DNA from: Girardia tigrina
Taxonomy: Eukaryota
Direction of reading: 5' to 3'
Length of the DNA stretch: 50,915 nucleotides
NCBI GenBank assembly: GCA_001938485.1
Contig: MQRK01234283.1
Location: forward strand, 1 to 50,915
The notes under the pieces were generated by a model. That model made no database searches. It saw nothing but the letters and a program-made list of their open reading frames with translations, and was not told the origin of the DNA. Of the stretch, positions 1-50,915 are shown in pieces. The position numbers were made by a program, and so were the translations under genes. Numbering within the stretch: position 1 is the first letter of the stretch; each line of letters starts with the position of its first letter.

Positions 1-160
1 GTTGCTAAGGTGATCGCGACCGTTGCCATGGTAACCGCGACCGTTGCCATGGTAACTGCGCGGTAACTGGTTACCGTTGCCATGCCAACCGCGCGATAAC
101 TAGTTATCGACCCCCCCCGGGGGGGGGGTATGTGGGGAGAACATACATTTTTCCCCTACT
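1..160 (-). repeat. Terminus of a repeat element: 21-bp tandem array (CGCGACCGTTGCCATGGTAAC), C/G runs, ending ...CCCTACT
   Basis: Tandem units visible at ~15-90; the same motif set occurs inverted at 50771-50915. Read on the minus strand it starts AGTAGGG, reminiscent of AGT-starting Polinton/Maverick ends (inference). Confidence 0.6.
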
Positions 161-844
161 TCTATGAGATAAATGACTAAACCAAATAAAGATAAATTTC
201 CTGAGATAGAATTGTGAGATGGAAATCATTACCATAATGATTATGAGAGAAACCTAATGTAATACAAGGAATCGCTAAAGAACGAGCAACGGTCATCTTT
301 AGGACTACTGTGTGAATGTGAAAACGAGGCGGAGAAAAGTTTATTTAGAAATCGTAGAAAGCGTACAAGAACTCAAGACGAGTATTAAAGCGAGAGTCAG
401 GATTGTGAGAGTTGTAATAATAAATTGCCAGAAAGTCACAGGCGTGAATTATTAGAGTTTTACTGACGGGTCATTGGACAATCGGCACTTCGCAATGATA
501 TAATGATCACTTAGTCACTTCATCACTTGGATATTTATCACTTAAAACTTTATCGGTGATTATAATAAATATCAAACCAGAAAGGTGATTTAGTGAATAG
601 CCTTCTGGTGTTGATTCGAAGATATTATTGATTTTTTTTCCGCGAAAGGTACAATAGATATTTTAAATATTATTTAAGTATATACACATTATATAAGCAT
701 ATCGATTATTGTTTATTGGTAATATTATGTAATTACACCGTGCCTCCACATAAATTCAGAACCAGAGAACAAAGTTTTACTGAAGGATCGTTGGACAATC
801 GGCACTTCGCAATGATATTGTCTGAAAGATCTCCATTTTGGTAC

Positions 845-1100
845 TAAACCATGTCAATGGGTTTTACAATGTGTTTACGGCGTACACCATCATATTCTTC
901 CGCAATGGAAAATGTCGAATAATGTGATGCAAATTAACCTATTGATCCATCCACTTTATCTTAAAATATCATCAATGTTACTATACAATCCATTAAAGCG
1001 ACGTGTGATTACGGTGAGCCTATTAATATCAATGCTTTGAAAAAGACAACTGCGAATCATTATGAATCTGAAATGTTTCCTAAATTGAGGTTAACTTATC
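845..1100 (+). pseudogene. Degenerate TATA-binding-protein (TBP)-fold gene fragment
   Basis: Manual translation across frameshifts and stops gives AYTIIFFRNGKCRIM*C and VTIQSIKATCDYGEPININALKKTTANHYESEMFPKLRL, aligning to TBP motifs ALIFxSGKxVxTG and IQNIVGSCD..PI.L....YEPELFPGL. Confidence 0.65.
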
Positions 1101-2559
1101 GAACCACTAAACCTGCCTCAATAGTTCATAATAAACGTTTCTTAATAAAAGCTACTATTTCAGTACTGACTATGAGAGTCAAAAGAGTTGCCAAAGAATT
1201 GAATAGACAATAATAATTTAATTGATCACGCGTAGGTTAATAGGGTGTTCGGATACTTCATCATTTGACACTTTATCACGTGACTCTTTATCACTTACAT
1301 GGGATCACTTAGTCAATTCATCACTTGGATATTTTATCACTTAAAACTTTATCCCTTGAAACTTTATCACTTGAAACTTTATCACTTGATACTGTAACTT
1401 ATTTTTAAACACTTCCTTGGACATTTTATCACTATCTTGGACACTATCTTTTAACACTTTATCACTTATAATATTTATTTAATATTTTTTAATTTAGAAT
1501 AAGTTTTATGTTTAATAATAATAAAGTAATAATTAAATTATAAAAATAAAGTTTTTTTAGTTCTTACATGATTTTTTGAAATTTGAAACGTATCTTCATG
1601 TTTACTATTTGTTGACTGCATTTTTGCTCGATTTTTACAAGAATTTCTTAGAAATGCATCTACCATGTTAAAAGAAAATTGAGTGTATATATAATAGTGT
1701 TGAAAAGTTATGTATGATAAAACTATCACGTATGGAAAAACAACCAAAGAAATATCTTCAGTAATCTCTGTGATATAAAACGGAAGCCATGCCTCCACAT
1801 TAATTCAGAACCAGAGAACAGAGTTTTACTGACAGGTCGTTGGACAATGGAACTTCGCAAAGCTAAGTTGAAAAATTCGTTTTTATACAAAATTAAATAA
1901 AAATTGCTGATAAATAATTCAATTTGATCGTGATTTAATAAAATTTGAATTAGATTATTTCAGAAATTTTTATTCATACGACAAAACAAAATCAATTTCC
2001 AGTTTTTTTTCAAAAATTTTCACCCGATGATCAAGACCGTTCATTCACAACTCGAAACAAAAAAAATTGTTATTGTGACGTATGATCAAGTGAATTTCTT
2101 TACACACTCAAATACACATTCACATCCAATTACAATTTACCTTTTAAACAGAACACCTTACCTTTTAAACCGTCTTCACACACACACTTATTTTACATAA
2201 AGAAACACATGCAAGCACACAGATCACCAATGAAACATTCACATTCAAGTGACTTATATTCACCATTTCAATTCACACCGCGTTTAAAAAAGAACATTGA
2301 AATAATTTTCGTAAATAAATCGATGTCATTTAATTAAATATTATTTTTCTTTTTTGTTTTTTAGTTTAATTATTTAATTTAAAGATTTATTTCTTTAATT
2401 ATTTAAATTATTTATTTAAAAAGGTCGAAATATTCGGTTCAACCGATAAATTTCCGCTCCAGAATATATGAATTTTTGAAGCACACAGAATATAGAAACG
2501 GTCATATTCTGTGAAAGTTCAAACTATATAAATCATTGAAGTGTCCAGCCACTATTACT

Positions 2560-3050
2560 ACATTAGACATTAATCTAATAAATGATGTCATAACCATGGG
2601 GAAAACAAAAAAATATTTTGACCAAAAATAATGTTAAAGAAATGAAGAACACAATATTGAATCTTTCAGCAACTTCCACTGATGTTATAGGTTTCGTAAG
2701 TAAAGAAGTAGATGCAAGTGCTTTATTGGCATTGCCTAAAATGAATTCACTAAAAAACTTTAACAAGAAAAAACAGGCAATTAATCCAGAAATAGAATCT
2801 ACATTATCGCCTCCATTAATACATTTTTTGAAATTCATGATGGGTTAAAACATTGTTCTTTATGATTCAGGACCTGGAGAAGATCGCGTGATAATTATGG
2901 GATCGTTGGAATTATTAAATGGATTGGAGAGAGCAAAATTGTGGCTAGCAGACAGTACTTTTAAAGTCGTTCCTATATTTTTTTCAGTTATACAGTATTC
3001 ATTTCGAACTTGCATCGAGAATTAATCCAGCTGGAATTTATTATCTTCAT
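2560..3050 (+). pseudogene. Mutator/MULE transposase fragment
   Basis: Translation of ~2855-3050 (across a frameshift): VLYDSGPGEDRVIIMGSLELLNGLERAKLWLADSTFKVVP..FQLYSIH, matching the MULE WxxDGTFKxxP..FxQLYTIH motif. Truncated by the mariner insertion. Confidence 0.8.
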
Positions 3051-3091
3051 AATGAAAAAAATTAAAATAACGTACGATAAAATTTTTAATT

Positions 3092-4357
3092 TGTACAACT
3101 AATTAATTTCGTATTTTTTGTTAAAAAAAACCATTTATTTAAGTATAAAAGTGAAAAAATATTTTATTCAAAATATTGTCCATCGGAAGCGGCAACTTTT
3201 TCCCATCTGTCAGGCAATTTATGGATTTCTCATCTTTTGCACCGAGAAAGTCATCAAGCCATTTTTTTAATATCTTCAACGAAAGGTTCTGCATCGACCG
3301 AATTCTGCATCGACCGAAACAAGTGGTAATCAGAAGGAATTTTCCATCTGGCATTTTCCAAATAATTTTTGACCGGTACTGCAACATGTGGCCGAGCATT
3401 GTCATGATGGAAAATCCATTTCTCGTGTCTGGTCGCCCATTCTGGCCGTTTTTCGGCTATTGCTTGCTTCAAACGTATCAATTGTTGCCTGTATAGCTCT
3501 CCCGTGATCGTCTGGCCCGATTTTAACAGCTCATAGNNNNNNNNNNNNNNNNNNNNNNNNNNNNNNNNNNNNNNNNNNNNNNNNNNNNNNNNNNNNNNNN
3601 NNNNNNNNNNNNNNNNNNNNNNNNNNNNNNNNNNNNNNNNNNNNNNNNNNNNNNNNNNNNNNNNNNNNNNNNNNNNNNNNNNNNNNNNNNNNNNNNNNNN
3701 NNNNNNNNNNNNNNNNNNNNNNNNNNNNNNNNNNNNNNNNNNNNNGTAAAAACGGTTTCTTTTTGTGGCGATTAAGCAGCATTTCAGACATGCAAAATCA
3801 TCTCTCAACGTCTCTCGGTTTCAATTCGTGTGGCACCCAATTTCCTTGTTTCTGAATGTATCCGGCTGCTTTTAAACGTTTAGAAATGGCTTGTTGAGTG
3901 ACTTCCAATGTTTTTCCAAGTTCTTCTTGAGTTTGACATGGATCTTGATCGAGTAATGCCTCCAATTCTTTGTCTTCAAACTTTTTTGATGGACCTGATC
4001 GCTCTTTGTCTTCTGTGTCAAAATCGCCATTTTTAAATCGTGCAAACCAATGCTGTCATACTCTAACCTCTGGAGCATATTCAGGATAAGCTTCTGAGAG
4101 TAAACGATGTGCTTCTGTTGCACTTTTCCTTAAATTAAAGAACAAAAGCAAACCTCCCCGCAAATGCTGTTTTGTTGGAACGTAATTTGACATTTTGACT
4201 GTAATAAAAAAAATTTGTGTGTTTACTAAAATTCAATAAAATTGACTATTGACTAGATAAATAGATATGATGTTAGTAACAAATTCAAAATGAGGTAACA
4301 AATACGAATATAATGTTATTTCGTAACAAATACGAAATTAATTAGTTGTACACCTAA
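3092..4357 (-). mobile_element. Mos1-like (mauritiana subfamily) mariner, disrupted, with an internal N-gap
   Basis: TIRs TGTACAACTAATTAATTTCGTATT (3092) and its reverse complement (~4329-4357). Transposase from ATG at 4193: MSNYVPTKQHLR..WFARFKNGDFD..WVPHEL..FHHDNARPH..PSDYHLFRSMQN. Confidence 0.92.
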
Positions 4358-4483
4358 TAAAAAACAAAATAATCAATACAACAAAAATAAATTTACTACA
4401 ATTCACGCGTTTCACAATCCACAAGCAAAACAATAATAAAAGCTAATATTCAAACAAAATTATTTTTTTTAAATTAGTTTACA

Positions 4484-5184
4484 CTAGAAAAAGACCTGTC
4501 ATATATGACGGAAGAGCTAAATTTTCTTCTTTGAAAGTCTCTGTTTAAATTCGAAAATCATATTTATAATTTATTGTTTCAAATGTTGATTTAACGTTTG
4601 GTAGGTTTTGTCGGCTTCCTCCATTCGGTTCCTCCAACACTTTGCATTTATATCACCTCAAAACTCTTTCTCAAACAACAAATTCTAAATCAATGAAAGT
4701 GACTTCAATCCGGGAAATTTATTTCTCAAATTATAACTATAGCAGTGATCATAGCCACGTATTGATAATATTAACCATAGCAGTGTAATAATAATTATAA
4801 CACAGGTCAATCCAAAAATAAAAATAATATTACGCTACAAACACAGTCCACAGGCAAAATGAATCATTATCACACCGAACAAATAAAGTTTTTCTTTATC
4901 GAAGAGATTTCGAAATAAATCAAAATAATTTACAAATGAAAAATCAATTTCAATTTCACAGAAATCAAAATTACACGAAACATTTCTGATATTGAAATAC
5001 AAAGATTTTCAATAACAAATCGCCCGAATAGATTGCAAGATCAAATCGTTAATTGCGTAATCGAACTGTTTGTATCGGTGTGCATGTATTGAGTTCATGT
5101 GTCTGTATGTGTATATGTATATGTGTGTGAGTGGTATGTGTGTGTTTTCAGCGTTACGCAGATGAAACATTGGGCTTTTATAGA
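4484..5184 (-). mobile_element. Non-autonomous Helitron
   Basis: Minus strand reads A|TCTATAAAAGCCC...GTCATATATGAC hairpin...CTAG|T: canonical 5'-TC, subterminal hairpin, 3'-CTAG and an A/T insertion site. Contains a TG/CA-rich microsatellite. Confidence 0.75.
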
Positions 5185-8100
5185 TATTAGTTTACATAAA
5201 AATTAAATCCTATTTATTTTTTAATAATATTTTGAGGAACTATATTTTTAAGTTTTATTTTCTTTGCTAAATCGGTGTTTTCCTTTTTTAATTTTTCTCT
5301 TCTTTTTTTAATTTTGATTAATAAATTACTTTACGTATACTTTATTTGTATTTATTTTCTAATTTAGTATTTTTCTTTTGGTAACTAATTGTCACGACCC
5401 TCTCGAGCATAAACATTTTTGAAAGCTCCTGACCCCCAAGTGACTATTAATGGTCAGCCACAACCCAACGTCGATTTTGGCATTCACTTGTATTTATTTA
5501 CATACTGGGTCGGACGTCTCTTCTCACTCGACATCTGCCTAGCAGTGCGGAGTTTGAAGGACCTTCGGGTTCTGATAGAGACGGGATTGGCTATGGGCAC
5601 CCCACCTAGCTGAGCGTCGCTTGGGGATGTTTTAAAATTGCAATTATTTGTTAAACTGAACTTGTATTAATATGAAACTTATGACAAAGTGTTATGTCTA
5701 AAAGTGTTTCTTGTGGGACTCATCTGTACTATCATATATGGTTAAGTAGTTTCTACTTGATGGTTTCGTATTATCACTTCATCTATAAGTATTTATCTAG
5801 ATTTATGCCGTTGGCTCCTACTTGTTATAGACCTATCTTATTCCGCACCATTTCCTATGAACTCCTAATCTGAACAGTAAAATTCGAATAATTAAAATAA
5901 CTCGATCGCATTCTCAATAACTGGCATAATAGATAGAATTCAATTAAACATTTACAAAACCCATATTATAGTTCTATTTTAGTGTTGGTACTGGAAGAAA
6001 AGAAGAATTTTTATCAGCAGTCCGATTCTACCGCCTTAATTCCTAATAGAATTCTCAATAAAATTCTAACAGAATTTCCAATAAAGTTTCCAATAAATTT
6101 TCGATAAAATTCCTAACTAATAAACAACACAATTTAACTAATAGCATTTTCAGTGAAATCCTTAACTAATGAATAACAAAATTTAACTAATAAAAAAAAT
6201 AATTTCCTTTAGGATAGTAACGCTATGTTTATAAAACCTGAACTAGAATAAAACCACACTTATAAAATTAAAATTATCGAAATCATTATTGAGATAAAAC
6301 TCGTCACAAAAATAGTACAATTCAAGGGATGAATCGAATTCAGTTTAATAAATTTAAACGGCTCTCGGTTACTTAGGTCAACTTTACCGGATGAACTTTA
6401 GATGCTTAAATAAAACCAGAGTAAATTCTTTAAAAGTTTGGTCTAAATTCATTTCGCATTCTATAGTAATCATTGTTAATTAATGTTCATCGAATCATAC
6501 TCAAAAATTTAACTCATCCTAAATTTTCTTAAAAAATCCTTAATGAAATAAATGATTAATAATTAAGCGAAACCATATAAAATAAAATGATTTGTTAACG
6601 ATTTAGGAATATTTTTGTAGAAATAGATATTCGAGGTAGTCGGTGAATATCTATTTCTACTAACAAATAAAAAGGGATAACGAATCTTTATCGTTTAACT
6701 ATTAAAAAAAACAAGCAGTAAACAAAATAAAATAAAAATAACCTCACTTAATAAAAAATTTATTAACGTCATTAAATACATTCAGAAAGTCCATCAACGA
6801 TAATTAAGTAATTATTATTTCTGTATTATTTGTTTTGATTTGACGTTTGACAACCACATAATCAGATAATCAAAATGGTCTTTCTTTATTCTGATTTTTA
6901 TTAAAATATAACCGAAAACAGATTACATGACACAAGCGAGCACCACCACACACACATGACCAAATACAACGCCACCGAAAATATACAGAACAAACAGAAA
7001 CAAAATTCAGAAAGGAAACTGGTGAGAGAAGTTCGCACTACAATTTTCTTAAATAAAATTCTCAATAAAATATAAAACTAGTAATTAAGTAAAACCAGAT
7101 ATAATAAAATGATTTATTAGCGATTTAAGAATAGAAATCGTAAATAAAATTAAAAATCGGAATAGTCGTTGTATTATCGCACTAATCAATATCCCAAGGC
7201 TGCGATACAAAATCGAAAAATCTTTAGAGGGGACTCTTATTCTTCAATTTCACACGGTTCTGCCCCTAAACGGCCCGGTATGGACGCACTCGAGGTACGA
7301 TTTCGTCCAGCCAGGACTCGGCACGACTGCCGCTGAAGAAAACCTGCATAGATATCAACCTCACGTCGATATTATCGACGTCACGCGGCTGACCTCCGTC
7401 ATTCTCTGATGGCGCGCTCAACGGGGATACAGTTCGCTGCATTGCAAAAGGGGACGGCGGCGACGATGGCTCAGTAACTACTTAGACGGTATAAAAGGTA
7501 AGAAATACTATAAATTCATTAATTAATCAGAGACCGCTTAAAATTAAATTTGAAATAACTCATAAAATTATACATTTATTCGATTAATAAAGGTTTATGT
7601 TTAAAATAATTTCTCGGTCGAATCTGTGATCGGATTTCGGAAGAATGTTTTGGTCGTCCTCGAATAAATCGACTTCGCTCGGGGTTCAACTCTTTTTGTA
7701 AATTAGTTATTGTCGGGGTCTCTCTTAGTGCTCCGCTACAGCGGATGACTCTGGATGTAACTTAATTTTAGGTTCGTTTTTTGATTAATTACTTCTCTTT
7801 CAAGGCTCTGAACTCGTTTCACGTCATCGGCGTATCTTCCGAGTTACCACTGGTCTCAACCTGATATCGAAACTTTGTTATTCTTTCCTTTTTGAATTTA
7901 AATAAATGTATTCTGCCCAACTGATTTTTCTTCTTTTTTGTGTTATCGGTTCTAGTCAATTTTATTAATATTTTCAGTAATAGATTCTCTAATGGATTCT
8001 GGACCGTGACATAATTCCATAATAATACTTCAAAAATTTTCCCCTTACTTTAAATTCCTAACAATAATAATTGTGTTATTTATTTTATTGTTTGTTATTA

Positions 8101-9015
8101 TTATTTCCATTTGACTTCTTACGCTTTTATCTCAATTATTTGGCGAATATTATGAAAATATAATTTTATGTTTTAATATAACACGATGATGATATGTAAA
8201 TATGATGAGTGTGCATATAAACATTTCATAAATATACATATATCTTCAATTTAAATAGTATATATACGGAGTGAGCAAGACTCCCGAACGAATACTGAGT
8301 GATATCACAAATCAACGATCGGAATTGATGGATAAGAAGAAACTCGATGATAAAGAGAAAGTCGAAGAAAAATCCAAATTGAAAACGAATAAAATCGATA
8401 TAAAATCAAAAGTGAAGAAAATATTCGGAAAATCGCTGTTATACAACTGTTTTTAATTCGGATTTTTCATCGGTATTCTCTTTATCATCGGATTTTTTCG
8501 TTTTTAACTCATCTTTATTATCAGATTTTTCTTCCTCTTCATTATTGATTTTCATTTCCTTCTCATTTTCATCGGGGTTCTTATTATCAATTAATTCCGG
8601 TCGTTGATTTCTGATACAATCCTGAATCATAAGTCTCACTGATCCGCTTCTTTTCCACAAAAAAACGGTTTCACATACCGATTCAATCGATTTCGATCGT
8701 TTTTTCGATTTCCTTCAGTTATTTCTTTCTTTTCCATCGATTGCTCACTTTTCGTAGAATCGATTGCGTTTATATTAGACGAGGACGACGATGAAGAGGT
8801 AATTGATTTTCCATTCGTTGTCGACTTTGATTTTGCATTCACTGTAATTTTACTGCAAATGTCAAATAAAAAATAATTATTGTTATTTTTGTCGGTAAAT
8901 ATTTGTTTTTTTAATTCATCGGAAAAAATTGAAAAAAAAAGAATCAAAATTATTAGAAAAAAATCACCTCTGTTGATGATCTGAATGATTATGTTACATG
9001 TTAAATTTATTTCTT

Positions 9016-9120
9016 AAATGAAATATTTACATGAAAAAATATAGATAATTATTTGTTTAAATAATGTCTATTTTAAAAGTATTTTAGTGAAAATTAAATT
9101 TTAATAGATTTGTGATTCGT
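9016..9120 (+). repeat. ~105-bp direct repeat, left copy (other copies at 11058-11163 and 47898-47935 + 49295-49364)
   Basis: AAATGAAATATTT(A)ACATGAAAAAATATAGATAATTATTTG...AGATTTGTGATTCGT is seen three times. Confidence 0.9.
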
Positions 9121-9186
9121 TGTTACAAGCTATTCGCGCAATGATAAGCGATTTAAAAATAATACTCGATCATTTGGAGAAATTTA

Positions 9187-11075
9187 ATGGAAACGGCAGT
9201 TTTGAAATTTAGAAGAAAAAGTTCAAGATGATTATGAAATTCCAGGGAATTTTGGATCCGGCCCCATATCTTCCATTTTTGTTCACGGATGTTCCGTTAT
9301 ATATATACATGGAATTGGATGAAAAGAAACAGAGCAACTGTGAAGAAGTACTGCAAATCTTGGACAATTCATTCGGATTAACCAGATGATCTGCGTACAA
9401 CAAACTGATTAATTTGAAATATTACGAAGGACAAACTATTGACGATTACGTTTCTCAAGTAAAGATGTTGGCATCAAAAATCGACGATCTGACCAAGGCG
9501 GCCTTTATGGCTGGATTGCCGTTCGAGTTGCAATTGAATTTAGAGCAGACCGGTGATCAAGATTTAACCGAAATGGTTGAATATAGTCGTCGGTATTTAG
9601 GAATTTAAAAATGCGTCACACAAAGTTCAATGTCAGCGGTACAAAACGTTGGTGATGGAAAGAACGTTTCTAAAGAACGAGGTGAGGTCAGCGGCGATAG
9701 AAGGAGTTCCTTTACAAAACCCCGTGTGCCACATGACGGAAATCTGGTACAAACAAGGGTAAACCACTATGACAATTCTCAGCGGCAATCTAATGGACAA
9801 ATAATTTGCTTTAAATGTAAGCAACTTGGACATATAGCAAAATATGCAAGTCTGGAAACGGACAGGGAAGTTTGTAGGCGCCGGCTCTTCCCTCTGACAT
9901 TTGAGGCGCAGCCAACCATGACTGTGATTGTTAACAACAAGTCGGTTACAGCGTTAATAGATTCGGGTTGCTCAAAAACTGTTGTTTTGAAAGGGTTGAT
10001 CAAGGGAAACTCGTTACAGTCAAATGAGCAAAGAATTGTTTTGGCTAATGGCGATGATATGTGTGGGGATAAGAGATGTAGAATTGACTATATACAATAG
10101 AACTATGAAAGTAGAATGTTCTGTCATGAAATACTTACCCTATGATTTGAGAATTTTAATTGGTATGGATGTTATAAGTAAACTTGGGGATGTGAAAATT
10201 AATTAGGGTGTTATCGAATTTGGTGTGTGTGTAGGAGAAGGACAAAAGAAGGCTGGTGACAATATGAGTTGTGTCACGGGTGTTGTGCCAAGAGTTAGCC
10301 TGAACAAACACAATTATGAGATTGAATTTAAGGATAATTGGACGGTTAAATGGAAGTGGAAGGATGAAGCGCCGATTTATCTACCAATTCGACTTTCGAC
10401 CTTTAAGGATGACAAATCGAAAGACATAGCTACAATGAAAATCCTTGAGGAGTGGATGAAGAAGGGTTATTTAATCGATTATGACGAGAAGGAAATGGGT
10501 AAATCGATAGAATCTATACCCATATTTGGAATATTGCAAGTTAACAAATCCAAGATAAGACCGATCTTTAATTTTAGGAAATTGAACAATTATCTAGACG
10601 TGTACAGTGGCTCAGCAGATATATGTTTGGAAAAACTTCGTACCTGGCGGCGAAAAGGATCAAGATTTTCCATGCTTGATTTATCAGATATATGTATATG
10701 CGTATATGCAGATTTGCGTTCACAAGGAAATGTGGCGTTATCAATCATGTATCATTAATGGAAAAAAGTACGCTCTAACCAGGATGGGCTTTGGTTTAAA
10801 TATCGCTCCGACCATTATGACTGAAATTGTCAAGTGGATTTTAAATTCTGATTCTAGAGCACGTGAAAACACCGATTCGTACATCGATGACATTTACGTT
10901 GACGAATCTACAATCACAGTTGACGAAATTAGAATGCTGTTCGAGAAATTTAGTCTTAAATGCAAAAAACCGGAAAATCTCTCAATGGATAAAGAGGTGC
11001 GAGTGTTGGGAGTAAAAGTCTTTAAAGATAAGAATTCGGTGAGATGGATGAGAGATGAAATGAAATATTTAACAT
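9187..11075 (+). mobile_element. Ty3/Gypsy-like LTR retrotransposon gag-protease-RT remnant, frameshifted and 3'-truncated
   Basis: Zinc knuckle CFKCKQLGHIAKY, aspartic protease ALIDSGC, RT motifs RPIFNFRKLN, RMGFGLNIAP and YIDDI. Confidence 0.92.
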
Positions 11076-11163
11076 GAAAAAATATAGATAATTATTTGTT
11101 TAAATAATGTCTATTTTAAAAGTATTTTAGTGAAAAATAAATTTTAATAGATTTGTGATTCGT
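11058..11163 (+). repeat. ~105-bp direct repeat, right copy, flanking the Gypsy remnant
   Basis: Near-identical to 9016-9120. Confidence 0.9.
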
Positions 11164-11205
11164 TCTTGAATAAAGAATATATATATGTAATTATATATAT
11201 ATATG

Positions 11206-11259
<54 letters not shown>

Positions 11260-11826
11260 GTAAATGGAATGAAAACTAATCATCGAAATCAGATGAACAA
11301 TTTAAAACAATTAATTAAAATTCGTTTTCAAACCGGTAATGCAATCCCTACTTCTAATTGATTGAAAGTTTAAACAGAATTTTCTTCATATAATATGATC
11401 ACAAAATTTTCAATATTTATAAAATGCTTGTTTCATATTTCCTTTCTCAAAATAAACTTTAACTATGAATGAAGTAATTTTTGTCACTTTTTAGTTATAC
11501 GTAAAATCCAAAATTGATTTCAAAACAAATACAATACATTGAACTATGTTAAGTTTTAAAAATAAGTATTTTTAATTATTTTGTTTTAGCTTGGATATTT
11601 AAAACTTAATTTTCGAGACCCCAAAACTAGTTTTAATACAAAAAGTAGTTTTCCAATCTAACTTAAGAGATTAAATTTTTTTATGCGTTGTATTAATTGC
11701 ATTTCATCGTTAAGTATGTAAAAATTATAAATATTAATATTCTTTTTATAAGACTTGTTATTTATTTATTACTGATGCGGTATGAAAGTCAAATTATTGA
11801 TATCCGTATGCAATGTATTAAAATTT

Positions 11827-12010
11827 AGGGCTGCGGAGTTTGAGTCGTAGTTAAAGGATTTTTAGGGAAGTCGGAGTCCTGTATCTCGACTCCGACCATG
11901 ATGATAGCAAATATTTTACATTGACCTAATAAGGAGTCGGAGTCGGAGTTGAAGGTTGAGTCAAAGTTAGAGTCGGAGTCGGGCAATTTTAGTCCGACAA
12001 CGCAGCCATG
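11827..12010. mobile_element. Small MITE with GGAGTC subterminal repeats (hAT-like)
   Basis: Ends AGGGCTGCGG...CGCAGCCATG form short imperfect TIRs around multiple GGAGTC/GACTCC units. Confidence 0.55.
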
Positions 12011-12486
12011 ATTAAAATAGGACGTAATAATGTCTTGTTGGTTCTTAAAAATAGAATATGTAGCAGCAGTTTTAAGATCATTTTGAATTTATTAGGTATG
12101 ATAAGTAACAAAACTACTGAATTATGTTTTAATCAGGGTAGCTACTTAATTTTATATTGTATTTTTAAAAATGAACAATTTCTTATAATTATTTTAATTC
12201 ACAGTAAACAAAATATTTGATGCTGGTTAATCCTTGATAATGACAGTTGATAATATATTAATATCAAAAATAAAGTTTACAAAATTATGACTTCCAATTT
12301 TAAGCACGAACCTACGTTAATCACGTGCAAACGTCAATCGTCGTTAACACAGCCTCCAGCCATACAGAACGTGTCAGCAGTTGAGAATTTCCAAGGATTG
12401 TCGACAATCGCTGATTCACAACGCCAGGAAAAAAATTTTGTCATGGTTCCAGAGACTCCGGTAAAGATAAAAAAATCTTATCCTCA

Positions 12487-12918
12487 ATGTTGAAGAAATC
12501 GTCCTCGACCCCCTTCAAGCAATCGATGGACTCGCAGACCGATCGGCGATCCGTCACTTTCAAGAAGCATGTCCAGATCGAGATCCTGAACAGCTTGTTC
12601 ACCAGCGGCACCGAAGACTCCATTGTCCCACAATCGACCGACGCCGCCACCGAGGACTACATCGTCCCACAATCGACTGAAGCCGGCAACGAGGAATCCA
12701 TTGTCCCACAATCGACTGTCGCCGCCACCAAGAACTCCATTATCCCACAATCGACCGATGCCGGCACCGAGGAAGAGCTGGATCAAGTCGCTGAGATTCT
12801 CCACCGCACCCAAATACGGATCGCCAAGCTCGAGATCTCCGAGGAGCTCGAAGCCTATAAATTATGGATCTCGAGGAGCTCGAGGCCTATAAAAAACGAA
12901 TCACCGAGCACCGCCTGA
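12487..12918 (+). CDS. GC-rich ORF of unknown function with 4 x 13-aa repeats (39-bp unit)
   Basis: ATG-initiated 143-aa ORF with repeat xxTEDSIVPQSTx; composition differs sharply from the flanks. Confidence 0.35.
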   Translation: MLKKSSSTPFKQSMDSQTDRRSVTFKKHVQIEILNSLFTSGTEDSIVPQSTDAATEDYIVPQSTEAGNEESIVPQSTVAATKNSIIPQSTDAGTEEELDQVAEILHRTQIRIAKLEISEELEAYKLWISRSSRPIKNESPSTA

Positions 12919-13302
12919 ACAACTCGCTCCTATCAGGGTCTCAGTCCGAGCTGTCGAGTCGCGCACCCCGTCTCCAGGCCGCTGGCCAATTGCTGGATCA
13001 TCTGCTTATTTGCTATGATTATTTTGTTAATAATTATCATTTTGTAATTTTGGCTATTTCTATTTTTGATTTTTCTATTTTTTTTCACCGATACTATCTT
13101 ATACTATTGTGTTAATAATTTCAGACTGTTTATAATCACTTTGTAATTTTGGCTATTTCTATTTTTGATTTGTTTGATTTTTGTATTTTTTTCTAAATAG
13201 AAACAGTTTGACTATTTGAGATAAATAAATCTTTTGTTATTAGCTTGTTTTTTTATTATCTTTTTATTATCTAGTTTTCTATATAAATATATATATATAT
13301 AT

Positions 13303-14110
13303 AGGGGAGACTTGGCTTTCTCCGTGACACGGCTAAATTCGTGATAACTTAAGTAAAACTAATGCAAAATGTAACACCAGTTCTTTAGACCATTTTTTGT
13401 TGCTTTATCTATTACAGTAAATTGTTCTACTAACAAAAAGAAACGCTGCTGTAAGTTTTTGATAATAACATAGTAAACACACACAATAGTGTATAATTTT
13501 TATTCATAATTTTGTTAATTCTTATTAAATCGAAAAGGCCGTGCCTTGTTGCTAATAACATATTTCTGTTATTGTAAAAATGTTTTGTTTTTTTATTATT
13601 TTGAAGTACAAAAGACAAAAAAAAGTTCCTGAATTTGGGTTTTGAATTTTTTTTCCTAAAATTTGCTAATAATTTGTGGGTAATTCTAAGATTTTTTTTT
13701 CAAAATTTTGTAGAGCAGAATTTTTATAAAATTTTACACTAAAAGGTAAGTGATTTAAGGAAAATTTTGACTTTAATTCTTTTGAAGCAATTTGTAATAA
13801 CATAATAAATAATTTTTAGATTTTAGATATCCATGGCATACAAGAATAAGGCCTATACTGAAAATGATATAAAAAACACTATTAACAATATTATCACGAA
13901 CAACTGGTCTGTCTATAAAGCAGCAAAGGCTTTTAAGATACCATGGAGCACCTTGAAGGACCGACTAAAACTTACCTCTTCGCCAAATGAAATAGCTGTT
14001 GTAAAATACGGAAGACCATTTAATCTTACCAGCGAGCAAGAAGTGAGTGTAGTTTCTTATATCACAAAAATGCAGTCCATAGGGTTTGGGCTTAGTGCAT
14101 CTGATGTTAT
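13303..14110 (+). mobile_element. pogo/CENP-B-like transposon 5' part (psq-type HTH), truncated
   Basis: ORF at 13833 has SVYKAAKAFKIPWSTLKDRLK..GRPFNLTSEQE..MQSIGFGLS. Possible TIR start AGGGGAGAC follows a (TA)n run. Confidence 0.75.
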
Positions 14111-15924
14111 ATTATCTGTAATTGTATTTGTTTGTGTATTCCGACTTATATTCATCGTGTTACCTTTCTTGTTTCGGTTCAAACAAAATCTACTAATCCT
14201 ATTATTTCATAAACAACTATTGAGAACATTATTTTATCAAAAGGATTCCTGTCCTATCCAAATAATAATTTTGTTTTCGAATAATATCAACAAAACCTAT
14301 TATTTCACAACCCACTATTGAGAACATTATTTTATCAAAAGGATTCCTGCTCTAACTAACTAATTATTTAACAGAAAAATCCTAAGCTGAGCATTAAACG
14401 AATCCAATCTCTAAGAAACAATTACTCCAGTGGTTATCAAATCAAGAAAGTATCTTCTCAAAGTAACATTTGATTATTATTGTATATACTTCGTTACTTG
14501 CTGTCTTTTTATTGTGATCCACCATTCTTATTACTTTCTTTTTTTTGGTTATAAATTATTTGAATATTAAATATTATTATTATTTTTATTTAATATTTTT
14601 CTTTTGAAAGTGGAAATTACCTAAAATTCATAAAAGTGAATTTTGGGTTATTTTTACAGTAACCATAAAATCACTTAACAACCATCGAAATCACCTTACA
14701 AACCTTAAAATTACCGTGAAAACCATCAAATTACCTGGACAACCAATTAAATCATCTTAAAAACCACCAAAAATACCTTTACAGCCATAAAAAGTACATT
14801 AACCTTCAAAAATCAATAACAACTATCAAAATTACAGGAACAAGTACAAAATGTGCTAAACAATACTGCTCTATACAGCACATGTGCTAATCAATACTTG
14901 TACATGTTCAAATCAATATTGCTTTAGGCTACATATGTACAAGTGTGCAAAAGTCGAAAAAATCAAAATTTCACAATTTTTAAAAGTGCAAATAATTTTT
15001 ATTGAACTATTTTGTTTGAGGCACATCTTGATTTTCTATCCAACTGTGCAATTAAAATTATATATATTTTTGTTTTTTCTATAAAAGAGTTTAAAGTTCA
15101 AAGCGGTGTAGAATGCTCATAGTGGTGTAGAAGTCCGCTAAGGGTCCAAGGAAGCACAATATCAAAAGTGTAATGATGCACTTGGATAGAAACCATAAGT
15201 CAATAGTCGAAATATGATTTTAGTTTTTCGAAAAAACGTATGCAAATCGATTATTGAGATGTTGTGTTTTATAGTACAAAGTGGTGTCGAAGCTCCCTAG
15301 ATATTTAAGGTCGAAGAAGTATCGTCCAAACAAACAGATCTTAGTTTTTACGTATCATTAGTTTCTCTTTCCTCTTACAACACCAGAGGATTTTTTGATT
15401 ATGTAGTCGCCATGGTAGGGAGGAACATTATATCGCATTTTATGCTTTTATCACTTTTATAGTTTTTGTTTGGTTTACTTCCATGTTATATAAAAAACGA
15501 ATGCTAAATCGCTTCTAATCAATGAGGAATAACCAAAATCAAAACGCTGATGTTTTAAAGTCAAGACTGTAATGGAAATTAATTTGGATAATGTATGTTG
15601 ATATATTATCCGTAAAATGCCAAACTAACTGAATTCCCATTCATTTTCGAAAATCTGTGTTAATAAAGAATTTAAAGATTAATATATATTCAATTTGATA
15701 AGTAAAATTACTTGAATTAAATCTATCGATCGGTTGATCCGTCGATCAAAATGAAAATGAAATTTAATAATAATTTTATATGAATAAAAATTATATAAAC
15801 AAATAACCAAATAGCAACCACGGAAATCTCAATATAAATACTAATATTTATTTATCATTAAACTTATCTGTGATTTTCAAACGATGTTTTATGACCACTC
15901 CAATCTGATACATTGCACAGTAGG

Positions 15925-15967
<43 letters not shown>

Positions 15968-17950
15968 AGGTGGTACGCGAGCTACTGTTCAGTGTTACGC
16001 GGTCGGTGGGTAATTTTTTTTAAGTTTAGTTATTACACGGACGGCAACCTTCTTATAATGTCTTTTTGGAAATACTTTAGTATTGCCATTCGGGTATCAA
16101 ATTAAAGCTAATCTTATTTTAAGCTTTTTGGCATCAAGATTCCTATCTCAATTCATCATAGTTTCGTCAAAAAAACAATTTAAAACTAATTTATAAATTA
16201 ATTAAATTAAAGCATTTAATTAAATATTATGTAAAATGTGGTATTTAATTTATTTTAAAATTACTATGTGTAAAAATAATGTTCAATGTAATGTTTTTGA
16301 TATTTTAAATTTAAATTGTTTCAATTATTTTTTTAAAACATTTATCAACATTTTGATGAAGTTTTAGTTTTTATAAAATTAAATAACATTACATAAAAAC
16401 ATTTGTTTAAATACGTGTATATACGAATATATACGTATGGTTATATTCATAACTAATTTATTACCCCAATTAGAAAGTCTGATTTGTTATTTTACGAGAT
16501 TTTCAGAGATGTTCTTTTTGCTACTCGAGGAGTGTGGAAAAAATAACCAATTGCGGCCACATGTATTGTGTGACTTGTTTAAAGGATATATACCGCTGCT
16601 ACATGTGCCGTGAACTAATAGATACAAATAAGATTGTATCAATATTATATTAACAAAATTGGAATTATGAAATTTAAATAAAATCTAAATTGTTGTTCAA
16701 TTGTTGTTTGTTCAATTGTACGATCAATTGTTGTCGGTCTTTAAAATTCGAAATTGTGGTATCAAGTATTTTTTTTATTTTGAATCAATATCGAATCCTT
16801 GATGTTCGATCATTTATTGTTAGATTACAGAAATTTTTTAATCCTTCTAAGTCGTGAGAAAAATTTTCCGTTATTTTATTATTATTTAACGAAACAACTA
16901 ACAAAATCAATATTCAAATTTGAAGGCTTTATTTTCTTAATTGAAAATGGTACATAAAGGATATTATTTTTAATTTTAAAAAGAAAGGATATCTCTTTTT
17001 CCCAAGGAACGCCCTCGTGAGTCTCTCATCATTAACAACTCACCACTCAACTCAATATACCCAGCCAAGTAGAGGAATTCGAGACAACTTTTCAACCCAA
17101 GAACATAACACCTCTAATTCAAACATTTCAACTCCAAAAAATAAAAAGTCTGTTTGATTCCAACAAACAAAAAAAATTTTCTTTCCAAAAAATCCTACAA
17201 TTTTTTTAAAACAAAAGTAATGACAATGATGGATTTCAAAAACAAAATTTTCTCTTTCCAAAACAACAACCAATCAACTGAGACAAAAATTTTAAATGGC
17301 CAATTATAAAGACCTTGAATTACTTATCAAAATTTATTACGCTGTGGTATTAATTTTCATTTTTATTGTCAAACCTGATTTAGCAATAAGGCATTGTTTT
17401 ACTAAATTATTTATTTATTTTTTTTACTTTTTCTGTACCTTTTTTTCTGTTTCGAATTTTGCGTAAAATAATAAACTGTAATTTTTTCCTTGTAACACAA
17501 TATCCAAGCTCTTGTTTGTTTATTTTATGTGATCCCTGCTCGATCATTCTCTCTTCCATACATGTCCTTCTACGATATTCCTTGTTCATGACAAAGTATA
17601 TATAGTGTATATATAGAACGGATGCTTAAAGGCACAAAAATGCAATTATGAGTAAAATAACACTTGAACGCTTCATACGCTACCCAGAATTAGTACATTC
17701 ACATATTCCAATATTCATTCTTCTGTAAAACAAAGAATTTCAAAAAAGGTTGATTGTGCTGTTTATTATCTATAATAATTTATAAAATATAATGATAACT
17801 ATATTCTTATTATGTATTTTCTGCTCCAATTTGCATGAGCACAAATGTCATATTGTGATTTGATCTCCATGTGCAGCTCCGGGCACCAAAAAATCGATTT
17901 GTGAAAAGTTTTTCTAAAATGTTGACACTATTGTATCAAAAATTGGACTC

Positions 17951-17980
17951 GTCTAGAGGGCGCCATGGCGCCCTAGCGAC
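17951..17980. other. GC-rich terminal palindrome/hairpin
   Basis: GTCTAG-AGGGCGCCATGGCGCCCT-AGCGAC: perfect 18-bp palindromic core with imperfect outer arms, abutting the left ITR. Confidence 0.85.
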
Positions 17981-18223
17981 AGCAATCCCCTCAAACTCCC
18001 CACCTTTTGTTTTAAATCAACGCCAAGCAGTGTTTGGGATTATTGATTTTTCGCGAGAGTATATACGGGGAGTGGGGAGTTGGGGAGTGAACCTTTTTAC
18101 TTATATATAAGAAAAAAAATCAAGGAGTAATTAATATATTATGATAATATATTAACTCCCCAACTCCCCACTCCCCATATATAGTCTGCCATATCAATCG
18201 ATAATATTATATATTGATTTATT
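17981..18223 (+). repeat. Left inverted terminal repeat (243 bp)
   Basis: Reverse complement of 23784-24026; no mismatch found by eye. Confidence 0.95.
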
Positions 18224-18289
18224 AAATGTACTTTTATATTAATGATGACGTCATAGATAATATTAACACGTAACAATAACTAAAATTTA

Positions 18290-19624
18290 TTAAAGAGAAC
18301 AGGTTTTGTGTTCGAACTTAGACACAGCATAATAGGGATCATTAATGTATCTTTGATTGTCAGCAATGGTAGGAAATATTGTTGGCACATCAGTTACATT
18401 GTCTTTGGTGTTGACGAAATTGAATACCGGTACAGCGTACGGTTGTTTTGGAACTACCCATCTACTTGAATTCTGATCTCTTGATTTGGCCTCAGGGAAA
18501 TACGGAGCATTACCTTCTGGGTTTTTCCCGTAAAAATCAAAAGTATATTCGACCTCCCAGTTAAATTGAACTGTTAAATTCATTTTATTTCCTTGTGGTC
18601 CAACCATAGTGTTTAACTTGTAAAAAAACATGGGCATTGGATTGTGTTCTGACACATCGGGAGCTGTAGCTACGGATTTGTAGTATTCATAGTCTGCCTT
18701 TGCCTGAGTGTCAATTACACTGTCTATAATGCGACTAGATTGACCAGTAACCGAATCAATTGCAATCGTATTTATCTTCACTACACCTTCAGCCCAATTA
18801 TGAAACTGCATGCCACCCGGTAATCGTACATATCTCTTAAATTTCGTTAAAGTTCGTCTACCTAGTGCCAAAGAGAATCCATCTCTAAAAGGCGAATACT
18901 TTTTACAACCGAAATAATCGAATCTAGTATAGAATGGTGATTTTTTCTCATTAGCTATTAATGGTTCACATTGACTATCAAATTCTACTATGTGTCTCGG
19001 ATATTTACTTTTGCATTGATACTCATACACAACATCTTCACCAGCATTACAATTAGTAATTCTAACCAGTGACGATGTTTCGAATGGATGTATCCAACCT
19101 TTGCGTGTTAAAGTAACAGTGCCAGGATAGAATAATGCACTGTTTACATCATAACCGTTGTGTAATGATCTTTCATTACAAAATATATCAGTGAATGCCC
19201 TAGTTTTATTGGGTGCTTCAGCACACGGTCCAAATAAATGCATGTTGTCTATGTATGTTAAAAACTCTACTTGTGCCTGTAGACCTGTGAATTGAGTCGG
19301 TCCACCTTCACCTGTGGCTTGTATATTGAATATACGATATTTCATACTTTTCGGTTTAAACCAATTATATGTTGATATGACCATAGTTGACATGGGTTTT
19401 CCACCAGCAATGCAGTACGGCCACCAATATTCCAGAGGTTCGTTATACCATTCATTGGTTTCCGTGGATTTGATGCATTTCGCACCACAACATGTAAACG
19501 TCATCGTGGTCGAGTCAGCCGGAGACGGAAATTGATCATGTCCTTGACTGGCCTCTAGTGCATTAGATCCACCGCCCGCAGATGCTGCGCCTGGAGTCGG
19601 TTGAGGAGGAGCTGGAGTAGCCAT
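18290..19624 (-). CDS. Parvovirus-like major capsid protein (VP2-like jelly roll), 444 aa
   Basis: Gly/Ala-rich N-terminus; NWFKPKSMKYRIFNIQ resembles AAV NWGFRPKRLNFKLFNIQ; TYID resembles VFTD; HNPMPMFFYKL resembles HPPPQILIKN; LTVQFNWEV resembles VSVEIEWEL. AATAAA overlaps the stop. Confidence 0.85.
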   Translation of the reverse strand: MATPAPPQPTPGAASAGGGSNALEASQGHDQFPSPADSTTMTFTCCGAKCIKSTETNEWYNEPLEYWWPYCIAGGKPMSTMVISTYNWFKPKSMKYRIFNIQATGEGGPTQFTGLQAQVEFLTYIDNMHLFGPCAEAPNKTRAFTDIFCNERSLHNGYDVNSALFYPGTVTLTRKGWIHPFETSSLVRITNCNAGEDVVYEYQCKSKYPRHIVEFDSQCEPLIANEKKSPFYTRFDYFGCKKYSPFRDGFSLALGRRTLTKFKRYVRLPGGMQFHNWAEGVVKINTIAIDSVTGQSSRIIDSVIDTQAKADYEYYKSVATAPDVSEHNPMPMFFYKLNTMVGPQGNKMNLTVQFNWEVEYTFDFYGKNPEGNAPYFPEAKSRDQNSSRWVVPKQPYAVPVFNFVNTKDNVTDVPTIFPTIADNQRYINDPYYAVSKFEHKTCSL

Positions 19625-21378
19625 ATTGAAATCAATAAATTTAAAAATAATAAATCAATACTAAATAAATCATTCCAGTCTGCATTGTAGTCCAAATTTA
19701 AAAGTACATCATGATTTATTTTGAATTGATGGTCGTAATGTTCATGTCTAGCTTGTTCATTTTCACTGAACCACACAAATGCACCATAATCCTCATCGTA
19801 AATATTTAATTTTTTTTCCTCGTTCTTTCTCCACTGCATATATTGTTTATGATGTAGTTTATTTTTATTTACAAATATTCCACCCAATAACTCATACAAT
19901 TCCTCTTTTTCATATATATCTAATTTTCTTTTTTGAGATTCCTTTAAGTAATGATAAACACCATTTTTTACTTGTACAGCCAATAATCTCATTTGCTTAG
20001 CAGTATATCTTTTCTTAACAATAGGAGTATTTCGTTTGCTGCGCTGTAATACTTTGTTCTCCTCAGTTTCATCCTCTCTATCATCTATATGAATATGATC
20101 TTTAGGTTGAGGTGGAATTTCTAATAATGGATGTCTCGGTACATAAGCACTAGCTTGCCAATCATAAATAAATTCAGGATTATACTTGTGTTTTAATGTT
20201 AACATTTTAGAAAAAACATGTGTATCGTCATATACTATATTTGATACTCGTGTTTGTTCCTCAGGTGTCAATTTATCATAATCCCATAGCTCTCCAATTA
20301 ATTTTTCATATTCATCAGACTTTTGTTGACGTCTTTTAAAGTATGGTTCATTACATTTATAGTTGTAACAACGAGCTTTTTCAATTAAAGTAGTGATTGA
20401 ATTTCCTATTGCCTCATGATCTATATGATTACCACTCCATTTATTACCCTTAACTTTAAATTTTATTTTATTGCCAATATATGGCGGTAATCTTCTAATG
20501 AAATTACCAAATCTTTTAGAATTAAGATATTGTTTAAAATAGGCCATCCTGTGCGTTCGGAACTTTTGTTTGTTATAATAATTGAATTGATTACCGACAC
20601 CACTAATATCAAATTTTCTATTACTACTCGGTATTATCATCATATTACTTCTTTGATTATAATTAAATGCATGAATTTTTTTGAAATTTGCATAATTATT
20701 CATTCTGGTTTTCAAAGCAGTTCGCATAAATAATTGTTGAGTATTTTTTATATTTATTTTATACGGTACACTTTTAGAATTTAAAGAAAATTGTGAAGAT
20801 GACATATTCTTCTGTATTTTATATAATGCAAATGGTTTTGGCAATACTTTATCAATTAATTTATGTATATATAAATTTTCTTGAGTAAGATCTGGCATCG
20901 AGGCTGTACCGACATTTTTTTCTGTGAAATATGTATAAGCCATATATAGATAGTTTTGAATATATTTTTTAATATCTTGATCTTTTCTCATAGATTTATA
21001 TTCACTATTTTCATCAATGAACGACTTAATATGAAAAACTAACTCAATTATTTTCTTTTCAGTGATTTCCAACTTTGTTAAACTTTTATTAGGTATATTT
21101 CGTAATTCTTGTAACAATTCCTGATCAGCAGTCATTCGAATTTTTTTATTAGTAGATTCATAGGCAATGTCATGCTTCCGACAGGCCTCATCTATAGCAT
21201 TCAACGGTTCATAACCCGGATTTGGTTGCTTAGTTGCTTTATTTAATCGAACTTTTGTACATGTACCAGGACCACAATAATTATATCCATACATATGCAT
21301 CTCTCCAGGCATCAATTTTTTAAAGTTAGCCTTTCTCTGTGACGTTGAATTCTTCAATTTAAACTCGTTTAATTTCAT
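19555..21378 (-). CDS. Viral phospholipase A2-domain protein (VP1-unique-like minor capsid protein), 607 aa
   Basis: Calcium loop YNYCGPGT and catalytic DEACRKHDIAY near the N-terminus, followed by a long basic region of unknown nature; ORF is intact. Confidence 0.85.
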   Translation of the reverse strand: MKLNEFKLKNSTSQRKANFKKLMPGEMHMYGYNYCGPGTCTKVRLNKATKQPNPGYEPLNAIDEACRKHDIAYESTNKKIRMTADQELLQELRNIPNKSLTKLEITEKKIIELVFHIKSFIDENSEYKSMRKDQDIKKYIQNYLYMAYTYFTEKNVGTASMPDLTQENLYIHKLIDKVLPKPFALYKIQKNMSSSQFSLNSKSVPYKINIKNTQQLFMRTALKTRMNNYANFKKIHAFNYNQRSNMMIIPSSNRKFDISGVGNQFNYYNKQKFRTHRMAYFKQYLNSKRFGNFIRRLPPYIGNKIKFKVKGNKWSGNHIDHEAIGNSITTLIEKARCYNYKCNEPYFKRRQQKSDEYEKLIGELWDYDKLTPEEQTRVSNIVYDDTHVFSKMLTLKHKYNPEFIYDWQASAYVPRHPLLEIPPQPKDHIHIDDREDETEENKVLQRSKRNTPIVKKRYTAKQMRLLAVQVKNGVYHYLKESQKRKLDIYEKEELYELLGGIFVNKNKLHHKQYMQWRKNEEKKLNIYDEDYGAFVWFSENEQARHEHYDHQFKINHDVLLNLDYNADWNDLFSIDLLFLNLLISIWLLQLLLNRLQAQHLRAVDLMH

Positions 21379-21531
21379 TTTCTGAAAAAATCAAAATAAT
21401 ATCCTGCAACGTAATATATTTAATATTACATTAATAATTTTATAAACCTCCTCGTAATATAAAATATTGATCCATTATTTATATATATATATAACGAAAT
21501 CAATTATATTTTTTTCAATATATTATTTAAA
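21379..21531. promoter_or_regulatory. Divergent intergenic region (putative bidirectional promoter; contains TAATATTAC at 21421-21429)
   Basis: 153-bp AT-rich spacer between the head-to-head PLA2 and Rep ATGs, with TATA-like tracts. Confidence 0.5.
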
Positions 21532-22978
21532 ATGGTTGATAATATGAAAGACATGATGCCTACGATTTCAAACAATTCAATTATGCCTACGAATTCGAAC
21601 AATTCAATTATGCCTACGAATGCAATCAATTCAATCAGTGAATCGAGATTAGCCGAAGCCCGTAGACGTTACAGAAATTTCCGGTTTTCCATACCCATAT
21701 CCGACTTCGAAAATCGCAGAGAATCACTGATGAAATTATGGGAAAAGAATACCGTCTTTATAATAGGCCAAGAAGAGCTTTCTCATAATAATCATCACCA
21801 TTTGGAGATGTTCGCAACGATGACAAATAGTAAATTTTTGACCTGGTAATTCATTTAATCACCGGTTTAATAATTTATAGGCATGACATACGGGAGCGCC
21901 AGGAAGCAGCTGGACGTACCATTCGTCTCCGGCGTCGTCGACACAGAGGTTCAGGCGGCCATAGATTACTGCAGTAGAAAATGGCATCAAAATCTTTCTT
22001 GGAAATCGCAGATCTGTGTTTTATGAAAGTCTCTGGCCACATGTGATAAAATGTGAGTCGGCCAGAGACGCGTTAAATGTAGTGAAAGATAACAAGCCTG
22101 AGCTTTATTTCTTAAAACGGAAGGCTCTCAGTGAGTCTTTCGATGCTGAATTTGGTAAAAGTACGAAAGCTATTTATAAAAATTTTAATGTCCCACATGA
22201 AGATGTGTGGGACAACTTGACACATGTATTCATAGGCCCCACAGGCATAGGAAAGAGTAATTTCGCGTTGTCGCATTTTAGTAAACCCGTCCATGTAACA
22301 AATTTACAAAACTTTTCTAGGATTTCCGATAACCCGGAAATCACGGACGGAATAGTGATTGACGACGTCGAACTGTCTAAACTGTCTGCCCACAAATTGT
22401 TGCAAATTGTGGACAAACAGTTTGAGCACGGTGTCGACGTCAAATACGGGTATGGGTACATACCCGCTAACTTGCCGAGAATAGTCATACTAAATTCACT
22501 AGAATATTTTTGGCCCGAAAAGATTTCCTCAACTTTACGTTCGGCCATTAATAGAAGAATTAAAATACATTATTATAATGCCCGATTATACGACATCAAT
22601 CATGACAATAATAATGTAGATAACAGTGTAGTGAAATCTGTTTATAAACCTAGTTCAGAAATTAAATTGGCTCCTAAGAAAGTGACTCCATTAAGTAATA
22701 AACCGACTGTATCGACTAATACTGATACTGGTGATTGTGCCACATGGATGTCTAAAAAGCGATTAAAAAATGTCGATTTGACTAACGAGAATGATACAAA
22801 AGAAATAGATGTCCCCAAGACGTGCAGAAACCTTGGCATGAAGAACCCTCTGCCTGAGCAGTATGAGGGATTCTTAAAGTGGTTGGCACGCAAGAAAAAC
22901 AAGGAACTCATTGAATACATTGAAGTAGACAAATTATACAAAACGGATATTGATGACAGTGATTATGAGGACTTGTAA
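21532..22978 (+). CDS. rep: CRESS-DNA (circovirus-like) Rep: HUH endonuclease plus SF3 helicase; predicted intron 21830-21880 and one frameshift near 21976
   Basis: Motif I RNFRFSI, IIGQEE, motif II HHHLEMF, motif III AAIDYCS; Walker A GPTGIGKS, Walker B IVIDDV, B' VDVKYG, motif C IVILN, Arg finger AINRR. AATAAA at 23025. Confidence 0.88.
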
Positions 22979-23093
22979 TGTTTTTATTAGTTTTTATTTG
23001 ATCATGTTTTTTTTTGAAGAGTTGAATAAAGTTTTGTTATTGTTAATTGTCTTGTTTAATTTACACAATAGATAATAACTTGAACTAAAATCT

Positions 23094-23756
23094 TTATTTA
23101 AATACACGTCTAAGTAAATTCATCTTAACTTTATAAAATAAATGAGTATAATCATATATATTAACCCCTACATTAATAACAACTGATTTGACACAATGAA
23201 TATACACAGAACGATTCAATAGCGGTAATCTAATTTCGGAAGTGTACTTCCAGATAGGTTGATTATTTGTCAAAAAGATAGGAATTCTATCCATTTTAAC
23301 TTTTTGTTTATGCTTCTGACTAATTTTTACACAGGGAGACGACTCACAAATCAATTTCATATAATCAGCATTACGTACATCTAAAATAATCTCCTCACCG
23401 ATGGCACAATTTTTGCCCACCAAGTCCTCAAAACAAAACTCAGAATTCAGGTGCATGGTTGTAAAGAACCCGCAGTTAAGTCCGGCAGTCCAAATTTGGA
23501 TAAAGAGAGTCTTTCCCGCATTTGAAACTCCGTCAATAATGACTGTTGTTGTTTTTCCTGCCCGTAATAGTAGGATCGTACCCAACGCAAGAATACGATA
23601 ATTGACTCTATCAGTTTCTTCGTTAATCGTAACATTATTAAGACTGTTATGTTGCCCAAGTAATATCCGGTGATCATTATTGATAGTAAACTCGTTAGAA
23701 TCCAAAAAATCGACAACAAACTTTTCAAGAACATCCTCTACCAGACTCTCTAGCAT
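23094..23756 (-). CDS. Stand-alone SF3 helicase, parvovirus NS1 C-terminal-like, 220 aa
   Basis: Walker A GVSNAGKT, Walker B AIGEE (parvoviral EE type), B' KHK, motif C IFLTNN, LLNR. No HUH domain. ATG lies next to the right ITR; AATAAA overlaps the stop. Confidence 0.85.
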   Translation of the reverse strand: MLESLVEDVLEKFVVDFLDSNEFTINNDHRILLGQHNSLNNVTINEETDRVNYRILALGTILLLRAGKTTTVIIDGVSNAGKTLFIQIWTAGLNCGFFTTMHLNSEFCFEDLVGKNCAIGEEIILDVRNADYMKLICESSPCVKISQKHKQKVKMDRIPIFLTNNQPIWKYTSEIRLPLLNRSVYIHCVKSVVINVGVNIYDYTHLFYKVKMNLLRRVFK

Positions 23757-23783
23757 TAAATATTAAAAGTACAAATATAGATC

Positions 23784-24026
23784 AATAAATCAATATATAA
23801 TATTATCGATTGATATGGCAGACTATATATGGGGAGTGGGGAGTTGGGGAGTTAATATATTATCATAATATATTAATTACTCCTTGATTTTTTTTCTTAT
23901 ATATAAGTAAAAAGGTTCACTCCCCAACTCCCCACTCCCCGTATATACTCTCGCGAAAAATCAATAATCCCAAACACTGCTTGGCGTTGATTTAAAACAA
24001 AAGGTGGGGAGTTTGAGGGGATTGCT
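23784..24026 (-). repeat. Right inverted terminal repeat (243 bp)
   Basis: Reverse complement of 17981-18223. Confidence 0.95.
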
Positions 24027-25299
24027 AGAGTCATAATTGACATATGGGTCTATCCATGTGTACTACCATAATTTTGATATTGATCTTCATTCGACCTTTA
24101 AACCCTATGTACAGAAAACAGCACAATGTATATAATAGGTTGATTGTGGTATTTATTATAATTATTTAAAATAATTATTATTTATTATTATATTATTATT
24201 ATTATTATTTAATAATATTATAATTATTTTCCGCATTAATTTACAAAATTGATTTAAACAAACAAAATTCACAAATTCGAAAATCAGTCATATCAACTAT
24301 TTCGAATCTCGCTCACATTTAAATCAAATTTCGTTTTTTAATGTTATATTTTATTTAATTATTATTTTACTATTTTTCTTTATCAAAATTTATCGCAAAA
24401 AAATACGAATTTACGTTTGAACAATAAGAATTTTCTTCAAATCATAAAAACGATTGGCCACAAAATTTGAATGGTCATTGATCATCCAATCAGAACCAAC
24501 CGAGAGAGGGAAAAAATGAAATGATTTGAAAATCAAATTTTAATTAATTTAAAAAATTGTACTAAAATTTTTTTCTGGACTCCTGATTTAAAATTTTTCT
24601 AGATGTTTTAAAAGATGTTTTAAAAGATGTTCTAAAAAAAGATATTCTAAAAGATGATTTGAAACTTTTTTGGGTTATGAGATTTTACTGAATTATTTTT
24701 TAAAAAATTTATGCAATTCGATTTAAAATTTATCATCGAACTTTTGATTTTTTGCTGCTGGCTACAATTATTTAATTTTGAAATATATTTTGGTTGCCTC
24801 TCAGATTTGAAAAAATACGGATGAAAAAATTACTGAATTTAAAATTGTAAAACCTTTGAATCTGAAAGATTTTAATTGCTGAATTTGAAATGTTATAATC
24901 GTTGAATCTGAACGATATAATTACTGAATCTGAATAAAAAATATTTGAACTGAACGGTAAAGAAATTAAATATTTTTATATTTTTTAATGACAAACGAAA
25001 TCTAAATTATTTTATTGTTATTTCTTAGAGCTTTTTTTATATAAATATTGTATAATTGAAGTTTGTAACTGCGATATTGAGGATTCAATTTATCAATAAA
25101 ATGAGTACTTTTTTCTTAAAAAAATATTTTACTAAAATTTTTTTGAATCAAAAAAATATAAAAATATCGAATAAAACGAAACAATGGGCCCGGCACTGAG
25201 ACCGTACTCCTTGATTCATTTTCCTTGCACCCCTCTGCTACCACCGACTGATTTTCAGAGCAACCTGGGGTTTCCGTCGAAACATCAAGATTAAATATA

Positions 25300-25530
25300 A
25301 GTCAGAAAATTACTGTCTTAAAATGGCCTCCATATAATCCAGATCTCTCTCCAATAGAGAAGTTATGGGTTTTTTGTCAAAAGAAAAGTTCACATTGGGT
25401 ATATAAATACCAAAAAGAACTCATATACATGATCCGGACATTAGGGCTGCTTGTCGTGGTCTCATCGAAGGTAAGCCTCGACGAATTCAAGCTTGTATTG
25501 ATGCAAAAGGAAGATCCATTAAATATTAAT
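25300..25530 (+). pseudogene. Tc1-like transposase C-terminal remnant
   Basis: LKWPPYNPDLSPIEKLW and RRIQACIDAK. Confidence 0.75.
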
Positions 25531-28312
25531 AGTCGTTGGTGATGCGAGAGCGGGCGCAGCATGGTGACCACGGCGTGTTAGAGAATGATCTGCAGGACGC
25601 GGGGGCTCAAATTCAACGTATTCTTACTGCCATCATCCTCGCTTCCTGACTCGATAATCTCGATCGCCAGAACTCTGCGGCTCGCCGTCCCAGCCCCGTC
25701 TTGAATATCTCCAGGCCACAATCTACATGAAGCACTATCAATGTCAGCCAATACAATTTCTCTCCAATTTTTTTCTGAAATTTAAAAAATCGCGATAGTC
25801 ACTTCCGACATTACTCGAACATCTCTGTTATAATCCGTTGCTTCGGCGCGATCTTCAGTTCAACCGCAATTAACTGCTCATATAACCATCGCGGATCGTG
25901 ATGGGCATCATCTTTGAAAAACCTTTCTTGTTTAACCGGACAAAATTTATAACCCTCCGGAACACTGATATTTCTCTTTAGAAAAGATCCCATAGCGATC
26001 CTTCTCCTGACCCACTCAATCGGAATCATATAACATCTTTTAGCAATAAAAAATTCGAAAATATGAGTCGCCGTTTTTGTACTAATCGCCGCTTTCCCTT
26101 TCATCGAGTGGCTCTTCATACCGTCACCGGCGGTTATTGTCTTTGGACACAGCTAAACACAAACCGTCAGAATCCGGTATTTCATAAACGATCTTTGTTT
26201 TTCTTTCTATTATCGCCTTGCCGACATTCATATTTTCAACGATCTCCATTTCTAATCAATTTAACCTTGAATTAAAGAAAAAAAATCTTATTTTTATCAA
26301 GCGTTTTTACAAAAAAATGGCGACTTTCAAAACTCAAACTACAATGTAAAATTTTTTCTTTGTGGCGAATAATTTTCAAAGATCGATTTAAACAAATCGA
26401 ATTAAATCATATCGAAAATTAATAATAATGTCTCGATAATTGCTATTAATAACTGGCCAATCAGAAAGGCTAAATAAAAAATCCTTAAGAGTACAAAATC
26501 CGATCCACCTCATCGGCCATTTTGGCAACTTTGATTATTTTTTTTATTTAATTTTTTCCCGATTTTGGCTATCATGCCATTTTTTTATTATATTTTTCTT
26601 TAGTTCTTTTATTTATTTTTTTCTTTTCAAATGACGCCAATTTCCCTATTCTCACAATGACAAAAAACACAAATCTCCCAATATTGGGTCAAAAAAAAGA
26701 AAATAAATAAAGTATCGATTGACTTTCTTCATAGATACAGTTTAATCGGGTCGATAGAATTCGTTTAATTTAATTCACCTCTCCATCGAATATCAATTTG
26801 ATTTTGTATTCTTTCGAATTCAATTTATTTTGTCGCAAATAAATAAAAATAAAATCAACACCAAATTGATCAACTTTATTCTATCGATTATTTCCGCTCG
26901 ATCGGTTGAAATTTTTGATTGTATCCTCGATAACTTGCTACAAGTGTCTCAATAGATCGGGAGAAAAGATGGGGAATTTGAAATTGAAGCTGCTTAAATG
27001 TGTTGGGCGACAGATTCAATATTTTCAGGATACGCCGAATTACATTCGCCAAATGGATCAACCAGAAATATTGAAATCGTAACGAAGGTTTGGCTCCTGG
27101 CAAGCAAGTGTCTCCGACCCCCTTTCTCACTCAGAATCAAACAGCCGTTATTCGATCTGTCTTTTTTTAATAAAATTTAATTAAGGTTTTCATTGTCTTG
27201 GTTTATTAAACAATAATGTAATTATAATTTAATATATTTTAACAGAAATGATAAAATTTTATTGATGTTACGTAATGACGGATGAAATTGAGCGACCAAT
27301 TTTTTGAAAATCTAACAAATATTTCAATTTTTATCTTTTATGAGATATTTTATTGATAAATTTACTCAATTTTTAAGTTAGTGACATGTAAAATTTCAAT
27401 AATGGTTGGTTTGCTAAATTTTGTACAAATTTAAATATCATGAAAAAAATGTGCAGACGACACTGTATGAACGATATTTGAACGAATGAAATTTGATCGA
27501 CCCTGTATGTAATTATTTACTTTAAATTATGGATCCTTGGTTTCATTTTAAATGGAATGTTTGTTTCCCAATATGTATTTTACATATAAAATATAAAAAG
27601 TCAAAACTCTGTTTCGACCCCATTTTTAAAAATTTTATTTTATGAATATATTTATTTTAGACGGTTTCGACCCCATTTTTTAAAATGTAATTTAATGAAT
27701 ATTTATATTTTAGACGGTTTCTATGCCATCTAAAATAAAAAAGATGATTCAATTAAATTTAAAAATTTTTAAAAATGGTTTTATACTTAATTTTATTATT
27801 TTTGTTTAAGTGAAGACTTTTCGGTAGCATTATTAATTAATTTAATTTATCTAGTAGGCAAAATTTCATTTCAAGAATGGACTAGATTTTATTCAAACGA
27901 GAGAAAAGAATTTACGTATATGAAAGGTATTTTTACTCGTTCGCAGTATGTTGCCGACTACAGTCAAATTTCTTGGCATTGCAATTAAATAGTCTCCAGC
28001 AAGCACTGTATGGGTAGAATTCGAACAAATGTAGAAAATGGTGAGCTTTTAACTACTGTAACAATCCATATCCCCGGAAAGAAGTGACTATTTTATAGAT
28101 TATCTGCGATATTCTATAGCGATTTTCCATCTAGACGTAATTATAATGAAATGGAACCGGTCAAAGAGTTGCCTGACAAGAAGTGACTATTTTATTGGTT
28201 TCTTTTATGACTATTTAGTGACTATTTTACGAAATCTGAACCCAAAAAGAGGTTTGTTTTGTTTCAAAATTGAAAAGTAAAAAAGTAAAATAATTAAAAA
28301 TGTATTCATATG

Positions 28313-28346
<34 letters not shown>

Positions 28347-28414
28347 TTGATTTTTTATCGTTGAAAATTGAATAGTAAAAAATATTATAAATAAATTGCC
28401 ATTAAATCTAAATG

Positions 28415-28471
<57 letters not shown>

Positions 28472-28759
28472 ACAAATATATTTATAATTATTTAAAGAAA
28501 ATGAAGAACTTAGTAAATTTTAAAAGTTTTTTATTTGTCAGAACATGTTTCGCCATTACGGCATCATCAGTTTTGAAGTAAATTTCAAATTACAAGTCAT
28601 TTATATGACACATTGACTATTACGTAATTAATCTTTTTTTAATTAATATTAAAGGATTTTAATATGATTTGATACTTCACTTTGAACATTTAAGCATGGT
28701 TTTAAATGCTTTATTAATAATGCCTCAGTGAATATCCTCTCATGATGTGTCAGAATTTT

Positions 28760-29250
28760 TCTTCAAAACTGTAAATTCAGTTTCATAGTTCACTTTATCT
28801 CTATTTCTGCATTTTTAATGAGATCTAGAATCGAGCGATTCCTACTCATTTGAGTGTTTTCAGCTATTCTAGTGCACAGATGACGATTTGTTTCTCCAAA
28901 GTACAAGAATTCACACTTGTGACATTTAAATTGATATACTAGATTAGCTTGGACACCCTATGAAGTTATTGATTTATTTTAGAAATATCTCGATAGTTTA
29001 TTAGTTATAAAGATCACCTGCAAATTAAAACCCAAAGGAACCTTTTTCATTAGGCCTTTCCTCAAATCAGACGCGCCTTCAGAAAATGTTAATTTTAAAT
29101 TTATTGTTTTTATTACATTACTACTATCATTACTTATAATGTTTTCATTTTTATCAATAGATTTTTCACGAATTGAGTCAATTGTATTTTTTATCAAATT
29201 ATTTAAATAATTTTTAATGTAACCCTTATTTTCTAACCTAATTTTAAGAT
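28760..29250 (-). pseudogene. Penelope-like retroelement remnant (GIY-YIG endonuclease)
   Basis: ANLVYQFKCHKCEFLYFGETNRHLCTRIAE matches the Penelope VYxxxCxxC..YIGETxRxLxxRIxEH motif. Confidence 0.8.
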
Positions 29251-29489
29251 AAACAATAACGTTGATAAAAAAAACTTTATGTCGTTTGTTCTTAATTTTC
29301 TTTATATATATATATATATATATATATTGGTTTTTGAGTTTTTTAACGTTTGTTTTAATATGATTTATAGCGGTAACTCCGCTCAAAATTAAAGATTTTA
29401 TTGGAAAAGAATTGTAATTGTTATAAGCAAATAAAGAGAGATATATTCAAAAACAAATTTTTGTTTTCAATCAAGGTTTATGCAACGCA

Positions 29490-31275
29490 ACTCGACTATT
29501 TGTTGCAGAATGTGCTATAAATTTAAGAGCAAAAATTTCATCCGAAAGCAATAGAGGAAATATTGTGTTTATTCCAAGAATTGACCTTGCACCATCTGAC
29601 ACAATGTTGCCCTTTATTTTGAAAAGACAATTTCCAATAATTCCTGCCTTTGCAATCACAATCAACAAATCTCAAGGAAAATCCTTCGATTATGTTAGAA
29701 TCGATCTATAAACGCAATTTTTACACATGGTCAGCTTAATGTTGCATTTTCTAGATGAAAAATTTCAATCATTATCAAAGTTCACATTAGATCTGGACGA
29801 CTACTAAATGACGGTCGTATAACGGATGCGCAGGCAAAATCTTGACAAATTTTAAACCACCATTGTGAAAAGACGAAATAAAATTTTCAGAAGTTGTTTA
29901 TATTTTATTGAAGGGCAAGATGTAAAGAACAAAAAATGTTTACAGAATAATTGAAAGTAGTCCGTCTCTATACACAGCACGAAGGCGTTTCTTAATCCCT
30001 TTGAAGTCCTTCCGCAACGTGGACTGATCCATTGTTTTCAACATTTTCTTAATCGTTGCTGTAGTTGAGGGATTGTTTCAGCCTCTCAACCTCTTCATAC
30101 ACTTTCGCCTTTAGAGCGCCCCAAAATTTCTCAATGGGGCGGCAGTGTGGGACGTTGGGAGGATTACACTCCTTGTCAACAAAGTGGATGTTGAGATAAT
30201 GGAGAAGTTTGAGAGTGCTGTGGGCAAAATGTGCAGAAGCCAGGTCCGGCCACAAGAGAATTTCGTCATCTCGATGATATTTCTTGATAAACTTCATTAG
30301 ACCTTGTCTGATGCACTGCTCTTGATAGAAATCGGCATGTACACTGTTTGGTCGCTGCAAAAATATAGGATCACTGATGTGGTCTGCGGAGACACAAAGC
30401 CAAACCATCAGCTGAACAGGGAACTTTCTTTCTGTTCTATATTTGACGTGTTCAGGAGCAGATTGAGGACTCGAAGTAAAGTAGTGATCATTTCCAGTCG
30501 ATTCCAATCACATTTCAACTTGAAGTATCTCTCATCATCCATGATGATTTTTTTATCACTCAAACTTCGGAGTAATTTCCCTGCTCTCAGTTTCACTCGC
30601 TTTACTTTCTCCTCTGTGTACTGAAGAGCCTTCTTTCTCTTTTGGCATTTTAGACCGCTTTCCTTGATAATATTCCTCATCGTCGTGGCACAGACACCAT
30701 ACTTGATGGCTTCACGCCTGAGAGATACACCACGCTTTGTTTAAATCCATCTCCAAATACTTGCGCGCTGTTGATTTGTTAACTTTTTATTGTGGCCTCC
30801 ACTTCCTGGCTTCCTGTACACATTTGAACTCTTTGAGAGGTTTGACAGAAGCGTATAAATGGTAGACCGTGCACAAGCTTGATTCACAAAGTGGTTTACA
30901 GTGAAGGCTTTTCCTTTTAAAAAGTTCAGCTGCCAAAAGTTGCGAACTCTCTCACGGAGCTGTTGCTCCGTCATGTCTTTTCTGTGAAAATGAATGCCGA
31001 GAGGATGACGAAATATTATGCAAGAAACCCCCTACACAATGTGATTCATGCTGCAATTTGATTGGATGTTCCATTTATTTTTAATTTACTGATAGTATGC
31101 ATTTTTCATATATCCAGATTTTGCCTGCGCACCCGTTATTTACTAAAAATATAGTATACAAAGAAATACTGTAAAATTTTAATTCGAATTTGAATTTTAA
31201 ACCCAACTGTTAGTATCAATCACATATTTTTATCATGTAATAATGTAATGTATAACATGACGTGTCATTTACTAG
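29490..31275 (+). mobile_element. Helitron 3' part (Pif1-like helicase C-terminus and CTAG end), interrupted by a DD37E element
   Basis: VFIPRIDLAPSD..RQFPIIPAFAITINKSQGKSF..HGQLNVAFSR before the insertion; TKNIVYKEIL* resumes at ~31142; ATGACGTGTCAT hairpin then CTAG|T at 31272-31275. Confidence 0.85.
29822..31136 (-). mobile_element. Full-length ITmD37E (DD37E) Tc1/mariner-superfamily transposon with a disrupted transposase
   Basis: TIRs ACGG(A/G)TGCGCAGGCAAAATCT with TA on both sides. IMDDERY, WPDLASAH...RPIE with 37 residues between D and E (counted). Confidence 0.92.
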
Positions 31276-34200
31276 TATATAATAATAATACTTAGAAAAA
31301 CAAGTAGTTACAGTTTGTTGATCTGATAATAATTATAGTAGTTGAGACAAAAATATCGCAATTATTTATATTTATTCAGAGAAAATTCTATAATTCTGAA
31401 AAATAGTAAATAGCGTGGAATAATGGAAAATTTAATTTTAAAAAATTCTTAAGCATTACCTATTATAATAATAATATTATTTATTAATTATGTTGTAAAA
31501 ACTAAACTTTTGAGGTTTTAAATTTTTTTTAAAATTTTGATTAGCAAAATGAAAACTAATTCTCATACATAATTATTATTTAATTTATACATAACAAATT
31601 ATAGAAAATAAAAAAAACATTAAATGATCATTTTCTTTCTATTTTGATGCAAAAATAACTAAAGTCGATTCCAATTATATAATTATTTATTTAAAAAATT
31701 ATGACCAATAAAATACTTTGGCTTTGACATTAGAGTGAAATATTAATAAAATCCCTTTTTGAAACAGGTCAAATTTTGATATGAAAAGAAAAACGAATCA
31801 GAAAACAGATAACAAATTCAGAAAGATCAAATATCAATGTTTTTACAGTTTCTTTGTATTTTATTAAATTTTAACTTTTTATAATTTGAAATTTAGAAAT
31901 AAGAAACATGCAATTTTGATTAATTTTAGTTTGTTGTTCAAAATTTAAAAACTGTTGATCAATGCATAGAATATTTGCGCAATCAGTTAATTCCTTTGTA
32001 TACAATGCAATTTTTGTAGAACGCCTAATAATGACCAATCAATCTTTGGTGATTGAGCGAATAAATTAATACATATATATATACATATATATATAGAAAT
32101 GTGCATTTTAATAAAAAATATAAAATTTATCAAAAATTCAATGAATACGCTTAAGCAACTGAAAACCCTGTTCCGACAACAAGTGGGAATAAATGAGTTG
32201 TAACTCCAGGATTCACCAAAGTGATAAACGGTAATTGTCCCATGGATATCATGAAGGCCATTGTGGGACTTGAAATTCAACATAGGCAAAATTATCAATT
32301 TCGACAAGGTGTTATTCGAATTCAAATGGAACAAGATATAGTAAATCTTCTGAATGCAAATACGCGCTTACTTATGAATAAATATAAAATATATAAATAA
32401 CTATAAATTTTATTTTTTCAAGTTAAAAACATATAATGAATTCAAAACGTGGAAAAATCAAATTTTCTCATGATGGTTGTTAGGAATGGTAATAGATTAG
32501 AAGAAATTTGTGTTCGAATAAGTAAAAAGATTATTTATGTAAGCATTGATGAAACTATAAAAGAGATGAATTAAATTAAGTTAAATCAAATTTTTACTAT
32601 AGAAAATTAAATTTAATAACTAGATACAGAATAAAATAAAATTAGAACTTCCGGTTTAACATTAGGAAAACTCAAAAAAAACATAGTTCCTCATAGAACA
32701 CGAACCAAGGAGTTTGCAAGGGTATATTTTATTTTTATTATTTACATTTTAATCTAAACAATTTAATAAAGAAATCAGTAGAAGAATGTAAAAAAACAGT
32801 TAAAAACACATCGAGACAAGGACACACCAGGTTGATGAGTTCAATAAGCAGCTCGATCTCGTAAAAGGCAATTTAATTATCTTCAACCACTCATAATATG
32901 GAATGAGTCGGTCAACAGGAAAAAAATTAATTTAAAAAAGCAAATTAACATAGCACCCGGATCAGAAAAAAAGAGTACACTCCCATTCAATTATTTAAAT
33001 TTATAGTAGATACAACCCAACATTATCTGTGTCATTTGTATTGTTTAATTGACACAAGATTTATATAGGAGATATATGAATTTAATGAACGTTTATGTCG
33101 TTTTCGGAATAAATATGGAGTGAAAGAAGAAACAAGATAATATAAAGAAAAATCGAAGGAAATTATTGTTCAAGGAAAATTTTTATTATTACTACGATCA
33201 TTCTGCAGATTATTCAAAAAATATTATTGAGAAACCAGACTCAAAAAAGCGTAGTGATTTAAATAAAAAGAAAAAGATTTAATTGATAAACAACAAGATT
33301 CAGACTCAAAAAGTATTAAGTTAAAAATTCGAATTTTGAGTATTCTTGATAGATGGAGATATTCAAATGTATAAATAATAACATCATATAATAAAAATAA
33401 TAATTTAAATTGCAAACAGTAGGTATGGGAGGTAATTCGATAATTCTGAAAAATAGTAAAAAGCGTGAAATAACGGAATAAATTAAACGAGCTGAATATA
33501 AACTCTAAAATAAATACTACTTTCAAAATTTTAAAAATTTTATTTTGTGATCACTATGGTGATACCAATAATTCATATAAAATCATAATTTAATATAACA
33601 AATGAATATTATTAACTGAATCAGGATTATGTCGTCCCAATCACCTCACGTATAACTGCTATTAAAAGCATTGCATTTCAGTGAGGACTAAAAAATTATT
33701 ATCATGATTTAGTATCGCACAATAGTACTCACTAAAAATACAGAGTATCTTTTAAATTAATTTAACATTTTTCAAATTGTGTTTATTATTATTTTTATTT
33801 TAATTGTAATTGTGTTGTTGTCAATTTCGAGAATTTCGTAAAGACCGTTGAATCATTCTTCGAAATTTTTTTAATTATTTATTTTACTATAAGCTTTTTT
33901 TGATGGGCATCGCTTTTACGGTAGCATTTGAATCATTTATTTTAATTGTATTTTGGAAATGCAGGTTAATTCATAATTATGCCGATGAGCAAATAAAAAG
34001 TTAAAAAAAAATAAAAAAGAAATATTAAAGATAAAAAATATTTTTAATAACCTTTTAACGCGTAGGCCCCAGTAGGACTCGGTTATTTATTACTGGCAAA
34101 TTTGTGCAAGCCCGAATTCAATTCGGTTGTCTAATATATTTTGCTATTCTTTTATGCAGCAATGGAAATAGCTTCTACAAACATATATGGATTGTATACA

Positions 34201-34526
34201 ATCTAGGGTGGATGATTTGAACTAGAGGGTCTGAACTGTTCCAGTTCTTCTTCCCTTCTAACTGTTTTACAGTCACTAATTTGAATTCTTGTAAAACAAA
34301 ATTTGGCATATTGTGTTCGACCATTGGATCAACCTTGAGATCTTGACGAACGCTCGGCTCCTGGTAGAATACTGTCTCCCCCCCTCACTCCGAATCAAAC
34401 AGGAGGTATTAATCGTTTGGATCAGCACCTCCATGATTATCCAGTTACAAGAAAAAGGGGCAAAAAATATTACAAAATATTTTTATATCTTTATAATACA
34501 TTTGTTTTGTACCAAAAAATGGTGAC

Positions 34527-34830
34527 ATGAAAGAAAATCTGGTGTTTCGCGCAATGCTTGTAAAACGGATAATAGAGGAACATCACACAGAATCAAGGCT
34601 CACAAAGTATGGCCGTCCAAAGAAACCAGGGCCTCTTAGGCTAACGGAAAGACATTTTCCAAAATATATTCCACCAATGCAACAAGATGCTGTGCGGTGT
34701 GCTGCAGAAAATGGGATAGTGAGGGAAGAAAATTAAGAAAGGAAACTCGCATTTATTGTGAAAAATATAATGTAGGTTTATACGCTGTTCCTTGTTTTAA
34801 AACGTACCACACAAATTTAAATTTTTACTT
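34527..34830 (+). pseudogene. piggyBac transposase C-terminal cysteine-rich remnant
   Basis: FRAMLV..RLTERHFPKYIP..CAVC..RKETRIYCEKYNVGLYAVPCFKTYHT. Confidence 0.85.
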
Positions 34831-35484
34831 CAACTTTGTAATTTTAAATAATAAATAATAAAATATTGTTGATAAATTTGTTTTTCTGTTTTATTTATCT
34901 AATTGTATTAGTACATAAATTATCAGTAATAAAAAAATGATTTTTTGGAACGTTTACGGGAAAAATTGCGCGTTAAAAATTATGTATATTATGTATTAAA
35001 AGACGCCATTTTAAAATACAATTTTTAATTAGAGCAAAATATTGCTCTTATAAAAAATTGTATTCTTAAAAAGGCGTCTTTTAATTTTTAAAAAAAATTG
35101 TCATTATTTTTTAAATTTATCAGTAATATTTATGTATATTATTCATTTTTATTAATGTGTAAATGGATTATTTCAAATAACTTTTCAAAACCTTTGAATC
35201 TTGTTATTTTGAATGGAAGTACAAGCTTTAAATTCAATGTTGAAAAGAAAGTGCTTTGATTGTCCATTTAGAAATAATTGGAGCTTAGTTAGAAATAATC
35301 AAAAAAATGACAAAAAATAGAATAATGAATAAAAACGAATAATTGTTTTGATTGTGCTTGATTGAAATGTGAATTTTCGAAAAAAATTATAATATATATA
35401 TATATATATCTTTTTTTATTATTTTAGAAAGGTCAAAGCATTTAATGTCCAAAGATCAAATTTGACAAATAATTCCAATTTTAC

Positions 35485-35653
35485 TTTAAATCGAACAGTG
35501 GAACGAAAGTTCTCGCTCCGTTTCATCAGAATTTTGTGTATTATCGATCTAAATGGAAGTGGTTAAAGTAACATGATCAATGCTCTTTTGTTAGTTTTGG
35601 GGTTTCAAGAGTCAAAAACTTGATTCATGAAATTAAATCTGTTGATTCACAAG
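35485..35653 (+). pseudogene. SMC4-like (condensin) N-terminal ATPase fragment
   Basis: FKSNSGTKVLAPFHQNF / CIIDLNGSG*SNMINALLLVLGFQESKT*FMKLNLLIHK compared with SMC4 FKSYAG..GPFHxSF..VGPNGSGKSNVIDxMLFVFGFRA.K...L..LIH. Stop codon at the Walker A lysine. Confidence 0.8.
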
Positions 35654-37879
35654 AGGGAGGTAAAATTAATCACCACGCCATCCAGGGACACTCCGGCAAC
35701 ACCAACATGCCTCAACCGCGCAGCTCCACTATTCACTGTGTTATCAGTAGGATTGAATCATTACAGAGACGATTTCGAAGATTATTGGTGAATTAACAGA
35801 TGTTCTTAATTTGGTATCTGATTAAAGAGCGGGCGCAGCGTGGTTGGAGATTCTAAGGTCGCAGGGATATGTATAATAATGGGGAGAATATCATACCCTT
35901 CAATCCGACAATCGCATTCTTTTCGATCACGTAAATATTAATCTCAAACAATTTTAGACTCCATAGACCCTAACGCTAACCGTAAATTTTCGAAAAATCA
36001 TTAGAAATGAAATTCAATTCAAATGTTGTTAATCGGATGGTAAATGAAACGTTTCGGACAAAGTAAGTGTTAACGAATTTCGAGATCTTTCAGTCCGTAA
36101 AACAGATATGTTATGAGATTTTGTATTTTAAATATCATACACGAGATGATGGAATTTTTACTCCAAGGAAAAATGCTTTATTGGGTAACGAATTCGATCC
36201 ACCATGTCCAGTCGCCACGCTATTCAAACATCTCAGTAAGAAGATCATAAAAATATTCGATAAAATCACGAATCTCTTGCAAGATCGTTTGATTGGCAAT
36301 TACAATAACAAAGTTTTAGCATTTCCTTTGTATCTAAACATAATCAAAAACATTAACAAAATAATAATAATAATAATTTAATAATAATAAACATTAACAA
36401 AAAGTATTGGGATGCAATTCAAATTCCATATTGCTTTTTTGGACCTACAAAAGAAACAATAGTAAATGAAAATTTAAAAAAGTTTTTGAAGGAAACATTC
36501 GAATGTAATCTGGCTGTTGCCTATTGTAATTTAGGAAGTGAGTCAAGGGACTTTTTTATAAAACAATTAGACGAAAGTAAATCTGCCATTGTTTCTGCTG
36601 AATGCAAGTACCACGAAGGTGGAGTGAATTTCAGCATTATTTCAAATGTTGTTAAAAAAATTACAAAATTTGAATCTTTTGTGTACATTATTTTTGCAAA
36701 TAAATTTTGTAATTTTACTGAAAAATCTGTCGAAAACTTTGAAAATGAAAATCCTTTTCAAATACTTTTCAAATTGAAAAAAATTAATGGCAAATATACA
36801 ATTGAAAATATATGTAAATCTAAATGTAAAAACTCTCCTATTTTATTAATTGATTTAAAGACAATCAATGACCTTCGTAAAGAAAAAGATTGTTATTATT
36901 TGTTTAAATAAATTTTGAAATTAATTAATTATTTTGAAATAAGTTTTAGCATTTCCTTCGTATCTAAACATACTCAAATATCTAATCTTTATATGGTCGG
37001 GAATATCGACCAATTTAGAGATTTTATTTCAGTTTGTCAAAGCCTTGACATTTTTTTTTCACTCTCAAACGCCAAATGCATCAAAAACTCGCAGAAAAAA
37101 ATCGCAAAATAATATCTAAAAGGCATGATTTGGATGGAAATAAAGAGAAACGAAATTTCAAAAATTAAATATATATTTTTTATTAATCTAATTGGTTTTA
37201 AATCATATTTTTTCGATACCTCTCTACTTAATAGCACCATTGTATTGTTTTATCTATTCCGAACAGTTAGATAATAATAAGTTGCTTTCTCAAGATTTAT
37301 TGTAATTGTTATATATTAAAATTAATGAAATTTGATGTTCTTATGATTTTTTATAGTTGTTAATTTTATTTAATATTTTTTTGTTTTATAATTAATTTTA
37401 GAAATATTGTCTGTAACTTATTTTTAATTATCATTTTATTAAATGGACCTTCTTTTATAGTTTGTAACGCGAAGTCCTATGTGACACATTTATAGGTGAA
37501 AGCAGATACGAACAGAAGTCGATTTGGCAATCATTTATGATTATTTACATTTAACAAGGATTCAAATTTTTTGGTTCAAAAAAATGGTTACACATGAAGT
37601 CGGACAACATTTAAACAAGTGTTTTGTTTTTTTTAATTTTTTCTTTATTAATTTTTTCAATCGTTTTTTGTCACTGCATAGACCATATAATTTAAGCGAC
37701 GATTATTTAACTTTGGTTAGGCAGTTGGCAATTTCAGAATCTGACAACAAAAGTATCATTTATAGTACGAAAAGACAGATCAAACATCTAAAGGCAAACA
37801 TGAATGGTACGAAAAGCCGGCAATAAACGATGAGATCTGTCAATATATGTTAAAGAAAGGTAGCTGTCATCTATAGTGG

Positions 37880-38280
37880 AAATTAAGTAATATATGTAAG
37901 ACATGAATACCTTGAACGTATCGGAATCTACCATTTCAGGATACCACACTTGAAAATTTCTTTAAGTAAAGAAGACCCGGAATTCCGTCCAAGAAAATAA
38001 TTCAGACCGGGTAAATGGCCTTCGATACGACTACGCAAATCGATTTATCCATGAAGGTTGGCGAATGAGCCCATGTAACTTTATAGATGAAATTAGCTTC
38101 AAATTGTGAACCAGTCGAAAATCTGGACGCACAAGAAGAATGTCGCTTAATACAGTAATTCCCACAAAAAGAGGCAAAAATGTATCTGACTATAAGATTG
38201 ATAGGTCCACTACTTTGCAAAATATATATCGGTAATGTCTATCATGCCTGTTGTATTCTTCAACTCTATAACCTCACAAA
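37880..38280 (+). pseudogene. Degenerate IS630/Tc1-like transposase fragment (paralog of 39410-40110)
   Basis: Shares ATGAAGGTTGGCGAATGA, CCCACAAA..AAAA..TGTATCTGA and TTCAACT.TAACC blocks with the downstream copy. Confidence 0.6.
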
Positions 38281-38559
38281 GAAAAAATTAATTCAACAAA
38301 GAAAAGAAAATTAACCAAAAAACTAGATTATAAAATTATCAAATTAAAAAAATACCAAAATGGATAAAATCAGTTTTTCACTTTGTTTTAATAAACTATA
38401 TAAAAATGTAAACAACTCAGAGTTTAAAAATGGTTACACACAGATTTGAAACGTCGAAGATGGAGGACCGATTCAACAGTATATTTTGTGTAAATAAACC
38501 AGAAGTGCAAGAGGCCTAAGTATTGAAAGAAACCTTAGGTTGTGAAGGTTAAATTCAAA

Positions 38560-38790
38560 AAGGAATGGTCGAGAATATGAAATTTGACGATACGTGATGT
38601 GGCATGGAAATTTATTGAGAAACTGGTTCAGACAGTAACAATTGATGAAGAAAAGGATGAGGAGCAACATGCAGATATTACGGATAATCAATTTGGAGAA
38701 CATACAGAAAATAGACACCAAAGAAAGAGATATCCTCCGAAGCACTTGGATGACTATGTCCCGAACTTTTGATTGAAAGGAAGAATGCGT
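38560..38790 (+). mobile_element. 3' end of an LTR-retrotransposon pol with polypurine tract
   Basis: ORF ends RKRYPPKHLDDYV (typical integrase tail), followed by GAAAGGAAGAA|TG. Confidence 0.55.
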
Positions 38791-39409
38791 TATTTGTTTA
38801 AATGTGATCGCACATTCGTGTTGATTTAAATGTGGGTTTTGTGTTAATGTATATCTGATGATTCTGCGAAATCAAAATTCGAAAAAAATATAAACAATAA
38901 AAATAATTAACAGTTTGTTTTAAAAAACTGATTGGCGGTACAAAATTTAAAACTTTGAATATGGAATGTTTTTCCAATCTATTTTTGCTTTTTGAGTCAC
39001 GTATCACAAATTTATGCGGTGCCTGCGTAACCACACCGCCCCGTGACATAACGAACCGAGTCCGGTATTGTTATGTGCGACCCAGCGACGCATTACCAAC
39101 CGACGTGAATTGATCCGTCGAACAGACCAACCTAGGTTGAGTGGAGCAATTGCACGGCCCGCGTTCTGGGTTTCACTGATCAACGGAGAACCACTACGAA
39201 TCCGTCGCAGGACCGACATGCAACGATGTAATAACCGGTGACTGACAAGTTCCGTGGGCTTCAAGCGTTTTCGAAACGTCCGATCATCCTCGTCGGGCAG
39301 AATCTCTCCGCATGATAAAGGGGCACCGGTTGCCACTTCTCGATCCGGTGATCGGCACCTCTGTATATTTATCTTTTTAGATTTCAAATAAGTTTGTATC
39401 AAGAGTGGG

Positions 39410-40110
39410 CTTGTGAATACTATAAGATATTCAGGAAACGAAAGAATTGAATATATCTCAATCAATAATTTCAGGATTTTTCACTGGAAAGTTAATCTGT
39501 CAAAACGGAATTCTGATCTAGTCAAGGCCCTTCAATCCGATTATGTCAGTATATTTCTCAATGAAGGTTGGCGAATGAATCAGTGTATCTTCATTGTCGA
39601 AATCGGCTTCAATTTATGGGCTAGCAGGCAACATGGACGATAACAGAAAAGATTTACAGTTAATGAAGTCGTTCCCACAAACAGGGGAAAAATATGTATC
39701 TGATTATGGAGATAGGACAAAATGGTCAAGTGCTGTTTAAATTAAACAGCGGCAGTGTAGATCACGCCAAATATCATTCATTTATCAGCGACCTATCCAG
39801 TAGTTTGCCAAGAACTCTGAATTATATAATCAATGATAATACTAAAATTCATTTTACTACCCCATCTATTTATCAGATTATTCAACTGTAACCCTATTCG
39901 CCATTCCTCAATCCGATTGAGACTTTCTTTGTTAGGCTAAAGCAGGATCTCAGACTAATTATGCAGATATACTGTCTTCGTCTCACCAGTAAAGACAAGT
40001 CGTTTTTGAAGACAGAATCGGAGATGAAGCAGCAAAGAAAGATTAAAAAGACATGAGGAATTATTATCGACATGTCAAACGCTCTTTTTACTGTGTTTTA
40101 AAAAAGATAT
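39410..40110 (+). pseudogene. IS630/Tc1-like DDE transposase remnant
   Basis: IFIVEIGFNLW (decayed DExGFN), VPTNRGKN, INDNTKIH, PYSPFLNPIETFF. Confidence 0.8.
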
Positions 40111-43014
40111 ACATGGTGATTGATGTTATAATTTTTGCTAATAAATATTTATAAATCTGACTTTTTAATTCATTTCATATTTCCAGTCAAAATTATAAGT
40201 ACAAAATGCATTCATGCTACTCTTAACATTTAGTTAATCACTGTTAACTGCATAACACTATATATAGAGAGGATAGAAAAAATTAAAACATACATAAATA
40301 CATGCACAAAGACAAATTAAAAACCACTCATACATGCATTTTTTTACATTCATTAAGGGCATAAACTACACCCATTTATTTAATTTAAATTGCCCTTTGG
40401 TACGAGAGTGAGTTGTGCAGAATGAGAATGCTATTATCATTGTCCGGGATGATTCCATTCATTGTTTTCCCTTTTAAGGCGCTGAGCATGATCTATCCAT
40501 CGCTGAAACACGACTTCACCCATTCGATCCGCGATTTCCGAAAAATTTTCTCACGACTCTCGGCCGCGACGATAACAAGGTTCTCGGTTCGATAGATTCG
40601 ACAATGTCGACCAATTGGTCAATGCAAATCGTTCGATTGACGAGGAAAATCCCGATCAATTTTTGAGCTGATTTTATCGACTTCGCGAGCACTCAAGAAA
40701 CAGCTGGACTTAAAGACGATCAACAGCTGGAGTAAACGCTCTATCAACTTTGTTGAGCTTTCATCGAAATCGTGACAAACCGGAAATGCACATTCACAGA
40801 GACGCTCAATATCCTGATTAACACTGCAATTACCACAGGGACAAACATTGTGGTAGGAAAGCTTTACAAATTGATGTCATGGAGGTACCTTTCTACTGTG
40901 GAATAGATGAAAGCCAGAACTACAATATATTTCAAAGATATCAACGCCATTGTTTATTACTTTGTGCGGTTAGAAATTTTTATCTTGTAATATATTAGCT
41001 TGTAATTAATAATACGAAATTTAAAAGGTATAAGTTTAAATGGAAACGAAACACAGGTTCATAATGATTCTGAGTTGTCTTTTTCAAAGCATTGATATTT
41101 ATGGGCTCACCATAATCACACGACACTGTAACAGGTTAGCATTCAATGTGTTAAAGTGGAAGTACCCGAATTATTGCAAATTTTTAAGTATTGTGAAACA
41201 ATCGAAGATTTGACGAAATGTGAGTGAATTCATCTACAATCTTTATAACGACTCAGATAATTTAGAAAAAATCATGCTTTTATTTTTATTTTACAATAAT
41301 TGTTGTTGTATTAATGTACCGAATTATAAGTATTGATTATTTTTTGGATCACTGTTGAAAATTTTATTTTCAAAAAGAATCCCGCGAAAGAATTTATACT
41401 GACTCGAACAAAGAAATTCAATCGATCATTACTTCGATTTCGACTGTTGCTTTTAAGCCATTCGACCAATCAGAAACAGCCACGTCGAAAAACATTAATT
41501 TATTTTTATTTTGAAATGGAACTATACCATTTTTTATTTTTATTATTGTTTCATTTTTTTAACATAACCAGAAAAATATTTCGTTACATTGCAAATCCTT
41601 AGTCAAAAATTAATGAACACAATTGGAAACTTTACAAAATTCAGTGCAATGTCGTTAATGTCTGATAATGATACAAACACTCTCTCATACACACAATTAC
41701 ACGTATAAATAAATACATATAATCACAATACATTCAAGCACGCCTTTTATCACGCATAGCTGCCAAAGTTAAAGCTTTTCGTGGTGGAGGCATCCGTTGT
41801 ATGGGTTTACTACCAGAATCGATTTCATCTCTATTTTCTTGAATTTCTGAGACAATGATTGATCCTTGAGTATTTAGTTTTATTAGTTGATTGTGTCCAT
41901 AATCTGATTTAGCTGTAAAAAACGCTGAAGGGGCCACCATCACACCCGCAAGTAATCTTGTCACCGACGTTGGAATTGATAGCGGAACTTGATTTCCAGA
42001 CATTACTATCGCCTCGTAAAATGCATTTTAAAGTCGCTGTTTTATTGGAATTCGAAAGCGTTTGTTGTGCAACATCGGAATCGTCGAATGTTTGAGATAC
42101 AGATTGAGGGAAACTGGACGGCGATGAAATACCCAGAATGAACTCGTTGTGAGGCTTGATTGCCTCATCAGTATTTGTCGTATTGTATCAGTATTTCGAA
42201 ATTGTGGTACGAATATTTTTTAAAATGAAGTTAGTGATGAGAAATAAGTTACATATTCAATATAGATATTTTGATCTGGAATTATCTTCGATGTCCGCGC
42301 TGATGTCGACTGCATCTTACTACACTTAATTTGTCGAAATTATGATGTTTAACATGTGAATATATCGATTTTATAAGAAAATTATTTATTGATTTGAAAA
42401 CTCACCAATATTTATTTGTATTATTCAAACAATTTTTTAATTCGACATTTTTTAATTAACAAATTTAATTTACATTTATAAAGTTTTTAATGCTCTAACG
42501 TTGTCAGTTCATCCTCTTTTTTTAATTAATTATAATGTTATATATTTAATATAAAAAAAATTATTGACGAAAAGGTTTTTTTATTTTAAAAGTGAAAGAA
42601 AAAGTAAAATTTGTTTAATAATTATTTTCTGATTTTTATTTATAAAACTAACATGTGTTAGTTACTGGTCACTACAAGTACAATCAACATTTTCAATTTT
42701 AAGTTTTTCTGTCTTTACAATGCCTTTGGAGTAGATTTTTTCAAACTTTTATCTTTGATTTCCGTTGAATTATCAATATCATTGAATCATCTTCACTTTG
42801 TATATTAGCTAATTTACTATTTCATTAGAAACGATATTTAGAGAATTCGGTAGTCCAAAAGTTTCATTTTTTTAAAAAAACAATGAATAATTTTGCTTCC
42901 GATTGAAAATAGATTTTTAAGAGCTGCATCTAAACTGTTCGTCGGATTTATTCACAACCATAATAATCATTTAAAAATACCCTTAATAAATGTAAAAAAT
43001 TGAATGTATGAAGT

Positions 43015-43459
43015 GGTATAGTTCCTTATGGGGCCAAGCATATATAAAAAATATGACAATATACAAAAATTATAAGTATTCCAAGAAAAATTTTTTAAAT
43101 TTTTCAACATTAATTTTAAAAAAATTTATTTCATATTTTTCCAGGTATGTCTAATATATTTTATATATTTAAAATTGAATAATTTTATTAGAATTATTAT
43201 TTTGTTTTTTAAATTAGTTTCAGTTAATTTTACTATGGAAAAATAAGAAAAAATAGCAAATAGTTTTTTAAAAAATAAGACAAAAAATATTTAATTTAAA
43301 AATATACATAAAATAAGTCAGAAGTTATTTATTATGGACACTATATAGATGTATTTAAAAAATTTTTTTAATTTATAAAATATTTTTTCTGGATTATTTA
43401 TAATTTTTTAATTATTGTCATATTTTTATATTTGTGTAGGTCACTACGGAACTACATCC
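43015..43459. mobile_element. MITE/foldback with long imperfect TIRs
   Basis: GGTATAGTTCC...AAAAATATGACAAT mirrored by ATTGTCATATTTTT...GGAACTACATCC; a related end GGGTATAGTTCC lies at ~46866. Confidence 0.6.
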
Positions 43460-45485
43460 AAAGCCAAATATATAGTAAGGTTTATTCTAATTTTAAAGAA
43501 TATTACCGCCACATTAAAAAGTATTTTTCATCTTCGCTTTGATATTAACAGAGATCGATAATTTGTAAATTAAATGTAAATAAAGAAATAAATTTATAAA
43601 AAAAATCTCCTTAATTTTTTGTAATTTTATACATGATAAATTGTGAGTTAAATATAAAACCTGGAGACCAGGAAAAAAGAGACCACATAAAATTATGAAA
43701 ATCAAAAAAAATTAGTAAAGTTATTTAAATTTAAGTAAAAATTTAGTATTGCTTCTGTGGTCGAAAATTATTCAAGTGAACCTGATAGACTTAAATATTT
43801 ACGTACACTTGCAAATTTGCAGTAAGATATATTGTGATTCAATATCAAGTGAAAATTGACTTTGTTATGATTAAAATACAATAAAAAATAATTAAAATTT
43901 TCTGATTTATTTACATATATTTCTATTCAGGAATCTAACCAAATGTCTAGAAGGTATTTCTAATCGGGAACTGGTGTAGAATAAATAATAAGCAAAGTAA
44001 TATAACCCATGGGAATGGATCTGAAGGTCATTACGATGGATCTCAAGCTAGGAGAAATGTCAAATTATATAGAGTGGGTAGAAAAATTCCAAACAAACCT
44101 CATCCCATACTCACAAGACACACAAACAACTTCAATACGCACATGGATACATACGTAATTTAAAAGCATTTATAAGATCGGTAAGTATTTATATATGACA
44201 CTGGACAATATTTAAAAAGCAAATTTAATCACATTTTTTTAAAAAAAATGAAACGACAAGATAGAAGAAATGACTCTTCAGAAATAGAGAGTTACCATGT
44301 GTTCCATTTCGTTAAATAATTTAAGTTTTTATCTCAATAAAATTGTTTTTTTATAAAAGTAAAAAAAACGAAGTAAAAGAAAAAAATAATAAGAAAAAAT
44401 GATATATATTTATACAGTGTAATTGTAGTTCGATGTATATAGTTTGAAGTTGATATTTGTTTTAATAATATGATAAAATTAATTTGCGGTAACTTCACTG
44501 TATAGTTGAATAAAATTAAAATAAAGAATATGAAGAGAAGTCGTGCCTCCACATTAAATCTAGAAAATCGAAAATTTCTTCATATTCTCGATATAGGTTG
44601 GTTTATGGAATAGAGACATTCGTCGGAAATGATAATTTTCCCAAACATTTTTGAGGATATCGCAAGGATACCCTATCGAATGTTTCGCTCGGAGTATATT
44701 TTTTAATGTGTAATCTATTGGGATATTCTTCGTCCCGAAACCGCGAGTCATTTATCATTGATAAAGTGAAATACAATTTAAAAGGCCAGTGATATATTTT
44801 TTTGTTAAATTGTCAATTGACTAATTTTAAACACAAATTTAAAAGGCTTTTTTAGTGAGACAATATTTATTTTCCCTAACAGAATTATTGCTATTGATTG
44901 ACATAACATTGAATTGTGAACTTTACATGCAAACACACACCCTAATATGCACATGCCGTCACCAATTATTTACACTATGAAACAAAAACACATTCACGAA
45001 TCCACTCACACAACAAACACACCAAAGGCAATTTGCACGCATACTCGCAATCACATTATTCAATCGAACTCTTAAAACAATTAACTTACATACACATTGA
45101 TTGATGTTTACACACACCGTAAATTTCATACATCCATTCAAACCGATTAATTTCCACTCCAGTATATATTGATTGATTTTTTTTCTTTTTCGAAATTAAT
45201 TTTGTATCAAATACCGTGAAAATAAGTATTTTTTATAAAAAATACATATGTGGAAGGATTCTTGTGTTTATATATTTTTAGTAAATGAAAAACAAATAAT
45301 ATAAAAATAATTATTTATATTTATATAAAGTTACAGAATAAATGAAAGAAATGTTTAATGCAATGTTATGGCCTCTGGCCAATTTTAGAGTTACTGAGAA
45401 CCTTTTTCGATTACTCAAAACCAACAGAGATTTTATGTGATTTAGTGCTATATATTTTCAGTATAGCAAAAGAATAAATAATATA

Positions 45486-46060
45486 CGAGGGGTGTCCCAA
45501 AAGTTCACGGACTGAGAGAATATGGCGTGGTCACGTGTGTGTGTGACTGTAACGCGCGGTGTGTGTACGATGAAATGATGAGGGAACCAACCAATTGTAA
45601 TTGAGGTGAACTCTCATTGGCTTTTGTAGTTTTTGATCTCTCTCTCTCTCTTGTAGTTAGTATGGAAGAGGCAGTGAAATCTCAACGAGCAATCATCTAT
45701 TTTCTCTGGAAGGAAGACACCTCCACTGTAGATATTGTGCACCGTTTACACCGCGTCTTTGCTGATGCCGCTATGGAAAGGACGGCTGTCTTTAAGTGGG
45801 TGCAACGATTCCAGGCAGGGCGACAATCATTGGAGAATGATGAACGCAGTGGTCGACCAATAACGGCTGGATGTCAAGAAAATGTGAAAGTTATCGAGGA
45901 AGTTATTCTTAGTGAATGATGTGAAAGTGCGTGAAACTGAATGGTGATTATATTGAAAAGTTCGATCGCGATTCTGATGAGGATTGATCAATTTTGTTAA
46001 TTGGAATAAAGTTTTTGAATTTGTTTCTTATCAGTCCGCGAACTTTTGGGACACCCCTCG
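45486..46060 (+). mobile_element. Internally deleted mariner (575 bp)
   Basis: 30-bp TIRs CGAGGGGTGTCCCAAAAGTTC(A/G)CGGACTGA with TA TSD. N-terminal HTH (..KWVQRFQAGRQSLENDERSGRP) is joined to the C-terminal KCVKLNGDYIEK. Confidence 0.92.
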
Positions 46061-47935
46061 TATATATAAAATTATGCACCTTTTCATATTTAATTTCTTT
46101 GTAGCAGTTGCTATATTTAATCTTGAATAGTCGACTTATATGACTTTAGCACAAGACAGATGTTACAATTAATTCACTTTTTCAAGCAGCAGACTTCAAC
46201 GTAAGCAGATGTTCTTTAGGGATCTATCGATTCTCTTTCTTAGGAATAAATAACTAATAGATATCACTCTTTCACACAGTTGACTTTAGCATGAAATTGT
46301 AAGGCATATGTTTCAAATATTTTTCAAATTTCAAATACGAATTTCAAAGATGAATATCTCAGGAAGGAAGCAACATGGATAGAAGATCCCAGAAGGAAAA
46401 ATGCTTAAAATCAGGTAAATTTTCATTTTTTTAAAAAATTTGTGAGGGCTTAATCGGAACTGATTCCCATATGTTCTCTGTAGATCAAACGATTCTGTTT
46501 TAGAAATGTCAATTAAGTTTTTTCAGTGACTACTAAAACGTTCTGTAATTTATATACTAATTTTTTGTTTAATTAAAATTTTTTATTTTTATTTATTTAT
46601 AAAAATCTAATAAAAATTTAACATTTCCCTCTTGATATTTATTCTTTATTTCCCTTTAATTCATCTTGTTTATATAAAGTATATAATTTGAAGTTTTTTA
46701 ACATAAATATTTGCCTCCTCGAAACGACTTCCGATCTGCTCGCCACAAACACTTTATAAATCATAAATAATTGAATAAATTATTAATTAAATCATAAATG
46801 ATTCAATTGAATGATATGTCTAAAATAAAAATTTCTTAATAATTTTAACCCAGTTTAAAAATAATGGGTATAGTTCCCTTCTGGCCCCATCAAAAAATAA
46901 AAAAGTGATAATATGTAAAATAATCCAAGAATACATAGAAAAATATTTTTCAAATTCTGAAAAATTTTTGTTCACTAAAAAACAGGGATTGAAAGTAGCG
47001 TATATTTAAGTATTTTAATTTGTACATTTTTGTTATTTTCCAATAAATATTTATAAATCATAAATGTTAGGAAGTCGTTTCGAGGAAAACAACGAAATCA
47101 ATATATCAGATTTCATAATAACCGTTAAAAAAGATCAAAATCTCAAGAAGGTAATTCAGCAAAGATTGTTAGTGAAAATATTTTACTATAAATATTTTTA
47201 AGTAAAAAATATTTTTACTTTACTTTAAAATGTACTTCAAAAAAATATTTTATAAAATACTCACTTTACCTTACAAAATCAATTACAAAATCAATTACAA
47301 ATTAATTTACCTGCTTGGCGAACAAAAATGGAGGCGGTATATTTTGAGACATTTAAACAAACGAAAATGTCTTTCTTAATTGAATTTTTTCCAAATAACA
47401 GAGGAAAATAATAATTTGTTAAAAATAAATTTCTTTCAAAAAATAATTGTGATTGAAAATTTTTTACTAAAAATTTTATTTCTATGAATATTTTTTTAAT
47501 TTAATAAAATATTCATTTTAATAATTATTTTGAGAACTACCAATTAATCGTAAATAAAGACAAAATCGGTTAAGGATCATTAAACAATTTTAAAATTGTT
47601 ATGCGGTTCTTCAATTTTATTTCTTTTTTACTTAATTGGGTGATTTGCTTTTTGATATTGTCCTATAAAACCCATTTTTTGAGATAATGTATTTTACAAA
47701 ATAATTATTTATATTTAGTGCGATATATTGATTAGATTTAATTTAAAATGTATTTAGTTTTAAAACTATAAATGTTAAAAAATTTAAAAAAATATGCCAC
47801 CCTATCCTAAATGTTGCCGAACAAATGATTTTTTAAATAAATGAATATGAAAAATGATTCAATTGCGTGTTATGTGTTACATGTTAAATTTATTTCTAAA
47901 ATGAAATATTTAACATGAAAAAATATAGATAATTA

Positions 47936-49292
47936 CAGGGTGCGGCAGCTATTTGAGAACAAAATGACATAAAGTTCAAAAAATGAATATACAACAGAAA
48001 AATAACATTTATTACAATTTAAAATTTTACATATATTAACTAGTACATAAAGGACTACATCATTCAATGAAACCGCCATTAGCGGCAATAACGGCCTCTA
48101 CACGTCGTCGAAACCGACTGCAGGCAGTAATTAGATGGGTCTTTGGAATGTTTGCCATTGNNNNNNNNNNNNNNNNNNNNNNNNNNNNNNNNNNNNNNNN
48201 NNNNNNNNNNNNNNNNNNNNNNNNNNNNNNNNNNNNNNNNNNNNNNNNNNNNNNNNNNNNNNNNNNNNNNNNNNNNNNNNNNNNNNNNNNNNNNNNNNNN
48301 NNNNNNNNNNNNNNNNNNNNNNNNNNNNNNNNNNNNNNNNNNNNNNNNNNNNNNNNNNNNNNNNNNNNNNNNNNNNNNNNNNNNNNNNNNNNNNNNNNNN
48401 NNNNNNNNNNNNNNNNNNNNNNNNNNNNNNNNNNNNNNNNNNNNNNNNNNNNNNNNNNNNNNNNNNNNNNNNNNNNNNNNNNNNNNNNNNNNNNNNNNNN
48501 NNNNNNNNNNNNNNNNNNNNNNNNNNNNNNNNNNNNNNNNNNNNNNNNNNNNNNNNNNNNNNNNNNNNNNNNNNNNNNNNNNNNNNNNNNNNNNNNNNNN
48601 NNNNNNNNNNNNNNNNNNNNNNNNNNNNNNNNNNNNNNNNNNNNNNNNNNNNNNNNNNNNNNNNNNNNNNNNNNNNNNNNNNNNNNNNNNNNNNNNNNNN
48701 NNNNNNNNNNNNNNNNNNNNNNNNNNNNNNNNNNNNNNNNNNNNNNNNNNNNNNNNNNNNNNNNNNNNNNNNNNNNNNNNNNNNNNNNNNNNNNNNNNNN
48801 NNNNNNNNNNNNNNNNNNNNNNNNNNNNNNNNNNNNNNNNNNNNNNNNNNNATATGATGTGTAACGAAGGTCCTCATGAACCACCCGCCGGATAGTAGCT
48901 TCGTCAACCTGCAGTTCCCTGCCCAGTGACCTCATAGACTTCCCAGGGTTCTCATCGATGACAGATTGGATTCGGCTTACAAATTCTGCATTTCTGATAC
49001 TGTCCGAACGTCTACAAACTTGTTTCCGTTGCGAAGCTTTAGCCCCATCACCCTTTCGCAGCTTCTAATTCTGTACGAACTTTAAAAACAAACGACCGGG
49101 CGACTTTCAAAAATGTAGGAATTTCTGAATCGGTGTGTCCTGCAGCTAATGACACAATAACTGCATGCCTTTTCATTTCACTCGTAAGAGTAGCTTCTGC
49201 CATGTCTACCAGCAAAAATAAAATTATGTAATTATAACACACAAAAGATATGGTGTCTATGTTACGTGTTCTCAAATAGCTGCCGCACCCTG
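47936..49292 (-). mobile_element. maT/DD37D-like Tc1-mariner element with an internal N-gap
   Basis: TIRs CAGGGTGCGGCAGCTATTTGAGAAC with TA TSD; SMRSLGRELQVDEATIRRVVHEDL and ACSRFRRRVEAVIAANGGFIE. The catalytic core is hidden in Ns, so the subfamily is inferred. Confidence 0.85.
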
Positions 49293-49368
49293 TATTTGCT
49301 TAAATAATATCTATTTAAAAAGTATTAGTCAGTGAAAAATAAATTTTATAGATTTGTGATTCGTATGC

Positions 49369-49826
49369 TACATGACGGAAATCTGGTACAAACAAGGGTT
49401 AACCGCTATGAAAATTCTCAGCGGTAATCTAATGGACAAATAATTTGCTATAAATGTAAGCAAGTTGGACATATAGCAAAATATTGCAAGTCGGGAAACG
49501 GACAGGGAAGTTTGTAGGCGCCGGCTCTCTCCCTCTGACATTTCCGGCGCTGCCAACCATGACTGTCATTGTTAACAACAAGTCGGTTACAGCGTTGATA
49601 GATTCGGGTTGCTCAAAAACTGTTGTTTTGAAAGGTTTGATCAAGGGAAACTCGTTTCAGTCAAATGAGCAAAGAATTGTTTTGGCTAATGGCGATGATA
49701 TATGTGTGGGGATTAGTGATGTGGAATTGACTATATACAATAGAACTATGAAAGTAGAATGTTCTGTCATGAAATACTTACCCTATGATTTGGGAATTTT
49801 AATTGGTATGGATGTTATAAGTGAAC
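49369..49826 (+). mobile_element. Second partial copy of the Gypsy gag-protease region
   Basis: Near-identical to ~9731-10185 (ALIDSGCSKTVVLKG). Confidence 0.9.
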
Positions 49827-50770
49827 TTACTTACACCTTGTCGGACGTAGAGAGCCTTGGAGAGACAAACGAGGACCCTTCAGCGTACTTACCGAGGATT
49901 GCCCGCATCACCTCTGCAAGGTTCTTCGTCACTGATTTTAGAATTTGCATATATTTACGACTCAATCTTGTTATTATATGGATTATTATATTTACTACGA
50001 TTACTACCATTACGTTTATATTGCTAATATATTAATTATTATTATTATTATTCTTATATAAGGAGCACATTCGCGATTTTGTGTATATGTGGATGACCGC
50101 GTAGATTGCTATTGTAATTAGGTACTATTATACTTTATCAACGCCTCAACCATGACCTCCGAATTATTTCCGAATCGAACTCCGAATTATTTAAATCATG
50201 AAATTTTATCTAAACAAAATTTACTCAATGATTTCACCGATTTAAATATTTACTCTATTTCGATCATTTTAGTGATTATTCACTAATGGCCGTATTGCAA
50301 ATTTTTCTGATCAAAAGGGTGTTTTTGATTACTTTAAAGATTTTCCATTTTTCATTATGTACCTTATGAATATAAATAAAAATAATTATTTTGGATATAT
50401 TTACTTATATTGGAAAATCTGGGCTATGTTGAGATTCTCTAAATAGAAAAGTAATAAAATATATAAAATTAGTTTTCCGCTCTCCTAAATAAAAATAAAT
50501 TTAAAAAGTAATAAATAAATAAATCAAATAAATAAATTAATAATCAGGACGCGTAATCCCATTTTAACCTTCCCTTTGTTTGAGCACATTGCTCAGGGAC
50601 GCGAGGCGGTTAGTTGGAATAATAACAATGAAAGCAAACAAATAAATAGGTATATAAATTTTAGTAAATAATTATTATTTATTATTATTATTAATTTAAT
50701 CTATATTACTAATTTTATCTCTATTTATTTTTTTAGTATATTATTATTATTATTACTATTATTATATTTA

Positions 50771-50915
50771 AGTAGGGAGAAAATGGGCATTCTGCATACA
50801 CCCCCCCCTAGCCGTTACCATGGCAACGGTATAGGTTATCGTGGTTACCATGGCAACGGTCGCGATTACCATAGCAACGGTCGCGGTTACCATGGCAACG
50901 GTCGCGGTTACCATG
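50771..50915 (+). repeat. Terminus of the same repeat family as 1-160, inverted
   Basis: AGTAGGGAGAAAATG...C-run...(GTTACCATGGCAACGGTCGCG)n. Confidence 0.6.

What the first reader, a model, noticed from the sequence alone, without database searches (positions are those of the whole stretch)
17951..24026. Chimeric endogenous ssDNA virus: parvovirus-type capsid and PLA2 with a circovirus-type Rep plus a second NS1-like helicase inside ITRs
Seen: 243-bp ITRs enclosing four genes (capsid -, PLA2 protein -, Rep +, SF3 helicase -), with AATAAA signals at three of the 3' ends. Established: parvoviruses use a single NS1 (HUH plus SF3); CRESS viruses are circular and lack ITRs; bidnaviruses have TIRs, a parvovirus-derived helicase-only NS1 and a protein-primed PolB; PHV/NIH-CQV hybrids pair a circo-like Rep with a parvo-like capsid. 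Inference: this is a distinct lineage of linear ssDNA virus or virus-transposon, bidnavirus-like in layout but with a CRESS Rep as replication initiator, and possibly a link between CRESS viruses and parvoviruses.
Basis: partly seen in the sequence, partly recalled or inferred. Interest (0 to 1): 0.95.

Follow-up and report, generated by a model that had tools for sequence, protein, structure and literature searches.

The report
Integrated ssDNA virus with two replicases
A 6-kb, almost intact genome of a very rare linear single-stranded-DNA virus sits in a transposon-rich stretch of an AT-rich, probably invertebrate, chromosome, combining a parvovirus-style particle module with two different replication helicases; similar gene mixes have been reported since 2024, so it is an unusual variant and not a new kind.

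Summary
Perfect 243-nt inverted terminal repeats (17981-18223 and 23784-24026), each holding a Y-shaped hairpin, enclose four real genes. They are a 444-aa capsid candidate, a 607-aa protein with a parvovirus-type PLA2 domain, an HUH/SF3 Rep, and a 220-aa helicase-only protein of the parvovirus NS1 type.

Three genes are intact. Rep carries one frameshift relative to two relatives, plus a short stop-filled stretch that I read as an intron.

I read the element as a recently integrated genome of a linear ssDNA virus. The lineage is extremely rare: only 3 capsid relatives among 1.84 billion representative proteins, and 3 Rep relatives.

The evidence that Rep is CRESS-like and that the capsid is parvovirus-like is weak. 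It rests on sequence matches with E about 0.05-0.1, and both structure predictions failed.

Oomyviridae (order Lineavirales, ratified 2025) are linear viruses that pair a circovirus-like Rep with a PLA2-bearing capsid. A 2024 preprint describes parvovirus-like genomes with an auxiliary CressRep beside NS1.

Verdict: a new variant of a known kind. I did not fetch the DNA of relatives, because it was barred or I could not tell, so shared gene order is untested.

The parts
17953..17958 (.). Left junction: CTAGAG, repeated at the right junction (24025-24030). This is microhomology, not a clear target-site duplication.
   Evidence: Read directly. The bases flanking the repeats otherwise do not match.
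17957..17980 (.). G+C-rich 18-nt perfect palindrome (17957-17974) plus a 6-nt spacer, just outside the left repeat only. It may be extra viral terminal sequence that was lost at the right end.
   Evidence: Its composition contrasts with the 27% G+C left flank. That it is viral is an inference.
17981..18223 (.). Left inverted terminal repeat, 243 nt.
   Evidence: 100% complementary to 23784-24026. All 14 copies of GGGGAGT in the 50.9-kb window lie in the two repeats, about 1 expected.
18056..18187 (.). Y-shaped hairpin inside the left repeat. The stem carries three GGGGAGT units per arm, and there are two small side palindromes.
   Evidence: (z = -7.7).
18290..19624 (-). Capsid candidate, 444 aa, intact ORF with a glycine-rich N-terminus.
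   Evidence: There are 3 relatives only. The family profile's four best solved matches are all parvovirus (bocaparvovirus) VP2/VP3, at E 0.05-0.1. No Pfam hit. The AF2 model is unusable.
19555..21378 (-). 607-aa protein with an N-terminal parvovirus-type phospholipase A2 domain (residues 26-118). The rest is Lys/Asn-rich with no match. It overlaps the capsid ORF by 70 nt in another frame.
   Evidence: PF08398, E 4.4e-12, profile positions 2-80 of 80; the GxG loop and the HD pair are present.
21379..21531 (.). 153-nt, 15% G+C region between the divergent PLA2/capsid and Rep genes. It has TATA-like boxes on both strands and the 9-mer TAATATTAC at 21421-21429 inside a small palindrome.
   Evidence: The fold is not better than shuffles (z = -0.44).
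21532..22978 (+). Rep gene. It has an HUH-type N-terminal part (motif level only) and an SF3 helicase. It is broken: one frameshift relative to two relatives. It also has one short stop-filled stretch that I read as an intron.
21556..21635 (+). Three tandem 27-nt units at the 5' end of the Rep gene.
   Evidence: 90% matches, score 132; family D1.
23094..23756 (-). 220-aa helicase-only protein of the parvovirus NS1 / AAV Rep40 type, intact. Only 2 codons are open upstream of its ATG, so it has no nuclease domain.
   Evidence: It has no detectable similarity to the Rep helicase (E 0.96). The word-based search found no relatives.
23784..24026 (.). Right inverted terminal repeat, 243 nt, with its hairpin at 23820-23951.

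Best explanation
This is a recently integrated, nearly complete genome of a linear ssDNA virus from a very sparsely sampled lineage. It lies in a transposon-rich, AT-rich region of a eukaryotic, probably invertebrate, chromosome.

Shown:
- perfect 243-nt terminal repeats with Y-shaped hairpins and an iterated GGGGAGT motif;
- a particle module made of a capsid ORF and a separate protein carrying a parvovirus-type PLA2;
- two unrelated SF3 helicase genes. One is fused to an HUH-like N-terminal part (Rep). The other is a bare NS1/Rep40-type helicase.

Inferred mechanism:
- The hairpinned ends prime rolling-hairpin synthesis by host polymerase.
- Rep binds iterated motifs, nicks, and unwinds, acting as the initiator.
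- The helicase-only protein plays the part that the small Rep40/52 proteins play in AAV (established knowledge): a motor that loads ssDNA into preformed capsids.
- A minor capsid form carrying PLA2, made by splicing the two capsid-strand ORFs, serves endosome escape.
- The PLA2/capsid genes and Rep are transcribed divergently from the 153-nt central region. The helicase is transcribed inward from the right repeat.

Integration was end-joining of a linear molecule, with microhomology, no clear target duplication, and 24 nt more kept at one end. This copy can no longer make full-length Rep from one reading frame (one frameshift), unless that is an assembly error.
For: - Repeats and hairpins.
- GGGGAGT confined to the repeats, 14 copies against about 1 expected.
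- ORF statistics.
- PLA2.
- NS1-type helicase core aligned over residues 65-168.
- The Rep helicase's best solved matches are circovirus Rep, aligned from the P-loop through the helicase core. There is a weak geminivirus Rep central-domain match in the window and in both relatives.
- A YxxK-type motif is invariant in three sequences.
- The two helicases are unrelated at sequence level.
- Capsid profile to parvovirus VP.
- The capsid is a free-standing ORF of about 430-447 aa in three relatives.
- Both Rep relatives start at the same methionine, just after the stop-filled stretch.
- Junctions.
- Identical repeats and three intact ORFs point to a young insertion.
- Precedents in the literature.
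Against: - The class assignments of Rep and capsid rest on E-values of 0.05-0.1. The four bocaparvovirus hits amount to one independent hit.
- Both AF2 models failed (pLDDT 26.8 and 30.7), so there was no fold comparison.
- The HUH N-terminal piece has no match in PDB or Pfam, and I could find no relatives to check its conservation.
- The hairpin is 72 nt in from the repeat's outer end, unlike classic parvovirus telomeres.
- Co-occurrence of the four genes in relatives was not tested.
- The host was not identified.
- The roles given to the two helicases are analogy only.
Confidence: 0.6

Rival explanations
1. It is an ordinary parvovirus- or bidnavirus-like provirus into which an unrelated Rep gene, from a CRESS-type virus or a Rep-encoding transposon, was inserted once. 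On this reading Rep is not part of the virus.
For: Rep and capsid relatives were found only on separate short contigs. Rep is the one broken gene. Gene order in relatives is untested.
Against: No repeats or duplications bracket the Rep segment. The packing is tight: Rep shares a 153-nt divergent control region with the PLA2 gene, and its 3' end converges on the helicase gene's within 115 nt. Without Rep the element has no nuclease and no PolB, so no initiator at all. A published group pairs CressRep with NS1.
Confidence: 0.12
2. Rep is not CRESS-type. It is a very divergent parvovirus NS1, and the 220-aa gene is a second, duplicated helicase. The element would then be an odd densovirus.
For: All Rep class signals are weak. 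The PLA2, the hairpinned repeats and the NS1-type helicase are all parvovirus traits.
Against: The two helicases show no similarity. Only the 220-aa protein hits Parvo_NS1, and Rep's top solved hits are circovirus Rep. The short distance from the YxxK motif to the P-loop, about 95 residues in the relative, suits CRESS Reps better than NS1 (established knowledge).
Confidence: 0.1
3. It is a virus-derived mobile element that uses its terminal repeats and the HUH Rep to move within the genome.
For: It has terminal inverted repeats and an HUH protein. Rep-encoding eukaryotic transposons exist (Replitrons, PMC10288648). The neighbourhood is transposon-rich.
Against: There is one copy in 51 kb and no clear target duplication. 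The long intact capsid and PLA2 ORFs are needless for a transposon.
Confidence: 0.08
4. It is an assembly artefact: a free virus genome from the sample was joined into repeat-rich host sequence.
For: The repeats are perfect and the ORFs almost all intact, as in a live virus. The flanks are repeats.
Against: The ends are asymmetric, with microhomology at both junctions, and Rep is frameshifted. Both fit a real integration. I had no reads to test this.
Confidence: 0.07

Closest known systems
Oomyviridae (order Lineavirales, Cressdnaviricota), the 'parvo-like hybrid viruses' PHV/NIH-CQV
   Same: A linear ssDNA genome, a Rep distantly like circovirus Rep, and a jelly-roll capsid associated with a PLA2 (PMC12451638; PMC13426907; PMC13499601).
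   Different: This element is about 6 kb. The only lengths I saw for what may be such viruses are contigs of 3.5-3.6 kb, and I did not verify that those belong to Oomyviridae. This element also has a second, NS1-type helicase gene, carries PLA2 on a separate 607-aa ORF, and lies among animal-like transposons, whereas oomyviruses are assigned to stramenopile hosts. A full HMMER search found no oomyvirus-like capsid, so any relation is remote. Rep phylogeny was not tested.
Parvovirus-like group 'Parvo3071' with an auxiliary CressRep beside NS1 (Buck et al. preprint, PMC11071296)
   Same: A CRESS-type Rep and a parvovirus-class NS1 in one genome, with a parvovirus-like capsid.
   Different: That group is known from a one-sentence description and from contigs of about 3.5-3.6 kb out of mouse and bat samples. 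I did not open their sequence files, so homology, the form of NS1, the termini and PLA2 were not compared.
Bidnaviridae
   Same: Terminal inverted repeats, a parvovirus-derived capsid, and an SF3 helicase without the endonuclease (PMC4061559; PMC13426907).
   Different: There is no PolB gene and no room for one. An HUH-type Rep is present in its place. This is a single molecule.
Parvoviridae: ambisense densoviruses and the 'megaparvovirus' lineage with complete copies in beetle genomes (PMC13426907)
   Same: Homotelomeric hairpinned repeats, genes on both strands, a PLA2 on an ORF apart from the capsid ORF, four large ORFs, and near-complete endogenous copies.
   Different: Those viruses have one NS1 of 561-611 aa carrying both nuclease and helicase. 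Here the NS1-type protein is 220 aa and helicase-only, and a second, different replicase is present. Transcription here diverges from the centre for two of the units.
AAV Rep40/Rep52 (small Rep proteins)
   Same: A helicase-only protein of the same fold class. Rep40 is among the best solved matches.
   Different: In AAV these proteins come from an internal promoter of the one rep gene. Here the helicase is a separate gene alongside an unrelated Rep. The packaging role is analogy, not evidence.

Membership tests
Parvoviridae | Linear ssDNA genome of 4-6 kb with hairpinned termini | tested here: met
   The element is 6046 nt between perfect 243-nt repeats, each with a Y-shaped hairpin. The hairpin lies 72 nt from the preserved end. 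That the genome is single-stranded is inferred.
Parvoviridae | A single NS1 that joins an HUH nuclease and an SF3 helicase | tested here: not met
   The NS1-type protein is 220 aa and helicase core only, with 2 open codons upstream. The HUH-bearing protein does not hit Parvo_NS1.
Parvoviridae | Jelly-roll VP capsid protein | tested here: inconclusive
   The profile's top four solved hits are parvovirus VP, at E 0.05-0.1. There is no Pfam hit, and the model had pLDDT 26.8.
Parvoviridae | PLA2 domain of the VP1 unique region | tested here: met
   PF08398, E 4.4e-12, full profile length. It is on a separate ORF that overlaps the capsid ORF.
Bidnaviridae | Protein-primed family B DNA polymerase gene | tested here: not met
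   Apart from the genes listed, no ORF exceeds 124 aa, and there are no polymerase hits.
Bidnaviridae | Helicase-only NS1 and terminal inverted repeats | tested here: met
Bidnaviridae | Bipartite (segmented) genome | not testable with these tools
   Only one integrated molecule is visible.
Oomyviridae / Lineavirales | Linear ssDNA genome | tested here: met
   Terminal repeats at both ends of an integrated unit. The linear form is inferred.
Oomyviridae / Lineavirales | Rep that falls in class Arfiviricetes by phylogeny | not tested
   I held no reference Rep sequences. There is only weak likeness to circovirus Rep and to the geminivirus Rep central domain.
Oomyviridae / Lineavirales | PLA2-containing jelly-roll capsid protein | tested here: inconclusive
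   The PLA2 is present but on its own ORF. The capsid fold is unproven.
Oomyviridae / Lineavirales | Stramenopile host | tested here: inconclusive
   The flanks carry Mos1-type HTH, Tc1/mariner DDE and LTR-retroelement remnants at 27-29% G+C. That looks animal-like, but the organism was not identified.
Cressdnaviricota (CRESS-type Rep viruses in general) | Rep with HUH motifs I-III followed by an SF3 helicase | tested here: inconclusive
   There are motif-like strings at fitting spacing, and a YxxK-type motif invariant in 3 sequences. The helicase aligns to circovirus Rep at E about 0.1. The N-terminal piece has no database match.
Cressdnaviricota (CRESS-type Rep viruses in general) | Origin stem-loop with a conserved nonanucleotide between the Rep and capsid genes | tested here: inconclusive
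   TAATATTAC is at 21421-21429 in the intergenic region. The window holds 3 copies against 1.9 expected, which gives about a 0.6% chance of one landing in this 153-nt region. It matches 7 of 9 positions of the motif printed for a CRESS-type virus in PMC4419787. It sits in the stem of a small palindrome, and the region's fold is no better than shuffles.

The most novel reading that the evidence does not exclude
An animal-infecting lineage in which a parvovirus-type particle and packaging module (capsid, PLA2, helicase-only NS1) is replicated by a CRESS-type HUH Rep on a hairpin-ended linear genome. The two SF3 helicases would divide the work between initiation and packaging. Such a lineage would sit between Lineavirales, Parvoviridae and Bidnaviridae. 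It would show an intermediate state in which the nuclease of NS1 has been lost and its job taken by an acquired Rep.
Probability: 0.3. Interest if true: 0.85.

Novelty: new variant of a known kind. Interest (0 to 1): 0.62.

Why it matters
Genomes that mix CRESS-type and parvovirus-type genes are known almost only from short metagenomic contigs, often with doubtful hosts and suspected reagent contamination (PMC13141889). This copy is fixed in a chromosome with both ends preserved. That gives a host context and complete terminal repeats with hairpins and iterated motifs. It also gives the full gene set of a lineage that is nearly absent from databases of billions of proteins.

If relatives share the gene order, the element documents two different replication helicases kept together in one small ssDNA genome. 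That bears on how parvoviruses, bidnaviruses and linear CRESS-type viruses exchanged replication modules.

Tried and rejected
**Searches that found little or nothing**
- Capsid: the word-based protein search found nothing. The full HMMER search gave 3 hits. Pfam, PHROGs and NCBIfam gave nothing.
- Helicase: the word-based search found nothing.
- The Rep family profile against solved structures gave nothing useful.
- The Rep N-terminal piece against solved structures gave only His-tag artefacts.
- AF2 on the capsid alignment and on the Rep relative both failed, so I ran no fold search.
- The central region has no significant stem-loop.
- Host identification by exact look-up of two flank ORFs: not on record.
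- No Rfam family in the window.

**Readings considered and rejected**
- Bidnavirus: there is no PolB.
- Classic ambisense densovirus: there is no full NS1, and two units diverge from the centre.
- The whitefly ambidensovirus paper describes an ordinary layout.
- The 78% direct repeat in the flanks is too far from the ends to be a target duplication.

The pieces were searched apart.
- I did not scan the virus or metagenome collections.

- In my reasoning I located the Rep frameshift relative to the relatives.
- In my reasoning I checked by eye whether a GT..AG pair around the stop-filled stretch keeps the frame.
- None of these was put into a call, note, script or this report, and I built no joined sequence.
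I use its result for nothing.
- The passages returned showed short translation snippets from the preprint's files. They were not used.
Full report
**1. The observation**

The window holds one pair of long inverted repeats, 17981-18223 and 23784-24026. They are 243 nt, 100% complementary and 5560 nt apart. The unit is therefore 6046 nt.

Each repeat contains an imperfect palindrome with 36-nt arms at 92% (18056-18187 and 23820-23951). Folded as single-stranded DNA, the repeat gives a long stem with two small side hairpins, a Y shape. The energy is -47.3 kcal/mol against -18.8 +/- 3.7 for shuffles, z = -7.7. The stem arms carry three GGGGAGT units each, with a further copy nearer the outer end. 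All 14 copies of this heptamer in the 50.9-kb window lie in the two repeats, where about one is expected.

At the element's composition a stop is expected every 14 codons. Open runs of 220 to 607 codons have chance probabilities of 1e-7 to 5e-20, and the longest open frame anywhere in the flanks is 191 codons.

AATAAA overlaps, or follows within about 50 nt, the stops of the capsid, Rep and helicase genes. The hexamer is common here, so this is mild support. There is no second copy or fragment of the element in the window.

**2. The genes**

*PLA2 protein (19555-21378, minus strand, 607 aa).* Residues 26-118 match Pfam PF08398 over the whole profile, E 4.4e-12. This is the phospholipase A2 domain of parvovirus VP1. 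The glycine loop and the His-Asp pair are present. The remaining 490 residues are Lys/Asn-rich and match nothing.

*Capsid candidate (18290-19624, minus strand, 444 aa).*
- It overlaps the PLA2 ORF by 70 nt in another frame and starts with a glycine-rich stretch.
- It has no Pfam or direct PDB match.
- The word-based search of 5.8 billion proteins found nothing.
- A full HMMER scan of 1.84 billion cluster representatives found three proteins: P0003, P0004 and P0005, at E 8e-16 to 2e-6. P0003 is a fragment of the 447-aa P0007.
- All full-length relatives are free-standing ORFs of 428-447 aa that begin near the same point.
- A profile of the family has four top hits in the PDB, all parvovirus (bocaparvovirus) VP2/VP3, at E 0.05-0.1. 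They cover one conserved stretch near the N-terminal strands. Those four chains are close kin, so this is in effect one weak hit.
- AF2 on the four-sequence alignment failed (pLDDT 26.8), so no fold search was possible.
- I accept 'parvovirus-like capsid' as likely because of the adjoining PLA2 gene, but it is not proven.

*NS1-type helicase (23094-23756, minus strand, 220 aa).*
- It passes Pfam's cut-off for Parvo_NS1 (23.3 bits against 20).
- Its best solved matches are a parvovirus NS1 (E 0.009) and AAV Rep40/Rep68.
- The printed alignment runs over residues 65-168, from the P-loop lysine to the asparagine-containing motif at the far end of the helicase core.
- Only two codons are open upstream of its ATG, which lies 28 nt from the right repeat. 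It therefore has no nuclease domain.
- The word-based search found no relatives.

*Rep (21532-22978, plus strand).* The reading frame is in pieces, which I searched apart and did not join.
- The long downstream piece carries a P-loop helicase.
- It has three relatives: P0001 (366 aa, 75% identical), and P0002/P0006 (227 and 390 aa, 42-49% identical by the two comparisons run).
- The best solved matches of P0001 and of the window's piece are circovirus Rep chains (8xms, 7lar) at E 0.08-0.8. The alignment runs from the P-loop through the rest of the helicase core.
- The window copy, P0001 and P0006 all give a weak hit to the central domain of geminivirus Rep, E 0.015-0.05, below the cut-off.
- A Tyr-x-x-Lys-type motif is invariant in the three sequences. 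It lies about 95 residues before the P-loop. That spacing suits CRESS-type Reps better than NS1 (established knowledge).
- The upstream piece contains strings that fit HUH motifs I and II at suitable spacing. It has no database match, and I had no relatives against which to test its conservation.
- The Rep helicase and the 220-aa helicase show no similarity to each other (BLASTP E 0.96).
- AF2 on the Rep relative failed (pLDDT 30.7).

**3. State of the genes**

The capsid, PLA2 and helicase ORFs are uninterrupted.

Rep has two discontinuities.
- One is a short stretch with four in-frame stops. Both relatives' called ORFs begin at the very methionine that follows this stretch in the window. That points to a shared boundary, and canonical GT and AG dinucleotides lie around it. 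I therefore read it as a short intron, as occurs in many CRESS-type Rep genes (10.1101/687855, title). This remains unconfirmed without the relatives' DNA.
- The other is one frameshift. Both relatives read straight through where the window copy changes frame.

The count for the element is one gene broken, once, by a frameshift. Whether that is real or an assembly error needs the reads.

**4. Layout and signals**

The PLA2 and capsid genes and the Rep gene are transcribed away from each other, out of a 153-nt region of 15% G+C (21379-21531) that has TATA-like boxes on both strands. Rep and the helicase converge, and their stops are 115 nt apart. The helicase is read inward from the right repeat.

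The central region contains TAATATTAC (21421-21429). This resembles the origin nonanucleotide printed for a CRESS-type virus in PMC4419787, matching 7 of 9 positions. The window holds three copies against 1.9 expected. The chance of one falling in this particular 153-nt region is therefore roughly 0.6%. However, it lies in the stem of a small palindrome, and the region folds no better than shuffles. It stays a lead only. Three tandem 27-nt units occupy the first 100 nt of the Rep gene.

**5. Integration**

The flanks are 27-29% G+C. They carry remnants of LTR retroelements, a Tc1/mariner-type DDE domain and a Mos1-type HTH. That is an animal-like, probably invertebrate, repeat landscape, but the organism was not identified.

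The bases next to the repeats do not match each other. CTAGAG occurs at both junctions (17953-17958 and 24025-24030). The left end keeps 24 extra nucleotides, among them a perfect G+C-rich 18-nt palindrome (17957-17974), and these are absent on the right. This fits end-joining of a linear molecule with unequal loss at the ends. It also means the true viral terminus may extend beyond the 243 nt preserved on both sides.

Zero differences between the repeats, together with three intact ORFs, argue for a young insertion. This is an inference, and gene conversion between the repeats could also keep them identical.

**6. What is known**

- The ICTV ratified the order Lineavirales and family Oomyviridae in 2025, for linear ssDNA viruses within Cressdnaviricota. 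These are the 'parvo-like hybrid viruses', which have a circovirus-like Rep and a PLA2-bearing capsid. Their hosts are thought to be stramenopiles (PMC12451638; PMC13426907; PMC13499601).
[quoted passage not shown] The listed contigs are about 3.5-3.6 kb.
- Bidnaviruses have a parvovirus-derived capsid and helicase, but PolB instead of the nuclease (PMC4061559).
- A 'megaparvovirus' lineage has four cassettes, including a separate PLA2 protein, and has complete copies in beetle genomes. It keeps a full NS1 of 561-611 aa (PMC13426907).

The present element shares features with each of these but fits none.
- It fails the single nuclease-helicase NS1 of Parvoviridae.
- It fails the PolB of Bidnaviridae.
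- For Oomyviridae, the Rep phylogeny is untested, the host context looks wrong, and the size and extra helicase differ.

**7. Limits and steps left out**

I could not tell whether the relatives' contigs are such a virus, so:
- I did not fetch their DNA;
- I did not scan the viral or metagenome collections;
- I did not open the sequence files in the preprint's supplement.

**8. Verdict**

The element is best described as a recently integrated, almost intact genome of a rare linear ssDNA virus. It pairs a parvovirus-style particle module and a helicase-only NS1 with a second, probably CRESS-type, Rep. It is a new variant of a kind that has been described since 2024-2025, not a categorically new one.

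Noticed in passing
17744-17818 and 24134-24206: A direct repeat of about 75 nt at 78% identity lies in the two flanks, 163 nt left and 108 nt right of the element. It is too distant to be a target duplication and is probably a host repeat that the insertion split.
   Followed up: partly
18233-18266: A palindrome centred on TGACGTCA lies just inside the left repeat, between it and the 3' end of the capsid gene. It is not mirrored at the right end.
   Followed up: no
18266-18294 and 23022-23050: A 29-nt stretch at 83% identity, containing AATAAA, follows both the capsid stop and the Rep stop in the same orientation relative to each gene (pair I8). Matches of this size are frequent in this AT-rich DNA, so it may be chance.
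   Followed up: no
23447-23734 (-): A 95-aa ORF overlaps the start of the helicase gene in another frame. It was not searched and may be chance.
   Followed up: no
9609-11077 (+) and 49460-50035 (+): Remnants of LTR retroelements: zinc knuckle, aspartyl protease and reverse transcriptase.
   Followed up: partly
25252-25539 (+), 45605-45916 (+), 3801-4055 (-), 30052-31031 (-): Remnants of Tc1/mariner-type transposases: DDE_3 at E 5e-6 and the Mos1 HTH_48 at E 2e-6, above its cut-off. The other two are judged by eye only.
   Followed up: partly
3537-3745 and 48161-48851: Runs of N. I left them as they are.
   Followed up: no
12415-12918: A stretch of 52-56% G+C that is open in several frames and holds a proline-rich repeat. 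It has no Pfam match and no exact record.
   Followed up: partly

What the first reader, a model, noticed from the sequence alone, without database searches (positions are those of the whole stretch)
23094..23756. Two SF3 helicases in one 6-kb genome; the endonuclease-less one may be a dedicated packaging motor
Seen: this 220-aa ORF has a parvoviral-style Walker B (EE), whereas the Rep helicase has CRESS-style DD. It has its own ATG immediately inside the ITR and no room for an HUH domain. Established: AAV Rep52/40 are helicase-only proteins that pump ssDNA into preformed capsids. Inference: labour is divided, with the NS1-derived helicase retained with the capsid for packaging and the acquired CRESS Rep handling nicking and replication.
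Basis: partly seen in the sequence, partly recalled or inferred. Interest (0 to 1): 0.8.

Follow-up and report, generated by a model that had tools for sequence, protein, structure and literature searches.

The report
Stand-alone parvovirus-type helicase in planarian-like element
The 220-residue ORF is an intact helicase-only gene of the parvovirus NS1 type, sitting beside a separate circovirus-like Rep in a 6-kb integrated virus-like element; this two-helicase layout was already described in planarian elements (PEVE/PIVE), and the proposed packaging role is plausible but untested.

Summary
Window 17981-24026 is a 6046-bp element with perfect 243-nt inverted terminal repeats. It carries a capsid-like ORF, a phospholipase-A2 ORF, a CRESS-like HUH+SF3 Rep, and the 220-aa ORF (23094-23756, minus strand).

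The ORF starts 27 nt inside the right repeat, with an in-frame stop three codons upstream, so no nuclease domain fits. All SF3 motifs are present. The model (pLDDT 95.6) best matches AAV Rep68/Rep40, B19 NS1 and papillomavirus E1 helicases.

It is not a one-off truncation. The seven best of 284 relatives have no N-terminal extension over 19 residues, and four match both its ends. One is the 227-aa "helicase" of the planarian virus-like element PEVE. Full-length NS1 proteins appear only at half the score.

The layout is not new: PEVE (2002), PIVE (Repbase 2008) and a 2024 "parvovirus with auxiliary CressRep" group have it, and bidnaviruses also have a stand-alone NS1-type helicase.

The packaging-motor reading fits the anatomy but nothing here tests it; a replicative role is nearly as likely. 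In this copy the Rep frame is interrupted twice.

The parts
17981..18223 (.). Left inverted terminal repeat (243 nt). It has an internal hairpin whose 36-nt arms carry three GGGGAGT-type repeats.
   Evidence: I1 is 100% complementary to 23784-24026, and I2 is the internal hairpin; folding gives -47.3 kcal/mol, z -7.7, with 0 of 200 shuffles as good.
18290..19624 (-). Capsid-like ORF of 444 aa with a glycine-rich N-terminus. Assigned by position only.
   Evidence: ORF. No Pfam hit and no significant PDB sequence hit.
19555..21378 (-). ORF of 607 aa with a parvovirus-VP1-type phospholipase A2 domain. It overlaps the capsid-like ORF by 70 nt.
   Evidence: Phospholip_A2_4 (PF08398), E 4.4e-12, 46.6 bits against a cut-off of 23.9.
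21379..21531 (.). AT-rich divergent intergenic region between the structural genes and Rep. It holds a (TA)n/TATA run and one TAATATTAC.
   Evidence: The local hairpin is not better than shuffles (z -1.5).
21532..22978 (+). CRESS-like Rep gene (HUH endonuclease part plus SF3 helicase with a DD Walker B). The reading frame is interrupted twice in this copy: one short stretch holding 4 in-frame stops, possibly a short intron, and one frame change.
   Evidence: Continuous relatives P0151, P0153 and P0155 align to the window in two frames. Viral_Rep hits in relatives P0154 and P0158. Circovirus-type Rep chains 8xms and 7lar are the only PDB hits.
22979..23093 (.). Convergent intergenic region. It has AATAAA on the + strand at 23025 after Rep, and AATAAA on the - strand starting at 23098, overlapping the stop of the short helicase.
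   Evidence: This hexamer is common in AT-rich DNA, so the evidence is weak.
23094..23756 (-). The finding: an intact stand-alone SF3 helicase of 220 aa, of the parvovirus NS1/Rep type.
23571..23756 (-). N-terminal helical region (aa 1-62), equivalent to the helical bundle that precedes the ATPase core in SF3 helicases.
   Evidence: helices at residues 2-20, 27-39 and 50-62, with pLDDT 84-97; family profile positions 22-196 align to B19 NS1 residues 271-449.
23508..23531 (-). Walker A, GVSNAGKT (aa 76-83).
   Evidence: G76 and K82 are invariant and G81 is at least 90% conserved in 53 sequences.
23391..23408 (-). Walker B, ending in E121-E122 (aa 117-122).
   Evidence: E122 is invariant in 53 sequences. 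Position 121 is E or D in the ten closest relatives.
23313..23315 (-). K148, the conserved lysine of the beta-hairpin (B' region).
   Evidence: At least 90% conserved in 53 sequences. Lies between strands 144-147 and 150-154 of the model. Aligned to the corresponding lysine of AAV Rep40.
23262..23279 (-). Motif C, ending in N165 (aa 160-165).
   Evidence: N165 is at least 90% conserved in 53 sequences and invariant in the ten closest.
23211..23213 (-). R182, the candidate arginine finger.
   Evidence: At least 90% conserved.
23757..23783 (.). 27-nt spacer between the ATG and the ITR. The frame is closed by a stop three codons upstream of the ATG.
   Evidence: Read directly. A TATA-like heptamer on the - strand starts at 23799, inside the ITR and 43 nt upstream of the ATG.
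23784..24026 (.). Right inverted terminal repeat (243 nt).
   Evidence: I1, I3.

Best explanation
Shown: the ORF is a complete, stand-alone SF3 (AAA+) helicase gene of the parvovirus NS1/Rep lineage. It belongs to a small family of roughly 220-245-residue helicase-only proteins that includes the 'helicase' of the planarian element PEVE. It sits in an integrated, ITR-flanked, 6-kb element of the PEVE/PIVE kind. That element also encodes a parvovirus-type PLA2 protein, a capsid-like ORF and a separate CRESS-like HUH+SF3 Rep.

Inferred: the protein forms a ring-shaped, ATP-driven single-strand DNA translocase. This rests on the helical bundle plus ATPase core, with the Walker A, Walker B, hairpin lysine, motif C and arginine finger all in place. 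It has no DNA-nicking or origin-binding domain, so it must act on DNA that another protein, the HUH Rep, has nicked and marked. It has its own transcription unit, entered from the right ITR and ending at an AATAAA that overlaps its stop codon.

Most likely job (inference only): it serves the parvovirus-type virion module, threading single-stranded genomes into preformed capsids in the way AAV Rep52/Rep40 do. The CRESS-like Rep would do the nicking and replicative unwinding.

In this particular copy the Rep frame is interrupted, so the copy is probably not self-sufficient.
For: Identity:
- Parvo_NS1 is above Pfam's cut-off.
- The family profile hits B19 NS1 at 5.5e-17, AAV Rep40/68 at about 1e-16 and E1 at 2e-13. 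No CRESS Rep appears among the significant hits.
- The model has pLDDT 95.6 and pTM 0.90.
- Foldseek's best PDB matches are AAV2 Rep68/Rep40, E1 and B19 NS1, at E 1e-8 to 1e-6 over 190-225 columns.
- The best viral-model match is a 227-aa protein at 29% identity.

Activity: G76, K82 and E122 are invariant in 53 sequences. K68, G81, K148, N165 and R182 are at least 90% conserved.

Helicase-only by design:
- The 7 best relatives have at most 19 residues of N-terminal extension.
- P0001, P0002, P0003 and P0005 match both termini within -6 to +19 residues.
- The first long NS1-type protein ranks 8th, at half the score.

Partner nuclease: the Rep pieces are collinear with the continuous 354-aa relative P0155. 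Relatives hit Viral_Rep.

Module argument for packaging:
- NS1-type helicases without the nuclease domain also persist next to parvovirus-type capsids in bidnaviruses, where a PolB replaced the nuclease (PMC4061559; bidnavirus hits).
- A solved AAV2 Rep40-capsid complex exists (9rwg, listed).
- That AAV Rep52/40 package DNA is established knowledge, not tested here.
Against: - No result here separates packaging from other helicase roles.
- In autonomous parvoviruses and densoviruses a single NS1 helicase serves replication, transcription control and packaging. Keeping the helicase therefore need not mean packaging.
- The capsid-like ORF has no detectable sequence similarity to any solved capsid and its fold was not predicted. 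The premise 'parvovirus-type capsid with a portal-like pore' rests only on the PLA2 domain and gene position.
- The Rep already has its own SF3 helicase, yet CRESS Rep helicases are not known to package either.
- Gene neighbourhoods of the relatives were not seen. Co-occurrence of the short helicase with a capsid gene is documented only for this copy, and only by a figure legend for PIVE.
- Grouping of the six short proteins is weak in a crude tree: 63 of 300 bootstraps exactly, 129 of 300 loosely.
- One closer relative, P0004, looks decayed in the P-loop.
Confidence: 0.4

Rival explanations
1. Replicative or hairpin-unwinding helicase. The short NS1-type helicase is the motor that melts and unwinds the long ITR hairpins during rolling-hairpin replication. 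The CRESS-like Rep contributes mainly the HUH nick. Packaging, if it needs a motor at all, would not be this protein's defining role.
For: - The ITRs form very stable hairpins (z -7.7) of the kind NS1/Rep helicases handle.
- The closest solved folds are replicative forms: AAV Rep68 on DNA, and E1 on ssDNA and forks.
- All catalytic residues are conserved.
- Bidnaviruses keep a stand-alone NS1-type helicase next to a DNA polymerase, where a replicative role is equally natural (PMC4061559).
Against: - The Rep carries a complete SF3 helicase of its own, with Walker A, DD and motif C conserved in relatives. A second replicative helicase therefore looks redundant.
- The short protein lacks any origin-binding domain to find the ITR.
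Confidence: 0.3
2. Relic. The ORF is the leftover 3' half of an NS1 gene in a dead endogenous element. It is evolving neutrally and is open only because the insertion is young.
For: - The element is integrated among transposon debris.
- The ITRs are 100% identical, which fits a recent insertion.
- The Rep frame is interrupted in this copy.
- A closer relative, P0004, appears decayed.
Against: - Independent relatives at 27-37% identity keep the same start, the same end and the same catalytic residues. Neutral decay would not preserve these.
- One of them comes from an extrachromosomal planarian element and is annotated as its helicase.
- The ORF has a start codon three codons after an in-frame stop and fills the space up to the ITR.
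Confidence: 0.07
3. Regulator or host-interaction factor. The protein uses its ATPase fold mainly for transcriptional control of the element's promoters or for interference with host replication, as parvoviral NS1 also does, and not as a DNA pump.
For: Parvoviral NS1/Rep proteins are multifunctional (established knowledge). The gene has its own transcription unit next to an ITR that may hold a promoter.
Against: The residues conserved across the family are exactly those of the translocase machinery, including the hairpin lysine and arginine finger. There is no DNA-binding or activation domain beyond the helicase module.
Confidence: 0.08

Closest known systems
[quoted passage not shown] Its helicase is NP_476522.1 (= P0003, 227 aa).
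   Same: - A short stand-alone helicase of the same family. It scores E 2.5e-21 at 30% identity and is collinear from residue 2 to 195, with the same length within 7 residues.
- From my own recollection of Rebrikov et al. 2002 (BMC Genomics 3:15; not held in the library), PEVE also carries a circovirus-like Rep and inverted repeats, so it has the same two-helicase layout.
   Different: - PEVE was described as extrachromosomal and about 7.5 kb with two unique regions (my recollection). The window's element is integrated and 6.0 kb.
- Identity is only about 30%.
- I did not retrieve the PEVE Rep, so Rep-to-Rep homology is untested.
PIVE, the integrated virus-like element of Schmidtea mediterranea (Repbase 2008; discussed in PMC3198968).
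   Same: - An integrated planarian element with terminal inverted repeats and the Parvo_NS1 / PPV_E1_C and Parvo_coat_N (PF08398) domains. This is the same domain set found here.
- PIVE_1p groups with the PEVE small segment and with parvoviruses.
- The window's 25-35% GC and its mariner and LTR debris fit a planarian genome. That is an inference.
   Different: I could not compare sequences because Repbase is not available here. Whether the window holds PIVE itself or a relative is open.
AAV Rep52/Rep40
   Same: - A helicase-only protein of the same SF3 lineage.
- Best fold matches at E 1e-8 to 1e-7 and TM about 0.6 over the whole query.
- Family profile at E 8e-17.
- No origin-binding or nuclease domain.
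   Different: - Rep52/40 are made from an internal promoter of the same rep ORF and share their helicase with the large Reps.
- Here the helicase is a separate gene on the opposite strand. It is unrelated, beyond the P-loop, to the helicase of the element's own Rep.
- Packaging activity is not tested here.
Bidnavirus stand-alone S3H (Bombyx mori bidensovirus VD1 ORF2)
   Same: An NS1-type S3H encoded as a stand-alone protein, with the NS1 nuclease domain lacking, next to a parvovirus-type capsid (PMC4061559). Bidnavirus proteins are among the best fold matches (ranks 6, 19 and 20).
   Different: The partner replicase there is a protein-primed PolB. Here it is a CRESS-like HUH Rep, and no ORF of the element hits a polymerase family. 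Bidnavirus terminal repeats do not form hairpins; these ITRs do.
'Parvo3071' group: parvoviruses with an auxiliary CressRep (PMC11071296)
   Same: A parvovirus-class NS1 helicase gene and a CRESS-type Rep in one genome.
   Different: The preprint text does not say whether that NS1 lacks the nuclease domain. No sequences were compared.
Papillomavirus E1 helicase domain
   Same: PPV_E1_C scores about as well as Parvo_NS1 on the closest relatives. E1 is among the best folds.
   Different: The profile search ranks NS1/Rep above E1, at 1e-16 against 1e-13. All ten longer relatives tested are Parvo_NS1-first. The acidic pair is EE or DE.

Membership tests
SF3 helicase of the parvovirus NS1/Rep type | Walker A, GxxxxGK[ST] | tested here: met
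   GVSNAGKT at aa 76-83. G76 and K82 are invariant in 53 sequences.
SF3 helicase of the parvovirus NS1/Rep type | Walker B acidic pair after a hydrophobic strand | tested here: met
   E121-E122. E122 is invariant. Position 121 is E or D in close relatives.
SF3 helicase of the parvovirus NS1/Rep type | B' hairpin lysine, motif C asparagine and arginine finger | tested here: met
   K148, N165 and R182 are each at least 90% conserved. They align to the same residues of AAV Rep40 and B19 NS1.
SF3 helicase of the parvovirus NS1/Rep type | Significant match to the family profile and fold | tested here: met
   Parvo_NS1 scores 23.3 bits against a cut-off of 20. The family profile hits NS1/Rep40 at about 1e-16. 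The AF2 model has pLDDT 95.6, with best folds AAV Rep68/40.
Full-length parvovirus NS1/Rep78-type initiator | N-terminal HUH nuclease / origin-binding domain in the same protein | tested here: not met
   The protein starts at the helical bundle. There are 27 nt to the ITR and a stop three codons upstream. The closest relatives are equally short.
AAV Rep52/Rep40-type packaging helicase | Helicase-only polypeptide lacking the origin-binding domain | tested here: met
AAV Rep52/Rep40-type packaging helicase | Made from an internal promoter of the rep ORF, sharing its helicase with the large Rep | tested here: not met
   It is a separate gene on the opposite strand. It shares only the P-loop with the Rep's helicase.
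AAV Rep52/Rep40-type packaging helicase | Docks on the capsid fivefold axis and translocates ssDNA into preformed capsids | not testable with these tools
Activity cannot be read from sequence.
PEVE/PIVE-type planarian virus-like elements | Short stand-alone helicase homologous to the PEVE helicase | tested here: met
   P0003 (NP_476522.1) scores E 2.5e-21 and is collinear end to end.
PEVE/PIVE-type planarian virus-like elements | A second, circovirus-like Rep in the same element, flanked by inverted repeats | tested here: met
   Rep at 21532-22978, with CRESS-like relatives. 243-nt ITRs. That PEVE has the same pair comes from my own recollection of the 2002 paper, which is not held in the library.
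PEVE/PIVE-type planarian virus-like elements | Host is a planarian | tested here: inconclusive
   The flanks are AT-rich eukaryotic DNA with mariner and LTR-retroelement debris. No host gene that names the organism was found.
Bidnaviridae | Protein-primed family-B DNA polymerase gene | tested here: not met
   No ORF of the element hits a polymerase family. The only large unassigned ORFs are the PLA2 protein and the capsid-like ORF.
CRESS-DNA Rep (the neighbouring gene) | HUH endonuclease domain fused to an SF3 helicase | tested here: inconclusive
   - Relatives P0154 and P0158 hit Viral_Rep at 7e-5 and 3e-5, scoring 23.5 and 24.6 bits, just under the cut-off of 26.
- The only PDB hits of the family profile are circovirus-type Reps, at E about 0.02.
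- Candidate motifs are visible in the alignment.
- The window's own copy is interrupted.
CRESS-DNA viruses | Circular genome with a nonanucleotide in a stem-loop origin | tested here: not met
   The element is linear with ITRs. TAATATTAY occurs, but at 15 sites against 6.1 expected in this AT-rich window, and the local hairpins are no better than shuffles.

The most novel reading that the evidence does not exclude
This would be a natural separation of functions that parvoviruses normally keep in one protein. In the PEVE/PIVE lineage, nicking and replication would have passed to a CRESS-type Rep. A minimal NS1-derived helicase would survive only because the parvovirus-type capsid needs its own matched DNA pump. 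The packaging motor and the capsid would then be one co-inherited module, independent of the replicase. Bidnaviruses would be a second, parallel case.
Probability: 0.3. Interest if true: 0.6.

Novelty: new member of a known kind. Interest (0 to 1): 0.3.

Why it matters
If the short helicase serves the capsid alone, these elements would show in nature which NS1 function is tied to the virion and which to replication. That question is hard to separate in ordinary parvoviruses, where one protein does both. It would also explain why NS1-type helicases persist whenever a parvovirus-type capsid is combined with a foreign replicase: PolB in bidnaviruses, and a CRESS Rep here.

As it stands, the value of this window is more modest. 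It holds a complete, well-bounded integrated copy of a PEVE/PIVE-like element, with both ITRs intact. It also gives evidence that the helicase-only form is a conserved family trait.

Tried and rejected
- **Single-sequence structure prediction** failed (pLDDT 32.6). It was replaced by a 53-sequence alignment.
- **The word-index protein search** found no relatives of 121-385 aa. The full HMMER scan did, so the blank was a sensitivity limit and not an absence.
- **Similarity between the two helicases:** none beyond the P-loop. A recent duplication is rejected.
- **A CRESS-type origin** (nonanucleotide in a stem-loop) in the ITRs or the intergenic region: motifs exist but are not above what this AT-rich DNA gives, and the hairpins are not better than shuffles. 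Inconclusive.
- **Extension of the ITRs or a target-site duplication:** the flanks outside the ITRs do not align and no duplication is evident.
- **Other copies in the window:** none.
- **Capsid identity by sequence:** nothing.
- **A crude NJ tree of helicase cores** groups the six short proteins, but with weak bootstrap support (one search timed out).
- **The 2002 PEVE paper** is not held under three identifiers. What I say of its content is my recollection.
- **A simple GT..AG stretch next to the first Rep interruption:** read by eye, it does not restore the frame.
Full report
**1. What is there**

The window is AT-rich eukaryotic DNA, 20-44% GC per kb. It contains pieces of a mariner-type transposase and of LTR-retroelement gag, protease and RT.

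Inside it lies a sharply bounded element, 17981-24026 (6046 bp). Its two 243-nt ends are 100% complementary to each other (I1).
- Each end contains an internal hairpin with 36-nt arms that carry three GGGGAGT-type repeats.
- As single-stranded DNA one ITR folds at -47.3 kcal/mol, with z -7.7.

Between the ITRs, in order, are:
- a capsid-like ORF, 18290-19624 (-), 444 aa, with no family hit;
- an ORF with a parvovirus-VP1-type phospholipase A2 domain, 19555-21378 (-), PF08398 at 4.4e-12;
- a Rep gene on the + strand, 21532-22978;
- the 220-aa ORF of the finding, 23094-23756 (-).

No second copy of any of these genes is in the window.

**2. The observation**

It is correct.
- **Position.** The ORF's ATG is 27 nt from the inner end of the right ITR. 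The frame is closed by a stop three codons upstream. A nuclease domain cannot be encoded upstream.
- **Open frame.** The chance of 220 open codons in DNA of this composition is about 1e-7.
- **Short helicase motifs.** Walker A is GVSNAGKT. The Walker B ends in EE. Motif C ends in N165, and R182 lies where the arginine finger is expected.
- **Rep motifs.** Walker A is GPTGIGKS and the Walker B is a DD type.
- **Separate lineages.** The two helicases are not detectably related beyond the P-loop. BLASTP gives E 0.9. The profile-profile comparison gives probability 13% over 16 columns.

**3. What the short protein is**

*By sequence.*
- It passes Pfam's Parvo_NS1 threshold, 23.3 bits against 20. 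It also touches DUF5906 and PPV_E1_C.
- Alone, it finds B19 NS1 and AAV Rep40/68 in the PDB only weakly, at E 0.009-0.18.
- A profile of it and its nine closest relatives finds B19 NS1 at 5.5e-17 and AAV Rep40/Rep68 at about 1e-16. Papillomavirus E1 follows at 2e-13, and no CRESS Rep appears among the significant hits.

*By structure.*
- With a 53-sequence alignment, AlphaFold2 gives a confident model, pLDDT 95.6 and pTM 0.90.
- The model has three N-terminal helices (residues 2-62), then an alpha/beta ATPase core and a C-terminal helix.
- Foldseek against the PDB puts AAV2 Rep68 and Rep40 first, then E1 and B19 NS1, at E 1e-8 to 1e-6. The alignments span 190-225 columns, which is the whole protein.
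- Against predicted viral structures, the best match is a 227-aa protein at 29% identity, probably the PEVE helicase.

*By conservation.*
- Across 53 sequences G76, K82 and E122 are invariant. K68, G81, F107, K148, P159, N165 and R182 are at least 90% conserved.
- These include the ATP-binding, hydrolysis, DNA-hairpin and trans-acting arginine positions of SF3 helicases, as the alignments to Rep40 and NS1 show.

The protein should be an active ring translocase.

**4. Is it merely truncated?**

The full HMMER scan of 1.84 billion representatives gave 284 relatives at E no greater than 1e-3.

The best are short:
- P0001 (244 aa, 1.5e-31), P0002 (222 aa), P0003 (227 aa) and P0005 (232 aa);
- P0006 (176 aa), plus the fragments P0004 and P0007.

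None of the seven best has more than 19 residues in front of the position equivalent to the query's first residue. P0001, P0002, P0003 and P0005 match both ends within -6 to +19 residues. All begin with Met.

The first long protein (595 aa, matching at its residues 378-510) ranks eighth, at half the bit score. All ten long relatives tested are Parvo_NS1-first by Pfam.

Caveats:
- The relatives come from short contigs of 1.4-4.3 kb, and I did not see their DNA.
- A crude neighbour-joining tree of helicase cores groups the six short proteins, but with weak bootstrap support: 63 of 300 exactly, and 129 of 300 allowing up to three more members.
- P0004 appears to have a shortened P-loop, so decayed copies exist elsewhere.

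**5. The neighbouring Rep**

The word search found a 75%-identical relative (P0151, 366 aa) and then, with a profile, others of 311-368 aa.
- P0155 (354 aa) is one continuous protein. It covers, in order, all three open pieces of the window's Rep.
- P0154 and P0158 hit Viral_Rep (PF02407) at 7e-5 and 3e-5, just below the curated cut-off.
- The only PDB hits of the family profile are circovirus-type Rep chains (8xms, 7lar) at E about 0.02, spanning the whole helicase core.

I accept 'CRESS-like HUH+SF3 Rep' as likely. The statistics are modest.

In this copy the gene is not one open frame. It is interrupted twice: once by a short stretch holding four in-frame stops, and once by a frame change relative to P0151, P0153 and P0155.
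- The first interruption may be a short intron. The ORF calls of the two closest relatives begin at the same methionine just after it.
- The frame change is a break, or possibly an assembly error.

**6. How it most likely works**

*Shown:* a complete SF3 helicase module without nuclease or origin-binding domain. It has its own start next to the ITR, and an AATAAA overlaps its stop. A TATA-like heptamer lies in the ITR 43 nt upstream. These signals are weak evidence in AT-rich DNA.

*Inferred:* it assembles into a ring and moves along single-stranded DNA, using ATP. It must rely on the HUH Rep, which can bind and nick the ITRs, to create its substrate.

The specific job is open. I rank packaging into the parvovirus-type capsid first, at about 0.4, for three reasons:
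- the element already has a second helicase fused to its nuclease;
- NS1-type helicases stripped of their nuclease also persist beside parvovirus-type capsids in bidnaviruses, where the replicase is a PolB (PMC4061559);
- the nearest solved relatives include Rep40, for which a capsid complex is solved (9rwg).

A replicative or hairpin-melting role comes second, at about 0.3. A regulatory role (0.08) and a neutral relic (0.07) follow.

**7. What is already known**

- **PEVE and PIVE.** Liu et al. 2011 (PMC3198968) describe PIVE, an integrated virus-like element of Schmidtea mediterranea (Repbase 2008). It has terminal inverted repeats and Parvo_NS1 / PPV_E1_C / Parvo_coat_N domains. They relate it to PEVE of Girardia tigrina.
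- **PEVE's two helicases.** From my own recollection of Rebrikov et al. 2002, which the library does not hold, PEVE was reported to encode two helicase-like proteins, one circovirus-Rep-like and one E1-like. That is exactly this layout.

The two-helicase architecture is therefore known. The window's element is a member of that kind, and possibly PIVE itself. I could not compare it with Repbase. The window's exact proteins are not in the protein collection.

I did not find the packaging hypothesis stated in the papers I could read, but it remains untested.

**8. Steps left out, and a slip**

- Gene neighbourhoods and dN/dS are therefore missing.
- I did not touch the N runs at 3537-3745 and 48161-48851.
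- Slip: my first notebook entry, written before I knew the Rep was interrupted, gives the bounds of one Rep ORF as listed by the ORF tool. I have left it as it is.

**9. Verdict**

Identity and the 'helicase-only by design' claim hold. The function is unproven and the novelty is overstated.
- Novelty: a new member of a known kind.
- Interest: 0.3.

Noticed in passing
window 21532-22978 (+): The CRESS-like Rep gene of this copy is not one open frame. It has one short stretch with four in-frame stops, perhaps a short intron because the two closest relatives' ORF calls start at the same methionine after it. It also has one frame change relative to three continuous relatives. The other three genes of the element are open.
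   Followed up: partly
window 21553-21635: Three tandem copies of a 27-nt unit (86-100% alike) encode a repeated 9-residue motif. They sit in an N-terminal extension of Rep that the relative P0155 lacks.
   Followed up: no
window 17950-17979: A GC-rich near-palindrome, including a perfect 16-nt palindrome, abuts the outer end of the left ITR in otherwise AT-rich flank. Nothing like it lies outside the right ITR. It folds at -10.1 kcal/mol, z -2.35. It could be host DNA or a remnant of a viral terminus.
   Followed up: partly
window 18066-18087 and 18157-18178; mirrored at 23830-23851 and 23921-23942: The arms of the internal ITR hairpin consist of three GGGGAGT-type repeats. These are candidates for iterated Rep-binding sites.
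   Followed up: no
window 21421-21429; 18201-18210; 23797-23806: One exact TAATATTAC lies in the divergent region between the structural genes and Rep. TAATATTAT lies at the inner end of each ITR. The motif occurs 15 times in the window against 6.1 expected, and the local hairpins are no better than shuffles. An origin role is therefore unsupported.
   Followed up: yes
window 19555-19624: The PLA2 ORF and the capsid-like ORF overlap by 70 nt in different frames. A spliced or frameshifted VP1-like product is conceivable but was not examined. About 490 residues of the 607-aa protein outside the PLA2 domain match no family.
   Followed up: no
window 3254-3808, 9630-11077, 49484-50035: The flanks hold transposon debris. 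There is a mariner-type transposase piece with an N run inside it. There are also retroelement zinc-knuckle, protease and RT pieces in short broken ORFs.
   Followed up: partly
window 48060-48935: Five long 'ORFs' on both strands here are artefacts of the N run 48161-48851, which was left untouched.
   Followed up: yes
protein P0004 (122 aa; not in the window): The fragment most similar to the short helicase (48% identity over 111 residues) seems to lack part of the P-loop. Decaying copies of this gene therefore exist in other genomes.
   Followed up: no
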